Shown: positions 1 through 32,000 of the stretch, piece by piece
Layout: every line of letters starts with the position of its first letter
How positions within the stretch are numbered: the stretch's first letter is position 1
Source of the DNA: Thermodesulfobacteriota bacterium
GTDB lineage: Bacteria > Desulfobacterota > WTBG01 > JAGOGO01
Assembly (NCBI GenBank): GCA_026625185.1
Contig: CP113000.1
Span: 1,965,622-1,997,621 of the forward strand
Length of the DNA: 32,000 bases
Reading direction: 5' to 3'
Made by a program: the position numbers and the translations under genes
The notes under the pieces: generated by a model
The model's database searches: none
Seen by the model: the letters and a program-made list of their open reading frames with translations, nothing else
What the model was told of the DNA's origin: nothing

Positions 1-968
1 TTCGAAAAATCATAATAATTGTACGAATATCTCAAGGTTAGCGGGGGCCAGAGACGGGTGACGCCGGAAATATTCGCGTTCACAGTCGAGTCGTCGAGAC
101 CCGGATCGCCGATCGTAACACCATTTCTATCGATGACGAGGTCGTTCTCGGACAGCCAGCCGTAGGAAAACGAACCGGTGAGCCTGGTCTTGTAGGCAAG
201 CAGGTTCAGGGACCCCTCCCCGGTTACGTAGTTGGCTTTATTGCTGGGGGGCAGGGCTACAAAGGAATTCGTCGTATTCTGGCGGCCCAGAACAAGGTCA
301 TTCTCATTGTCAAAGTTCGAAAAATGATAAGACACACGACCCTGAAACACCACCGGCTGATCATATTCCACGCCGACTTTCAGGTCGTTTTGCTTATCAT
401 CAATCGGTCTGATATAGGTGAAAAAATTAAGGGGATTGCCAGGGCCTGTAATATAGGTCCCGGGTTGCGAGCCGGTTCTCTTCAGGAAATCGTTCTCGGC
501 GAAAAGGGTGATGTTAAGGGTCGGATTGTAGTAGCCGCTGAACCGCAGTCTCTGCACCAGGGTCCTGATACTGGTATCAAAGGGATTCACCGTGCTGTAA
601 AGGTGTTGCAGCGAGTCATATTCAATCTCGGAATGGTAGACCCCAAGTTTGCCCGCCTGGAGCAAGAAATCCTGATCCCTTAATCCCGGATGGCTCATCC
701 AGAATCTATAATACTCAAGGCCGTCCTTGCTCTTCAGCGATAAATCCGTTTCCGCGAGAAACCCTTCGGGGAAGGGAATATACTTTTCCAAAAATCCCGC
801 GTTTCTGTGAAGGGGGGGATCGGCGAGAAATCCTCCGCCCAAGGAGATATAGCCGCCCAACGTGTAATTACCCGCATCCATTTCAGCAATTCCGCCCCTA
901 CAGGTCAGAGTGATAAACATGACTGCAAGAAAAAAGACCAGAAATTCTCTCTTAATCTTCACCTTCAT
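1..968 (-). CDS. MtrB/PioB-family outer-membrane beta-barrel, the porin partner of the decaheme cytochrome. N-terminal ~322 codons only; the 3' end runs off the left edge.
   Basis: Absent from the ORF track because it is edge-truncated. I checked every minus-strand codon in the frame of the ATG at 968..966 down to position 3 and found no stop. The product starts MKVKIKREFLVFFLAVMFITLTC (signal-like). It continues with Gly/Tyr/Asp/Asn-rich alternating segments typical of beta-barrels (GKLGVYHSEIEYDSLQHLYS, RLTGSFSYGWLSEND, LRYSYNYYDFS). A poly-G Shine-Dalgarno (GAGGGGGGG) precedes the start, which lies 11 nt after the decaheme gene stop, as in mtrAB/pioAB/mtoAB pairs. Confidence 0.7.
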   Translation of the reverse strand, partial: MKVKIKREFLVFFLAVMFITLTCRGGIAEMDAGNYTLGGYISLGGGFLADPPLHRNAGFLEKYIPFPEGFLAETDLSLKSKDGLEYYRFWMSHPGLRDQDFLLQAGKLGVYHSEIEYDSLQHLYSTVNPFDTSIRTLVQRLRFSGYYNPTLNITLFAENDFLKRTGSQPGTYITGPGNPLNFFTYIRPIDDKQNDLKVGVEYDQPVVFQGRVSYHFSNFDNENDLVLGRQNTTNSFVALPPSNKANYVTGEGSLNLLAYKTRLTGSFSYGWLSENDLVIDRNGVTIGDPGLDDSTVNANISGVTRLWPPLTLRYSYNYYDFS

Positions 969-979
969 CACCCCCCCTC

Positions 980-1930
980 TTATCTAGAGAATAAATTGCC
1001 GTTTACATTGTTGCTGCCGTGGATGCTCCGGTGACAGTTGATGCACCCGCCGCCGGCCATCATATTTACCCTTGTCTGTGGCTGCCCTCCGACCGTGAAA
1101 TTGACGTTGTGGTAGGTAATGTGGCACTCCCGGCACAACCTGATGGGCGGGGATTTCAGCAGGCTGGGATAGGCGCTGCCGTGGGGCTTATGGCAATTGA
1201 AGCAATCCTCTATGACGGGAGGGTGCTGAAAAACGAACGGACCTCGGTACTGGGCGTGGCAATTAAAGCAGAGTTCTTTATTGGAAAGCCCCTTTACCAG
1301 CTTGGCCGAAGTAGTCCCGTGCGGGTTGTGGCAACTCGCGCAGTCCATTTTTCCTTCGCGCAGGGGATGATGCGAAAACTGCAGCTCCGCGCGGACTTGC
1401 TCTTTATGACAGGTAAGGCACGTATCCCCTACGGTTATATTGGCGAGTTGAGCACGGACCGTTATTCCCGGTCCCGTATGGACTGCGTGGCATGAGGTGC
1501 AGGCGAGGCCTTCGGTTTCATGAGCACTGCCCGCCCAGAAAAGCCTCTCCCTCTTTTGATGGCAGTTGAGACAGACATCGTTGCGCACGGAAATAGGCGT
1601 GGGCGACTCCTTCGTAAATCGCACCATACCCTCGAAGGTTTTGCCTCCGGAGTCCACATGGTCTGTTCCCGGTCCATGACACGTTTCACACCCAAGTTTT
1701 TCATCAGCGGTAGGGGGGTGCTTCAGAAACAGGGTGCCCATAGTCGTCTTGGTGAGCTGCTCGTACACCTGAAAGTGACAGGTTTGGCAGCTTTCCACGC
1801 CCGTATACCCTTCCTTGGCCCTTTCGGCCTTTTCGTCCTCCCCTTTTGCCGGCCCTTTGGAAAAACAGAGAAGGAAAATCACTCCGAGATAGACAAGAGT
1901 CAGTGCGGGTATAAGAATTCTGCGCATCAC
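980..1930 (-). CDS. Periplasmic decaheme c-type cytochrome, MtrA/DmsE/PioA/MtoA family
   Basis: 316 aa with an N-terminal signal/TM segment (ILIPALTLVYLGVIFLLCF). I counted ten CXXCH motifs: CQTCH, CETCH, CLNCH, CTSCH, CLTCH, CASCH, CFNCH, CFNCH, CRECH, CINCH. The size and haem count match MtrA-type proteins. The gene sits directly upstream of the barrel gene. Confidence 0.9.
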   Translation of the reverse strand: MMRRILIPALTLVYLGVIFLLCFSKGPAKGEDEKAERAKEGYTGVESCQTCHFQVYEQLTKTTMGTLFLKHPPTADEKLGCETCHGPGTDHVDSGGKTFEGMVRFTKESPTPISVRNDVCLNCHQKRERLFWAGSAHETEGLACTSCHAVHTGPGITVRAQLANITVGDTCLTCHKEQVRAELQFSHHPLREGKMDCASCHNPHGTTSAKLVKGLSNKELCFNCHAQYRGPFVFQHPPVIEDCFNCHKPHGSAYPSLLKSPPIRLCRECHITYHNVNFTVGGQPQTRVNMMAGGGCINCHRSIHGSNNVNGNLFSR

Positions 1931-2229
1931 CTCCCCTTTTTTATTAAGGGTGTAACTTTAAAAAGGATTAAATAATAAAAGCCAAATTTTGGATATGGGG
2001 GAAACCATGTATTTTGGTGGTAAAAATTATGTATCTTAACTGGCAAGATTGGATTTCTCTTAGCAGTCGTGTTCACTTATCCATTATGTAATAGGCTGGA
2101 AAATAATTTACTTAAGGATAGTTAATGTGATTTTTGGTATGCTCAGATGGTAATTATAAGACTCTTCGAGCATTCCGCGACAACCCCGAGGGGAATTTGT
2201 TGAAGCGGGATTCCGGTACTTCTTGCATG

Positions 2230-2616
2230 CTATAAATTATCAATAACCTTCTTTAACTTTGCCCGGACCTGTTCTGCAACAGTTTTCAAATTGGGATTAT
2301 CTACTGCTGCCATAGAAGCAACCGGGTCAATGGCAGTGACTTCAACTTTCCCTGGGGCCGTTTCCTGAACCACCACGTTACAGGGAAGCATGGTACCGAT
2401 TTTATCTTCAGCTTGTAATGCCTGAAAAGCAAAAGGAGGATTACAGGCGCCAAGAATCCGGTAAGGGCGAAAGTCCACATCTAGTTTTTTCTTTAAGGTA
2501 GCCTTCACGTCTATCTCCGTGAGAATGCCAAACCCTTCTTTTTTGAGTTCTTCCATAACTTTGGTAATCGCGGCTTCAAAAGGACAATTTACTTCTTTGG
2601 TGAAATAGTAACTCAT
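2230..2616 (-). CDS. DUF302 domain protein
   Basis: 128 aa. The pattern FEAAITKVMEELKKEGFGILTEIDVKATLKKKL..FRPYRILGACNPPFAFQAL...LPCNVVVQE matches my memory of the DUF302 family consensus. Confidence 0.7.
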   Translation of the reverse strand: MSYYFTKEVNCPFEAAITKVMEELKKEGFGILTEIDVKATLKKKLDVDFRPYRILGACNPPFAFQALQAEDKIGTMLPCNVVVQETAPGKVEVTAIDPVASMAAVDNPNLKTVAEQVRAKLKKVIDNL

Positions 2617-2723
2617 CTCATTACACCTCCTTGGTTTGATAGTAATCGAACACGGAATAGTATTTGGTTTTATATTCTATTAAGTTTTAGATGTCATTTC
2701 AAGGCAAGCGGGAATTTAGTTAA

Positions 2724-2762
2724 TTTTTTCTCATTCCGCATCAAGTGCGGAATGAGAAAAAA
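2724..2762 (-). terminator. Intrinsic terminator hairpin downstream of copA
   Basis: Perfect 16-bp inverted repeat: TTTTTTCTCATTCCGC (2724-2739), a 7-nt loop, then GCGGAATGAGAAAAAA (2747-2762). The T/A runs are part of the arms, so it is symmetric and could act in both directions. It lies 48 nt past the copA stop. Confidence 0.7.
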
Positions 2763-2809
2763 TTCAAAGGATTTTAGGCCAATACAAAGGATTACGATAG
2801 TTAAATAGA

Positions 2810-5269
2810 TCATAATGAGATTCTGAATTTTCTTAATCGCAAGGCATTACTAACCACGGTAACTGAAGAAAGGGCCATGGCCGCCGCGGCAAACATCGGA
2901 CTTAAAAGAATTTTAAAAAAGGGGAAAAGTACTCCTGCAGCAACCGGAATCAAAATAGTGTTATACGCAAAAGCCCAGAAGAGGTTTTGTTTAATATTTC
3001 GAATGGTCGCTTTGCTTAACATAATAGCAGTTACCACTCCTTTTAGGTCACCGCTTATCAGGGTAATATCGGCTGACTCGATGGCTACATCGGTTCCGGT
3101 ACCAAGGGCAATGCCGATATCCGCCTGGGCTAAGGCTGGCGCATCATTAATGCCATCACCAACCATGCCCACGATTTTTCCCTCCGTCTGGAGCTTTTTT
3201 ATTTCATTGGCTTTGTCTTTGGGTAACACCTCTGCTAAAACCCGATCAATTTCGACTTCACGAGCGATTGCCTCTGCGGCCTTTCGGCCGTCCCCGGTTA
3301 TCATAATGACCTCAAAGCCCAGGTCGTGCAGAGCGGCAATAACTTTTTGGGATTCGGGCTTCACAATATCGGCAACCACGAGAATTCCGGCGATTTTACC
3401 CTGTACGACGATGAACATCAAGGTTTTTCCCTTGCCGGAGAGAAGATCGGCTTTTGTTTGCATATCCTTGAGCGCAATCCCTTTTGACTCCATAAAGTGA
3501 GCATTGCCGAGCATGACCTCTTTTCCCTGAATCTCGGCTGCAATCCCTTGACCTGGAAATGCTTGGAAATGTGCAGAATCATCTAGTGTCAGGTTTAGCG
3601 CTTTCGCTTTGTTGAGAATCGCTTCGGCCAGCGGATGTTCCGAGAACTTTTCCGCGGACGCGGCTAACCTAAGGATTTCTTTATTGTTAAATCCCTCAAC
3701 GGGAATAATATCAGTTACCGACGGCGCACCTTTGGTGATCGTACCTGTTTTATCGAAAACAATCGTGGTTAGCTTATGGGCTTTTTCCAACGCATCCCCG
3801 GTGCGAATGAGGATGCCCATCTCCGCTCCTTTGCCGGTTCCCACCATAATGGATGTAGGAGTGGCCAGGCCGAGCGCGCAGGGGCAGGCAATGATCATCA
3901 CGGCCACGAAATTGAGTAATGCATATGTCAAAGCTGGTTCTGGACCAAAGAAAAACCAGATAATAAAAGTTAGGAGCGCAATTCCCATAACCGTGGGGAC
4001 AAAGTAGCTCGCAATTAGGTCAGCAAGGCGGGCAATCGGAGGTTTTGATCCCTGGGCTTCTTCAACCAGCTTAATAATCTGGGCAAGCATGGTTTCTTTG
4101 CCTACCTTAGTAGCTTTAAATTTAAAGGTCCCGGTCTTGTTGATGGTAGCGCCGATAACTTCATCATTAAATTTTTTTTCCACGGGAATCGCTTCTCCGG
4201 TTATCATGGATTCATCCACCGAGGAATTGCCTTCCATAACGGTGCCATCCACCGGTATTTTTTCCCCCGGACGCACGATAACAATATCGCCAATCCGGAC
4301 ATCCTCTACCGAAGTTTCTAGTTCCTGTTCTTCCCGGATAATAATGGCGGTCTTTGGTTGAAGTCCCAGCAACCTCTTAATTGCTTCCGAGGTTTTGCCT
4401 TTCGCCCGGGCCTCCAAAAGACGTCCCAGGAGAATGATGACGATGATGGCTCCGGCAGTGTCAAAATAAACTTCGGGGGCAATACCTTGAGCCGCAAAGA
4501 GGCTGGGAAAGAAGGTGGCAAGAACACTGTATCCATAAGCGGCGCTGGTACCGACCGCAATCAGGGTGTTCATGTCAGTCGTTTTATGTTTGATAGTAGC
4601 CCATGCACCCTTATAAAATTGCCATCCTATCCAGAACTGGACTGGAGTTTGCAAAAGAAACTGAAGGATAAAATTGGTCTTTTTACTCAGATCCCATAAG
4701 GGGGAAAGGCCGAGATGATCCCAGGACATTAAAATAAAGAGGGGGATAATAAGGATGAGTCCGATGATAAATTTTTGTTTGAGGTTTTTTACTTCTTCTT
4801 CCCGGGCAAGTTTTTCTTTGTCAATGCCAAGACCTTCTTCGATGTGCGGAACCTTATAGCCGAGAGCTTCAACCTCCAGGGCTAAATCCCTGACCGTTAC
4901 TTTTCCCGGAGTAATGTCCACTTTCGCATTTTGTAAAGCAAGATTGACATGTGCCTGGATAACCCCCGGAATTTTGTTCAGGGCAGTTTCAACTCTTTTG
5001 ACACAGGATGCGCAGGACATTCCCTGAATCGGCAGGATGAGCTTTTTCCTTTTTACCTCAAAACCCAGGTCTTGGATGGCTTTGGTAAAATGATGCGGAA
5101 CAGTTTTATCAGGGTCGTACAGAATGGAAGCGGTTTCAGTGGCAAGATTTACCCGTGCTTCTTTTACTCCCTGCGTTTGGGTAAGGGCTTTTTCGATCCT
5201 GGCCACACAGCTGGCACAGTGCATTCCGGAGATGAAAAGGTCGAGTTTTTTAAAGGGCTCTTTTCCCAC
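2810..5269 (-). CDS. copA: Copper-translocating P1B-type ATPase with two N-terminal HMA domains
   Basis: 819 aa. Motifs seen: two GMxCxxC sites (GMHCASC, GMSCASC), TGE (ITGEAIP), the transmembrane CPC ([11 protein letters not shown]), the phosphorylation site DKTGT, and GDGINDAP. Confidence 0.95.
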
Positions 5270-5325
5270 GGTTAGATGTTTCTCTCCGAAAAAAAATAAC
5301 GTTAGAAAATATGAGGTTTATTTAT

Positions 5326-5356
5326 AGTATACCAAAATTAGTTGGTGATTGCTCAA
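5326..5356 (-). promoter_or_regulatory. Candidate copA promoter with MerR/CueR-type architecture
   Basis: Read on the minus strand: -35 TTGAGC (5356-5351), a 19-nt spacer, then -10 TATACT (5331-5326) preceded by TGG (extended -10-like). The spacer contains the dyad ACCAA-N6-TTGGT (plus coordinates 5331-5346). The element sits about 57 nt upstream of the copA ATG. Confidence 0.45.
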
Positions 5357-5420
5357 GAAAGTAAAAAAAGGGTGGCATTACTCAAAAAAGGTTTTTCTGT
5401 GAAAAGAAACCGTAGGGGGA

Positions 5421-7445
5421 CTAAACAGTAACATTAAAGTGCTCCCTGCTTTCTTCGTCCCAGACCCGGCACGCTTCGATAAGCAACATTTCGGTACTGT
5501 CAAAAATTTTCTGATCCAACAGTTGAGCATCAGGGTCCAGGATAAAAAGACCATGTTCCCAGCGCACTAAAAGATTAAAGGCCGCAACTCCTTCGACCTG
5601 TTTGTATCGGGCATTGATAACCTGTCCCTGGTCGAAGAATACTTCACCATTTTCCTCCTCCTTAAAAAGTTTAAGGGCTCCGGTCTTCCCTCCCGCGGAG
5701 AGCATTTGAATAAGGTCGGTAACGTGGATTTCCGCCAAGTTACCGGTAATGCCTTTTTTAGTCGAAGCGGACTTGGCTTTTTCTTGAGCTTTTTGGAGAG
5801 TATGTTTGATAAAATTCTGAATCTTGGCAATGAGGATGCTTGTGTTATAGGGTTTGGTAATAAAATCATCAGCGCCAACATCAAAACCCTTGCTTACGGT
5901 AGCGGGGTCGTGTTTTTCTGACAAAAAAACGAAATTGATGTTCCGATATTTATCATTAGCCTTTATTAGATCGCAAATAGAGAATCCATCGAGAGGTTTT
6001 GTATTTACCTCTGAGATAATAAGACACACCGGACTACTATCAAGGATAGCGATAACTTTTTCCGTGTCCCTTAACGGATAAGGGAAAATACCATTTTTTT
6101 TTAACAAAACGGACAGGTGATCGAGTTCTTCAAGGTTAGTATCAATGATAATTGCGCGGGGTGAGGATTCATCAATAAAGAGGTCTAAGATAATTTCCTC
6201 CAATAGGTTGACGATTTCCGGATCAAAGTATTTTTCTTTTAAAGAAAGGATAATGTCAAAGGAGCTTTTGAAGTTTTCATACCCTTCAAAATTAAGGAGG
6301 TGGATTAAGGCATCGACGGTTGCAATGATTCGGGAACCGAGCGGGATATCCTCACCTTTAAGGCCATCCGGGTCCCCTTCGCCGTCGTATCGTTCAAGGG
6401 TGTGAAGAAGAATTTTGTGAACTTCCGGGGGGAGGCGAGCGCCCTCATAAAGGCGCTCCGAGGATTGGGAATACTTTTTTAAAAGGTCACGGTGGTGTTC
6501 AAAATTGAAATTAAAAAGCGTTAAATGCTCGGGCGCAGCCATACAACAATCATGTAAATACGCTGCCAGAACATTGTAATACGTTTCTATTGCTTTGAGT
6601 CCTAGGTTCTGGGAAATTTCTTTTACGAGCTTGGCGACACTCGCGGAATGGCCCCGATAGCTTTCCCCTTTATACATTTCCAAGACATTGATCACGATAT
6701 TAAGCACCTCAATGAAGGTGTCGTCACTCAAAACCGACAAGGGGGATATTTGGTCCGCAAGGCGTTTTTGGCTTTCTTCTTCCGTTTTAGCGGGAGTGAG
6801 AATTTGATCGTCTATTATTACTGTTTTTGACTTTCGCTTTAGAACTTGAGTGGGTTTCAGGACTGGATTATCTGACTCAGTAAAGTCAGAATCGAGCAGC
6901 ACCGCAGAGTCTTCTTTTGGAACAAAGCTGGCAATGCTCTGGGGACTTTCGGTTTTGATCACTGTTTTTAGATTTTCCAGCGAAGAAGAATCATTTCCGT
7001 AAAATTTTTTTATCCCCGCTTTAATGGTGGAGTCTAAGGCGATATAAAGTTCTATTTCATTATATCCGGAGATATGTTTGATTAACTTGGACAGTTGTTT
7101 GTTCTCTGGGTCAGCAATCGCGACAGAGACTGTTTTGGATTTATCATAGCAGAAGAAAGGAAACACATTGTGTTTTAATGCAAAATCAGAAGGGATGAGT
7201 TCTAATACCCATTGGGGGATAGTCATTTTTAAAAGCTTGTCAGAAGAAATATATCTGACCTTAAAAAGTCCTGCCAGACACTTAAGGAGATCTATCTCAT
7301 TTAAAAAACCCAATTCAACCAGGAGTTCACCTATTTTTATCTGGGAATCCCCTCCTTTTTGCTGGCTAAGGGCGGCATTTAATTGCTCTTGGGTTATGAA
7401 TCCCAGCTCAATGAGTATTTCGCCGATCTTTTTGTTGCCGGTCAT
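5421..7445 (-). CDS. Multidomain signalling protein: MshEN/T2SSE_N-like N-terminus, degenerate HD-GYP (GDP variant), receiver with Glu at the phospho-site, C-terminal DUF4388
   Basis: 674 aa.
- N-terminus: KIGEILIELGFITQEQLNAALSQQ followed by KIGELLVELGFLNEIDLLKCLAGL, a tandem of the MshEN type.
- HD-GYP-like region: GHSASVAKLV...YLHDCCM...HTLERYDGEGDPDGLKGEDIPLGSRIIATVDAL, with GYP replaced by GDP and HHE replaced by HTLE.
- Receiver-like region: AIIIDTN...CLIISEVNTKPLDGF...FVFLSEK...FITKPY, with Asp->Glu at the acceptor position.
- DUF4388-like region: GNLAEIHVTDLIQMLSAGGKTGALKLF...GQVINARY...GVAAFNLLVRWEHGLFILDP. Confidence 0.75.
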   Translation of the reverse strand: MTGNKKIGEILIELGFITQEQLNAALSQQKGGDSQIKIGELLVELGFLNEIDLLKCLAGLFKVRYISSDKLLKMTIPQWVLELIPSDFALKHNVFPFFCYDKSKTVSVAIADPENKQLSKLIKHISGYNEIELYIALDSTIKAGIKKFYGNDSSSLENLKTVIKTESPQSIASFVPKEDSAVLLDSDFTESDNPVLKPTQVLKRKSKTVIIDDQILTPAKTEEESQKRLADQISPLSVLSDDTFIEVLNIVINVLEMYKGESYRGHSASVAKLVKEISQNLGLKAIETYYNVLAAYLHDCCMAAPEHLTLFNFNFEHHRDLLKKYSQSSERLYEGARLPPEVHKILLHTLERYDGEGDPDGLKGEDIPLGSRIIATVDALIHLLNFEGYENFKSSFDIILSLKEKYFDPEIVNLLEEIILDLFIDESSPRAIIIDTNLEELDHLSVLLKKNGIFPYPLRDTEKVIAILDSSPVCLIISEVNTKPLDGFSICDLIKANDKYRNINFVFLSEKHDPATVSKGFDVGADDFITKPYNTSILIAKIQNFIKHTLQKAQEKAKSASTKKGITGNLAEIHVTDLIQMLSAGGKTGALKLFKEEENGEVFFDQGQVINARYKQVEGVAAFNLLVRWEHGLFILDPDAQLLDQKIFDSTEMLLIEACRVWDEESREHFNVTV

Positions 7446-7490
7446 ACTTTTGTAAACCCTTTTTGAGTATTTTATTTTGTGATTTTTTAA

Positions 7491-7519
7491 ATTATAAAAG
7501 GAATATGATTTGGTGTCAA
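7491..7519 (-). promoter_or_regulatory. Consensus sigma-70 promoter for the 5421-7445 gene
   Basis: Minus strand: TTGACA (7519-7514), a 17-nt spacer, then TATAAT (7496-7491). Both hexamers match the consensus perfectly. The element is 46-74 nt upstream of the ATG at 7445. Confidence 0.6.
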
Positions 7520-7752
7520 GGACATAACGGTTTCTAAACGGAGAGAAAAACTATTTTTTTAATCCATAAGCTTATAAAGGGAAAAAAGAATCCGCCTAAA
7601 CCCCGTTAGATATCAAATGGCTAACCGGACAAACGGGGCATTTCTGCCGGGATAAATTTCGAAAAGCCCAGAGAACAAATTCTTAAGAAGGTGCTCTCGG
7701 AAGGGGATAAAAGAAACCGCAGTAAAAAGAGCAGAAAGGTTAAAACAAAAAC

Positions 7753-8607
7753 TCATTTCTTGGATTGATCAGATGATCCTTCGCCCCAGGCTTTTTTACT
7801 TCGTTCGATCTTTTTGCGTACCGAATCCCAGGTTTTTGTGACTAAGAAGGATTCGCGCCATCGGGAGAGCATACGAAGGTACATCTCCCACGGAACAGTA
7901 AAAGTAAGCTCATCGGTTTTGACGTATCGTCGTTCGGTTGGGTCCCACCCCCCCAGCACTGCCTTTGACTTTCCTTGGGCGAGGAGGTGTAACGGCCACG
8001 TTAAAATACCGGCACAGCCTGGACCAAATGGGGACAAGACTGCTTCAAAGTCGTTGGTTGCAAAGGTGACAAGTTGATGGAGGCCGCAGATGCTTTCAGG
8101 CCGGGCGAAAAAAATAACTAATTCCGGCCTTTCAAAATCGGTAAAAAGGGAAAGCGGTTTAAACACACAAAAAAAAGCCGGCGCAGGTCGGGGATCAATG
8201 GTCTTAAAGAACATTTTGGTCACCTCCGGGGACTCAAGATAGCGTTCCCCCTCAAAACGGTTGGGAATACCTGTGGAGACGAACCGGGCGACAAAATCTA
8301 AAGGACGCCTTAAAAACCCCAAATAAAAGGCTCCGCCAAAACAGCCGAAATTTTCTCTGCTAAAATAGGCGCTGGTACCCTTTTTACGCGCTCTCCAGAT
8401 TAATCCCATTACACAAGAAAAACTTTCAAAGACTAAAACCCAATCAATTTTATTTCCTTTTTCATCTTCCAGAGTAGGTAGAATGCGGGATTTTGGTTTA
8501 AAGCCATCTTTTGGCTCCTGAGCGGTATAATACACGCCAAAAGGCTCTTCTGATATGCCGAGGGTTTCCAAGAAAGCTTTTGATTCGCTGAGACTATTTT
8601 CTGACAT
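7753..8607 (-). CDS. DUF169-family protein (function unknown)
   Basis: 284 aa. The layout resembles my memory of DUF169 (COG2043): ...FSCVMGLIWRARKKGTSAYFSRENFGCFGGAFYLGF... and ...PELVIFFARPESICGLHQLV...GPGCAG.... This is a by-eye family call only. Confidence 0.5.
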   Translation of the reverse strand: MSENSLSESKAFLETLGISEEPFGVYYTAQEPKDGFKPKSRILPTLEDEKGNKIDWVLVFESFSCVMGLIWRARKKGTSAYFSRENFGCFGGAFYLGFLRRPLDFVARFVSTGIPNRFEGERYLESPEVTKMFFKTIDPRPAPAFFCVFKPLSLFTDFERPELVIFFARPESICGLHQLVTFATNDFEAVLSPFGPGCAGILTWPLHLLAQGKSKAVLGGWDPTERRYVKTDELTFTVPWEMYLRMLSRWRESFLVTKTWDSVRKKIERSKKAWGEGSSDQSKK

Positions 8608-8762
8608 TATTTCAACTCGTTAAATTTTAAGTACCTTTTATTGCGCAATTTTTGCGCCCTATGAACAATTTACGCCATTTTATAGGCTCTTTTTTAGGAG
8701 CCAGAGATTAAGTTTTTTAAAAATGTATTTAATTTTAATATCTTACAAAAATATCGGCCCTT

Positions 8763-8778
8763 TGGCATTTAAATTGCT
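8763..8778 (+). promoter_or_regulatory. Sigma-54 (-24/-12) type promoter upstream of the che operon
   Basis: TGGCAT-ttaaa-TTGCT compared with the consensus TGGCAC-N5-TTGCW. GG and GC are separated by exactly 10 nt, with one mismatch (C->T). It lies about 130 nt upstream of the MCP start. No enhancer-binding protein gene is present in the window. Confidence 0.5.
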
Positions 8779-8788
8779 TTTCAGGGGA

Positions 8789-8840
8789 AAGGATTTTTTC
8801 CTTTTTAACAGGAATTTTCCCCAAAAGATAGGATTTTTTC
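8789..8840 (+). repeat. Three GGA-(A/T)5-6-CC units with 20-bp phasing in the presumed che leader
   Basis: The units are GGATTTTTTCC at 8791, GGAATTTTCC at 8811 and GGATTTTTTC at 8831. The first and third share AGGATTTTTTC. All lie between the sigma-54-like promoter and the MCP ribosome-binding site. Confidence 0.4.
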
Positions 8841-8910
8841 TTAAACACTGTCCAAAAGCATATCATAATTCAACAAGTTAATGGTTAGCATTTTTACCTG
8901 GAGGTGCAGA

Positions 8911-10572
8911 ATGTTAAGACATTTAAAACTTTCTTATAAATTATATTTTTTAAGTATAGGGACAATACTTCTTTTTTCTTTTACGTTGATTGGTGTGTGT
9001 CAAAAGTACAAACAAAGCCTGTTTAAACTGGATTATAAAAAGATTGAAGGGTTCAATCAAGTTGCGTGGGGGGTGTTAGATTTTTACGCTAAACAGGCTA
9101 ACGCAAATCTCATGACCAAGGATGAAGCTCAAGCCAAAGCAAAAGATGCAATAAAAAACCTGAGCTACAAAGAAACAAATGGCTCCGGTGGATATTTCTT
9201 CATTCTTGATACTGAACCACGGATGATTTGGCATCCTATTGCTTCGTATCTTGGAAAAAATCTTGCGAACGATGTTGACCCGGATGGGAAAAGGCTTTTT
9301 GTTGAAATGGTAGACATTGCCAAAAGCAAGGGAGAGGGTTTTTTGGATTATCGTTGGCCCAAACCCGGTAGCACTGCGCCAGTTGAAAAAATTTCTGCTG
9401 TCAAGATGTTACCGGAATGGGGTTGGATAATCGGAACGGGAATTTACATTGACGACAGCAAAGCCCAAGCTAACCAAATAGCTGGTTCTTTTATTTGGAT
9501 ACTTATTGCGATAGTGATTATCGCACTCCTCGCGACGTTTTTTATAGTCCGATCTATTACCCACCCAATTCAAGAAGTAATCACGTCCCTCACCAGCAGT
9601 GCTGAGGAGGTGGCATCAGCTTCTGGCCAAATATCCCAGGCAAGCCAGCAGCTCGCGGAGAGCTCCAATGAACAAGCCGCTTCCATAGAAGAGACCGCTT
9701 CATCTTTAGAAGAGATGTCTTCGATCACAAAGAAGAATGCGGAGAGCACAAAACTTGCGAGCCATTCGGCGGCTGATCTTATGGACTCCTTGGCAAAAGG
9801 AAAAGACGCCATGGCACGGATGTCCAACACGATTGCCCAGATCCAACAATCTTCAGATCAAACAACGAAAGTTATAAAAACTATCGAAGAAATCGCCTTT
9901 CAGACAAATTTGTTAGCTCTAAATGCAGCAGTGGAAGCGGCACGAGCGGGAGAATCCGGCCGGGGGTTCAGCGTGGTAGCCGAAGAAGTCCGCAACTTGG
10001 CTCGACGGTGTTCAGAAGAAGCCAAAAATACCGCTGCCTTCATTGAAGAATCTGTTAAGAATGCGCAAAGTGGGGTTCAGGTGTGCGGTGAAGTTGCAAA
10101 GATATTAAATAAAGTCGCTTTAGGAATAGAAAAAATGGCCCAGATGTCAGGAGAACTTTCCGCAGCGAGCGACGAGCAGGCCCGCGGCATCGAACAGATA
10201 AACGTTGCGGTTACTGAGATGGACAAAATCACCCAGGGTAATGCTGCAAATGCGGAAGAGTCAGCCTCATCAAGCGAACAACTTTCGGCTCAGTCGGAGG
10301 TGCTTTTTGGCTTTATAGAAGTTTTGATTGAATTGGTGAATGGAAATAAAAATAGACAGTTGAATCGTGGGGAGGCAGAAAAAATAGGTGGCATCAGCCC
10401 AGTGGGTACAAAGAAAAAAGACCTAAAGCCCCTCCCAAATGATATTAAGGGATTACCAGGCCGTAAACAAACGCACCCAAAAACACCAATGCTAATCCCA
10501 CTCCGGGAACCAAAGATCGCCAGGCCGGAACAACTTATCCCTTTGGAAGATAGTGATCTTAAGGAGTTCTGA
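8911..10572 (+). CDS. Methyl-accepting chemotaxis protein with a periplasmic sCache_2-like sensor and a long Pro/Lys-rich C-terminal tail
   Basis: The start at 8911 is preferred (GGAGG sits 6 nt upstream); the track start at 8881 lacks an SD. TM1 is [13 protein letters not shown]. Cache-like region: [17 protein letters not shown]...[14 protein letters not shown]...[15 protein letters not shown]2 follows. The signalling hairpin is [39 protein letters not shown] saw no obvious HAMP domain. Confidence 0.9.
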
Positions 10573-10745
10573 TAGAATACATTTACACCTCCTATCTATA
10601 TAGGAATTGTTCGACGCATCATGATTACCAAGATTTTTTAAGTATATGGCACCATCAAGTTCAAAATAAGTTATTTGAATTGCATTAGAAATATTTTAAA
10701 AAGAACAAAACAAGGGTGGGTTTAATAAGAAAAGGGGAGGAAAAA

Positions 10746-11111
10746 ATGAAGGTAATTGTGGTGGATGATTCATTGGTGATGAGAAAAATCATTGTCAATG
10801 TGGTTGAATCTTTAGGCTATGAAGGTGTTCATGCGACCAATGGAAAAAACTTATTAGAAATCTTGGAACACTGTGGTGGAGAAGTCGGGCTAGTCTTGCT
10901 TGATTGGAATATGCCGGGGATAAACGGAATTGAAGCTCTTAAAACTATGCAGAAAGACAGTCGCTTTCGTGCCATTCCGGTGTTCATGATTTCTACTGAA
11001 TCAGAAGATGCAAAAGTTGGAGAAGCTTTAAAAACAGGAGCAAAAGGCTATTTAGCAAAGCCCTTTACTCCAGAAGAGCTGGCGGCAAAAATAAAGGATA
11101 TTTTGGGGTAG
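10746..11111 (+). CDS. cheY: CheY-like single-domain response regulator
   Basis: The start at 10746 (MKVIVVDDS) has GGGGAGG 7 nt upstream. Canonical residues are present: DD (VVDDS), the acceptor Asp (LVLLDWNMPGING), Thr/Ser (FMISTES) and Lys (LAKPF). Confidence 0.9.
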   Translation: MKVIVVDDSLVMRKIIVNVVESLGYEGVHATNGKNLLEILEHCGGEVGLVLLDWNMPGINGIEALKTMQKDSRFRAIPVFMISTESEDAKVGEALKTGAKGYLAKPFTPEELAAKIKDILG

Positions 11112-11170
11112 CCAGTACTTACTGACGGTGGTATGGAACTTCAAGAAGTCCACTCTAACGCGGAGATTTT

Positions 11171-12022
11171 ATGAACAAAATAATTCTATATGACTGCAGT
11201 CAGGAAGTGACTGACATGGTTAACAATCTCTTTGGGAAAAAGGTAGCCATTGAAAATTCTTCCTTTGATGCTCAGAGGCCTCTTCAAGAATTCCGCATGG
11301 TTATTGTTGAGACCGGCAGTAAAAAAACCGAGCAGTTATTGCAAGAGATCAAAGCATTACGATATGCCTGTAACTTTAGAAACATTCCCATTATTGTGAT
11401 GAAAAAAAAAGGCGACACCTACCCTAACAACCCTTATCTTATGGCTGGCGCTACTGAAATTTTGTCTTGGGAAGCCCCGCCCTTAGCTTGTCGACAGATC
11501 CTCCAGGGGTATCTGATCCCGAACCGGAAACCGTTAGATCAAGAGATGGAATACCTTACCCCTTTTATTGACAGCACTAAACATATTTTGAAGACCATGA
11601 CTTCGATGGATGCTGAATATAAAGAACTATATTTTCCCAGTGACTTTCGAATATTTGGAGATGTTTCAGGGATCGTCGGGTTATCCGGAAAAGCAGAAGG
11701 GAATGCGGTAATTACTTTTTGTTGGGATTTGGCCCGAAAAGTTATTTCTCACATGATGCGTGTGACCGAAGATCAAATCAATGCTGAGTTTATTCACGAT
11801 GGGGTGGGGGAGCTGATAAATATGATCAGCGGATTTGCGAAAAAGTCTTTTGTTGGGAAGCCCTATCATTTTGAACTTTCAATACCCACTGTGGTGATGG
11901 GATCAGGCCATCAAATTGGGCATCCTGAAGAGGCAAGCATCGCTTTACTTATCTTTGATGTTGAAAAAAATTCCTTCGCCTTGCAGGTGTGCCTTAAACT
12001 TAAAATAGAAAAAGGCAATTAA
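11171..12022 (+). CDS. Degenerate receiver-like N-domain fused to a CheX/CheC-family phosphatase domain
   Basis: 283 aa. The C-terminal half carries the CheC/CheX/FliY signature D-x3-E-x2-N followed by Pro about 22 residues later (DGVGELINMISGFAKKSFVGKPYHFELSIP), plus GIVGLSGKAEGNAVITF. In the N-terminal ~115 aa, IILYDCS...MVIVETGSKK...PIIVMKKK resembles a receiver with Glu at the acceptor position and other conserved residues lost. Confidence 0.7.
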   Translation: MNKIILYDCSQEVTDMVNNLFGKKVAIENSSFDAQRPLQEFRMVIVETGSKKTEQLLQEIKALRYACNFRNIPIIVMKKKGDTYPNNPYLMAGATEILSWEAPPLACRQILQGYLIPNRKPLDQEMEYLTPFIDSTKHILKTMTSMDAEYKELYFPSDFRIFGDVSGIVGLSGKAEGNAVITFCWDLARKVISHMMRVTEDQINAEFIHDGVGELINMISGFAKKSFVGKPYHFELSIPTVVMGSGHQIGHPEEASIALLIFDVEKNSFALQVCLKLKIEKGN

Positions 12023-12024
12023 CT

Positions 12025-12058
12025 GGTACCATGTAAAAAAGGGTACAATGTAAAAAAG
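12025..12058 (+). repeat. Tandem 17-bp direct repeat just after the cheX-fusion stop
   Basis: GGTACCATGTAAAAAAG (12025-12041) is immediately followed by GGTACAATGTAAAAAAG (12042-12058), 16/17 identical. Confidence 0.8.
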
Positions 12059-12259
12059 TTTTGTTTTCCGGATTTTGCCCACCAGTAATCCAGGTGGGAA
12101 AATGGGCGAGTTTTCTATCGGTAATTTCCTCTTGCCGATTGAATAAACAGTCAGATGCAGGTAAGAAAAAATTCTTTGAAAAGGGGATTGCGCCATTCAC
12201 GGTGGACTGGCAGCTTTATCCTCCATGACTGGGAATGTAAAATTGAACGATAAACAACC

Positions 12260-14089
12260 ATGAGCGAAAAAAATGAAATCCTTTTAATTAACCGTGACAA
12301 AGGGTTTCTGGAGGACATGGCCGGGTCTCTCCGTCAAGCGGAATTTAAAGTTCATACCGCTTTTGGGATGCACGAAGCCTTGTTGGCCCTTACTTTTTAT
12401 CCCGTGGGTTTAATACTTTGTGATAATGTTTTACAGGATGTTACGGGATACGATTTTTTAAGGTTTTTAAAAAATGACCCGCTAAGGGACTCGGTCCCCT
12501 TTGTATTTTTTGTGCCCATCAATGACCAGGGACACGCTTTTAAAGCTTTTGAATTGGGAGCAGATGATTTTTTAGTGTACCCCATGGAAGTAGAGGATTT
12601 TGTCAGCCGGATAAAGGAAATAATGGCGCTCCAGTATCCTGCTGCAAAGGAAATTCCTGTTGATGGGTCCGGCAAAGCCTCTCCACTGTTACCCGCTGAT
12701 ACAACAACACCTCCGCAGGAACGACGTCGGGCCAAAAGGAAGCAGCCCTTGCCTAATCTAAAGGTCTCTCTTTCCAGGGATGAAATTCTTTGGATGCCGG
12801 GGAGAATAAAAAATTTTAGCCTCGATGGCATGTTAGTGATTACCTCTTTGCTGGGAAAGCCGGGGGTTTCACTTATAGTGAAGTTTTCACTGCCTCAAGG
12901 AGTTGTCACCATCAAGGGACACATTAAACATGTTGCTTTTGATGATTTTCGGCAACCAGTGGGCCTAGGGGTAACCTTTCCGGAAAATTCAGCGTGGCGC
13001 GAGATCAATGATTATTTTACTTCCCTTATTAACTCGGCAGACCCTGGAACCTCAAAAAAAGAATCTTGTGAACAACAAACACCTTCTCCTCCTCAGTGGA
13101 CAGGAGCCGGAAAAACAGTCTTTCTCCCTTACCAAGGATCGGAAGGAGAGGATTTCCTCCTGTCAGACAGTGCTCCGAGAACCGAAGAAGAAACGTATGA
13201 ATCCCGATTCTATCATAGCTTGGTGGGCAAGCAGCTCGGTTCCTATAAAGCAGTGTGTTTCATTGGCTCAGGCAGCATGGGGGGGGTTTTCAAAGGTTGG
13301 GATTCTGCTCTGGAGCGGGAGGTGGCGCTCAAAGTAATTTCTTTTGAGCTATCTTCCCAAGAGACTTTTCGGGAAATGTTCATTAAAGAAGCCCGATTGA
13401 TCTCCAAGCTCGACCATCCCAATATTGCACACATCTATTCCATTGGAGACACTGACGGCATTCTTTTTTTTGCGATGGAATTAATCGCCGGGGAAACTTT
13501 GTCGGATTTGATAATAGAACATGGCAACCTTAACACATTAAAGGGCTTGGATTATTTGTTAACGGTGTGTCAAACCTTAGACTTTGTTAGGCAAAAGAAT
13601 ATAATCCACCGCGATATAAAGCCGGAAAATATTGTTATCAATGACAAAGGGGTTTTAAAGATCGTTGATTTTGGAGTAGCCAAAAAAATTGATGTTAATG
13701 CCCCCGGAGAGATGCCGGAAGGTATCGTGGGGTCACCTCTTTATATCTCTCCTGAGTCAATTTCCGGCCACGTTATTGATCATCGCAGTGATATTTATTC
13801 TTTGGGCGCTACCTTTTACCATGTGTTTACCGGCTACCCCCCTTTTGAAGGTGATGATGCTAAAACCATTCTCCTTCACCACCTCAACAGCAAGTCCAGA
13901 CCCCTTAAGGAAAGAAACCCAAAGGTCTCTGTTTTTCTCTCCCGGGTTATTGAAAAGATGATGGCAAAAGACCCTCAGGAACGGTACCAAAACTACAAAA
14001 CCATTGTTCAGGAGTTACAGTCTTTCCGTTCAATGGTTATCCAAGCCAAAAAAAAGAAAAATAGTTTTTTACCCGGCACGGGGCAATAA
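12260..14089 (+). CDS. Atypical receiver - PilZ - Hanks-type Ser/Thr protein kinase fusion
   Basis: 609 aa.
- REC-like region: LILCDNVLQDVTGYDFLRFLK has the acceptor Asp, but the conserved Lys is replaced (FLVYPM).
- PilZ motifs: RRAKR (the RxxxR type, from nt 12722) and NFSLDG (the D/NxSxxG type).
- Kinase motifs: GSGSMGGVFKG, VALKV, HRDIKPENIV, DFGVAK, GSPLYISPE.
- The SD before 12260 is weak, so the start is less certain. Confidence 0.85.
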   Translation: MSEKNEILLINRDKGFLEDMAGSLRQAEFKVHTAFGMHEALLALTFYPVGLILCDNVLQDVTGYDFLRFLKNDPLRDSVPFVFFVPINDQGHAFKAFELGADDFLVYPMEVEDFVSRIKEIMALQYPAAKEIPVDGSGKASPLLPADTTTPPQERRRAKRKQPLPNLKVSLSRDEILWMPGRIKNFSLDGMLVITSLLGKPGVSLIVKFSLPQGVVTIKGHIKHVAFDDFRQPVGLGVTFPENSAWREINDYFTSLINSADPGTSKKESCEQQTPSPPQWTGAGKTVFLPYQGSEGEDFLLSDSAPRTEEETYESRFYHSLVGKQLGSYKAVCFIGSGSMGGVFKGWDSALEREVALKVISFELSSQETFREMFIKEARLISKLDHPNIAHIYSIGDTDGILFFAMELIAGETLSDLIIEHGNLNTLKGLDYLLTVCQTLDFVRQKNIIHRDIKPENIVINDKGVLKIVDFGVAKKIDVNAPGEMPEGIVGSPLYISPESISGHVIDHRSDIYSLGATFYHVFTGYPPFEGDDAKTILLHHLNSKSRPLKERNPKVSVFLSRVIEKMMAKDPQERYQNYKTIVQELQSFRSMVIQAKKKKNSFLPGTGQ

Positions 14090-14157
14090 TGACATGGGGA
14101 GGTTTGAAGAGTTGAAATTATGAGTGAGGAGATTATTACGAAAAGGAAAAGTTAATA

Positions 14158-16422
14158 ATGGCCCTGGACAATAAAACAATCAAGGAAGAAGGTTTTTCCC
14201 CGATGAATTATTCGGAGGACATGTTGGTTCATTCTGTTGATGATTTGGCAACGGCTCTTATCCAACTTGAACCATATGATAGTTCAGGCATCAGCCATTT
14301 TCGGGAATCGCTTAAAGAGGTTATGGAGAATGGATCATTTTCTGAACCAGTGAAAAAAAAATTAAAGGAAGCATTAGGGAAAATCGAAAGAGTGATAGAG
14401 GGAAAATCTTCTGCCACTGAAGCTGCTTTAATCGAGACCGGTAAAATCATTGAAGAAGTGATGCAGGAAATGGCCCCGCAAGAGTTTGCCTCTGCGCCCA
14501 AAAGCTTTGTTTCCGAAGAGGAAGTCGAGGCTTTAGAAAAAAAAGAACTCAAGTATTTTTCCAACGATGCCGACCATAGCCTTATAAAAGAATTTATTGT
14601 TGAAAGCATGGAGTTAATTACCTGGGCGGAAGAGGCTTTGCTTACCTTAGAAAATGATCCTGATGATGGCGAGGCAATTGCCACTGTTTTCCGCGCTTTT
14701 CATACCATCAAGGGGACTTCTTCTTTTCTTGAGCTAAAAATTGTATCCGAACTTGCTCACCACACCGAGTCACTGTTTAGCCAAGTTCGAGAAGGTTCAA
14801 TCCGCTACGGAGGTGGTTATGCTGAGGTTGCGCTTTATTCGGTGGACATGATCAAAGAAGTTATCCGTTTGGTAGAAGAAGCCTTGCGGGGGAAGCCCTT
14901 GTTAAAACCACCAGGATACAATGAACTCATCCATCTGCTCCAACATCCCGAACAAGCCTGCGCTTTGAGAGGGGTGGAAGAAATAACTCCCCCTTCAGCT
15001 CGACTAGGTGATATCTTGGTTTCTCAGGGAGTGGTGAAACGTGAAGAATTAGAAGAAGCGGCACAAAAGAAAGGCGATAAACCTTTAGGGGTGGAACTTT
15101 TAAAATTAAAAACAGTGTCAATAAAAGACGTTGCCAGAGCCCTTCGAACACAAAAGCGGATGCAAGGAGTCACTCCAGAGCTTGAATCGTCGGTACGAGT
15201 TAGAACTGACCGACTTGATAAATTAATTGATATGGTTGGGGAAATGGTCATCGCTCACTCGATGGTTACTCAGGACAGTATGAAGATGGGAGAGGACTAT
15301 TATGAATTTCAGCAAAGGGTTTCCCACACGGGTAAGATTGTTCGGGAACTTCAGGACTTGAGCATGTCGATTCGGATGGTTCCCCTTAAATCAATCTTCC
15401 AGAGAATGACTCGACTGGTCCGTGATCTTGCGAATAAATCGGGGAAGCACATAAATTTTTTAACATTTGGTGAGGAAACTGAGGTTGACCGCAACATGGT
15501 TGATCTTGTCGCCGATCCTCTGATGCACATGGTGCGAAATTCAGTAGACCACGGCATAGAATTTCCCGAAGAGCGGGAAAAGAACGGGAAATTTCGCGAG
15601 GGAACAATAAAACTTTCTGCTTATCATTCGGCAGGCAATGTAGTGATAGAAATAGAGGATGACGGGCGAGGTCTTGACCGAGATGTCATTTTTGCGCGGG
15701 CCCGGGAGAAAGGGCTTATTAGTGACGTAAGCTTACATACAGAACGGGATATTCTCAACCTGATCTTTGAGCCGGGATTTTCCACTGCCGACAAGGTTAC
15801 TGATATTTCCGGCCGGGGTGTGGGTCTGGATGTGGTAAAAAAGAACATTACCGCTCTGCGAGGCAAGATTGAGGTCCAGTCAAATGCCGGAAAGGGTTGT
15901 GTCTTTAAAGTTCGGGCACCGCTTACCCTCGCTATTATTGATGGGATGATTATTCGCGCAGGCAAAGAACGATACGTCATTCCTACCGTTTCGATCGTGA
16001 AAGCGTTACAGCCTCAAGAGAAAGATCTCAGCACGGTGCTTAAAAAAGGAGAAATGCTTTTCTTGCAAGGGAAATTCATTCCGCTGTTACGATTAGGTGA
16101 CCTTTTTGATATTGAAGATGCTCAGTCGGAACCCACGCAGGCCATTGTTGTTGTGGTTGAAGATAATGAACGGCATACGGGAATTGTGGTGGATGAACTT
16201 CTTGGACAACAGCAGATTGTTATTAAGTCGTTGGGAGAGGCATTGAGAGATTTTCGGGGTGTTTCCGGAGGCGCGATTATGTCGGATGGACGGGTGGGAC
16301 TAATACTCGATGTAGGCGGGTTGGTCAAACTTGCTCACGCGGAGCAGGCAGAATGGGAGGATAGAAGGAGAGTGAAAGAAATTACAAAAATAGAAAAGGA
16401 GGATAAACATGAGTTATCATGA
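14158..16422 (+). CDS. cheA: CheA histidine kinase with an N-terminal extension and an MshEN-like insert in place of P2
   Basis: 754 aa. The Hpt motif is FRAFHTIKGTSSFL. Dimerisation region: VRVRTDRLDKLIDMVGEMVIAHS. HATPase motifs: HMVRNSVDHGIE, DDGRGLD, GRGVGLDVV. A C-terminal CheW-like domain is present. Residues 282-332 (nt 15001-15153) read RLGDILVSQGVVKREELEEAAQKK-GDK-PLGVELLKLKTVSIKDVARALRTQ. About 135 aa of unassigned acidic sequence precede Hpt. Confidence 0.9.
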   Translation: MALDNKTIKEEGFSPMNYSEDMLVHSVDDLATALIQLEPYDSSGISHFRESLKEVMENGSFSEPVKKKLKEALGKIERVIEGKSSATEAALIETGKIIEEVMQEMAPQEFASAPKSFVSEEEVEALEKKELKYFSNDADHSLIKEFIVESMELITWAEEALLTLENDPDDGEAIATVFRAFHTIKGTSSFLELKIVSELAHHTESLFSQVREGSIRYGGGYAEVALYSVDMIKEVIRLVEEALRGKPLLKPPGYNELIHLLQHPEQACALRGVEEITPPSARLGDILVSQGVVKREELEEAAQKKGDKPLGVELLKLKTVSIKDVARALRTQKRMQGVTPELESSVRVRTDRLDKLIDMVGEMVIAHSMVTQDSMKMGEDYYEFQQRVSHTGKIVRELQDLSMSIRMVPLKSIFQRMTRLVRDLANKSGKHINFLTFGEETEVDRNMVDLVADPLMHMVRNSVDHGIEFPEEREKNGKFREGTIKLSAYHSAGNVVIEIEDDGRGLDRDVIFARAREKGLISDVSLHTERDILNLIFEPGFSTADKVTDISGRGVGLDVVKKNITALRGKIEVQSNAGKGCVFKVRAPLTLAIIDGMIIRAGKERYVIPTVSIVKALQPQEKDLSTVLKKGEMLFLQGKFIPLLRLGDLFDIEDAQSEPTQAIVVVVEDNERHTGIVVDELLGQQQIVIKSLGEALRDFRGVSGGAIMSDGRVGLILDVGGLVKLAHAEQAEWEDRRRVKEITKIEKEDKHELS

Positions 16423-16942
16423 TGATGTTTCGCAGCTTGGTGGAATAAAGGGAGGGCTGGCAGATAAGGCGGAGAAGTACTTAACCTTTAACCTTGCGGC
16501 TGAAGAATATGGTATCGAAATTTTAAAAGTGCAGGAAATTATCGGACGCATGCCGGTAACCAAGGTTCCCCGCACCCCCCCTTTTATTCGAGGCGTAATC
16601 AATTTACGCGGCAAAGTGATTCCGGTATTTGATTTGAGATTGAAATTCGGCATGGAGATTAAAGAGGATACCCCTAGGACATCAATTATTGTTGTTAAAA
16701 TTAAACGCTCAGGACATCACATGACCATGGGTGTAATTGTGGATGATGTATATGAAGTCGTGGGTATTGAGGCAAAAGATATTGAGCCGACACCTGAGTT
16801 TGGCGCCAATATAGATACTGATTTTATTTTGGGGGTCGGAAAGATAAATCAGAAAGTCGTGATGCTTCTCGATGTCGATAAAGTTTTATCAGGGGGAGAA
16901 GTTACACTCGTTGATCAGGTTACCCACGTTCAAGAAAAATAA
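16409..16942 (+). CDS. cheW: CheW coupling protein
   Basis: 177 aa. YLTFNLAAEEYGIEILKVQEI...RGVINLRGKVIPVFDLR is the typical CheW pattern. AGGAGG lies 6 nt upstream, and the gene overlaps the cheA end by 14 nt. Confidence 0.9.
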   Translation: MSYHDDVSQLGGIKGGLADKAEKYLTFNLAAEEYGIEILKVQEIIGRMPVTKVPRTPPFIRGVINLRGKVIPVFDLRLKFGMEIKEDTPRTSIIVVKIKRSGHHMTMGVIVDDVYEVVGIEAKDIEPTPEFGANIDTDFILGVGKINQKVVMLLDVDKVLSGGEVTLVDQVTHVQEK

Positions 16943-17075
16943 ATTAAAGGCTTGCTTCTTCACGCCCGGTAAAGGGGAAAAATGATTTTGACCGGATGAA
17001 GAAAGATCAAAGAGATCAGAAATGAAAAACTTTTTTAGGTTTTAAAAAAGTTATCCTTTATCGTAAGAGGCATTT

Positions 17076-17945
17076 GTGTTATTAGAAAAAAGAACAATTC
17101 AAAATTGCGTGAGCGAACAAAAAAATACTGTAGACTCAACATCGCTTGACTTGAGTCAAAAACATTTTTTAAAGATAAGCAAAACAGTTCACCAAATGTG
17201 CGGCATTAGCCTTCACGAGGGGAAAAAGGCCTTAGTGCGATTCCGTCTTTTGAAGCGGCTTCGGGCGTTGGGAATGGAAAGTTTTAAAGAATATATTGAC
17301 TTTCTTGAGCATGATAGTTCCGGAAAAGAAATCCGTTCGCTGATTGATGTTATGACCACCAACAAAACCAACTTTTTTCGGGAGATAACCCATTTTAATT
17401 ACCTTCGCGAGAATATTTTACCTGACCTCAAGGTGCCGCACCTTCGTTTCTGGTGCGCCGGGTGTTCTTCGGGTGAAGAACCTTTTTCATTAGCTATTGT
17501 GCTGCGCGAAGAAATAGAGAACATTGACATAAGGGATATTAAGATTTTAGCAACCGATGTCTCTTTAAAAATGCTGGAGATGGTTCGTCAGGCATACTAT
17601 TCTCCAGAAATGCTCGGTGATATAACTCCACTGCTGCTGCAAAAATATTTTATCCGAGTTCGAAGCGAATCAACGACGCTTTACCAGGTTAAAGATGAAA
17701 TACGGGCGATGGTCCGCATAGGCCGGATTAACTTGATAGAACCCTGGCCCATGAAAGGTCTTTTTCATGTTATCTTTTGCAGAAATGTCATGATCTATTT
17801 TGACCGGCAAACCCAGCAGGAGCTTATAAATCGTTTTTGGGAATTTCTTCAAACCGGCGGGTACCTCTTTCTTGGTCATTCGGAGAGCCTTTCGGCCATT
17901 AGTCATAATTTTAAATATATGACCCCAGCGGTCTACCGAAAATAA
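17076..17945 (+). CDS. cheR: CheR chemotaxis protein methyltransferase
   Basis: 289 aa with a GTG start and AAGAGG upstream. Motifs seen: TNKTNFFRE, and the SAM-binding region RFWCAGCSSGEEPFSLAI ... IFCRNVMIYFD. Confidence 0.9.
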   Translation: MLLEKRTIQNCVSEQKNTVDSTSLDLSQKHFLKISKTVHQMCGISLHEGKKALVRFRLLKRLRALGMESFKEYIDFLEHDSSGKEIRSLIDVMTTNKTNFFREITHFNYLRENILPDLKVPHLRFWCAGCSSGEEPFSLAIVLREEIENIDIRDIKILATDVSLKMLEMVRQAYYSPEMLGDITPLLLQKYFIRVRSESTTLYQVKDEIRAMVRIGRINLIEPWPMKGLFHVIFCRNVMIYFDRQTQQELINRFWEFLQTGGYLFLGHSESLSAISHNFKYMTPAVYRK

Positions 17946-17967
17946 AAAAATCTTATCTGACGAGACC

Positions 17968-18438
17968 ATGCACATTCGCAAGGAGATTATTTATCACGTT
18001 TTGGAAGAGATTCTGGAGAACTTAGCTTTTCTCTTTTTTGCGCCGGACGACACCCGGGATACCATGGACTATAATTTGGCGGTTGCGGCCAAGATATCCT
18101 TTACCGGCCTTTTTTCAGGCATGCTGGTTCTTGCTATTTCTAATCAGATTCTTCCTGAAATAGCTCGAAACATGCTTGGGGTAGACGAAGACATTCCTGT
18201 TCATCACCAGCACGACGCCTTTAAAGAGCTTCTCAATGTGATCTGTGGAAACATGCTGCCCGCGATCGCAGGGAAAAGAGAAGTTTTTACTATTGGTGTT
18301 CCCGATATCATTTCCCCGGAAGAAATGACCGCGTCAGCTTTTCGTTGCCCCACAACATCCATGGCCAAAGCAGAACTGGATAGTGGTAAGATTGATTTTT
18401 TTTTACTTATTGATGGCGAAGAGATCCCCGAAACATAG
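17968..18438 (+). CDS. CheX/CheC-like small chemotaxis phosphatase-family protein
   Basis: 156 aa. It has the signature D-x3-E-x2-N (DAFKELLNVICGNMLPAIAGKREVFTIGVP) with Pro at the same spacing as in the 11171-12022 protein. The gene sits between cheR and cheB. Confidence 0.6.
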   Translation: MHIRKEIIYHVLEEILENLAFLFFAPDDTRDTMDYNLAVAAKISFTGLFSGMLVLAISNQILPEIARNMLGVDEDIPVHHQHDAFKELLNVICGNMLPAIAGKREVFTIGVPDIISPEEMTASAFRCPTTSMAKAELDSGKIDFFLLIDGEEIPET

Positions 18439-18482
18439 GGTGTTAAAAAATTATTTCTGGAGGAAATGGGAAGATTAAGCGA

Positions 18483-19541
18483 ATGATCAAAGTTCTTATT
18501 GTAGATGATTCTGCGGTCATCCGTAAAATTTTGACCGAGGAACTGTTTAAATACCAAGATATCGACATTATCGGCACTGCGGTTGACCCTTATATCGCCC
18601 GGGATAAAATCGTGCGCCTTCGTCCGGATGTTATTACTCTTGACTTAGAAATGCCCCGGATGGATGGTCTCTCATTTTTGGCGAAACTGATGCAGTATTA
18701 TCCTGTGCCGGTGGTAATACTGAGTTCCTTTACGCCGGAAAATAGCGAAAATGCTTTACGAGCCTTAGAATTAGGTGCGGTTGAAGCCATTTGTAAACCG
18801 GGGTCTTCATATGCTGCTGCAGATGTTTCTAGGAGGTTGGTTCAGGCTATTCGGGCGGCAGCGTCTTCACGGATCGTAAGTTTAAAACAATCAGTCACTA
18901 CCCCAGCCATAGGGCAACTTAATAACCTTCACATCCAAACCGCTGACAAGGTAATTGCTATTGGCGCCTCTACCGGAGGAACCAGGGCTATCGGGATTGT
19001 GCTTATGAGCCTTCCTAAAAATACGCCTGGTGTCTTAATTGTTCAACATATGCCGGAAAGCTTCACTCACGCTTATGCGGAAAGATTAAATAAAATGTGC
19101 TTGCTTGAGGTGAGGGAAGCTAAGGATAATGATCATGTAAAACCGGGAGTAGCATTAATTGCACCCGGCGATCGACATATGATACTTAGCCAAAGCAGAG
19201 GGAAAAATGTGGTAAAGATTAAAGAAGGCCCGCCAGTTAATTATCAAAGGCCCAGTGTTGATGTATTATTTCAATCAGTAGCTCGATGCGCCGGGGAAAA
19301 TGCAATGGGGGTTTTGCTGACCGGTATGGGAGCTGACGGCGCCAAAGGAATGCTTGCTTTATATGAACGCGGGGCTTACACTATAGCACAGGATGAGGAG
19401 AGTTGCGTGGTATTTGGCATGCCACGGGAAGCGATAAAACTTGGCGCGGTTGATAAAGTTGTTTCTTTGCAAGAAATCCCCCGGACGATTATTAAGGCTT
19501 CAGATAATCCACTGATAAAACCGCGGGTAAAAAGATTATAA
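18483..19541 (+). CDS. cheB: CheB protein-glutamate methylesterase (REC + esterase)
   Basis: 352 aa. The receiver is canonical (VDDS, ITLDLEMPRMDG, KP). The esterase catalytic motifs are GASTGG, QHMP and TGMGADG. Confidence 0.95.
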   Translation: MIKVLIVDDSAVIRKILTEELFKYQDIDIIGTAVDPYIARDKIVRLRPDVITLDLEMPRMDGLSFLAKLMQYYPVPVVILSSFTPENSENALRALELGAVEAICKPGSSYAAADVSRRLVQAIRAAASSRIVSLKQSVTTPAIGQLNNLHIQTADKVIAIGASTGGTRAIGIVLMSLPKNTPGVLIVQHMPESFTHAYAERLNKMCLLEVREAKDNDHVKPGVALIAPGDRHMILSQSRGKNVVKIKEGPPVNYQRPSVDVLFQSVARCAGENAMGVLLTGMGADGAKGMLALYERGAYTIAQDEESCVVFGMPREAIKLGAVDKVVSLQEIPRTIIKASDNPLIKPRVKRL

Positions 19542-19671
19542 CCTGAGGTTTTTTAGTTAGTTGCCGATTGATGTGGCAAAACAGACAAAAAAAGGATTTA
19601 TTAAAAAAAATCATTATCAGCGAAAAAATTTTTAAAAGAGAAAAATAGGTAAAAAATCGGATACTCCCGCC

Positions 19672-20157
19672 TTGACAAATTATTTTCTCAAGCCTGGCTA
19701 CATCTTTTTGCCTTCGAAATCAGTGTCGATCTCAACGGTGCTTGGCTCTAGTGTTTCGGTCTGTATTTATGATCGGAGGCGGAAAGTAGGAGGAATGAAT
19801 CACTTTAGGCTTCCTTATACCCGGGAGAAGCATATAGCGACCCCGATATTTGGGAACGTTGCCACGCTGGCTCTGATCCGGATGATGCTCGAAGATGGTT
19901 CTAAATTAAAACACTTGGAAGCACAAATTTTCGGGGGGGCGCATAATTTCAAACTTTGTCCCCAGAATATTGGATTAGAAAATATTAAGATTGCCCGGAG
20001 AATCTTGGTACGGAAGAGCGTACCCATTGTTTCGGAAGATGTTGGAGGAATGAAAGGAAGAAAAGTTGTTTTTTCCACCAATTTTAATGAAATCGTTGTA
20101 CTCCGCGTAGAACGTCTCCGGAGGTCTGACTGGTACCCTTATGATGAGGACCGTTAG
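19672..20157 (+). CDS. cheD: CheD chemoreceptor glutamine deamidase
   Basis: 161 aa. LGSSVSVCIYD...GGMNHFRLP...GG..GRKV is the CheD pattern. TTG is the first possible start after an in-frame stop at 19633 and has no clear SD, so the 5' boundary is uncertain. Confidence 0.8.
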   Translation: MTNYFLKPGYIFLPSKSVSISTVLGSSVSVCIYDRRRKVGGMNHFRLPYTREKHIATPIFGNVATLALIRMMLEDGSKLKHLEAQIFGGAHNFKLCPQNIGLENIKIARRILVRKSVPIVSEDVGGMKGRKVVFSTNFNEIVVLRVERLRRSDWYPYDEDR

Positions 20158-20168
20158 CGTCTTTTTCG

Positions 20169-20197
20169 TAATCGGATTTTAACTAATCGGATTTTAA
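20169..20197. repeat. Two perfect 14-bp direct repeats, TAATCGGATTTTAA, with a 15-bp period
   Basis: Copies at 20169-20182 and 20184-20197, in the convergent gap between cheD and yihY. Confidence 0.8.
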
Positions 20198-20281
20198 ATA
20201 AGTTTTAGCTTGCTGTACTCTATGTTTTTGGGGTTAGCCCATTCCTTTCGATATTTTTGGGCTGGATTTTGAAATGAGGGC

Positions 20282-21601
20282 CTATAGATTTTTAAGCGGT
20301 ATATTCTCGGAAGAAATAATAACTAAATGATCCAAAGATGCTAACGTGCTCGATATCTTTTGGATCTCATGATCATTAACAAAAGGAATGTTCCCATTGC
20401 CTTTTCTATCGAGCAGGTCGAGGACCTTTTTAATGGTAAGGTTCGCCACATCCTGGGCGGGCTGATAATAGCATTCTGATTCATCGCTTTGTTTTACTTC
20501 GGATAATACCCTCGCTTCAACTAAGTCGAAAAGAATTTCCCGGACAAGACGAATCGGCGCTCCTGACGCATGTGTAATAACATGAATATCGGCCGGCTTT
20601 TCTCCCTGACAGAAATTTTTCACACAGAGCTTCACTATCCTGAGCGCTAAGAGTTTTTTATAGTAATAACTGGTTTTTTGAGTGTCGGTTTCAAATTCAT
20701 AGTCCTCTTCATTATGGACCGCAAAAGAGATCTCCGCGCCAAGCAAAACAATAAGCCAGCTTAATTGCAGCCAGGCTAAAAATAAAGGAAGTGCGGCAAA
20801 GCCTCCATAGATGGCATTATATTTTGCAACCCCGATTTGAAATAAAATATAAGCTTTCTGAACCAGTTGAAAAATGGTCCCGGTTATTATGCCGGCAAAA
20901 ATTCCTCCTTTAAAACTTACGCTGGTATTGGGAACAACTATATAGAGCAGGGTAAAAAGAACCCAAAGGAAAACGAAGGGTGACAGTTTTAAAAGAAAGA
21001 AAATTAATGGACTGATCTTGCCCAATAAAGAAATTTTTTCGGTGATAAGTGTCATCTGGCTGGTAATAAACACGGTGAGACTGCTTGACGTTATCATCAG
21101 AACCGGACAAATCAACATTAGGGAAAGATAGTTGCTCAGTCTTCTTCCGAACCCCCGCCCTTTTTGGACGTACCAAATGTCATTGAATGCGTTTTCAATG
21201 TTATTGAATAAGCTTATGATTGCCCAAAAGAGGACTAAAACCCCGACCCCGGCAACAACTCCTCCTTTGGTGTTTGCTAACAGGGCATTGGCAAACGTGA
21301 TTGCCCATTGGAGAACCTCTTGTTGGCTTTCAAGTTCATGAATGAGGAAGAGTTGGAGATTTTTTTCTAAACCGAACCCTTTGGAAATGGCAAAGGCCAG
21401 GGCGATTACCGGGATAACCGAAAGGAGTGAATAAAACGTTAACGCGGAGGCTCTTAATTGACATTTGTCTTCATCAAAGCCACGCAAGGATAAAAGCAAT
21501 ATTCGTAACGGCCTTAAAAGGAACAATTTGCCGCGGGGAACTTCTTTAATCCGGACGCGCCAGATTTCATTTCTTAAGTAGTTAAAAATTTTTGCAAACA
21601 T
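20282..21601 (-). CDS. YihY/BrkB-family inner-membrane protein with a C-terminal cytoplasmic extension
   Basis: A multi-TM protein with LRASALTFYSLLSVIPV, typical of YihY. The start at 21601 (MFAKIFNYL) is preferred because GAGGA lies 5 nt upstream. The track start at 21688 adds 29 aa with no SD. Confidence 0.8.
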   Translation of the reverse strand: MFAKIFNYLRNEIWRVRIKEVPRGKLFLLRPLRILLLSLRGFDEDKCQLRASALTFYSLLSVIPVIALAFAISKGFGLEKNLQLFLIHELESQQEVLQWAITFANALLANTKGGVVAGVGVLVLFWAIISLFNNIENAFNDIWYVQKGRGFGRRLSNYLSLMLICPVLMITSSSLTVFITSQMTLITEKISLLGKISPLIFFLLKLSPFVFLWVLFTLLYIVVPNTSVSFKGGIFAGIITGTIFQLVQKAYILFQIGVAKYNAIYGGFAALPLFLAWLQLSWLIVLLGAEISFAVHNEEDYEFETDTQKTSYYYKKLLALRIVKLCVKNFCQGEKPADIHVITHASGAPIRLVREILFDLVEARVLSEVKQSDESECYYQPAQDVANLTIKKVLDLLDRKGNGNIPFVNDHEIQKISSTLASLDHLVIISSENIPLKNL

Positions 21602-21706
21602 CTTTTCCTCGGGCCAACTCTCGAGCTTCGTTTCTTTAGATACCTCATTAAGTAAAAGAAAGAAATAATTTTTCCGTTGCCAAAGCAAGAGAATCCAAAA
21701 AATTAC

Positions 21707-22231
21707 TTAAGCACCATCAAGTCCATGGTGTTCTTTTTTTTGGTACCAGGATATTGGATCAGTCAAAAATTCTTCAGTATCTTTGAGGGAAAGATAATGC
21801 GCGTGTTCGATTTTCGCGAGAAGATCAAAAAAATGTTTTTCTTGCTGGTCGGTGATGTGATCGCGGAGTGCAGCATAGTGCTTTGCGCCGCTTGCTTCGA
21901 AATCAATAGCTATGCGGATGGCTTCAAGATCGTCAGCGTCTCCTTCAGGAATCTCTTCTGCTTTATTAAGCATATCGACCAAAATGCTTTTAACCAAGGT
22001 ATCTTTTACTTTGAGGGGAACGGTTTCCGGCCAGGCCCCCTGGCTTTCCCAGCGCTTATGAAGCTCTTTGAGCCTTTCGTAATGTTCCAGTTCTTCATCT
22101 CCGAGGTGCAGGAAGATGGCTTTGCCGAGAGGATTTTTGGTTCTTTGCGCATTACGAAGATAGAATTCCCGCTCCCTAATTTCATTTTGTAGGGCTACTT
22201 CCAGGGCATTGAGCCGTTCTTTTTCATCCAT
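21707..22231 (-). CDS. Rubrerythrin/ferritin-like di-iron four-helix-bundle protein without a rubredoxin domain
   Basis: 174 aa with paired E...ExxH-type segments (GDEELEHYERL, EASGAKHY, KIEHAHYLSL). It lies directly upstream of yihY on the same strand. Confidence 0.65.
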   Translation of the reverse strand: MDEKERLNALEVALQNEIREREFYLRNAQRTKNPLGKAIFLHLGDEELEHYERLKELHKRWESQGAWPETVPLKVKDTLVKSILVDMLNKAEEIPEGDADDLEAIRIAIDFEASGAKHYAALRDHITDQQEKHFFDLLAKIEHAHYLSLKDTEEFLTDPISWYQKKEHHGLDGA

Positions 22232-22312
22232 GGGTATCTCCTTTAAGGTAAATATGACAATGCAAAAAAAGATAGATGAACTTATAAACAGTTGAAAAAG
22301 GTAATAAAAAAT

Positions 22313-22341
22313 ACTATACTAAAAATAATAATACCTGTCAA
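22313..22341 (-). promoter_or_regulatory. Near-consensus sigma-70 promoter for the rubrerythrin-like/yihY operon
   Basis: Minus strand: TTGACA (22341-22336), a 17-nt spacer, then TATAGT (22318-22313). It sits about 82 nt upstream of the ATG at 22231. Confidence 0.55.
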
Positions 22342-22443
22342 AACATTCATAAATCCTTAAAAACGGATAAATAAAAGGTTATTCCTTTGATTGACCATGG
22401 CTCCAATGGATGCATTGGTTAGGCCAAGATTTGGTGTTTGCCC

Positions 22444-23337
22444 TCATCCTGAGGCAAATAGCCCAATAGCGTTCAGATCCTCCGCCGTGTTAATCCACCC
22501 TTCCTTTCCGTCAATACGGACCTTCACCCATATATCCGCACCCACGGATAGACATAAGACCTCCGATCCCTCTCCCCAGATGATGAGGACATTGCCGGCC
22601 ACGACATCGACTTTGGAGTCTATCTTAACCACAATGTGTGCCGCGGTCCCGCTGCGTTCGTTGGGTTCACGGAACATGCGCACGAATGTCATCTCTTGTT
22701 CCCGGGTAGTGACTCGGACTCCATTGACCGGCATTTCGCAACCTTCCTCGGCGAATCCATGACCCGTCTGGTACATACAATGTTGTCCTGGCGCAAACTT
22801 GCCCTCGCGCCAGTCTATGCGCAACGGAACGGAAACGAAAAAGTATCCTGTCCAAACCCGAATTTTGATCATATCCGGTAGAATTCGGGTCAGATTCCCT
22901 ATGCGGTTGATGGTTCCGGGAACGAACTCGCCCCATTCGCCCTCAGTTACCAGAGGCTTGCCAAAGGGCGCAAGCTTGCCTCCAACGACACCCAGTATCT
23001 GCCAGGGACCTCCAGTAAGTGGTGCTGAAGGCAAACACCCCGACTCAATCAGGAATCCCGTACCGTTGCTGCCACGGAGCAGTCGGATGTCCGCCGAGCA
23101 ACTCTCGGTAAATGTTCCCTCCTGTATCTCGAATGGGTAGAATTTCTGGTACTGGATCTCGTCGGTGGCATCACGGATATCGAGCGATACCAGCGTCCGA
23201 GAATCGAGGCCAGCCTGAGACTGATGTTCCGATTTGCGTGTGGTCTCTTTTTGCCCGACAGCGAGTCTCGGTGCATGACCGTAACCTGCCCAAAGGACCA
23301 ATAAAGTCAAAATCGACCTCGAAACGATTTGCTTCAA
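22444..23337 (-). CDS. Hypothetical exported protein (signal peptide; possible SH3-like C-terminus)
   Basis: 297 aa. TTG start with GGAG 8 nt upstream. The N-terminus MKQIVSRSILTLLVLWAGYGHA is signal-like. The C-terminus IWVKVRIDGKEGWINTAEDL resembles a bacterial SH3 domain. The GC content is high relative to neighbours. I recognised no family. Confidence 0.6.
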   Translation of the reverse strand: MKQIVSRSILTLLVLWAGYGHAPRLAVGQKETTRKSEHQSQAGLDSRTLVSLDIRDATDEIQYQKFYPFEIQEGTFTESCSADIRLLRGSNGTGFLIESGCLPSAPLTGGPWQILGVVGGKLAPFGKPLVTEGEWGEFVPGTINRIGNLTRILPDMIKIRVWTGYFFVSVPLRIDWREGKFAPGQHCMYQTGHGFAEEGCEMPVNGVRVTTREQEMTFVRMFREPNERSGTAAHIVVKIDSKVDVVAGNVLIIWGEGSEVLCLSVGADIWVKVRIDGKEGWINTAEDLNAIGLFASG

Positions 23338-23434
23338 TAAAGAAACTCCATCTTTTGGTGCCAGTGTTTATATTGATCCCGATAAGACCCCAAATGCGTT
23401 ACCCAATCTATATAAATCGACTTAAGGCACGGTT

Positions 23435-23454
23435 GTTAAAAATTTTATAATTTA
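23435..23454 (-). repeat. Copy 1 of the duplicated upstream element (core GTTAAAAATTTTATAATTTA)
   Basis: About 100 nt upstream of the 22444-23337 gene. The core is 19/20 identical to 24686-24705, and weaker similarity extends to roughly 60 nt (TAAGGC..GG..GTTAA.AATTTTATAATTT..GGG). Confidence 0.6.
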
Positions 23455-23614
23455 GGGACCCCGCTTTCTTTTCCCAATAATCCCGAATTCTCCTGGAGCG
23501 ATAGCGAATTGGGGAGCGACTCGTTGGACATCTTACTTTCTTCCCAATGCCTCATTTCTGCAGCCTGCTCACAGTTTCGCACACCATCCTTGGTTTTGCT
23601 TGTTTGACAAAACA

Positions 23615-24499
23615 TTACCAGGCTGGTTGTAACCCGCTAATTCCTTTTAGTGCAGTTCGTTCATCACGAATAACTCCATTCATTTCAACTGTTCCGGTTC
23701 CCGTGCATAAATAGGTCTCGACATATGTTGGTTGATTGGGCTCAATGTTAATCTGTACCGTAGCTGGAATTTTGTCCTTGTTGACGTCCTGCACGAAGAA
23801 ACTCGTTTCCTGACCCAAAGTTCGGTAGTAAGGATATGGATCAATAGTTACTGTGTGTGCACCCACACTTATCTCGCAAGTCAGGTATTCGCCTTTTGCC
23901 AGATCGCCCACGATAGTGCCATCAACCGCGACCGATGGCTTGAAGATATTGGCGTCAAACCTTGGGAACTTGCACGGTGAATGTGAGGGGCGGTAGACAA
24001 AAAGTGCTGGGCCACGACACGTCGAGTCTCCAAGACGTAGACTTACGACCTGAGTAGCCAGGCCGCTGGAGTTAAGCCAGTCGCGAACCTGCTTCCCTAC
24101 GGTGTGGAAATTTTTGAATTTGGCTGTCCCAGTATTAAGCACTTTGCCATCTGAATCAAAGGCAATAAACAGAAGGTTAGACTCGCTCAATGGCTCGATG
24201 TGAGGGGGAACAGTACCGAATAAACCGGCAACCCAAACAAGATAGCCCCTCCGAATGCCCCACATATATACAAAGACCTTTCGGGGTCCCAAATCGAGGA
24301 TGGGTTCGCCGAGCCGAGCTTTCACGGCAGATGAATCTTGGCCCTGGGAGCACATAGATTTGACTTCGTTTTCCGTAACCGCTTGACCAGATACTATGGT
24401 TTTCTTTGTTGGGATGGGGACGGCGACACATCCGGGAAGCAAGACTGCCAGCCAGATTCCAAGGGCCAGCAATACTAAATAGCGAAAGTAGGGACTCAT
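23615..24499 (-). CDS. Hypothetical lipoprotein (lipobox LLPGC) with a DUF2846-like C-terminal region
   Basis: The start at 24499 gives MSPYFRYLVLLALGIWLAVLLPGC, which is a basic n-region, a hydrophobic core and a lipobox. The C-terminal region VAVDGTIVGDLAKGEYLTCEISVGAHTVTIDP resembles DUF2846. The longer track ORF (to 24667) adds 56 non-signal residues from a TTG with no SD. Confidence 0.6.
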   Translation of the reverse strand: MSPYFRYLVLLALGIWLAVLLPGCVAVPIPTKKTIVSGQAVTENEVKSMCSQGQDSSAVKARLGEPILDLGPRKVFVYMWGIRRGYLVWVAGLFGTVPPHIEPLSESNLLFIAFDSDGKVLNTGTAKFKNFHTVGKQVRDWLNSSGLATQVVSLRLGDSTCRGPALFVYRPSHSPCKFPRFDANIFKPSVAVDGTIVGDLAKGEYLTCEISVGAHTVTIDPYPYYRTLGQETSFFVQDVNKDKIPATVQINIEPNQPTYVETYLCTGTGTVEMNGVIRDERTALKGISGLQPAW

Positions 24500-24685
24500 A
24501 GACTTGGGTCTTTTTGATAAAAGTTGAGGCTGAGGAAGCGGTAAATCCCAACGAGATTTTACTTTCGGTTTCAGATCATTTCCCGCTACCAGCGTCCCAT
24601 TCAGCTCACCATCGGTCGCAAAACGGTCTTTCAACATTGCCGAACCATTGCGGCATAACAATATCAATCCGCATAAGGCGCAGGG

Positions 24686-24706
24686 GTTAAGAATTTTATA
24701 ATTTTA
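24686..24706 (-). repeat. Copy 2 of the duplicated upstream element (core GTTAAGAATTTTATAATTTTA)
   Basis: Upstream of the lipoprotein gene. See copy 1 at 23435-23454. Confidence 0.6.
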
Positions 24707-24813
24707 TGGGCATTCCCTTTATTCTTCTGTATAACACCGCGTGTCAGGGGCGCGCGGTTTTTGCGTGTCCCTTGCACACGCATGTTCTGTGGTCCTTTAT
24801 ATCGGTGAATGGC

Positions 24814-24960
24814 TCAGGGCAGGACCCTGGCAGCCGACAAGAACATAAGTTTAAGACCAATTGGTTTAACAATTAGACCTGCTATAAATGCCAGCCAGCC
24901 AATAATGGCCAGGGCAACAGGATGAACCTGTGTCATTCTGTTGAACACGTTTTTCACCAT
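24814..24960 (-). CDS. Small (48 aa) single-TM membrane protein, hypothetical
   Basis: The internal ATG at 24960 is preceded by AAGGAG 8 nt upstream. The product is MVKNVFNRMTQVHPVALAIIGWLAFIAGLIVKPIGLKLMFLSAARVLP, with one hydrophobic helix. The longer track ORF (to 25041) has no SD. Confidence 0.45.
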   Translation of the reverse strand: MVKNVFNRMTQVHPVALAIIGWLAFIAGLIVKPIGLKLMFLSAARVLP

Positions 24961-25501
24961 AGCAGTTACTCCTTTTCGCCACATAGGGTTTATAGTTTGG
25001 CTGCCAAGGGTGCCCTGCTCCGCACAGTGGCGTCGTGCCATGAACCATCCACAGATTATTTCTATAAAACATTGAACAATATTGGTTGATTATTACAGTC
25101 TATTGCAATACCCATCGTTTTGTCGGGATGTTATACGGATCGGTATAACACCCAACTATGTCCCCAAAGCAAAAAAGCCCCTTTACCCTTTTATCTAGTA
25201 GATAGGCTTTATTTTTTTGTGAAAAGTATTGATCCTCAATACCACCCTCTAACCTCTTTAATTAAATTCAAAATAAATCACCCGGCCTTCTTTTCGGAAG
25301 ACAGGCTGGAATTTTACCTCATATTTTTCACGCGCGCAAACACTCGGAGAGATAAAAAATAGAAAATTTTTCTTATCCTCCGCTTATAATTGTTTGGTGA
25401 TACCATATAAGGTAAAAAAAAGTCATTTCCCCCCTATATTTTGTACAAACTAACCTTCTAAAAATATTATTAAAAATTATTAAAAAAAATACATTTTTTT
25501 C

Positions 25502-25529
25502 TTGACAAGCCTATAAATTTCTTTAGAAT
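25502..25529 (+). promoter_or_regulatory. Pmra-type sigma-70 promoter of the dcw cluster
   Basis: TTGACA (25502-25507), a 16-nt spacer, then TAGAAT (25524-25529). It is preceded by a very AT-rich UP-like tract and lies 53 nt upstream of the mraZ ATG. Confidence 0.6.
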
Positions 25530-25537
25530 GGGATGCA

Positions 25538-25571
25538 AGTGGTATAAAGTGGTATAAAGTGGAATAAGGTG
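25538..25571 (+). promoter_or_regulatory. Phased direct repeats, the likely MraZ operator
   Basis: AAGTGGTATA, AAGTGGTATA and AAGTGGAATA, followed by a degenerate AGGTGCTTAA, at exact 10-bp periodicity between the -10 element and the mraZ start. Confidence 0.6.
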
Positions 25572-25581
25572 CTTAAATTTT

Positions 25582-26022
25582 ATGTTTCGCGGCTCATACG
25601 AACATACCATTGATTCAAAGGGCAGGGTCAGTTTACCGGCTCAATTTCGAAGCCTGTTACCCAAGGATAACGAGCGCCTGGTAATCACGAACTATATTCC
25701 CTCTCATCTTTGGGCTTTTACGTATGAGAACTGGATAAAATTAGAGGAAAAATTAGCCTCCTTTCCTTTGACTGATCCGGATATTCGTTCTTTTAAACAT
25801 TTTTTTGTTGCCGGCGCTCACGATGTGCCGGTGGATAAGTTAGGCCGGGTTCTGGTCCCCCCCAGGCTCCGTGAATATGCCCAGTTAAACAAAGAGGTTG
25901 TTTTTGTCGGATCGATTACCCATATCGAAATCTGGGATAAAGGAAATTGGAAACCCACGTTTACAACCTCTGAGTCAAACGTGGAACAGGTTGCCCGAAA
26001 ATTGGCTGACCTGGGTTTTTAA
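25582..26022 (+). CDS. mraZ: Transcriptional regulator MraZ
   Basis: 146 aa. Two SpoVT/AbrB-like repeats carry the DxxGR motifs (DSKGRVSLPAQFR and DKLGRVLVPPRLRE). First gene of the dcw order. Confidence 0.95.
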   Translation: MFRGSYEHTIDSKGRVSLPAQFRSLLPKDNERLVITNYIPSHLWAFTYENWIKLEEKLASFPLTDPDIRSFKHFFVAGAHDVPVDKLGRVLVPPRLREYAQLNKEVVFVGSITHIEIWDKGNWKPTFTTSESNVEQVARKLADLGF

Positions 26023-26025
26023 TAA

Positions 26026-26961
26026 ATGGCCGATTTCCATCAGCCGGTTTTATTAAACGAAACAGTATCAACACTCAACTGCCATCCCGGCGGGATTTAT
26101 GTAGACGCGACAGTAGGTGGAGGAGGTCATGCGTTTCACATATTTAAAATCTGTCCACATATCAAACTGCTCATTGGTATTGACCGAGATGAAGATGCCT
26201 TGCTCCAGGCTGAACGAAGACTGGCTTCCTTTAAAAGCCAGGTTGTTTTGATTAAAGAAAATTATTCACAGATTAAAACAATTATCTCAGATTTGCAAAT
26301 AAAATCAGTGGATGGAGTTCTTCTTGATCTTGGCGTTTCTACACATCAGCTTTTATCTTCTAACCGGGGGTTTGGATTTTCTGCCGAGGGACCTCTCGAT
26401 ATGAGAATGGATAGAGAACAACAGATCACCGCGTCTGATTTAGTAAACACTCTTCCCGAACAAGAGTTAAGGAAAATTCTACGGGAATACGGTGAGGAAA
26501 GGCACGCGGCCTCGATTGCAAAAACGATTGTAAGGGAAAGAAAAAAACAACCGATAAAAACAACCTTGGAGTTGGCAAATGTGGTTGCCAGGGCAATTCC
26601 TTTTTCGCCGCGTCCGCGAAAAATCCATCCGGCAACCAGAACTTTTCAGGCATTGAGGATTGCGGTCAATGACGAATTTGCCAACCTGGAGAGCGTTCTT
26701 CCTGATGCCGTCGATATATTGGCGCAAAAAGGGAGGATAGCGGTCATTTCTTTTCATTCCTTGGAGGATCGAATCGTTAAAAATTTTTTTCGCCAACAAT
26801 CAAAGTCCTGTGTTTGTTCCCCGCGACTGCCGAAATGCGCATGCGGGCAGATCCGAAAACTTAAGGTGCTAACCAAAAAGCCGATTGTGCCAACGGCTGA
26901 AGAAATAAGGATGAATCCTCGTTCCCGGAGTGCCCGGCTTCGGGGAGCAGAAAAACTCTAA
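26026..26961 (+). CDS. rsmH: 16S rRNA m4C1402 methyltransferase RsmH (MraW)
   Basis: 311 aa. Motifs seen: HQPVLLNE, DATVGGGGHA, DLGVSTHQL, FHSLEDRIVK. Confidence 0.95.
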   Translation: MADFHQPVLLNETVSTLNCHPGGIYVDATVGGGGHAFHIFKICPHIKLLIGIDRDEDALLQAERRLASFKSQVVLIKENYSQIKTIISDLQIKSVDGVLLDLGVSTHQLLSSNRGFGFSAEGPLDMRMDREQQITASDLVNTLPEQELRKILREYGEERHAASIAKTIVRERKKQPIKTTLELANVVARAIPFSPRPRKIHPATRTFQALRIAVNDEFANLESVLPDAVDILAQKGRIAVISFHSLEDRIVKNFFRQQSKSCVCSPRLPKCACGQIRKLKVLTKKPIVPTAEEIRMNPRSRSARLRGAEKL

Positions 26962-26981
26962 AGATCAAGGAGGAGATGATT

Positions 26982-27326
26982 ATGGATGATGTCTTTACCA
27001 GAGGGTATATTCATACGGATATTTTAGGAGAGCAGATTGTTCGAGAACGCGTAGTTCCCTGGAAACAAGATGTTAAAAACTATTTGCTTATCGTGGCAAC
27101 GTTGGTTTTTTTCACTCTTCTTTTTGTGTGGTCACGTTTAGAAGTACTCCAGATGGGATATGCGCTTTCGCGGGCCAATCAAGTTTATGAAAACCTTGTA
27201 AAAGAAAGCCAATGTTTGCGGGTAGAGGTGGCCAGTCTCAAATCTCCTTCGCGCATTGAAAAACTGGCTAAAGAAAAACTTGGACTCATCAACCCAACCC
27301 AAGGAAAAATTATCCTTATTCCATGA
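26982..27326 (+). CDS. ftsL: FtsL-like cell-division protein
   Basis: A small bitopic protein with a TM segment (LLIVATLVFFTLLFVW) followed by a coiled-coil-like region. It occupies the position between rsmH and ftsI. ATG 26982 has the best spacing to AAGGAGGAG; ATG 26976 is the alternative. Its stop overlaps the ftsI start (ATGA). Confidence 0.7.
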   Translation: MDDVFTRGYIHTDILGEQIVRERVVPWKQDVKNYLLIVATLVFFTLLFVWSRLEVLQMGYALSRANQVYENLVKESQCLRVEVASLKSPSRIEKLAKEKLGLINPTQGKIILIP

Positions 27327-29278
27327 ATGAAATAAAGTGGATAAAATTTAGGATAATCATCATATTTTTTCTCTTTTTCTTTTTCCTCGTAGGCGTCGCC
27401 GTACGCGGTTACCAGCTTCAGATAGTAAAACAGACCGAGCTTGTTCATCGAGCTGAGATCCAAAGAAAACATTTGATTAAGCTTTGGCCCTCCCGGGGAA
27501 TAATTTATGATCGGAGAAAAAACGAGCTTGCGGGTAGTGTGGAGGTGGATTCGGTGTTTGCCCACCCGTGGCAAGTAAAAGAACCGAAAAAGATTGCGGA
27601 AGGCTTAAGCAAGGTACTTACTATAAATTCATATTGGTTGCAAAAAACATTGCAAAGCCCCTCTCCTTTCGTATGGATTGCACGGGGTATTTCTCCCGCC
27701 AAAAGGGAGCAGATCGAGGCTTTGGCTCCCAAGGGGATTTATTTCTTAAAAGAAAATAAAAGATTTTATCCTCATTGTGAGATCGGGGGACATCTTTTAG
27801 GTTTTGTGGGGATCGATGGAAATGGATTGGAAGGCTTGGAGCTCAATTATGAAAAATTTATTAGTGGAGGTAATGAAGCTCTTTTAGTTGAGCGGGATGC
27901 TATCGGACGTGAGCTCATCTATTCGGGCATTCTCGCTTCTGAGTCCCCCGGCAGTAATTTGATCTTGACGATTGACCTCAATATCCAGTATATCCTTGAA
28001 AAAGAGCTCCAAAAAGCAGTCGAAGGATCGAACGCTCTGGGAGGCCTGGGTATTGTGATGAATCCTAAAACAGGCGAAGTGTTAGGACTTGCCGTCCAGC
28101 CGAGTTTTAATCCCAATAATTTTAAATTTTCATCTCCCAACCAATGGAGAAACCGAGCATTGACCGATAACTTCGAGCCAGGGTCTACTTTCAAGGTCTT
28201 TTTAGCGGCGGCTGCGCTTGAGGAAGGATTGGTTTCTCCGGAAGAGAATTTTTATTGCGAAAACGGAACCTATAAGATCGGCCGAAGGACTATCCACGAC
28301 GTCCACAAATACGGAACCTTAACCGTTGCGGAAATTATAAAAAAATCCTCAAATATCGGGGCAGCAAAAATCTGCGCCCGAATGAACGCGGAGACCTTTT
28401 ACCGGCACATTCGAGATTTCGGATTCGGTGAGAAGACGAGTATTGATTTGCCCTTTGAGTCCCTCGGTTCGGTGCGTCCGTATCAGGGTTGGAAAGAGAT
28501 CGAAAAAAGCAATATGGCTTTCGGTCAGGGAATTTCAATTACCGGCCTACAGCTTATCACTGCGCTCAGCGCGATTGCCAATGGGGGTTATGTGATGCGT
28601 CCGTATATCGTCAGAGGGATTGTCAATGAAAAAGGAGAATACCTGAAGAAGAATTTTCCCAACGTTGTCAGGACTGCCATTTCTGCGCAGACCGCCAAAA
28701 CTTTAACGGAAATAATGATTGGGGTAACCACCGAAGGGGGTACCGGGGTAGCGGCTGCTATTCCTGGTTTTGAAGTTGCCGGGAAGACGGGGACAGCTCA
28801 GAAGGTTGATCCCGTTACCAAACGGTATAACTGGGCAAGGCCGATAAGTTCTTTTATGGGATTTGTTCCCGCGCGGGACCCTCGGATTTCGGTCTTAATC
28901 GTGGTTGATGAGCCAAAAGGCAGAGGGTTTGGGGGTACGGTAGCTGCCCCTGCTTTTAAAGCGGTCGCAGAAGAGGTTTTGCACTATTTAAACGTTTTCC
29001 CTGATCCCAACCTGATTCCTGCGCCGACGAAAGTTCCAACGCCTTTATTGGTTGCACGCAACACGTCTGGTGATAAACCGATCGACAATTATTCCGGGTC
29101 AGATCGTTTGCCGGATTTTACCGGTTTGAGCATGAGGAGAGTTCTGCAGATTGTAAAAGGATACAATCTAAAAGTGCAGATAGAGGGCAGTGGAAGGGCC
29201 GTGGCCCAAAAACCTTCACCAGGCACCCCACTCAACGGGGTGTCAGAGTGTTGGGTGGCTTTTAAGCCAATAACATGA
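27323..29278 (+). CDS. ftsI: Peptidoglycan D,D-transpeptidase FtsI (class B PBP) with a C-terminal PASTA domain
   Basis: 651 aa. N-terminal TM segment, then SxxK (STFK), SxN (SSN) and KTG (KTGT). The C-terminal ~55 aa, LPDFTGLSMRRVLQIVKGYNLKVQIEGSGRAVAQKPSPGTPL, are PASTA-like. Confidence 0.9.
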   Translation: MNEIKWIKFRIIIIFFLFFFFLVGVAVRGYQLQIVKQTELVHRAEIQRKHLIKLWPSRGIIYDRRKNELAGSVEVDSVFAHPWQVKEPKKIAEGLSKVLTINSYWLQKTLQSPSPFVWIARGISPAKREQIEALAPKGIYFLKENKRFYPHCEIGGHLLGFVGIDGNGLEGLELNYEKFISGGNEALLVERDAIGRELIYSGILASESPGSNLILTIDLNIQYILEKELQKAVEGSNALGGLGIVMNPKTGEVLGLAVQPSFNPNNFKFSSPNQWRNRALTDNFEPGSTFKVFLAAAALEEGLVSPEENFYCENGTYKIGRRTIHDVHKYGTLTVAEIIKKSSNIGAAKICARMNAETFYRHIRDFGFGEKTSIDLPFESLGSVRPYQGWKEIEKSNMAFGQGISITGLQLITALSAIANGGYVMRPYIVRGIVNEKGEYLKKNFPNVVRTAISAQTAKTLTEIMIGVTTEGGTGVAAAIPGFEVAGKTGTAQKVDPVTKRYNWARPISSFMGFVPARDPRISVLIVVDEPKGRGFGGTVAAPAFKAVAEEVLHYLNVFPDPNLIPAPTKVPTPLLVARNTSGDKPIDNYSGSDRLPDFTGLSMRRVLQIVKGYNLKVQIEGSGRAVAQKPSPGTPLNGVSECWVAFKPIT

Positions 29279-30819
29279 GAAAAATTTTATGCCCGGTTGC
29301 CCTCATGAAATTGAATGACCTTATTGAAGGATTAGCAATGCACCAGGTTTCCGGCTCAACATCAGAAGAAATTTTTGGGATTGCTTTTCATTCCAAGGAA
29401 GTTCAGCCTCATTTTTTATTTGCCGCCATCAAGGGAGCAACCCATAACGGACATGACTTTATTTCTGAGGCAATACGTCGGGGAGCAAAAGCGATTATTG
29501 CTGAGACAGTTCCTGAGCCGCACCATGAGGTGACCTGGATTACGGTACCCGATACCAGGATTGCTTTAGCCCAGGTTGCCGCCAGGTTTCTGGATGATCC
29601 GTCGTTAGCCTTAAAAGTAGTGGGCATTACCGGCACCAATGGGAAGACCACGACCTCGTATCTCTTGGAATCAATTTTTCGAGCAGCGGGATATAACCCC
29701 GGAGTTATTGGCACGATAAATTATCGGTTTGGAAATATCGTGAGACCAGCGCCGAACACTACGCCTGAATCTCTCGAAATCCAAAAGCTCCTTGCCCACA
29801 TGGTGAAAGAAAAGGTTTCCCATGTGGCGATGGAAGTTTCCTCGCATGCACTTGACCAAAACCGAGTGGAAGGGGTTAACTTTGCAGTAGGAGTATTCAC
29901 CAATCTTACCCCGGAACATTTAGATTATCATGGCACCATGGAACAATACACGCAAAGCAAGGCAAAACTTTTCTCGCGCTTTTTAGATCAGAGCAAGATC
30001 GCCGGGAAAAAATTTGCGGTATTGAACCAGGATGATCCCCAGACGTCTCATTTTCGTTCGCTTACCTCGGTTTCGGTTGTTCAGTATGGTATGGGAAAAG
30101 ACGTCGATATAACCATTGAGAAAGCGCAGGTTTCTCAAGAAGGGGTACGCGGAACACTGAAAACTCCTCGAGGAGATATAAGGTTTATTTCTTCTCTTTT
30201 TGGTCGGTTTAATCTTTATAACATTATGGCTGCCACGGGAGCAGCCATTTGTTTGGATACTCCTCGTGAAGCGATCCGTTCGGGAATCGAGAATTTTATT
30301 TCCGTCCCCGGAAGGATGGAGAGGGTAGGGCAGGAAAGAAATTTCACTATTCTTGTTGACTACGCCCATACTCCTGATGCTCTGGAGAAAGTCCTTTTGT
30401 CGCTTAGGGAGCTCGCACCACTAAGGATTATAACGGTATTTGGCTGTGGTGGAGATCGGGATCGGAACAAAAGACCGATGATGGGTGAAATAGCGGCGAA
30501 GCTGAGTGATTTAGTCGTGATTACTTCTGATAACCCTCGGACCGAAAGGCCGGAGGATATTATTGCCGAGATTGAAGAGGGAGTTAAAAGCGCCGGTCTG
30601 GAAAAAATTTCTCCTCGTGAGGCACCCTATCGCAATGGTTATTTTGCGGTGGCAGACCGGTTTGAAGCCATTCAGAATGCTCTTCACATGGCAAAGCGAG
30701 GAGATATTGTGCTGGTTGCCGGCAAAGGTCATGAAGACTATCAGATTATCGGGAAGCAGAGGATACCTTTTGATGACCGGGAGACGATTAAAGAAGCGCT
30801 CAATAAAATTAAACCATAG
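29275..30819 (+). CDS. murE: UDP-MurNAc-L-Ala-D-Glu:meso-DAP ligase MurE
   Basis: 514 aa. It has the Mur ligase P-loop GITGTNGKTTT and a DNPR motif (TSDNPRTE), which is associated with meso-DAP specificity. ATGA overlaps the ftsI stop. An alternative start lies at 29305. Confidence 0.95.
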   Translation: MRKILCPVALMKLNDLIEGLAMHQVSGSTSEEIFGIAFHSKEVQPHFLFAAIKGATHNGHDFISEAIRRGAKAIIAETVPEPHHEVTWITVPDTRIALAQVAARFLDDPSLALKVVGITGTNGKTTTSYLLESIFRAAGYNPGVIGTINYRFGNIVRPAPNTTPESLEIQKLLAHMVKEKVSHVAMEVSSHALDQNRVEGVNFAVGVFTNLTPEHLDYHGTMEQYTQSKAKLFSRFLDQSKIAGKKFAVLNQDDPQTSHFRSLTSVSVVQYGMGKDVDITIEKAQVSQEGVRGTLKTPRGDIRFISSLFGRFNLYNIMAATGAAICLDTPREAIRSGIENFISVPGRMERVGQERNFTILVDYAHTPDALEKVLLSLRELAPLRIITVFGCGGDRDRNKRPMMGEIAAKLSDLVVITSDNPRTERPEDIIAEIEEGVKSAGLEKISPREAPYRNGYFAVADRFEAIQNALHMAKRGDIVLVAGKGHEDYQIIGKQRIPFDDRETIKEALNKIKP

Positions 30820-30837
30820 GATAAACGGAGGTTTTAT

Positions 30838-31026
30838 ATGGAAGGAGTTTTAGCGTCAAAGAGTGCGATAAAAAATTTTAGCGGTTACATTATGTGCCTG
30901 CATCGGAAAAATACCCCCCGGATTTCGGTGAAGGTTTGCGAGCAAAGTTGCCCTTTCAAAAGCGAGTGTAAGGAGTACCGGATATTTTTTGACGACCAAT
31001 CAGGGAAGAGCAGATCGGTCAACTAA
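30838..31026 (+). CDS. Small (62 aa) Cys-containing hypothetical protein inserted between murE and murF
   Basis: GGAGG lies 6 nt upstream, 18 nt after the murE stop. The Cys pattern is C20-x13-C34-x3-C38(P)-x5-C44. I recognised no family. Confidence 0.45.
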   Translation: MEGVLASKSAIKNFSGYIMCLHRKNTPRISVKVCEQSCPFKSECKEYRIFFDDQSGKSRSVN

Positions 31027-31058
31027 ATTTTATTAACTTTAGCATCATGGAGGAGAAC

Positions 31059-31244
31059 ATGGCACTAAAATCCCATTGCGCAATTTGCAAAATTCGGATT
31101 TCTGCGGAAAGAACGCCGATTTCAGTATTTTGTTGGATTTTGCGATGGCACACAAATTGGTGTCCTGGCTGGAAGTCCTACCATAGAGAATTGGTTGAGA
31201 GGCTGAGATGTTTAACTCAAGACAACCTAACCCTCGAACAATGA
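31059..31244 (+). CDS. Small (61 aa) Cys/Trp/His-rich hypothetical protein inserted between murE and murF
   Basis: GGAGGAG lies just upstream of ATG 31059; the track start at 31047 lacks an SD. The product is MALKSHCAICKIRISAERTPISVFCWILRWHTNWCPGWKSYH..., with a CxxC pair, three further Cys, four Trp and three His. murF starts 24 nt after its stop. Confidence 0.4.
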   Translation: MALKSHCAICKIRISAERTPISVFCWILRWHTNWCPGWKSYHRELVERLRCLTQDNLTLEQ

Positions 31245-31268
31245 GTTAATGACAATAGTTTCTAAAGG

Positions 31269-32000
31269 ATGAGTAACCATTTTTCGGTCCAATGGGTTGT
31301 TGATGCCCTCCAAGGGCAGCTTAAAAGGGGGAACCCAGAGACAGAATACCTAGGGATATCGACTGATTCTCGCACTATCAAACCCGGGGAAATTTTTTTA
31401 GCGCTTAAGGGAGATACCTTTGATGGGCATGATTTTATTAGTGAGGTCATTAATAAAGGCGCTTTAGGGGTAGTGCTACAATCGGGAAGGTTAATATCTC
31501 AAGGCAAAAAAGACTTCATTGTCATCGAAGTCAACGATACGCTTTATGCTTTAGGGGAATGTGCCGCTCATTATCGCCGGCTGTATGGTATCCCCCTTGT
31601 GGCGGTTACCGGCAGCAATGGCAAAACAACAACCAAAGAAATGATTGCCGCTATTCTATCGACGAAAAGGCGAGTTTTGAAAAACCAGGGAAATTTTAAT
31701 AACCTGATTGGTCTTCCGTTAAGTTTGCTTAAACTTTCATCCGCGCATGATGTTGGGGTGTTCGAATTAGGCATGAACCGGAGAGGTGAGATTGCGCGAC
31801 TGGTCGAAATCGCTCACCCTACCGTGGGCGTCGTTACCAACGTGGGTCCGGTTCATTTAGAATATCTTAAGACGATTGATGAGGTGGCAGAGGCAAAAGG
31901 TGAGCTTTTTCAAAACCTGCCTTCTGAGGCAACAGCAATTTTCAACCAAGATGACCCCAGGATCCAGAACTTGTCGTCACGATTTTCAGGAAAGAAAATT
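31269..32000 (+). CDS. murF: UDP-MurNAc-tripeptide:D-Ala-D-Ala ligase MurF (N-terminal 244 codons; continues past the right edge)
   Basis: Absent from the ORF track because it is edge-truncated. I translated it by hand from ATG 31269: MSNHFSVQWVVDALQGQL...ISTDSRTIKPGEIFLALKGDTFDGHDFI...VAVTGSNGKTTTKEMI...NNLIGLPLSL. No stop was seen in the 393 nt translated codon by codon (to ~31680); the remaining sequence to nt 32000 was read less rigorously and also showed none. Confidence 0.9.
   Translation, partial: MSNHFSVQWVVDALQGQLKRGNPETEYLGISTDSRTIKPGEIFLALKGDTFDGHDFISEVINKGALGVVLQSGRLISQGKKDFIVIEVNDTLYALGECAAHYRRLYGIPLVAVTGSNGKTTTKEMIAAILSTKRRVLKNQGNFNNLIGLPLSLLKLSSAHDVGVFELGMNRRGEIARLVEIAHPTVGVVTNVGPVHLEYLKTIDEVAEAKGELFQNLPSEATAIFNQDDPRIQNLSSRFSGKKI

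Follow-up and report, generated by a model that had tools for sequence, protein, structure and literature searches.

This locus raises the question of whether a chemosensory pathway is connected to c-di-GMP, at which points the second messenger could enter and what behavior the pathway controls. The window, i.e., the whole stretch of 32,000 nucleotides that was analyzed, comes from an uncultured Thermodesulfobacteriota bacterium in which a flagellar-type che core lies directly downstream of a three-gene cassette containing a PilZ-Ser/Thr kinase.

Gene content of the operon

The sequence-only reading had listed ten genes from mcp to cheD and had taken them for a complete excitation and adaptation set. 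Indeed, all ten co-directional genes on the plus strand (8881-20157) are real open reading frames with the expected domains; order, domains and completeness were borne out by ORF and Pfam profile evidence, and the profile search found PilZ, Pkinase, CheX, Hpt, H-kinase_dim, HATPase_c and CheW. The operon start given there, 8763, precedes by 118 nt the earliest start codon available to mcp. The ten genes, headed by a DUF169 gene on the minus strand, are as follows:

7753..8607, minus strand: DUF169 protein (Pfam DUF169, 138 bits), separating the cassette from the HD-GYP-like gene
8881..10572, plus strand: MCP with periplasmic sCache_2 sensor (Pfam MCPsignal, 151 bits; sCache_2, 120 bits)
10716..11111, plus strand: CheY, cassette gene 1, canonical receiver (Response_reg, 93.8 bits)
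11171..12022, plus strand: pseudoreceiver-CheX phosphatase, cassette gene 2 (Pfam CheX, 68.5 bits, aa 165-258)
12260..14089, plus strand: REC-like-PilZ-Hanks-type Ser/Thr kinase, cassette gene 3 (Pkinase, 173 bits; Response_reg, 44.4 bits; PilZ, 23.8 bits)
[quoted passage not shown]
16409..16942, plus strand: CheW (Pfam CheW, 129.7 bits)
17076..17945, plus strand: CheR methyltransferase (Pfam CheR, 194 bits; CheR_N, 54 bits)
17968..18438, plus strand: stand-alone CheX phosphatase (Pfam CheX, 48.3 bits)
18483..19541, plus strand: CheB methylesterase with canonical receiver (Pfam CheB_methylest, 220 bits; Response_reg, 68 bits)
19672..20157, plus strand: CheD deamidase (Pfam CheD, 67.3 bits)

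Intergenic distances range from a 14-nt overlap to 237 nt. Since homologues of CheY align from residue 10-11, its true start is likely the ATG at 10746 instead of 10716. The mcp gene is not present at the corresponding position in L004 and L005 (87-88% relatives) or in L040 and therefore is a lineage-specific insertion; the DUF169 gene keeps its position in L004, L005, L040 and L041 and is a syntenic companion.

The cassette CheY has all five signature residues (D12, D13, D57, S87, K109), and by this check it and CheB, whose receiver residues are canonical as well, are the only canonical receivers among the window proteins. [quoted passage not shown] The C-terminal domain resembles the CheX structures 3hm4 (E 8e-16) and 3hzh, and its catalytic residues D210-x3-E214-x2-N217-x21-P239, which agree with the published consensus, are invariant. 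The stand-alone CheX carries the motif D-AFK-E-LL-N-x21-P.

The kinase gene belongs to a conserved cassette

CheY, the pseudoreceiver-CheX fusion and the REC-like-PilZ-kinase are encoded in the same order in all 31 Desulfobacterota loci that could be checked, these being the loci with sufficient contig in a survey of 34 species-level genomes. A search for kinase orthologues next to cheA in other genomes had been proposed; such adjacency is rare, with che core genes adjoining the cassette in only 3 of 34 species-level genomes, and it is the linkage to CheY and CheX that is constant. As judged by this distribution, the PilZ-kinase gene is not peculiar to che operons; it is the third member of a strictly conserved cassette. 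Four loci (the window, L004, L005, L040) have the che core downstream of the cassette, and in L036 it is upstream; by gene order, the linkage arose in two arrangements, independently in L036. The cassette had no che neighbors in three genome-derived neighborhoods annotated with Pfam. In Syntrophus buswellii, it is followed by genes for a CHASE2 kinase, a PP2C phosphatase, an FHA protein and an L,D-transpeptidase, and in Desulfatiglandales by a second kinase gene. Inside the cassette of the window is one further feature:

12023..12259, no strand: unusually long spacer, including an ~200-nt indel

This spacer is present as a single copy in the window, gave no Rfam match and no significant fold, is ~88% identical in L004 and is absent from L005, which has a 22-nt gap.

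The cassette and the che core might instead be functionally independent, brought together in this lineage through rearrangement. In favor of this, 28 of the 31 complete cassette loci (~90%) have no adjacent che core genes. Moreover, mcp and the ~200-nt spacer are recent indels, indicating a locus in flux. However, the genes are co-directional, the gap between the kinase gene and cheA is only 68 nt, and the second gene order in L036 was linked independently. In addition, the che core has no CheY of its own, which leaves the cassette CheY as the only candidate output regulator, and a cassette that combines CheY with a CheY~P phosphatase depends on a CheA-type or histidine kinase donor. We consider a purely incidental neighborhood highly improbable.

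PilZ and receiver domains of the kinase

The protein encoded between the CheX fusion and cheA had been described as a PilZ-Ser/Thr kinase, and this description held. Its domains are:

12278..12613, plus strand: atypical receiver, aa 7-118 (hhalign versus CheY, 98.9%)
12719..12991, plus strand: PilZ domain, aa 154-244, with intact c-di-GMP motifs
13253..14014, plus strand: protein kinase catalytic domain, aa 332-585 (Pfam Pkinase, E 1e-50; NCBIfam PknB-type, 274 bits)

PilZ scored 23.8 bits in the whole protein and 27.4 to 28.5 bits as an isolated segment (Pfam GA cutoff, 22.5 bits), and it was matched standing alone in 15 of 17 family members. The motifs R156xxxR160 and N185xSxxG190 are present, with R156, R160, N185 and G190 at least 90% conserved across the family, and in the AF2 model a disordered RxxxR linker leads into six strands and a C-terminal helix (pLDDT 71-89). 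The full-length homologues retrieved number at least 120 (48-100% identity); those with a source name came from Thermodesulfobacteriota, Desulfobacterota, Desulfobacteraceae or Deltaproteobacteria. Within the family, conservation extends to the kinase motifs VALK, HRDIKPxN, DFG and SPE. By its motifs, the PilZ domain is a candidate c-di-GMP sensor.

It had also been suggested that the pathway branches into Ser/Thr phosphorylation. At the five signature positions, the receiver of the kinase has N11, R12, D55, V85 and Y107, so that only the D57 equivalent is kept and the positions of D12, D13, T87 and K109 are occupied by N, R, V and Y. N11, Y107 and P108 are invariant in the family, V85 and D55 are at least 90% conserved, and R12 is only the majority residue. 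Since four of the five phosphorylation residues are missing, direct phosphotransfer from CheA to the kinase is unlikely, and so is a branch that depends on His-Asp phosphotransfer.

MshEN-type modules in CheA and in a divergent neighbor

CheA comprises an N-terminal conserved region, Hpt (H182), an MshEN_N-like insert and the dimerization, HATPase_c and CheW-like domains. An MshEN-type tandem motif had been proposed at the site of P2, and indeed no P2 domain was detected in CheA and the insert matched NCBIfam NF053729 ("cyclic di-GMP-binding, MshE-related"; 53 positions, cutoff 38 bits):

15001..15153, plus strand: tandem MshEN_N-type motif, CheA aa 282-332 (NF053729 profile)

The segment spans all 53 profile positions. 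Its score was under the cutoff in the context of full-length CheA (33.6 bits) and over it as an isolated segment (40.9 bits); 28 of 29 family members matched, and Pfam MshEN gave no match to aa 282-332. The family profile matched PilF GSPII-C (6f8l 302-360, E 1.1e-8), PilF GSPII-B and MshE (5htl), pointing to homology with solved c-di-GMP-binding domains and to a predicted sensor. Of 119 retrieved CheA homologues, 118 have the segment, which by this count characterizes a large CheA clade.

The second MshEN-type protein is encoded by a gene transcribed divergently from the operon:

5421..7445, minus strand: MshEN-degenerate HD-GYP-pseudoreceiver-PATAN/DUF4388 protein (Pfam MshEN, 47.8 bits; HD_5, 65.6 bits; Response_reg, 41.9 bits; DUF4388, 76.1 bits)

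Here, NF053729 matched aa 6-58 with 48.7 bits, above the cutoff. MshEN and HD_5 were thus found as proposed, and the HD-GYP domain proved degenerate: the HD dyad is retained, HHE is changed to HTLE and GYP to GDP. A role as sensor or adaptor is more likely than phosphodiesterase activity. In its pseudoreceiver, the phospho-Asp is replaced by Glu (D57->E) in five of five orthologues. The atypical REC domains of this protein and of the kinase had both been missed in the sequence-only reading. The gene adjoins the cassette likewise in L004, L009, L040 and L041.

The three candidate c-di-GMP receptor modules postulated around CheA hence each have profile, motif and family-wide conservation support. 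That the architectures might already be known is true in part: Wang et al. (2016) catalogued MshEN_N-CheA and MshEN-HD-GYP-REC-DUF4388, the latter being listed for M. xanthus MXAN_2809, and a PilZ-kinase fusion is known as Myxococcus Pkn1.

Could these modules be relics, with the CheA segment a helical linker or dimerization extension, PilZ an interaction module, neither binding c-di-GMP, and the operon a standard chemotaxis operon plus an accessory kinase? In motif I of CheA, position 21 is A and position 24 is K (family-wide, V, A or variable residues occupy L17, L21 and Q24), in motif II K replaces G at position 10, and the linker between the motifs has 3 residues versus 5. These departures from consensus, the sub-cutoff full-protein score and the missing Pfam match would fit, as would the loss of the segment from the CheA of L040, the degenerate HD-GYP neighbor and the remark of Wang et al. 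that some listed proteins have no recognizable binding motif. The PilZ domain of Pkn1 is predicted not to bind c-di-GMP, and M. xanthus PlpA does not bind it despite intact PilZ motifs. However, the ligand-contacting positions are conserved, namely, RxxxR and N..G of PilZ and, nearly invariant in CheA, R1/G3 from motif I together with G3, V17, L21 and Q24 from motif II. PilF GSPII-C shares with CheA a Pro at motif II position 1 and nevertheless binds c-di-GMP about as tightly as MshEN does, and three independent receptor-type modules occur at one locus. Relics are, in our view, distinctly unlikely.

Output and proposed mechanism

No flagellar genes are present in the window, as had been noted before, and the controlled behavior had been left open; relatives of the operon now give a partial answer. 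CheA, CheW, CheR, CheX and CheB are 42 to 73% identical to proteins of che genes in related bacteria, two of them inside flagellar clusters. The P3-P5 core of CheA is 61 to 69% identical to six clade CheAs outside its own lineage, including the two from flagellar clusters, and these six are 61 to 72% identical to one another. The stand-alone CheX is 42 to 46% identical to CheX of flagellar-cluster che operons, and CheD only 27 to 31% to its counterparts there. Since two of the four CheA homologues checked for context are inside flagellar gene clusters, the output is probably flagellar.

A nonflagellar pathway for an alternative cellular function would have Ser/Thr phosphorylation as its output: CheY~P would dock on the kinase pseudoreceiver, or be read by it, and activate the kinase, whose targets would lie off the locus (pilus, polysaccharide, cell envelope), with c-di-GMP as coinput through PilZ. 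The sole CheY is of the cassette type (50 to 74% identical to other cassette CheYs and only 35 to 38% to flagellar-cluster CheYs), and MshEN and PATAN domains, both present in the divergent neighbor, are typical of type IV pilus regulators. The CHASE2 kinase, PP2C, FHA and L,D-transpeptidase genes after the Syntrophus cassette, the second kinase in Desulfatiglandales and the lack of flagellar genes in the window also speak for it. However, the five Che proteins fall in the sequence range of the CheA-clade operons, two of them in flagellar clusters, the kinase receiver lacks the residues usually required for signal-dependent switching, and no target is identifiable. We regard this pathway as unlikely.

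We favor, with a probability of roughly 0.45, a chimeric operon in which a flagellar-type pathway would be tuned by c-di-GMP at CheA and, via the PilZ-kinase, at CheX/CheY. The MCP would control CheA, CheA~P would phosphorylate the cassette CheY and CheB, and the two CheX phosphatases would reset CheY~P. Binding of c-di-GMP to the four-helix MshEN_N-type module in the P1-P3 linker may stiffen or reposition the linker and alter access of P1 to the kinase domain or CheY. The second entry point would be PilZ of the Ser/Thr kinase, which might act inside the cassette on the CheX fusion or CheY, possibly docked via the two pseudoreceivers; in this way, c-di-GMP would determine the lifetime of CheY~P and hence swimming behavior, without the kinase being a phosphotransfer target of CheA. 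The divergent neighbor may be a third c-di-GMP-binding partner in this module.

Against this model, the ~90% of cassettes without che neighbors indicate that coupling to CheA may be lineage specific or incidental, and L040, the closest che-linked relative outside the lineage, lost the CheA segment. The imperfect CheA motif with its profile scores, the example of PlpA, the window without flagellar genes and the absence of the flagellar-type CheY and HDOD genes that related clusters carry also count against it, and the kinase substrate is a guess. The chimeric operon is favored by the constant cassette order with che linkage in two arrangements, by c-di-GMP binding of PilF GSPII-C, the best match of the CheA insert, and by the Ser/Thr signaling context of the cassette in S. 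buswellii. Moreover, PilZ proteins acting through CheX have precedents in PlzC of V. cholerae and PlzD of V. vulnificus.

Gene content of the che operon

The window is from an uncultured bacterium of the Thermodesulfobacteriota; its kinase and CheA proteins are 100% identical to those encoded on a 3.3-Mb contig of an NCBI MAG. Ten co-directional open reading frames (ORFs) lie on the + strand between positions 8881 and 20157; neighbouring ORFs overlap by up to 14 nt or are up to 237 nt apart. Since Pfam assigns these ORFs accordingly, the gene list of the sequence-only reading, from mcp to cheD, was correct. The range given there for the operon was right in gene content but not in its start, 8763: mcp has its first possible start codon only 118 nt further downstream.

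Genes of the che operon and its divergent neighbour, with the domains assigned by Pfam
5421-7445, - strand: divergent neighbour; MshEN, HD_5, Response_reg and DUF4388/PATAN
8881-10572, + strand: MCP; sCache_2 and MCPsignal
10716-11111, + strand: CheY; Response_reg
11171-12022, + strand: CheX fusion, 283 aa; CheX in the C-terminal half
12260-14089, + strand: Ser/Thr kinase, 609 aa; Response_reg, PilZ and Pkinase
14158-16422, + strand: CheA; Hpt, dimerisation, HATPase_c and CheW-like domains, all above the Pfam cut-off
16409-16942, + strand: CheW; CheW
17076-17945, + strand: CheR; CheR_N and CheR
17968-18438, + strand: stand-alone CheX, 156 aa; CheX
18483-19541, + strand: CheB; Response_reg and CheB_methylest
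19672-20157, + strand: CheD; CheD

CheY, the CheX fusion and the kinase are referred to as the cassette. By Pfam, the remaining genes of the window encode a multihaem cytochrome, a copper ATPase, a DUF169 protein, BrkB, rubrerythrin and the start of the dcw cluster. An Rfam scan of the whole window matched no family and, therefore, there is no c-di-GMP riboswitch in it. Scanning the operon for promoters and terminators was uninformative, with counts no higher than in shuffled sequence.

The mcp gene (8881-10572) is absent from this position in the cassette loci L004 and L005, of 87 to 88% relatives, and in L040, of a 70% relative; DUF169 directly precedes cheY there. This makes the receptor gene a recent addition to the operon that is specific to the lineage. 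The MCP has a long unstructured tail and ends in DLKEF (10552-10572), which we take to be faintly reminiscent of the CheR/CheB-tethering C-terminal pentapeptide of some receptors, without its Trp.

A c-di-GMP receptor-type module in CheA

The phosphorylated histidine of CheA is H182, within a conserved FHTIKG motif. A P2 domain was not matched on residues 217 to 346, even at E values of up to 10; P2, which binds CheY, is an auxiliary domain that more than half of CheAs lack. Residues 282 to 332, RLGDILVSQGVVKREELEEAAQKK-GDK-PLGVELLKLKTVSIKDVARALRTQ, span the whole 53-position NCBIfam model NF053729 ('cyclic di-GMP-binding, MshE-related'). This model scored 33.6 bits on the whole protein and 40.9 bits on the isolated segment, with a cut-off of 38, and it was matched by 28 of the 29 CheA clade members. 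Pfam MshEN gave no match on the linker, even at E values of up to 10. When the clade profile was compared with the PDB, the top 13 matches were all MshEN-type domains; the best were PilF and MshE domains (E = 1.1e-8 to 8e-3), namely PilF 302-360 (GSPII-C, 6f8l; E = 1.1e-8), Vibrio cholerae MshE (5htl; E = 0.008) and the c-di-GMP-binding domain of PilF, 8pfa. The MshEN-type tandem motif that had been read into CheA is upheld by NF053729 on the isolated segment and by homology to PDB entries, but not by Pfam MshEN or by NF053729 on the whole protein.

The MshEN_N consensus consists of two 24-residue motifs, (R/K/L)LGxx(LVI)(LVI)xxG(LVI)(LVI)xxxxLxxxLxxQ, separated by a five-residue spacer. In the window CheA, 9 of 11 key positions fit in motif I (A21 and K24 deviate) and 8 of 11 in motif II (P1, K10 and T11 deviate), and the spacer has three residues (G306-D-K308) instead of five. 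By alignment, the segment is kept in 118 of 119 CheA homologues, with R1 and G3 of motif I and G3, V17, L21 and Q24 of motif II almost invariant and the end of motif I loose. Because of this pattern of conservation, one guanine pocket of the insert looks intact and the other one weaker. A relaxed version of the regular expression of Wang et al. matched only 19 of 120 CheA homologues and was rejected as too rigid in view of the alignment.

The c-di-GMP modules of the locus might also be relics that no longer bind the nucleotide, which would leave an ordinary chemotaxis operon with decorative domains. The deviating positions, the short spacer and the failure of Pfam MshEN to match the CheA linker would fit such relics, but the near-invariant key residues of the insert and the PilZ motifs kept throughout the kinase family (see below) argue for binding, and we consider relics unlikely.

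Wang et al. (2016, Nat Commun 7:12481; Supplementary Table 4) catalogued a CheA with an MshEN_N insert, EKB11881 of Aeromonas veronii. Like the window CheA, it has a tandem MshEN_N-type motif between the end of Hpt and the dimerisation domain, and c-di-GMP input into chemotaxis is predicted for both proteins. The Aeromonas protein, however, has P2, which the window CheA lacks, and only in the latter does motif II start with Pro and motif I lack the Leu and Gln of the consensus at its end. In GSPII-C of Thermus thermophilus PilF, too, position 1 of motif II is Pro, and this is its sole deviation from the consensus; the domain shares the two-motif layout with the window CheA and binds c-di-GMP with an affinity similar to that of MshEN. 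The PilF and MshE domains regulate pilus ATPases from the N terminus and have a C-terminal subdomain as well, whereas the insert in CheA is the 51-residue helical part only, with a three-residue linker and a weaker motif I. In the literature searched, we found neither an experimental test of the MshEN_N-CheA architecture, nor tested c-di-GMP binding by CheA, nor a description of the insert as a near-universal trait of a large CheA clade, part of it flagellar-linked; a 2023 genomic survey of CheA domain architectures does not mention the MshEN_N module.

In L040, the segment is cleanly deleted from CheA (P0184, 11838-13802), so that at least one CheA linked to the cassette can do without the insert. 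Nine CheA homologues (P0129, P0134, P0148, P0152, P0156, P0159, P0163, P0165 and P0177) have a third MshEN-type half-motif, PRIGDILVAQGKVDR...VEEA, upstream of the tandem pair, which recalls PilF GSPII-C, a three-motif domain. The N-terminal 132 residues of the window CheA (14158-14553) are conserved in the clade (e.g., SLDDAAALLIQLEPDD) and have no Pfam match; a second, degenerate Hpt was considered for this region and rejected, since hhalign against CheA's own Hpt gave a probability of just 9%.

The PilZ-kinase, the CheX proteins and the receivers

The PilZ domain (PF07238) of the kinase scored 23.8 bits in the whole protein and 27.4 to 28.5 bits as an isolated segment (Pfam gathering score, 22.5 bits), and it was matched individually in 15 of 17 members of the kinase family. 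Both c-di-GMP motifs used to judge PilZ domains, RxxxR and [D/N]xSxxG, are intact in the window kinase (R156-R-A-K-R160 and N185-F-S-L-D-G190). R156, R160, N185 and G190 are conserved in at least 90% of the family; S187 is the majority residue but is present in less than 70% of the members. In the AlphaFold (AF2) model (pLDDT 75.5), a receiver fold is followed by a disordered linker with RxxxR, six strands and a C-terminal helix, with a pLDDT of 71 to 89 for strands and helix. Foldseek with the REC-PilZ model returned a list filled by receiver domains, which leaves the barrel fold without independent confirmation, and the PilZ family profile found no PilZ match among PDB sequences. The Pkinase profile scored 173 bits, and VALK, HRDIKPEN, DFG and SPE are present and conserved in the family (there as HRDIKPxN). 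With a Pfam score above the gathering score, PilZ motifs kept family-wide, and Pkinase profile and catalytic motifs in place, both the PilZ domain and the Hanks-type kinase module noted earlier are confirmed. At least 120 full-length homologues of the kinase are 48 to 100% identical to it; those with a source name bear the label Thermodesulfobacteriota, Desulfobacterota, Desulfobacteraceae or Deltaproteobacteria.

PilZ is also fused to a Hanks-type Ser/Thr kinase in Pkn1 of Myxococcus xanthus, but the PilZ domain there is a predicted non-binder of c-di-GMP, whereas the window kinase keeps both PilZ motifs intact and conserved. PixA of M. xanthus combines PilZ with a receiver, binds c-di-GMP and regulates motility. 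The window protein differs from Pkn1 and PixA in its domain order (REC-like, PilZ, kinase), in its atypical receiver and in that its gene is locked to those of CheY and the CheX fusion.

Receiver residues were read off an alignment with E. coli CheY and PhoB.

Residues of the receivers at the signature positions D12, D13, D57, T/S87 and K109
Cassette CheY: D12=D, D13=D, D57=D, T87=S, K109=K
CheB: D12=D, D13=D, D57=D, T87=S, K109=K
Kinase: D12=N, D13=R, D57=D, T87=V, K109=Y
CheX fusion, N-terminal domain: D12=D, D13=C, D57=E, T87=K, K109=gap
Divergent neighbour: D12=D, D13=T, D57=E, T87=S, K109=K

Only CheY and CheB have canonical receivers; those of the kinase, the CheX fusion and the divergent neighbour are non-canonical. 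The N terminus of the kinase is homologous to REC (hhalign against CheY, 98.9%; Foldseek, E = 4e-9), and N11, Y107 and P108 are invariant in the family, D55 is conserved in at least 90% and R12 is merely the majority residue. Since the kinase receiver keeps D57 alone of the five signature residues, CheA is unlikely to phosphorylate the kinase directly by His-Asp transfer, and this route was set aside as the main mechanism; the branch into Ser/Thr phosphorylation that had been suggested from the sequence would hardly run by it.

[quoted passage not shown] In its CheX half (Foldseek, 3hm4, E = 8e-16), D210, E214, N217 and P239 are invariant. The catalytic motif is present in the stand-alone CheX as well, and both CheX proteins keep the published active-site consensus D/S-x3-E-x2-N-x21-P. 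The fusion family is small, with 322 clusters among 5.8 billion.

A PilZ protein is known to alter swimming via the CheY~P phosphatase CheX in Vibrio cholerae (PlzC) and Vibrio vulnificus (PlzD; suppressors). In these vibrios, PilZ protein and CheX are separate, their genes are unlinked, no kinase is involved and a physical interaction of PlzD and CheX was not detected. The window PilZ protein, in contrast, carries a kinase domain and is encoded beside the CheX fusion.

Distribution of the cassette

Species-representative genomes were scanned with the REC-PilZ half of the kinase, and gene order was determined by tblastn with the window proteins. We found 34 true cassette loci, in Desulfatiglandales, Desulfobacteraceae, Syntrophales MAGs and the cultured Syntrophus buswellii DM-2 (NZ_CP175563, 55913-76698). 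The order CheY, pseudoREC-CheX, kinase was present in all 31 loci with sufficient contig; the other three are cut by contig ends. Genes of a che core adjoin the cassette in only three of the 34 loci, downstream of it in L004 and L005 and upstream of it in L036 (cheA-cheW-mcp-cheR-cheR-cheB). The neighbourhood search for kinase orthologues near cheA, which had been proposed earlier, thus revealed adjacency in these three, and 28 of the 31 complete loci have no che core next to the cassette. In L040, the cassette is followed by cheA-cheW-cheR-cheB; among relatives from other lineages whose cassette adjoins a che core, it is the closest to the window. L041, of a 61% relative, has the cassette alone. 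The window, L004, L009, L040 and L041 have the MshEN/HD-GYP-like/PATAN gene along with the cassette, in most cases together with DUF169. The cassettes of Desulfatiglandales are followed by a second, kinase-only gene.

The many cassettes without a che core could mean that the two are neighbours in the window by accident. Such an incidental juxtaposition appears very improbable to us, given that cassette and core have been joined recurrently, with the core on either side. In the literature searched, we found no description of this recurrent fusion, of a fixed cassette of the kinase with CheY and pseudoREC-CheX, or of a REC-like-PilZ-kinase family with intact PilZ motifs.

Relationship to flagellar che systems

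Of four CheA homologues from other lineages whose neighbourhoods were looked up, two (P0126 and P0185) are encoded inside flagellar clusters, with the order flhF-flhG-fliA-flgF/G/A/H/I/J-(flgM)-flgN-cheA-(cheW)-cheR-cheD-HDOD-cheY-cheX-cheB-flgK-flgL. The other two have the same che order, with no flagellar structural genes in view. CheA, CheW, CheR, CheX and CheB of the window are 42 to 73% identical to the che gene products of these relatives. The window CheA shares 61 to 69% identity in the P3-P5 core with six clade CheAs from outside its lineage, which are 61 to 72% identical among themselves. CheY of the window, on the other hand, is 35 to 38% identical to the CheYs of flagellar clusters versus 50 to 74% to cassette CheYs. 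Because CheA, CheW, CheR, CheX and CheB match flagellar-cluster genes and CheY matches those of cassettes, the operon looks like a flagellar-type core without its own CheY and HDOD gene that was joined to the cassette. With the Desulfobacterota flagellar-cluster operons it shares a CheA with an MshEN_N insert, CheW, CheR, CheX and CheB in a broadly similar order. In contrast to them, it lies outside a flagellar cluster, has neither the HDOD gene nor the flagellar-type CheY, ends with a divergent CheD and has the cassette in front of its core.

From this relationship we infer a flagellar output. A non-flagellar pathway with Ser/Thr output would agree with the cassette-type CheY and with the lack of flagellar genes in the 32-kb window, a remark of the sequence-only reading that holds; given the origin suggested by the core genes, we regard it as rather unlikely.

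The divergent neighbour

The N terminus of the neighbour (5421-7445) has a near-canonical tandem motif (48.7 bits, above the cut-off), followed by the Pfam MshEN domain. Its match to the HD_5 profile is significant and the HD dyad is kept, yet HHE is replaced by HTLE in the window and L004 and by HTFE in the other three orthologues, and the GYP motif is GDP in the window and GYP, GFP or GLP in the orthologues. The description as MshEN/HD-GYP-like is therefore apt for the domain architecture but not for the HHE and GYP motifs, which are degenerate. V-cGAP3 has two HD-GYP domains, and the first of them is the best PDB match of the HD-GYP part. In the receiver (residues 425 to 560), Glu occupies the phospho-acceptor position in all five orthologues. 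The protein more likely serves as an adaptor that binds c-di-GMP than as an active phosphodiesterase. Together with the CheA insert and the PilZ domain, it brings the candidate c-di-GMP modules of the locus to three.

Wang et al. (2016) also listed 'MshEN-HD-GYP-REC-DUF4388' (MXAN_2809) and '(MshEN_N)2-CheX'. The four-domain architecture of M. xanthus MXAN_2809 is that of the neighbour; degenerate HHE and GYP motifs and Glu at the phospho-acceptor position characterise the window protein and its orthologues.

A model for c-di-GMP input

We favor, with a probability of about 45%, a flagellar-type pathway that is tuned by c-di-GMP at CheA and, via the PilZ-kinase, at CheX/CheY; every binding and phosphorylation step in it we infer. 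The MCP would control CheA, CheA~P would phosphorylate CheY and CheB, and the two CheX enzymes would reset CheY~P. Binding of c-di-GMP to the four-helix module that links P1 and P3 in CheA would change the access of P1 to P4 or CheY. Bound to PilZ, c-di-GMP would also act on the kinase, which would work on its cassette partners, the CheX fusion or CheY, possibly docked through pairing of the two pseudoreceivers, and thereby set the lifetime of CheY~P. The model is based on the strict co-inheritance of substrate (CheY), phosphatase (CheX) and PilZ-kinase, on the atypical receiver of the kinase, and on the effect of the Vibrio PilZ proteins PlzC and PlzD on swimming through CheX.

[quoted passage not shown] If the insert binds c-di-GMP, the central kinase CheA itself would be a direct sensor. 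A conserved receptor-type module lies within the kinase in a large CheA clade, and such a sensor in CheA was predicted in the 2016 supplementary table. It is doubtful, though conceivable, that the cassette is a new c-di-GMP-switched Ser/Thr kinase device on CheX/CheY, which would set the lifetime of CheY~P by covalent modification, and that CheA in addition senses c-di-GMP directly; if both were true, CheA would be the first histidine kinase of chemotaxis to serve as a c-di-GMP receptor. By linking a kinase predicted to be PilZ-gated to CheY and a CheY~P phosphatase, the cassette would make crosstalk of His-Asp and Ser/Thr phosphorylation in chemotaxis directly testable, and experiments are feasible because the cassette occurs in the cultured S. 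buswellii DM-2.

Further observations

Downstream of the cassette of S. buswellii DM-2 (L034, 11939-17945) are genes for a CHASE2-Ser/Thr kinase, a PP2C phosphatase, an FHA protein and a YkuD L,D-transpeptidase; this cultured organism thus has a full Ser/Thr signalling set beside its cassette. In the window, 237 nt (12023-12259) separate the genes for the CheX fusion and the kinase, and about 200 nt of this spacer are an indel that is about 88% identical in L004 and absent in L005 (22-nt gap). The spacer had no Rfam match and no significant fold (z-score, -0.75) and is present as a single copy in the window, for which reasons a structured RNA or a repeat was rejected. Two - strand ORFs, 22444-23337 and 23615-24667 (297 and 350 aa), have sub-threshold Pfam matches only (SH3_4 and DUF2846). 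The genes for DUF169 (7753-8607) and a heavy-metal P-type ATPase (2810-5269) hold their positions beside the neighbour in L040 and L041 (61 to 70% identity).

Follow-up and report, generated by a model that had tools for sequence, protein, structure and literature searches.

Among the described systems closest to the protein analysed here is Pkn1 (MXAN_1467), a cytoplasmic protein from Myxococcus xanthus (a deltaproteobacterial-type organism) that carries both a PilZ domain and a Hanks-type kinase (PMC8316039; bioRxiv 10.1101/814665). The initial annotation of this DNA likewise named myxobacteria as an example of where PilZ-containing kinases occur. The PilZ domain of Pkn1 is predicted not to bind c-di-GMP, and PlpA illustrates that intact PilZ motifs do not guarantee binding of this messenger (PMC8316039). 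Another M. xanthus protein, PixA, combines PilZ with a receiver domain in motility-related signalling (PMC8316039). In Caulobacter, c-di-GMP activates the kinase ShkA via a regulatory pseudo-receiver, which is a precedent for the release of kinase autoinhibition by c-di-GMP (PMC7010744; bioRxiv 10.1101/675454). Links between c-di-GMP and Che proteins are known from MapZ-CheR1 (PDB 5xly), the PilZ chemoreceptor Tlp1 (PMC3604760) and fusions of MshEN domains to CheA or CheX, with MshEN fusions to Ser/Thr kinases listed in the same source (PMC5013675).

The locus considered here lies in a window (the whole stretch of DNA that was analysed, 32,000 nucleotides of contig CP113000.1 from a Thermodesulfobacteriota bacterium) in which ten co-directional genes with short gaps encode, in order, an MCP, a CheY-like protein, a CheX-like protein, a kinase, CheA, CheW, CheR, CheX, CheB and CheD. 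This run and its divergent neighbour are composed as follows (window coordinates).

5421-7445, minus strand: divergent neighbour, MshEN–HD–receiver–PatA_N/DUF4388 (Pfam; NCBIfam NF053729, 48.7 bits against a cut-off of 38)
8881-10572, plus strand: MCP, a Cache-domain chemoreceptor at the head of the run (Pfam MCPsignal, sCache_2, dCache_2)
10716-11111, plus strand: CheY-like receiver, gene 1 of the cassette described below (Pfam Response_reg, 93.8 bits)
11171-12022, plus strand: pseudo-receiver–CheX protein of 283 aa, cassette gene 2 (Pfam CheX, 68.5 bits)
12023-12259, no strand: 237-bp spacer that separates cassette gene 2 from the kinase gene (from ORF boundaries)
12260-14089, plus strand: kinase ORF, 609 aa, ATG start
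14158-16422, plus strand: CheA with Hpt, dimerisation, HATPase and CheW domains (Pfam; NCBIfam CheA, 417 bits)
16409-16942, plus strand: CheW (Pfam)
17076-17945, plus strand: CheR (Pfam)
17968-18438, plus strand: CheX, the second one, within the che run (Pfam)
18483-19541, plus strand: CheB (Pfam)
19672-20157, plus strand: CheD (Pfam)

The kinase gene had been annotated as a three-part fusion, and this description stands, since Pfam finds Response_reg (PF00072; aa 7-118, with 44.4 bits where 30.2 are required), PilZ and Pkinase (aa 332-577, 173 bits) in one polypeptide and every motif quoted at the time is present in the translation: LILCD (51-55), FLVYPM (104-109), RRAKR (156-160), NFSLDG (185-190), the Gly loop IGSGSMGG (334-341), VALK (355-358), HRDIKPEN (450-457), DFG (470-472) and SPE (497-499). 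The gene can be divided into four parts.

12260-12628, plus strand: pseudo-receiver, aa 1-123 (Pfam, alignment to E. coli CheY, 93 relatives)
12719-13036, plus strand: PilZ domain, aa 154-259 (Pfam, AlphaFold, Foldseek)
13037-13195, plus strand: PilZ–kinase linker, aa 260-312 (low pLDDT, poor conservation)
13196-14089, plus strand: kinase domain (Pfam Pkinase, 173 bits)

The linker is modelled with a pLDDT below 50 over aa 261-308 and lacks a consensus in the alignment of 93 sequences, and the full-length model (pTM 0.52) does not fix the relative placement of the domains. Even at E up to 10, Pfam holds nothing usable for this linker, for the N-terminus of the CheX-like protein or for the first 141 residues of CheA. 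Similarly, NCBIfam has no dedicated model for the kinase protein or for the 283-aa CheX protein, which give generic matches only, below cut-offs.

The N-terminal domain is modelled as a five-strand alpha/beta fold (pLDDT about 75-94), and an alignment to E. coli CheY reveals that four of its five catalytic residues are replaced. As had been annotated, the acceptor Asp is kept (D55, which closes strand 3 and matches CheY D57 in the alignment, occurs in 88 of 93 relatives) and both the Thr/Ser and the Lys are lost (T87 and K109 of CheY correspond to V85 and Y107). What that description omitted is the loss of the Mg2+-binding acidic pair, D12 and D13 of CheY being replaced by N11 and R12. Bourret et al. 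(1990) reportedly found that a D13K variant of E. coli CheY cannot be phosphorylated. The replacements are themselves conserved (N11 in 90, R12 in 87, V85 in 89 and Y107 in all 93 relatives), and in deeper relatives of about 700 aa even the acceptor position is occupied by Gly. Judged by these residues, the domain is a pseudo-receiver as defined in a recent review, i.e. a receiver fold without catalytic residues (PMC12632262), whose phosphorylation is probably not to be expected. With D55 alone left of the catalytic set, and with the substitutions conserved, direct phosphotransfer from CheA to the kinase is unlikely, although D55 may have some role, even through an unorthodox phosphorylation, given its presence in so many relatives.

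For the middle domain, the initial annotation had proposed PilZ with both c-di-GMP motifs intact, and this is borne out by profile, motifs and fold. The match to PF07238 (aa 154-244) reaches 23.8 bits when the whole protein is scanned and 28.5 bits when the domain is scanned alone, both above the Pfam cut-off of 22.5, and 25 of 27 relatives match PilZ in this domain and no other Pfam family. In the RxxxR motif (R156-R-A-K-R160), which sits at the end of a low-confidence linker in the AlphaFold model, R156 is found in 88 and R160 in 89 of 93 relatives. In the (D/N)xSxxG motif (N185-F-S-L-D-G190), N185 is found in 87 and G190 in 92, while 51 relatives have Ser and 36 have Asn at the Ser position (S187). 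A search of PDB sequences with a profile of this domain returned no PilZ entry, only one spurious designed-repeat protein, so its identity was decided by fold comparison. The model is a six-stranded barrel with a C-terminal helix (97-112; pLDDT 82.7), and 37 of the 40 top Foldseek matches in the PDB are PilZ domains (TM-scores 0.5-0.67), including YcgR, BcsA, VCA0042, MotI, Alg44, MrkH and MapZ. The PilZ domain therefore probably binds c-di-GMP, a prediction made from motifs and fold. Since the relatives of about 700 aa, with two PilZ-like barrels devoid of these motifs, still keep the cassette, the cassette in general does not depend on binding of c-di-GMP.

The kinase domain (PF00069) is apparently catalytically competent, in line with the initial annotation, since it has the complete catalytic set (G336/G338/G341, K358, E377, H450-R-D452, N457, D470-F-G472 and S497-P-E499). 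All 93 relatives share K358, D452, K454, N457 and D470-F471-G472, E377 is found in 92, and the other residues of the set likewise occur in all 93 or in 92. The closest solved sequences are those of M. tuberculosis PknB (about 3e-47). In the activation loop, the only conserved Ser/Thr among relatives is S492, and the window kinase has no Ser/Thr in the variable part, a pattern in keeping with regulation through the N-terminal domains and not through autophosphorylation of the loop.

The two genes directly upstream encode proteins of chemotaxis type. The first, which probably starts at ATG 10746 since relatives begin MKVI.., specifies a canonical single-domain receiver, with DD, D, S and K aligned with D12/D13, D57, T87 and K109 of E. 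coli CheY; its best NCBIfam match is CheY, under the equivalog cut-off, and it is the sole CheY of the che run. In the second, a degenerate receiver-like domain makes up aa 1-115 and a CheX phosphatase domain aa 125-275; the family profile of this protein matches solved structures of CheX (6vpw, 1.2e-25) and shows weak similarity to CheY homologues over aa 29-101 (3gwg, 7e-4). The phosphatase active site D/S-x3-E-x2-N ... P is present, with D210, E214, N217 and P239 invariant in 15 relatives. Its N-to-P spacing is one residue shorter than in the published consensus for the CheC/CheX/FliY motif. This CheX-like family numbers 322 proteins, all of about 275-305 aa, which come from the taxa in which the kinase family occurs, often with longest contigs of matching length.

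These three genes form a conserved unit. Full-length relatives of the kinase fall into more than 120 clusters at 90% identity, nearly all from Desulfobacterota, and a kinase domain is present in all long proteins related to the receiver–PilZ region. The three-way fusion is thus not the rarity for which it had been taken, nor is it a one-off or a misassembly, some of these relatives being on contigs of several megabases. In all loci that reach far enough upstream, the kinase gene is directly preceded by the CheY-like and the pseudo-receiver–CheX genes, which is the case in 23 of 23 GTDB species loci and in eight further loci (L079-L086), one relative being just 32% identical in the N-terminal region. 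The kinase gene is therefore the third member of a conserved three-gene Desulfobacterota cassette, and the kinase family with its two obligate partners is a well-delimited, unannotated one; in the literature searched, we found no description of either a receiver–PilZ–kinase protein or the three-gene cassette.

The che genes have a much narrower distribution. The placement of the kinase gene inside a che operon, which the initial annotation had pointed out, is true of the window and of three related loci (L001, L021 and L079), four loci with at least 70% identity in which cheA comes after the cassette, but it is no family trait, as neither cheA nor cheW, cheR or cheB follows the cassette in the 22 other loci with at least 2 kb of downstream sequence. 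The same che genes follow in L001 and L021, and CheW, CheR and CheB in L079. The MCP gene is absent at the matching position in these three loci (no tblastn match; gene list for L079). In L080, the upstream synteny is as in the window, without che genes, and elsewhere the neighbours of the cassette are other Ser/Thr kinases. Clustering of ORFs over 27 loci yielded one extra conserved neighbour, a 323-aa stand-alone kinase in nine loci of the Desulfatiglans group. Pfam annotation of the six loci without che genes to which it was applied (L080-L082, L084-L086) shows no histidine kinase gene adjoining the CheY-like gene; the nearest one is a PAS–HisKA gene about 7 kb downstream of the cassette in L084 and, in L086, an upstream gene for a Pkinase–GAF–HisKA_3 protein that is paired with its own REC–GerE regulator. 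Adjacency to che genes is therefore local to the small lineage of the window and not a property of the family.

Within the window, the kinase gene does lie directly upstream of cheA, as had been noted, but the gap there, from kinase stop to cheA start, is 68 bp. The 237 bp attributed to it are those of the spacer on the other side, which separates the kinase gene from the CheX-like gene upstream of it. An alternative cheA start that would give a gap of 237 bp was considered and rejected, since position 14327 lies in another frame and since CheA of L001 and L021 shares the N-terminus from its first residue onwards. The corresponding upstream spacer is 11-22 bp in relatives, and alignment with L021, L001 and L079 shows that about 215 of the 237 bp are an insertion common to the window and L021 only. 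This spacer shows no promoter-like or terminator-like site and no fold signal (z-score -0.75), has no second copy in the window and, among the loci compared, is found again in L021 only; Rfam has no match in the whole window, this spacer included. There is no terminator-like site in the other spacer bordering the kinase gene either. Two nearby proteins have candidate c-di-GMP motifs of their own. In CheA, an MshEN-like motif (aa 282-332, nt 15001-15153) occupies the usual place of P2; it scores 33.6 bits for the 'c-di-GMP_motif' model NF053729, below the cut-off of 38, and is conserved in CheA of L001 and L021. The divergent gene 5421-7445, which is conserved upstream of the cassette in the wider clade of the window (L021, L079 and L080), encodes tandem MshEN c-di-GMP motifs and a degenerate HD domain of HD-GYP type ('GDP').

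The explanation that we favour, to which we would give an even chance taken as a whole, is that the product of the kinase gene is a soluble Ser/Thr kinase of Hanks type with a regulatory region of two parts at the N-terminus, and that it is gated by c-di-GMP and receives its His-Asp input in trans. A histidine kinase (in the lineage of the window, the neighbouring CheA under the control of the Cache chemoreceptor) would phosphorylate the separate CheY-like protein, and the CheX-like protein would dephosphorylate the latter and reset the signal, CheX being known to dephosphorylate CheY-P (Park et al., 2004, as cited in PMC10542144). The phosphorylated CheY-like protein would act on the kinase, possibly through the surface of its pseudo-receiver (a contact that we purely infer), while c-di-GMP bound to PilZ would relieve or impose autoinhibition of the kinase, the output being Ser/Thr phosphorylation of targets. 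The kinase would thus combine the state of a phosphorelay with the level of c-di-GMP. A bolder version, which we offer tentatively as a possibility well short of probable, is that the cassette is portable and converts phosphorylation of a CheY-like protein and c-di-GMP into Ser/Thr phosphorylation, that the lineage of the window captured a complete Che array for it and that its two degenerate receivers dock the single true receiver.

Several other readings have to be weighed against the favoured one. The initial annotation suggested that His-Asp signalling, c-di-GMP and Ser/Thr phosphorylation are integrated in this protein, and while the fusion is real, the His-Asp part within the same polypeptide is doubtful on account of the degenerate receiver. 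For CheA to phosphorylate D55, so that one polypeptide would integrate three signals, is a scenario that we regard as highly improbable: the alignment and conservation of D55 and the start of cheA only 68 bp downstream speak for it, but the metal-binding aspartates, Thr/Ser and Lys have given way to conserved N11, R12, V85 and an invariant Y107, the acceptor is Gly in deeper relatives with the same cassette, 22 loci lack cheA downstream and a separate canonical CheY-like gene is always supplied. It is also unlikely that PilZ is an adaptor for protein interaction, making the kinase unresponsive to c-di-GMP as predicted for Pkn1. The marginal full-length Pfam score, the Asn that replaces the second-motif Ser in 36 relatives, the motif-less barrels of distant relatives and the PDB profile search without a PilZ entry would all be accounted for in this way, yet the window protein has both canonical motifs, both arginines, N185 and G190 are each found in at least 87 of 93 relatives, the fold agrees with PilZ structures that have c-di-GMP bound, and two more candidate MshEN-type motifs lie nearby, in CheA and in gene 5421-7445.

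The che genes themselves might be irrelevant, their adjacency being a rearrangement devoid of functional meaning and the kinase gene perhaps transcribed alone. Their presence after the cassette in four closely related loci only, the situation in L080, the other Ser/Thr kinases that adjoin the cassette elsewhere and the 215-bp insertion that parts the kinase gene from gene 2 are in keeping with such independence, which we nevertheless doubt, since the ten genes run in one direction at short distances, the spacers flanking the kinase gene lack a terminator-like site, the cassette provides the only CheY of the che run and two of its three genes (CheY-like and CheX) belong to chemotaxis-type families. 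A reversed flow of information, in which the kinase would act on chemosensory proteins by phosphorylating CheY-like, CheX or CheA on Ser/Thr and so tune the phosphorelay by c-di-GMP, fits with the strict linkage of the three cassette genes and with the fact that Hanks kinases phosphorylate response regulators in several bacteria. We think it improbable, but it is compatible with, and not exclusive of, the trans-input explanation.

If that explanation is correct, His-Asp phosphorelay, c-di-GMP and Hanks-type Ser/Thr phosphorylation converge on one enzyme, which makes this a testable case, the outputs of chemosensory arrays extend to protein Ser/Thr phosphorylation and a function is suggested for two conserved pseudo-receivers, a class of domains whose mechanisms of activation and inactivation have been called a mystery (PMC12632262). 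The portable-cassette version, if true, would add a chemosensory pathway with a Hanks-type kinase as output, of which we found no example in the literature searched. Sulfate-reducing and related Desulfobacterota, in which few signalling pathways have been characterised, widely carry this small and soluble cassette, so that its reconstitution in vitro should be feasible, and were the model to fail, a well-delimited family with two obligate partners would still await annotation.

Compared with known systems, the catalytic domain is most similar to those of M. tuberculosis PknB/PknA and S. pneumoniae StkP (2.4e-47 to 3e-41), but the protein scores 274 bits for the NCBIfam model PknB_PASTA_kin, below the cut-off of 450, and differs from the PknB type in having neither a transmembrane segment nor a PASTA domain nor a conserved Thr pair in the activation loop, its regulatory domains being N-terminal and cytoplasmic. 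In Pkn1, the kinase is N-terminal and the PilZ domain C-terminal. The window protein has the reverse order, PilZ preceding the kinase, and while Pkn1 is described as kinase plus PilZ only, without a receiver (a comparison of domain descriptions), it adds an N-terminal pseudo-receiver. It also carries both c-di-GMP motifs, whereas the PilZ domain of Pkn1 is a predicted non-binder, and no CheY or CheX partners have been reported for Pkn1. PixA has the opposite order (PilZ–receiver), lacks a kinase output and is treated as an ordinary response regulator (PMC8316039). ShkA is a histidine kinase whose pseudo-receiver itself binds c-di-GMP, whereas in the window a separate PilZ domain would bind the messenger and the enzyme is of Hanks type. 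Finally, none of the known c-di-GMP–Che links (MapZ-CheR1, Tlp1, MshEN–CheA/CheX) involves a PilZ–Hanks kinase or a three-gene cassette like the one outlined here.

The anatomy of the kinase and of its cassette is close to certain. The ORF lies at 12260-14089 (+, 609 aa, ATG start), the coordinates of the initial annotation, whose quoted motifs are all found in the translation, and the three-domain fusion that it proposed is matched throughout by Pfam (Response_reg, PilZ and Pkinase). The gene is a member of a ten-gene co-directional run, in which a CheY-like receiver gene, a 283-aa CheX-like gene and the kinase gene form the trio that we call the cassette.

Genes of the co-directional run and domains of the kinase (Pfam)
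8881-10572, +, Cache-type MCP
10716-11111, +, CheY-like receiver
11171-12022, +, 283-aa CheX-like protein
12260-14089, +, receiver–PilZ–kinase gene
14158-16422, +, CheA
16409-16942, +, CheW
17076-17945, +, CheR
17968-18438, +, CheX
18483-19541, +, CheB
19672-20157, +, CheD
aa 7-118 of the kinase, Response_reg, 44.4 bits (cut-off 30.2)
aa 154-244 of the kinase, PilZ, 23.8 bits (cut-off 22.5)
aa 332-577 of the kinase, Pkinase, 173 bits

A 237-bp gap had been placed between this gene and cheA, but it lies upstream of the kinase gene (12023-12259); the cheA ORF starts 68 bp past the kinase stop, and two relatives share the CheA sequence from its first residue onwards (tblastn with window proteins). 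The spacer between the CheX-like and kinase genes holds a ~215-bp insertion, which opens with a 17-bp direct repeat (GGTACCATGTAAAAAAG / GGTACAATGTAAAAAAG) and contains a CCCACC...GGTGGG hairpin. L021, one of three loci with close relatives of the kinase (with L001 and L079), is its only other carrier (86% identity); by alignment it is absent in L001 and L079, and no other copy was found in the window or in the remaining fetched loci. Rfam gave no match for the spacer, nor was there a fold signal. The Cache-domain chemoreceptor gene at the head of the run is missing from this position in all three loci, and it is a recent gain in the window genome or was lost in those relatives. Outside the che/cassette region and its neighbour, gene content is ordinary, with a multihaem cytochrome c (980-1930, -), a copper/heavy-metal P-type ATPase (2810-5269, -) and the start of a cell-division/cell-wall cluster (25582-30819, +; RsmH (MraW), PBP transpeptidase, Mur ligase).

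Because the full-length Pfam score of the PilZ domain is marginal, though above threshold, the domain was tested independently. Scanned one by one, 25 of 27 relatives matched PilZ (best E 2.6e-8) and nothing else; the isolated domain of the window kinase scores 28.5 bits (Pfam). The AlphaFold model of aa 148-262 (pLDDT 82.7) has six strands and a C-terminal helix, and PilZ domains make up 37 of its best 40 Foldseek matches in the PDB, including YcgR with c-di-GMP, BcsA, VCA0042, MotI, Alg44, MrkH and MapZ. Both c-di-GMP motifs are intact in the window protein and conserved among 93 relatives (R156 in 88, R160 in 89, N185 in 87, G190 in 92). Taken together, scans, model, structural matches and motifs thus identify a PilZ domain with an intact putative c-di-GMP-binding signature. 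The kinase domain has the residues of a catalytically competent Hanks kinase, as initially predicted: K358, D452, K454, N457 and D470-F471-G472 are invariant in the 93 relatives, and at the Gly loop, E377 and H450-R451 all 93 or 92 of them agree. Among solved structures, PknB, PknA and StkP are nearest to it in sequence. S492 is the sole Ser/Thr of the activation loop conserved among relatives, and the variable part of the loop has none in the window protein; the missing conserved activation-loop Thr fits control by the N-terminal domains. The full-length model has a pTM of 0.52, so it does not settle the domain arrangement.

The receiver was aligned with three others, E. coli CheY and the CheY-like and CheB receivers of the window, and columns were counted over the 93 relatives.

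Catalytic residues of E. coli CheY, their equivalents in the window kinase, and relatives keeping the latter
D12, N11, 90/93
D13, R12, 87/93
D57, D55, 88/93
T87, V85, 89/93
K109, Y107, 93/93

It had been noted that the acceptor Asp is kept and that the Lys and Thr/Ser are absent, which stands, but the equivalents of D12 and D13 are also replaced, so that four of five catalytic residues have changed and the replacements are themselves conserved. On its sequence, this domain is a pseudo-receiver as defined in PMC12632262. More distant relatives of ~700 aa have Gly at the acceptor position; three of these (P0124, P0127 and P0128; L082 6518-8644) have, between this pseudo-receiver and the kinase, two tandem PilZ-like barrels without RxxxR or (D/N)xSxxG, and genes for a receiver and a 279-aa CheX protein still precede that of P0124.

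By alignment, the CheY-like partner protein, the sole CheY in the che run, retains all catalytic residues (DD, D, S, K). The 283-aa protein ends in a CheX domain (family profile versus solved CheX structures, 1e-25) with D210, E214, N217 and P239 invariant in 15 relatives. Its family has 322 members, which are uniform in length and occur in the same taxa as the kinase; for several of them the longest contig is as long as that of a kinase cluster. The N-terminal 115 residues of the 283-aa protein, without a Pfam match, weakly match CheY homologues (7e-4), and E, Q or D stands where the acceptor would be expected; this part looks like a second degenerate receiver.

The three-way fusion, initially thought unusual, is no isolated case. 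Among 5.8 billion proteins searched, full-length relatives make up more than 120 clusters (90% identity); they are 48-89% identical to the window kinase, about 600-620 aa long and, where organisms are named, all from Desulfobacterota/Thermodesulfobacteriota. The receiver–PilZ region by itself (aa 1-262), used as query in an exhaustive search, gave only 15 clusters (50% identity) at E < 1e-30; all seven scanned relatives of at least 600 aa, and a receiver-less PilZ–kinase relative, have a C-terminal Pkinase. Among GTDB species genomes, scanned with peptide patterns of the window protein and thus biased to close relatives, 23 loci have full-length relatives. In every one reaching far enough, the CheY-like (46-91% identity) and ~283-aa CheX-like (49-89%) genes are directly upstream of the kinase gene (tblastn), and the same trio occurs in eight further loci, where one relative is 32% identical in the N-terminal region. 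When all ORFs of 27 loci were clustered, no further gene emerged as a widely conserved neighbour. In loci of other lineages, further Hanks kinase genes often adjoin the trio: in the Desulfatiglans group (L006-L014) one for a stand-alone kinase of 323 aa downstream, a Pkinase–cNMP_binding gene directly upstream (L084 7418-8701, L085 7417-8700) and, near the trio, that of a 1745-aa Pkinase–AAA_16–GAF–HisKA_3–HATPase protein, accompanied by a REC–GerE regulator (L086 2333-7570).

Placement in a run of che genes holds for the window but is no family trait. cheA-cheW-cheR-cheB follow the trio only there and in L001, L021 and L079, whose kinases share 70% identity or more with the window's; in a further 22 loci whose sequence extends 2 kb or more downstream, no cheA was found, by tblastn with window CheA (E 1e-8) and, in eight loci, by Pfam lists as well. 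In L080 (61% identity), upstream synteny is common with the window and the downstream genes are unrelated. In L021, a 96%-identical relative, the kinase match is broken into three frames (10001-11835), and CheW and part of CheR are present twice (14159-17025); both probably reflect faulty assembly or sequencing of this metagenome-assembled genome rather than biology.

Two further c-di-GMP candidates lie nearby. Window CheA has an N-terminal extension ahead of Hpt (aa 1-141, 14158-14580; no Pfam match), conserved in L001 and L021 (L079 CheA is 100 aa shorter), and, between Hpt and dimerisation domains (aa 282-332, 15001-15153), the segment 'RLGDILVSQGVVKREELEEAAQKKGDKPLGVELLKLKTVSIKDVARALRTQ', which scores 33.6 bits against NCBIfam NF053729 (MshE-related c-di-GMP binding motif; cut-off 38), is conserved in the same two loci and was not found in L079 CheA. 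CheA may therefore itself sense c-di-GMP, and PMC5013675 refers to fusions of MshEN with CheA. The divergent neighbour of the run (5421-7445, -; Pfam, NCBIfam) encodes an MshEN–HD_5–receiver–PatA_N/DUF4388 protein with two tandem c-di-GMP motifs in MshEN (NF053729 48.7 bits, above cut-off), 'GDP' in place of the GYP of HD-GYP proteins and, seemingly, Glu at the receiver acceptor position; L021, L079 and L080 have this gene upstream of the cassette as well.

How might the cassette work? The initial annotation suggested that His-Asp signalling, c-di-GMP and Ser/Thr phosphorylation are integrated here. D55 of the kinase's own receiver is kept, but with four of five catalytic residues replaced, direct phosphorylation of it by CheA is highly improbable. 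This receiver probably performs no phosphotransfer catalysis, and therefore the separate canonical CheY-like protein would most plausibly take the His-Asp input, with its CheX partner resetting the signal. The kinase would sense whether the CheY-like protein is phosphorylated, perhaps via the pseudo-receiver, with c-di-GMP at the PilZ domain as a second control and, in the window lineage, the adjacent CheA under the Cache receptor as phosphodonor. Our confidence in this composite of trans-acting input, CheX reset and c-di-GMP-controlled kinase is middling.

Other readings touch single parts of it. A PilZ domain that does not bind c-di-GMP is unlikely beside the conserved Arg, Asn and Gly positions, although the Ser position, which is Ser in 51 and Asn in 36 of the 93 relatives, speaks for it. 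That the cassette functions independently of che genes would suit the many loci where cheA was not found; we consider this doubtful. A kinase acting on Che proteins rather than downstream of them, which is compatible with the composite model, seems to us rather improbable.

The literature searched holds no description of the receiver–PilZ–kinase architecture or of the three-gene cassette. c-di-GMP is known to reach chemotaxis via MapZ–CheR1 (PDB 5xly), the receptor Tlp1 (PMC3604760) and MshEN fusions (PMC5013675), and PixA has, like the window kinase, a PilZ domain and a receiver, but it lacks a kinase domain (PMC8316039). According to PMC7010744 and bioRxiv 10.1101/675454, c-di-GMP activates Caulobacter ShkA through a regulatory pseudo-receiver, which by analogy is a precedent for such control of a kinase. 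Among described proteins, M. xanthus Pkn1 comes closest: it joins a Ser/Thr kinase to a PilZ domain that, by prediction, does not bind c-di-GMP (PMC8316039, bioRxiv 10.1101/814665). Pkn1 has neither a receiver nor reported CheY/CheX partners, whereas the window kinase has a pseudo-receiver and lies beside CheY-like and CheX-like genes.

Follow-up and report, generated by a model that had tools for sequence, protein, structure and literature searches.

The window that we analysed is a 32,000-nt stretch of DNA from a Thermodesulfobacteriota MAG, and the gene of interest, cheA, occupies nt 14158..16422 of its + strand. The ORF, its Pfam domains and a full-length AF2 model describe a P2-less CheA of 754 aa. 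An NCBI protein with 100% identity to it, from a Thermodesulfobacteriota MAG, bears the name CheA. From Pfam and the full-length model, the order of domains from the N to the C terminus is an N-terminal helical domain, P1 (Hpt), MshEN_N, P3, P4 and P5. The N-terminal domain (residues 27-105, nt 14236..14472, +) is predicted to consist of 4 helices (27-36, 42-58, 63-80 and 87-105; pLDDT ~84-90), and Pfam and NCBIfam scans gave no match to it. P1 (residues 140-270, nt 14575..14967, +) contains the Pfam Hpt match at 142-214 and 5 predicted helices across its length; the phospho-accepting residue is His182, which lies in the sequence FRAFHTIKGT, is encoded by nt 14701-14703, and was invariant among 70 homologues. 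The remaining canonical domains, all on the + strand, are the P3 dimerisation domain (residues 344-405, nt 15187..15372; Pfam H-kinase_dim, AF2 helices 351-376 and 379-405), the P4 ATP-binding kinase domain (residues 452-590, nt 15511..15927; Pfam HATPase_c) and the P5 CheW-like domain (residues 596-724, nt 15943..16329; Pfam CheW). The protein thus has the elements of a CheA histidine kinase, namely an Hpt domain with its phospho-His, P3, HATPase_c and CheW, and all 4 scored above their Pfam gathering scores.

Pfam assignments of the neighbouring genes place cheA in a che operon. Upstream, on the same strand, we observed genes for a Cache-MCP (nt 8881-10572), CheY (nt 10716-11111), a long CheX (nt 11171-12022) and, immediately before cheA, a REC-PilZ-Ser/Thr protein kinase (nt 12260..14089; Response_reg 7-118, PilZ 154-244, Pkinase 332-577). 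The translation of the last of these shows RRAKR and NFSLDG, and with this kinase the operon encodes a second candidate receptor for c-di-GMP. Downstream, a cheW gene (nt 16409-16942, +) overlaps the end of cheA by 14 nt and begins the series cheW, cheR, cheX, cheB and cheD, which extends over nt 16409..20157 (+) according to Pfam and the ORF coordinates. Farther away, on the - strand (nt 5421..7445), is a gene for a protein with a full MshEN domain (N and C parts, canonical motif) followed by HD-GYP-like, REC and DUF4388 domains (Pfam MshEN 76-153, HD_5, Response_reg, DUF4388). The genes for the REC-PilZ-Ser/Thr kinase and the MshEN-HD-GYP protein are kept beside CheA only in its 2 closest relatives (loci L001 and L002), and these neighbours therefore cannot be used as functional evidence for the family as a whole.

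The segment between P1 and P3

Because the Pfam matches to Hpt (142-214) and H-kinase_dim (344-405) flank residues 282-332, the segment under study lies between P1 and P3, which is where the initial annotation had placed it. That annotation had described the segment as an MshEN-like tandem of 24-residue motifs, and we found that nt 15001-15153 (+) translate exactly to the residues that it quoted, RLGDILVSQGVVKREELEEAAQKK-GDK-PLGVELLKLKTVSIKDVARALRTQ. Copy 1 corresponds to residues 282-305 (nt 15001..15072, +) and matches the 24-residue motif in the relaxed form given by Wang et al. 2016; the 3-residue spacer GDK, read from the translation, is residues 306-308 (nt 15073..15081, +); copy 2, placed by motif alignment and family conservation, is residues 309-332 (nt 15082..15153, +). 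The motif itself had been quoted as RLGxx(L/V/I)(L/V/I)xxG(L/V/I)(L/V/I)xxxxLxxxLxxQ, in agreement with the abstract of Wang et al. 2016.

Copy 1 satisfies the relaxed search pattern. As had been noticed, its first half fits the motif and its end diverges, with A in place of L at position 21 and K in place of Q at position 24. The earlier description of copy 2 was likewise accurate: L2, G3, LL6-7, V17, L21 and Q24 are kept and the central Gly of position 10 is replaced by K. Position 1 is P and position 11 is T; the copy fits the relaxed pattern except at positions 10 and 11. At the 6 key ligand-contact positions (R1, L2, G3, L17, L21, Q24), copy 1 has R L G L A K, or 4/6, and copy 2 has P L G V L Q, with 4/6 identical and 5/6 conservative. 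The departures from the canonical motif, that is Ala21 and Lys24 in copy 1 and Pro1, Lys for the turn Gly and Thr11 in copy 2, weigh against ligand binding. The arrangement as a whole, 2 copies of 24 residues on either side of a 3-residue spacer, is the tandem motif by which MshEN_N is recognized, and in 200,000 shuffles of the CheA protein the relaxed single motif arose 224 times and the tandem arrangement 0 times.

The initial annotation had proposed a profile search and a structure prediction, and both gave results in favour of its reading. NCBIfam NF053729 ("c-di-GMP_motif, MshE-related") is a 53-position profile of the MshE-type motif with a cut-off of 38 bits. Against the whole CheA, it matched residues 282-332 from end to end (profile positions 1-53 of 53) with 33.6 bits, below the cut-off, and an E-value of 2.5e-8; against an isolated 76-aa fragment it reached 40.0 bits, above the cut-off. 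The same profile matched 33 of 42 family fragments at E<=1e-3, and residues 6-58 of the MshEN-HD-GYP-REC-DUF4388 protein with 48.7 bits. Almost all matches in PDB sequence searches with the CheA module were MshEN proteins, including PilF 6F8L (7.7e-6 with the single sequence, 1.8e-7 with a profile) and MshE 5HTL (8.8e-4 with a profile). In hhalign comparisons, the CheA-family profile aligned in register with the VcMshE N-terminus (91% probability, E 9.4e-7) and with the corresponding segment of Aeromonas veronii CheA (86% probability, E 5e-6); with the canonical MshEN of the HD-GYP protein in the same window the probability was only 24%, and the alignment extended over copy 1 into the beginning of copy 2.

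The AF2 model of the fragment contains 4 helices (279-290, 295-304, 310-316 and 322-336; core pLDDT 80-90), and the predicted unit can be superposed on the four-helix fold of MshE residues 1-64. In a Foldseek search of the PDB, the top 8 matches were all MshEN/T2SSE_N. The best of them were the c-di-GMP-bound VcMshE structure 5HTL (38% identity; rmsd 1.6 Å over 55 columns) and 8PFA, the PilF GSPII-B domain with c-di-GMP. The E-values in this search were >0.05, a weakness that we attribute to the tiny size of the domain. Pfam MshEN (PF05157) gave no match on CheA, on the fragment or on any of the 42 family fragments; we do not count this against MshEN_N, because PF05157 models mainly MshEN_C, which is missing from CheA. 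PF05157 does match the HD-GYP protein of the same window. The CheA segment is accordingly not a full MshEN domain with its MshEN_C α/β subdomain, since P3 starts ~18 residues past the module with no β-strands in between. Sequence and model together indicate that CheA residues 282-332 are a discrete, stand-alone MshEN_N module, a unit of the 53-residue, four-helix, tandem-motif kind.

The initial annotation had also stated that the segment replaces P2. In position this holds: there is no Pfam match to P2 in CheA and no β-strand between P1 and P3 in the full-length AF2 model, in which residues 270-351 show only the 4 short helices of the module, so that the response-regulator-binding α/β domain of E. 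coli- and T. maritima-type CheA is absent. A diverged P2 was rejected as an identity for the segment, the prediction being all-alpha and devoid of the β-strands that the P2 fold requires. As a claim of substitution the statement does not hold. The CheA of A. veronii (EKB11881) has the architecture HPT-CheY-binding-MshEN_N-P3-P4-P5 (PMC5013675), and because it carries both P2 and MshEN_N, the module is to be regarded as an insertion in front of P3 and not as a P2 substitute.

Conservation in the CheA family

A survey of homologues, also proposed in the initial annotation, showed the insert to be a conserved feature throughout the CheA clade. Of the 120 closest homologues of CheA, ~118 had kept the module, and so had 79 of the 80 genome loci that we examined, which came from Desulfobacterales, Nitrospinota, Acidobacteriota, Planctomycetota and others; the query for the locus search was the MshEN_N+P3 alignment, which is biased to insert-bearing CheAs, so that the latter count describes distribution and not frequency among all CheAs. 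Relatives were present in at least 276 species-level genomes. Most of these belong to Desulfobacterales, and others carry the labels Nitrospinota, Acidobacteriota, Planctomycetota and Armatimonadota.

Among 109 distinct family segments, the ligand-contact positions were the best conserved, and hydrophobic character was kept at every cluster position. In copy 1, R1 was found in 99%, G3 in 100%, D4 in 95% and G10 in 94%; position 17 was always V, L or I, and position 24 was H, K, Y or Q. In copy 2, the corresponding values were 100% for G3, 98% for V17, 99% for L/I21 and 98% for Q24. Position 22 of copy 2 (R330) is a family-specific Arg (100%), position 1 is P or K, and position 10 has K, Q, G or N where the consensus has Gly. 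This pattern indicates that the P2-less CheA clade holds the module under purifying selection. The unit also appears to be modular: one homologue, P0064, is without exactly the module segment, and the linkers that flank the module in the full-length AF2 model have pLDDT <50. Natural variants in the clade include this insert-free version as well as three-half-motif and double-module versions.

Proposed ligand binding and kinase control

The best explanation of these observations, and one that we consider probable, is that MshEN_N, tethered by flexible linkers to P1 and P3 in a CheA that has no P2, binds c-di-GMP and renders kinase output c-di-GMP-dependent. We infer both c-di-GMP binding by the Thermodesulfobacteriota CheA and any effect on its kinase, binding being suggested by homology, fold, position and conservation of the contact positions, together with the binding shown by others for the A. 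veronii CheA MshEN_N, of which residues 261-390 bind c-di-GMP in vitro with a KD of 2.6 μM (supplementary table, PMC5013675). Isolated VcMshEN_N (1-62/65) binds the ligand with a KD of 0.35 μM (PMC5013675), so that MshEN_N needs no further subdomain for binding. The 2 other c-di-GMP-related signalling proteins encoded at the locus also favour this reading.

In the proposed complex, one c-di-GMP would be bound across both 24-residue half-sites, with each guanine read by the backbone NH groups of G3 and of the residue that follows it (G284/D285 and G311/V312). Hydrophobic triads would pack the guanines, L298/A302/L310 against one base and L283/V325/L329 against the other, and R282 may be stacked on one base while Q332 may touch the ribose-phosphate. 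With the module ~11-18 residues from the P3 dimerisation helices, ligand-induced ordering could alter the access of P1 to the ATP site of P4 or to response regulators, and CheA autophosphorylation or phosphotransfer would consequently depend on cellular c-di-GMP. As to the sign of the effect, our guess, following the general motility-suppressing role of c-di-GMP, is inhibition at high c-di-GMP.

A possible but doubtful alternative is that the module is a degenerate MshEN_N that binds no nucleotide and serves between P1 and P3 as a structured spacer or as a docking unit for, say, CheY, CheB or CheX. Copy 2 is without Arg1 and the turn Gly, copy 1 has Ala21 and a variable position 24, the module sits where P2 would be, and the family-specific invariant residues E299, R295 and R330 are outside the canonical ligand site and could form an interaction surface. 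Non-binding MshEN_N-like units are known in XpsE and D. geothermalis PilB_3, where the inactivating changes are G11V, G40L, L54H, L58C and Q61V in the former and Gly3 of motif 2 to Glu in the latter (PMC5013675). However, these changes are absent from our CheA, in which both G3 residues are invariant and the cluster positions hydrophobic. The VcMshE mutations G11L and G40I abolish stabilisation by the ligand, and replacement of Leu by Ala lowers the affinity by a factor of 10 or more (PMC5013675). Moreover, copy 1 of A. veronii CheA is more deviant than ours (Met1) and yet that protein binds c-di-GMP, and its possession of P2 in addition to MshEN_N argues that the module is no simple P2 surrogate.

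A purely speculative reading, which we regard as very unlikely, is that the module binds another cyclic dinucleotide such as 3'3'-cGAMP, an asymmetric ligand that the asymmetry of the half-sites would suit. Some former Deltaproteobacteria, for example Geobacter, make 3'3'-cGAMP, and the host here is a Thermodesulfobacteriota MAG. Clade-wide, copy 1 begins R-h-G-D and copy 2 P/K-h-G-V/A, and positions 21 and 24 also differ between the copies. VcMshEN also binds cGAMP, though weakly (KD 3.3e-4 M; PMC5013675). Against this reading, both CheA half-sites retain the Gly3 backbone geometry that in MshE reads guanine O6/N7 and excludes adenine (PMC5013675). An Rfam scan of the window gave no c-di-GMP or cGAMP riboswitch, and no cGAMP synthase was seen in the window. 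Finally, the reading of the segment as a helical linker that arose by chance, or as a P2 that has diverged strongly, with a fortuitous likeness to the motif, as the missing Pfam MshEN match and the Foldseek E-values might be taken to suggest, is effectively refuted by the PDB, Foldseek, NF053729 and shuffle results, since the profile, PDB and hhalign matches are independent and all in register, the tandem motif did not arise by shuffling, the prediction is all-alpha with the P2 β-strands missing, and the unmatched Pfam model represents mainly a part that CheA does not have.

Returning to c-di-GMP as the ligand, we regard it as unlikely, though conceivable, that chemoreceptor signalling and c-di-GMP regulate each other at this locus, or, as a variant, that the CheA clade senses another dinucleotide such as 3'3'-cGAMP. 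In such a closed circuit, CheA would sense c-di-GMP directly through MshEN_N, and CheA~P would feed two proteins through their REC domains, the adjacent REC-PilZ-Ser/Thr kinase and the nearby MshEN-HD-GYP-REC-DUF4388 protein, the latter possibly a phosphodiesterase or a degenerate sensor. Local c-di-GMP and Ser/Thr phosphorylation would thereby be reset by chemotactic input and would gate the kinase in turn.

Relation to known systems

The initial annotation implied that a CheA with such a module was new. It is not: the CheA-MshEN_N architecture, as well as binding by the A. veronii fragment, was already reported by Wang et al. 2016, and the protein described here is a P2-less member of that known kind. 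Our literature search revealed no functional study of any CheA-MshEN_N beyond Wang et al. 2016, and no published evidence for c-di-GMP altering the activity of any CheA; other papers in which the terms occurred together were unrelated or combined them only through their reference lists. A binding module in CheA would be the most direct link between c-di-GMP and chemotaxis, and binding has been shown for one Aeromonas fragment only. The results do not change existing knowledge in kind; they make the question of a c-di-GMP effect on CheA easier to test. The module-bearing clade is large and widespread, and with its many natural variants, and an operon here that is unusually rich in c-di-GMP modules, it may offer a model system.

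The A. veronii protein resembles ours in having a tandem 24-residue MshEN_N without MshEN_C inside CheA, directly N-terminal to P3, with ~13 residues in both proteins between Q24 of copy 2 and the conserved VRV with which P3 opens. It differs in that a P2 (CheY-binding) domain precedes the module, and its spacer has 9 residues, compared with 3. Its copy 1 has Met at position 1 and its copy 2 is canonical with Gly10, whereas in the Thermodesulfobacteriota CheA copy 1 is near-canonical and copy 2 is without Arg1 and Gly10. The extra N-terminal helical domain belongs to the Thermodesulfobacteriota CheA clade, and the hosts are Gammaproteobacteria in the one case and Thermodesulfobacteriota and others in the other.

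VcMshE (5HTL), our best structural match, shares with CheA the four-helix unit in which 2 motifs over 53 residues make up the c-di-GMP site of MshE, and both proteins have R1, L2, G3, D4, G10 and L17 in copy 1. In contrast, VcMshE has an MshEN_C α/β subdomain and a T2SS/T4P ATPase output, whereas CheA has MshEN_N alone in a histidine kinase; at 4/12 key positions CheA has another residue (A for L, K for Q, P for R, V for L), Lys takes the place of the turn Gly in copy 2, and the spacer is 3 residues instead of 5. The best PDB sequence match of the module is the Thermus thermophilus PilF GSPII (MshEN; 6F8L, 8PFA, 8PDK), which shares the 'GK' that follows the turn Gly and the 'KPLG' where copy 2 begins, and of which 8PFA is a c-di-GMP-bound state; unlike CheA, PilF has 3 full MshEN domains and these control a pilus ATPase rather than a kinase.

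Links between c-di-GMP and chemotaxis are known at receptors (PilZ-MCPs), CheR (MapZ), CheY-like proteins, among them the Cle proteins, and the motor (YcgR). PilZ-containing chemoreceptors such as Cbp1 (PMC6454048), the MapZ-CheR1 adaptor (PMC6370697) and PlzC (PMC12799141) each join c-di-GMP level to chemosensory output. These routes intervene at receptor level, at the methyltransferase, at CheY-like proteins or at the motor, for the most part via PilZ, whereas in the Thermodesulfobacteriota CheA the putative sensor is built into the kinase itself and has the MshEN_N fold.

A tandem MshEN_N motif in CheA

The cheA reading frame (14158 to 16422, forward strand) encodes a 754-residue protein; NCBI has a 100% identical entry, from a Thermodesulfobacteriota MAG, under the name CheA. 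A Pfam scan detected Hpt (P1, residues 142-214), H-kinase_dim (P3, 344-405), HATPase_c (452-590) and CheW (596-724), and no further domain between these. Residues 282-332, translated from nucleotides 15001-15153, read RLGDILVSQGVVKREELEEAAQKK-GDK-PLGVELLKLKTVSIKDVARALRTQ, exactly as in the initial annotation, which had proposed an MshEN-like pair of 24-residue motifs here; the motif it quoted appears in the abstract of Wang et al. 2016 (PMC5013675). Copy 1 fits the relaxed search pattern of that study, [RKPN]hGxxhhxx[GAS]hhxxxxhxxxhxx[QNKRYWST], and copy 2 departs from it only at positions 10 (Lys vs Gly/Ala/Ser) and 11 (Thr). When CheA was shuffled 200,000 times with its composition preserved, we observed a single relaxed motif 224 times and the tandem arrangement not once.

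Four independent lines of evidence identify this segment as an MshEN_N module, and the earlier reading is borne out. The NCBIfam profile NF053729 (53 positions) covered residues 282-332 at profile positions 1-53, scoring 40.0 bits with a 76-residue CheA fragment alone and 33.6 bits (E 2.5e-8; cut-off 38 bits) with whole CheA, and matched 33 of 42 homologous CheA fragments. In sequence searches of the PDB, the seven best phmmer matches to residues 262-352 were all MshEN proteins (T. thermophilus PilF, 6F8L, E 7.7e-6; V. cholerae MshE, 5HTL, 0.013), as were 13 of the 13 top matches to a CheA-family profile (PilF 1.8e-7, MshE 8.8e-4). By hhalign, the same profile aligned with the V. cholerae MshE N-terminus at 91% probability (E 9.4e-7), motif 1 pairing with motif 1 and motif 2 with motif 2. 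Finally, an AF2 model of residues 270-345, with 42 aligned homologues as input, contained four helices (279-290, 295-304, 310-316 and 322-336; core pLDDT 80-90), and its top Foldseek match in the PDB was 5HTL, MshE with c-di-GMP (rmsd 1.6 Å, 55 columns, 38% identity). Also among the best matches was 8PFA, PilF GSPII-B with c-di-GMP, and the N-domains of Xanthomonas PilB and XpsE followed; the Foldseek E-values were weak (at least 0.05), as expected because the domain has only ~55 residues.

Pfam MshEN (PF05157) matched neither CheA, nor its isolated fragment, nor the 42 family fragments. This family covers mostly the MshEN_C α/β subdomain, and in the window's MshEN-HD-GYP-like protein it matches downstream of the motif; CheA therefore carries MshEN_N only. 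That the segment is a discrete module follows from P0064, a CheA of the same clade (654 residues, ~55-60% identical) that lacks exactly this stretch: its P1 side reads ...LTRMDD and, after the gap, ERKSSLRVRTDRLD stands at the start of P3. P0064 would offer a natural insert-free control for functional tests.

Conservation and predicted c-di-GMP contacts

The tandem unit was present in essentially all of the top 120 CheA homologues (identity 50-87%), with the consensus PR-h-GDILVAQGK..R..VE.. in copy 1 and [PK]-h-G..hhK....S..DV.QALR[TA]Q in copy 2. A scan of species-representative genomes yielded at least 276 relatives; all of the best 80 span the module and P3, and 79 of these 80 retain both copies. 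The clade is large and mainly Thermodesulfobacteriota, most relatives being Desulfobacterales and other members of that group, with further ones in MAGs labelled Nitrospinota, Acidobacteriota, Planctomycetota, Armatimonadota and Tectomicrobia.

In MshE, Arg1 stacks the guanine, whose O6 and N7 are read by the backbone NH of Gly3 and the following residue; each base lies on a hydrophobic triad of Leu2 from one motif and Leu17/Leu21 from the other, and Gln24 binds ribose and phosphate. In the G11L and G40I variants of MshE the thermal stabilisation by c-di-GMP is lost, and single Leu-to-Ala changes lower affinity at least 10-fold (PMC5013675). Mapped on CheA, predicted site 1 comprises R282, G284/D285, L298, A302 and L310, and predicted site 2 comprises P309, G311/V312, L283, V325 and L329; the Gln position is K305 in copy 1 and Q332 in copy 2. 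When 109 distinct segments were compared, conservation peaked at the positions equivalent to the c-di-GMP contacts of MshE. Conservation in copy 1 was 99% at R1, 100% at G3, 95% at D4, 94% at G10 and 100% (V/L/I) at position 17; in copy 2 it was 100% at G3, 98% at V17, 99% at L/I21 and 98% at Q24. The family departs systematically from the motif at copy 1 positions 21 (Ala/Val) and 24 (variable: H, K, Y, Q) and at copy 2 positions 1 (Pro/Lys) and 10 (no fixed Gly), and has its own invariants, E299, R295 and R330, outside the canonical site. Since the module contains none of the substitutions that inactivate XpsE (G11V, G40L, L54H, L58C, Q61V) or D. geothermalis PilB_3 (motif 2 Gly3 to Glu; PMC5013675), we consider it likely that it binds c-di-GMP, probably with micromolar affinity.

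Several clade CheAs, among them P0009, P0039, P0043 and P0057, contain three half-motifs, the extra one being copy-1-like and abutting copy 1 without a spacer, and some larger CheAs contain four, equal to two MshEN_N units; P0028, P0032, P0072, P0074, P0165, P0242 and P0225 are further examples of extra half-motifs. These forms suggest that the repeat has expanded in the linker joining P1 to P3. Against 1.84 billion cluster representatives, a profile search recovered 1,045 matches at E<=1e-3; among the best 150, 51 were CheAs or CheA fragments and 65 were proteins with arrays of at least four MshEN_N half-motifs. The top-scoring proteins, P0121-P0132 (780-1,180 residues), have three blocks of four half-motifs, which in P0121 alternate with Hpt-like segments (...RRTFHNTKW...) of altered HxxKG signature. 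We know of no architecture that this arrangement matches.

The che operon and its neighbours

By Pfam, the che operon is complete, in the order Cache-MCP, CheY, long CheX, REC-PilZ-Ser/Thr kinase, CheA, CheW, CheR, CheX, CheB, CheD. Only cheA-cheR-(cheD)-x-cheY-cheX-cheB is conserved clade-wide, and the genes for the PilZ kinase and the HD-GYP protein occur together with cheA in none but the two closest relatives. The kinase fusion directly upstream of cheA (12260-14089, forward) has the two c-di-GMP signatures of PilZ, RRAKR for RxxxR and NFSLDG for (D/N)xSxxG. Upstream of the operon on the opposite strand, a 674-residue protein (5421-7445, reverse) has a full canonical MshEN (NF053729, 48.7 bits at residues 6-58; Pfam MshEN at 76-153) with HD_5 (HD-GYP-type), REC and DUF4388 domains. 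Its HD-GYP signatures look degenerate (HDCCM vs the usual HDxGK; GDP vs GYP), and its role may be that of a sensor, not of an active phosphodiesterase.

The operon encodes two CheX phosphatases (11171-12022, 283 residues, and 17968-18438, both forward). The N-terminal extension of the first (~125-160 residues) matched no family; this protein does not have the (MshEN_N)2-CheX architecture that Wang et al. 2016 listed. CheA itself has a confidently predicted four-helix domain before P1 (residues 27-105; 14236-14472, forward; AF2 pLDDT ~84-90) with no Pfam or NCBIfam match; homologues have N-terminal regions ~100 residues longer, several of them carrying an additional HxxKG Hpt motif. The reading frames of cheA and cheW overlap, with cheW starting 14 nt before cheA ends, and this overlap (16409-16422) suggests translational coupling. 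No Rfam family, riboswitches included, reached threshold in the window. The flanks bear no relation to chemotaxis: 980-5269 (reverse) contains a multihaem c-type cytochrome (980-1930) and, at 2810-5269, a heavy-metal P-type ATPase bearing two HMA domains; 25582-30819 (forward) contains the start of a dcw cluster (mraZ, rsmH, ftsI-like PBP, murE).

Position of the module and comparison with A. veronii CheA

In an AF2 model of full-length CheA, for which 70 homologues were used, P1 formed five helices across 140-270, the module four short helices, and P3 two long helices (351-405), with low-confidence linkers at 270-280 and 337-350. Short flexible linkers connect the module to P1 on one side and to the P3 dimer on the other. 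Its ordering by c-di-GMP could plausibly change how P1 reaches P4 or response regulators, which would alter kinase output with either sign; for this protein both binding and kinase regulation are predictions. No β-strand occurred between P1 and P3 in this model, and CheA therefore has no P2 α/β domain. The initial annotation was accordingly right to place the module in the P2 position; its view that the module replaces P2, however, does not accord with A. veronii CheA, in which the module comes after P2. An insertion immediately N-terminal to P3 describes the module better than a substitute for P2.

The initial annotation also knew of no characterised CheA regulated through such an insert. Our literature search found no paper on an effect of c-di-GMP on any CheA, but binding has a precedent: Wang et al. 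2016 (PMC5013675) listed the A. veronii CheA architecture with MshEN_N (Suppl. Table 4), aligned its motif (Suppl. Fig. 3c) and reported a KD of 2.6 µM for residues 261-390 (Suppl. Table 6). Isolated V. cholerae MshEN_N 1-65 binds c-di-GMP with a KD of 0.35 µM in the same study, and MshEN_C is therefore dispensable. To a specialist in c-di-GMP or chemotaxis the finding is unsurprising, but the family is well populated and naturally variable and would suit tests of how c-di-GMP acts on CheA. The A. veronii segment aligned in register with our CheA-family profile (hhalign, 86% probability), and in both proteins the distance from the final Gln of copy 2 to the conserved VRV at which P3 begins is ~13 residues, whereas only the A. 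veronii protein has P2. In summary, the initial annotation described a genuine feature, placed it correctly and was right to read it as MshEN_N-like, and this CheA is a P2-less member of an architecture catalogued since 2016 and once shown to bind c-di-GMP.
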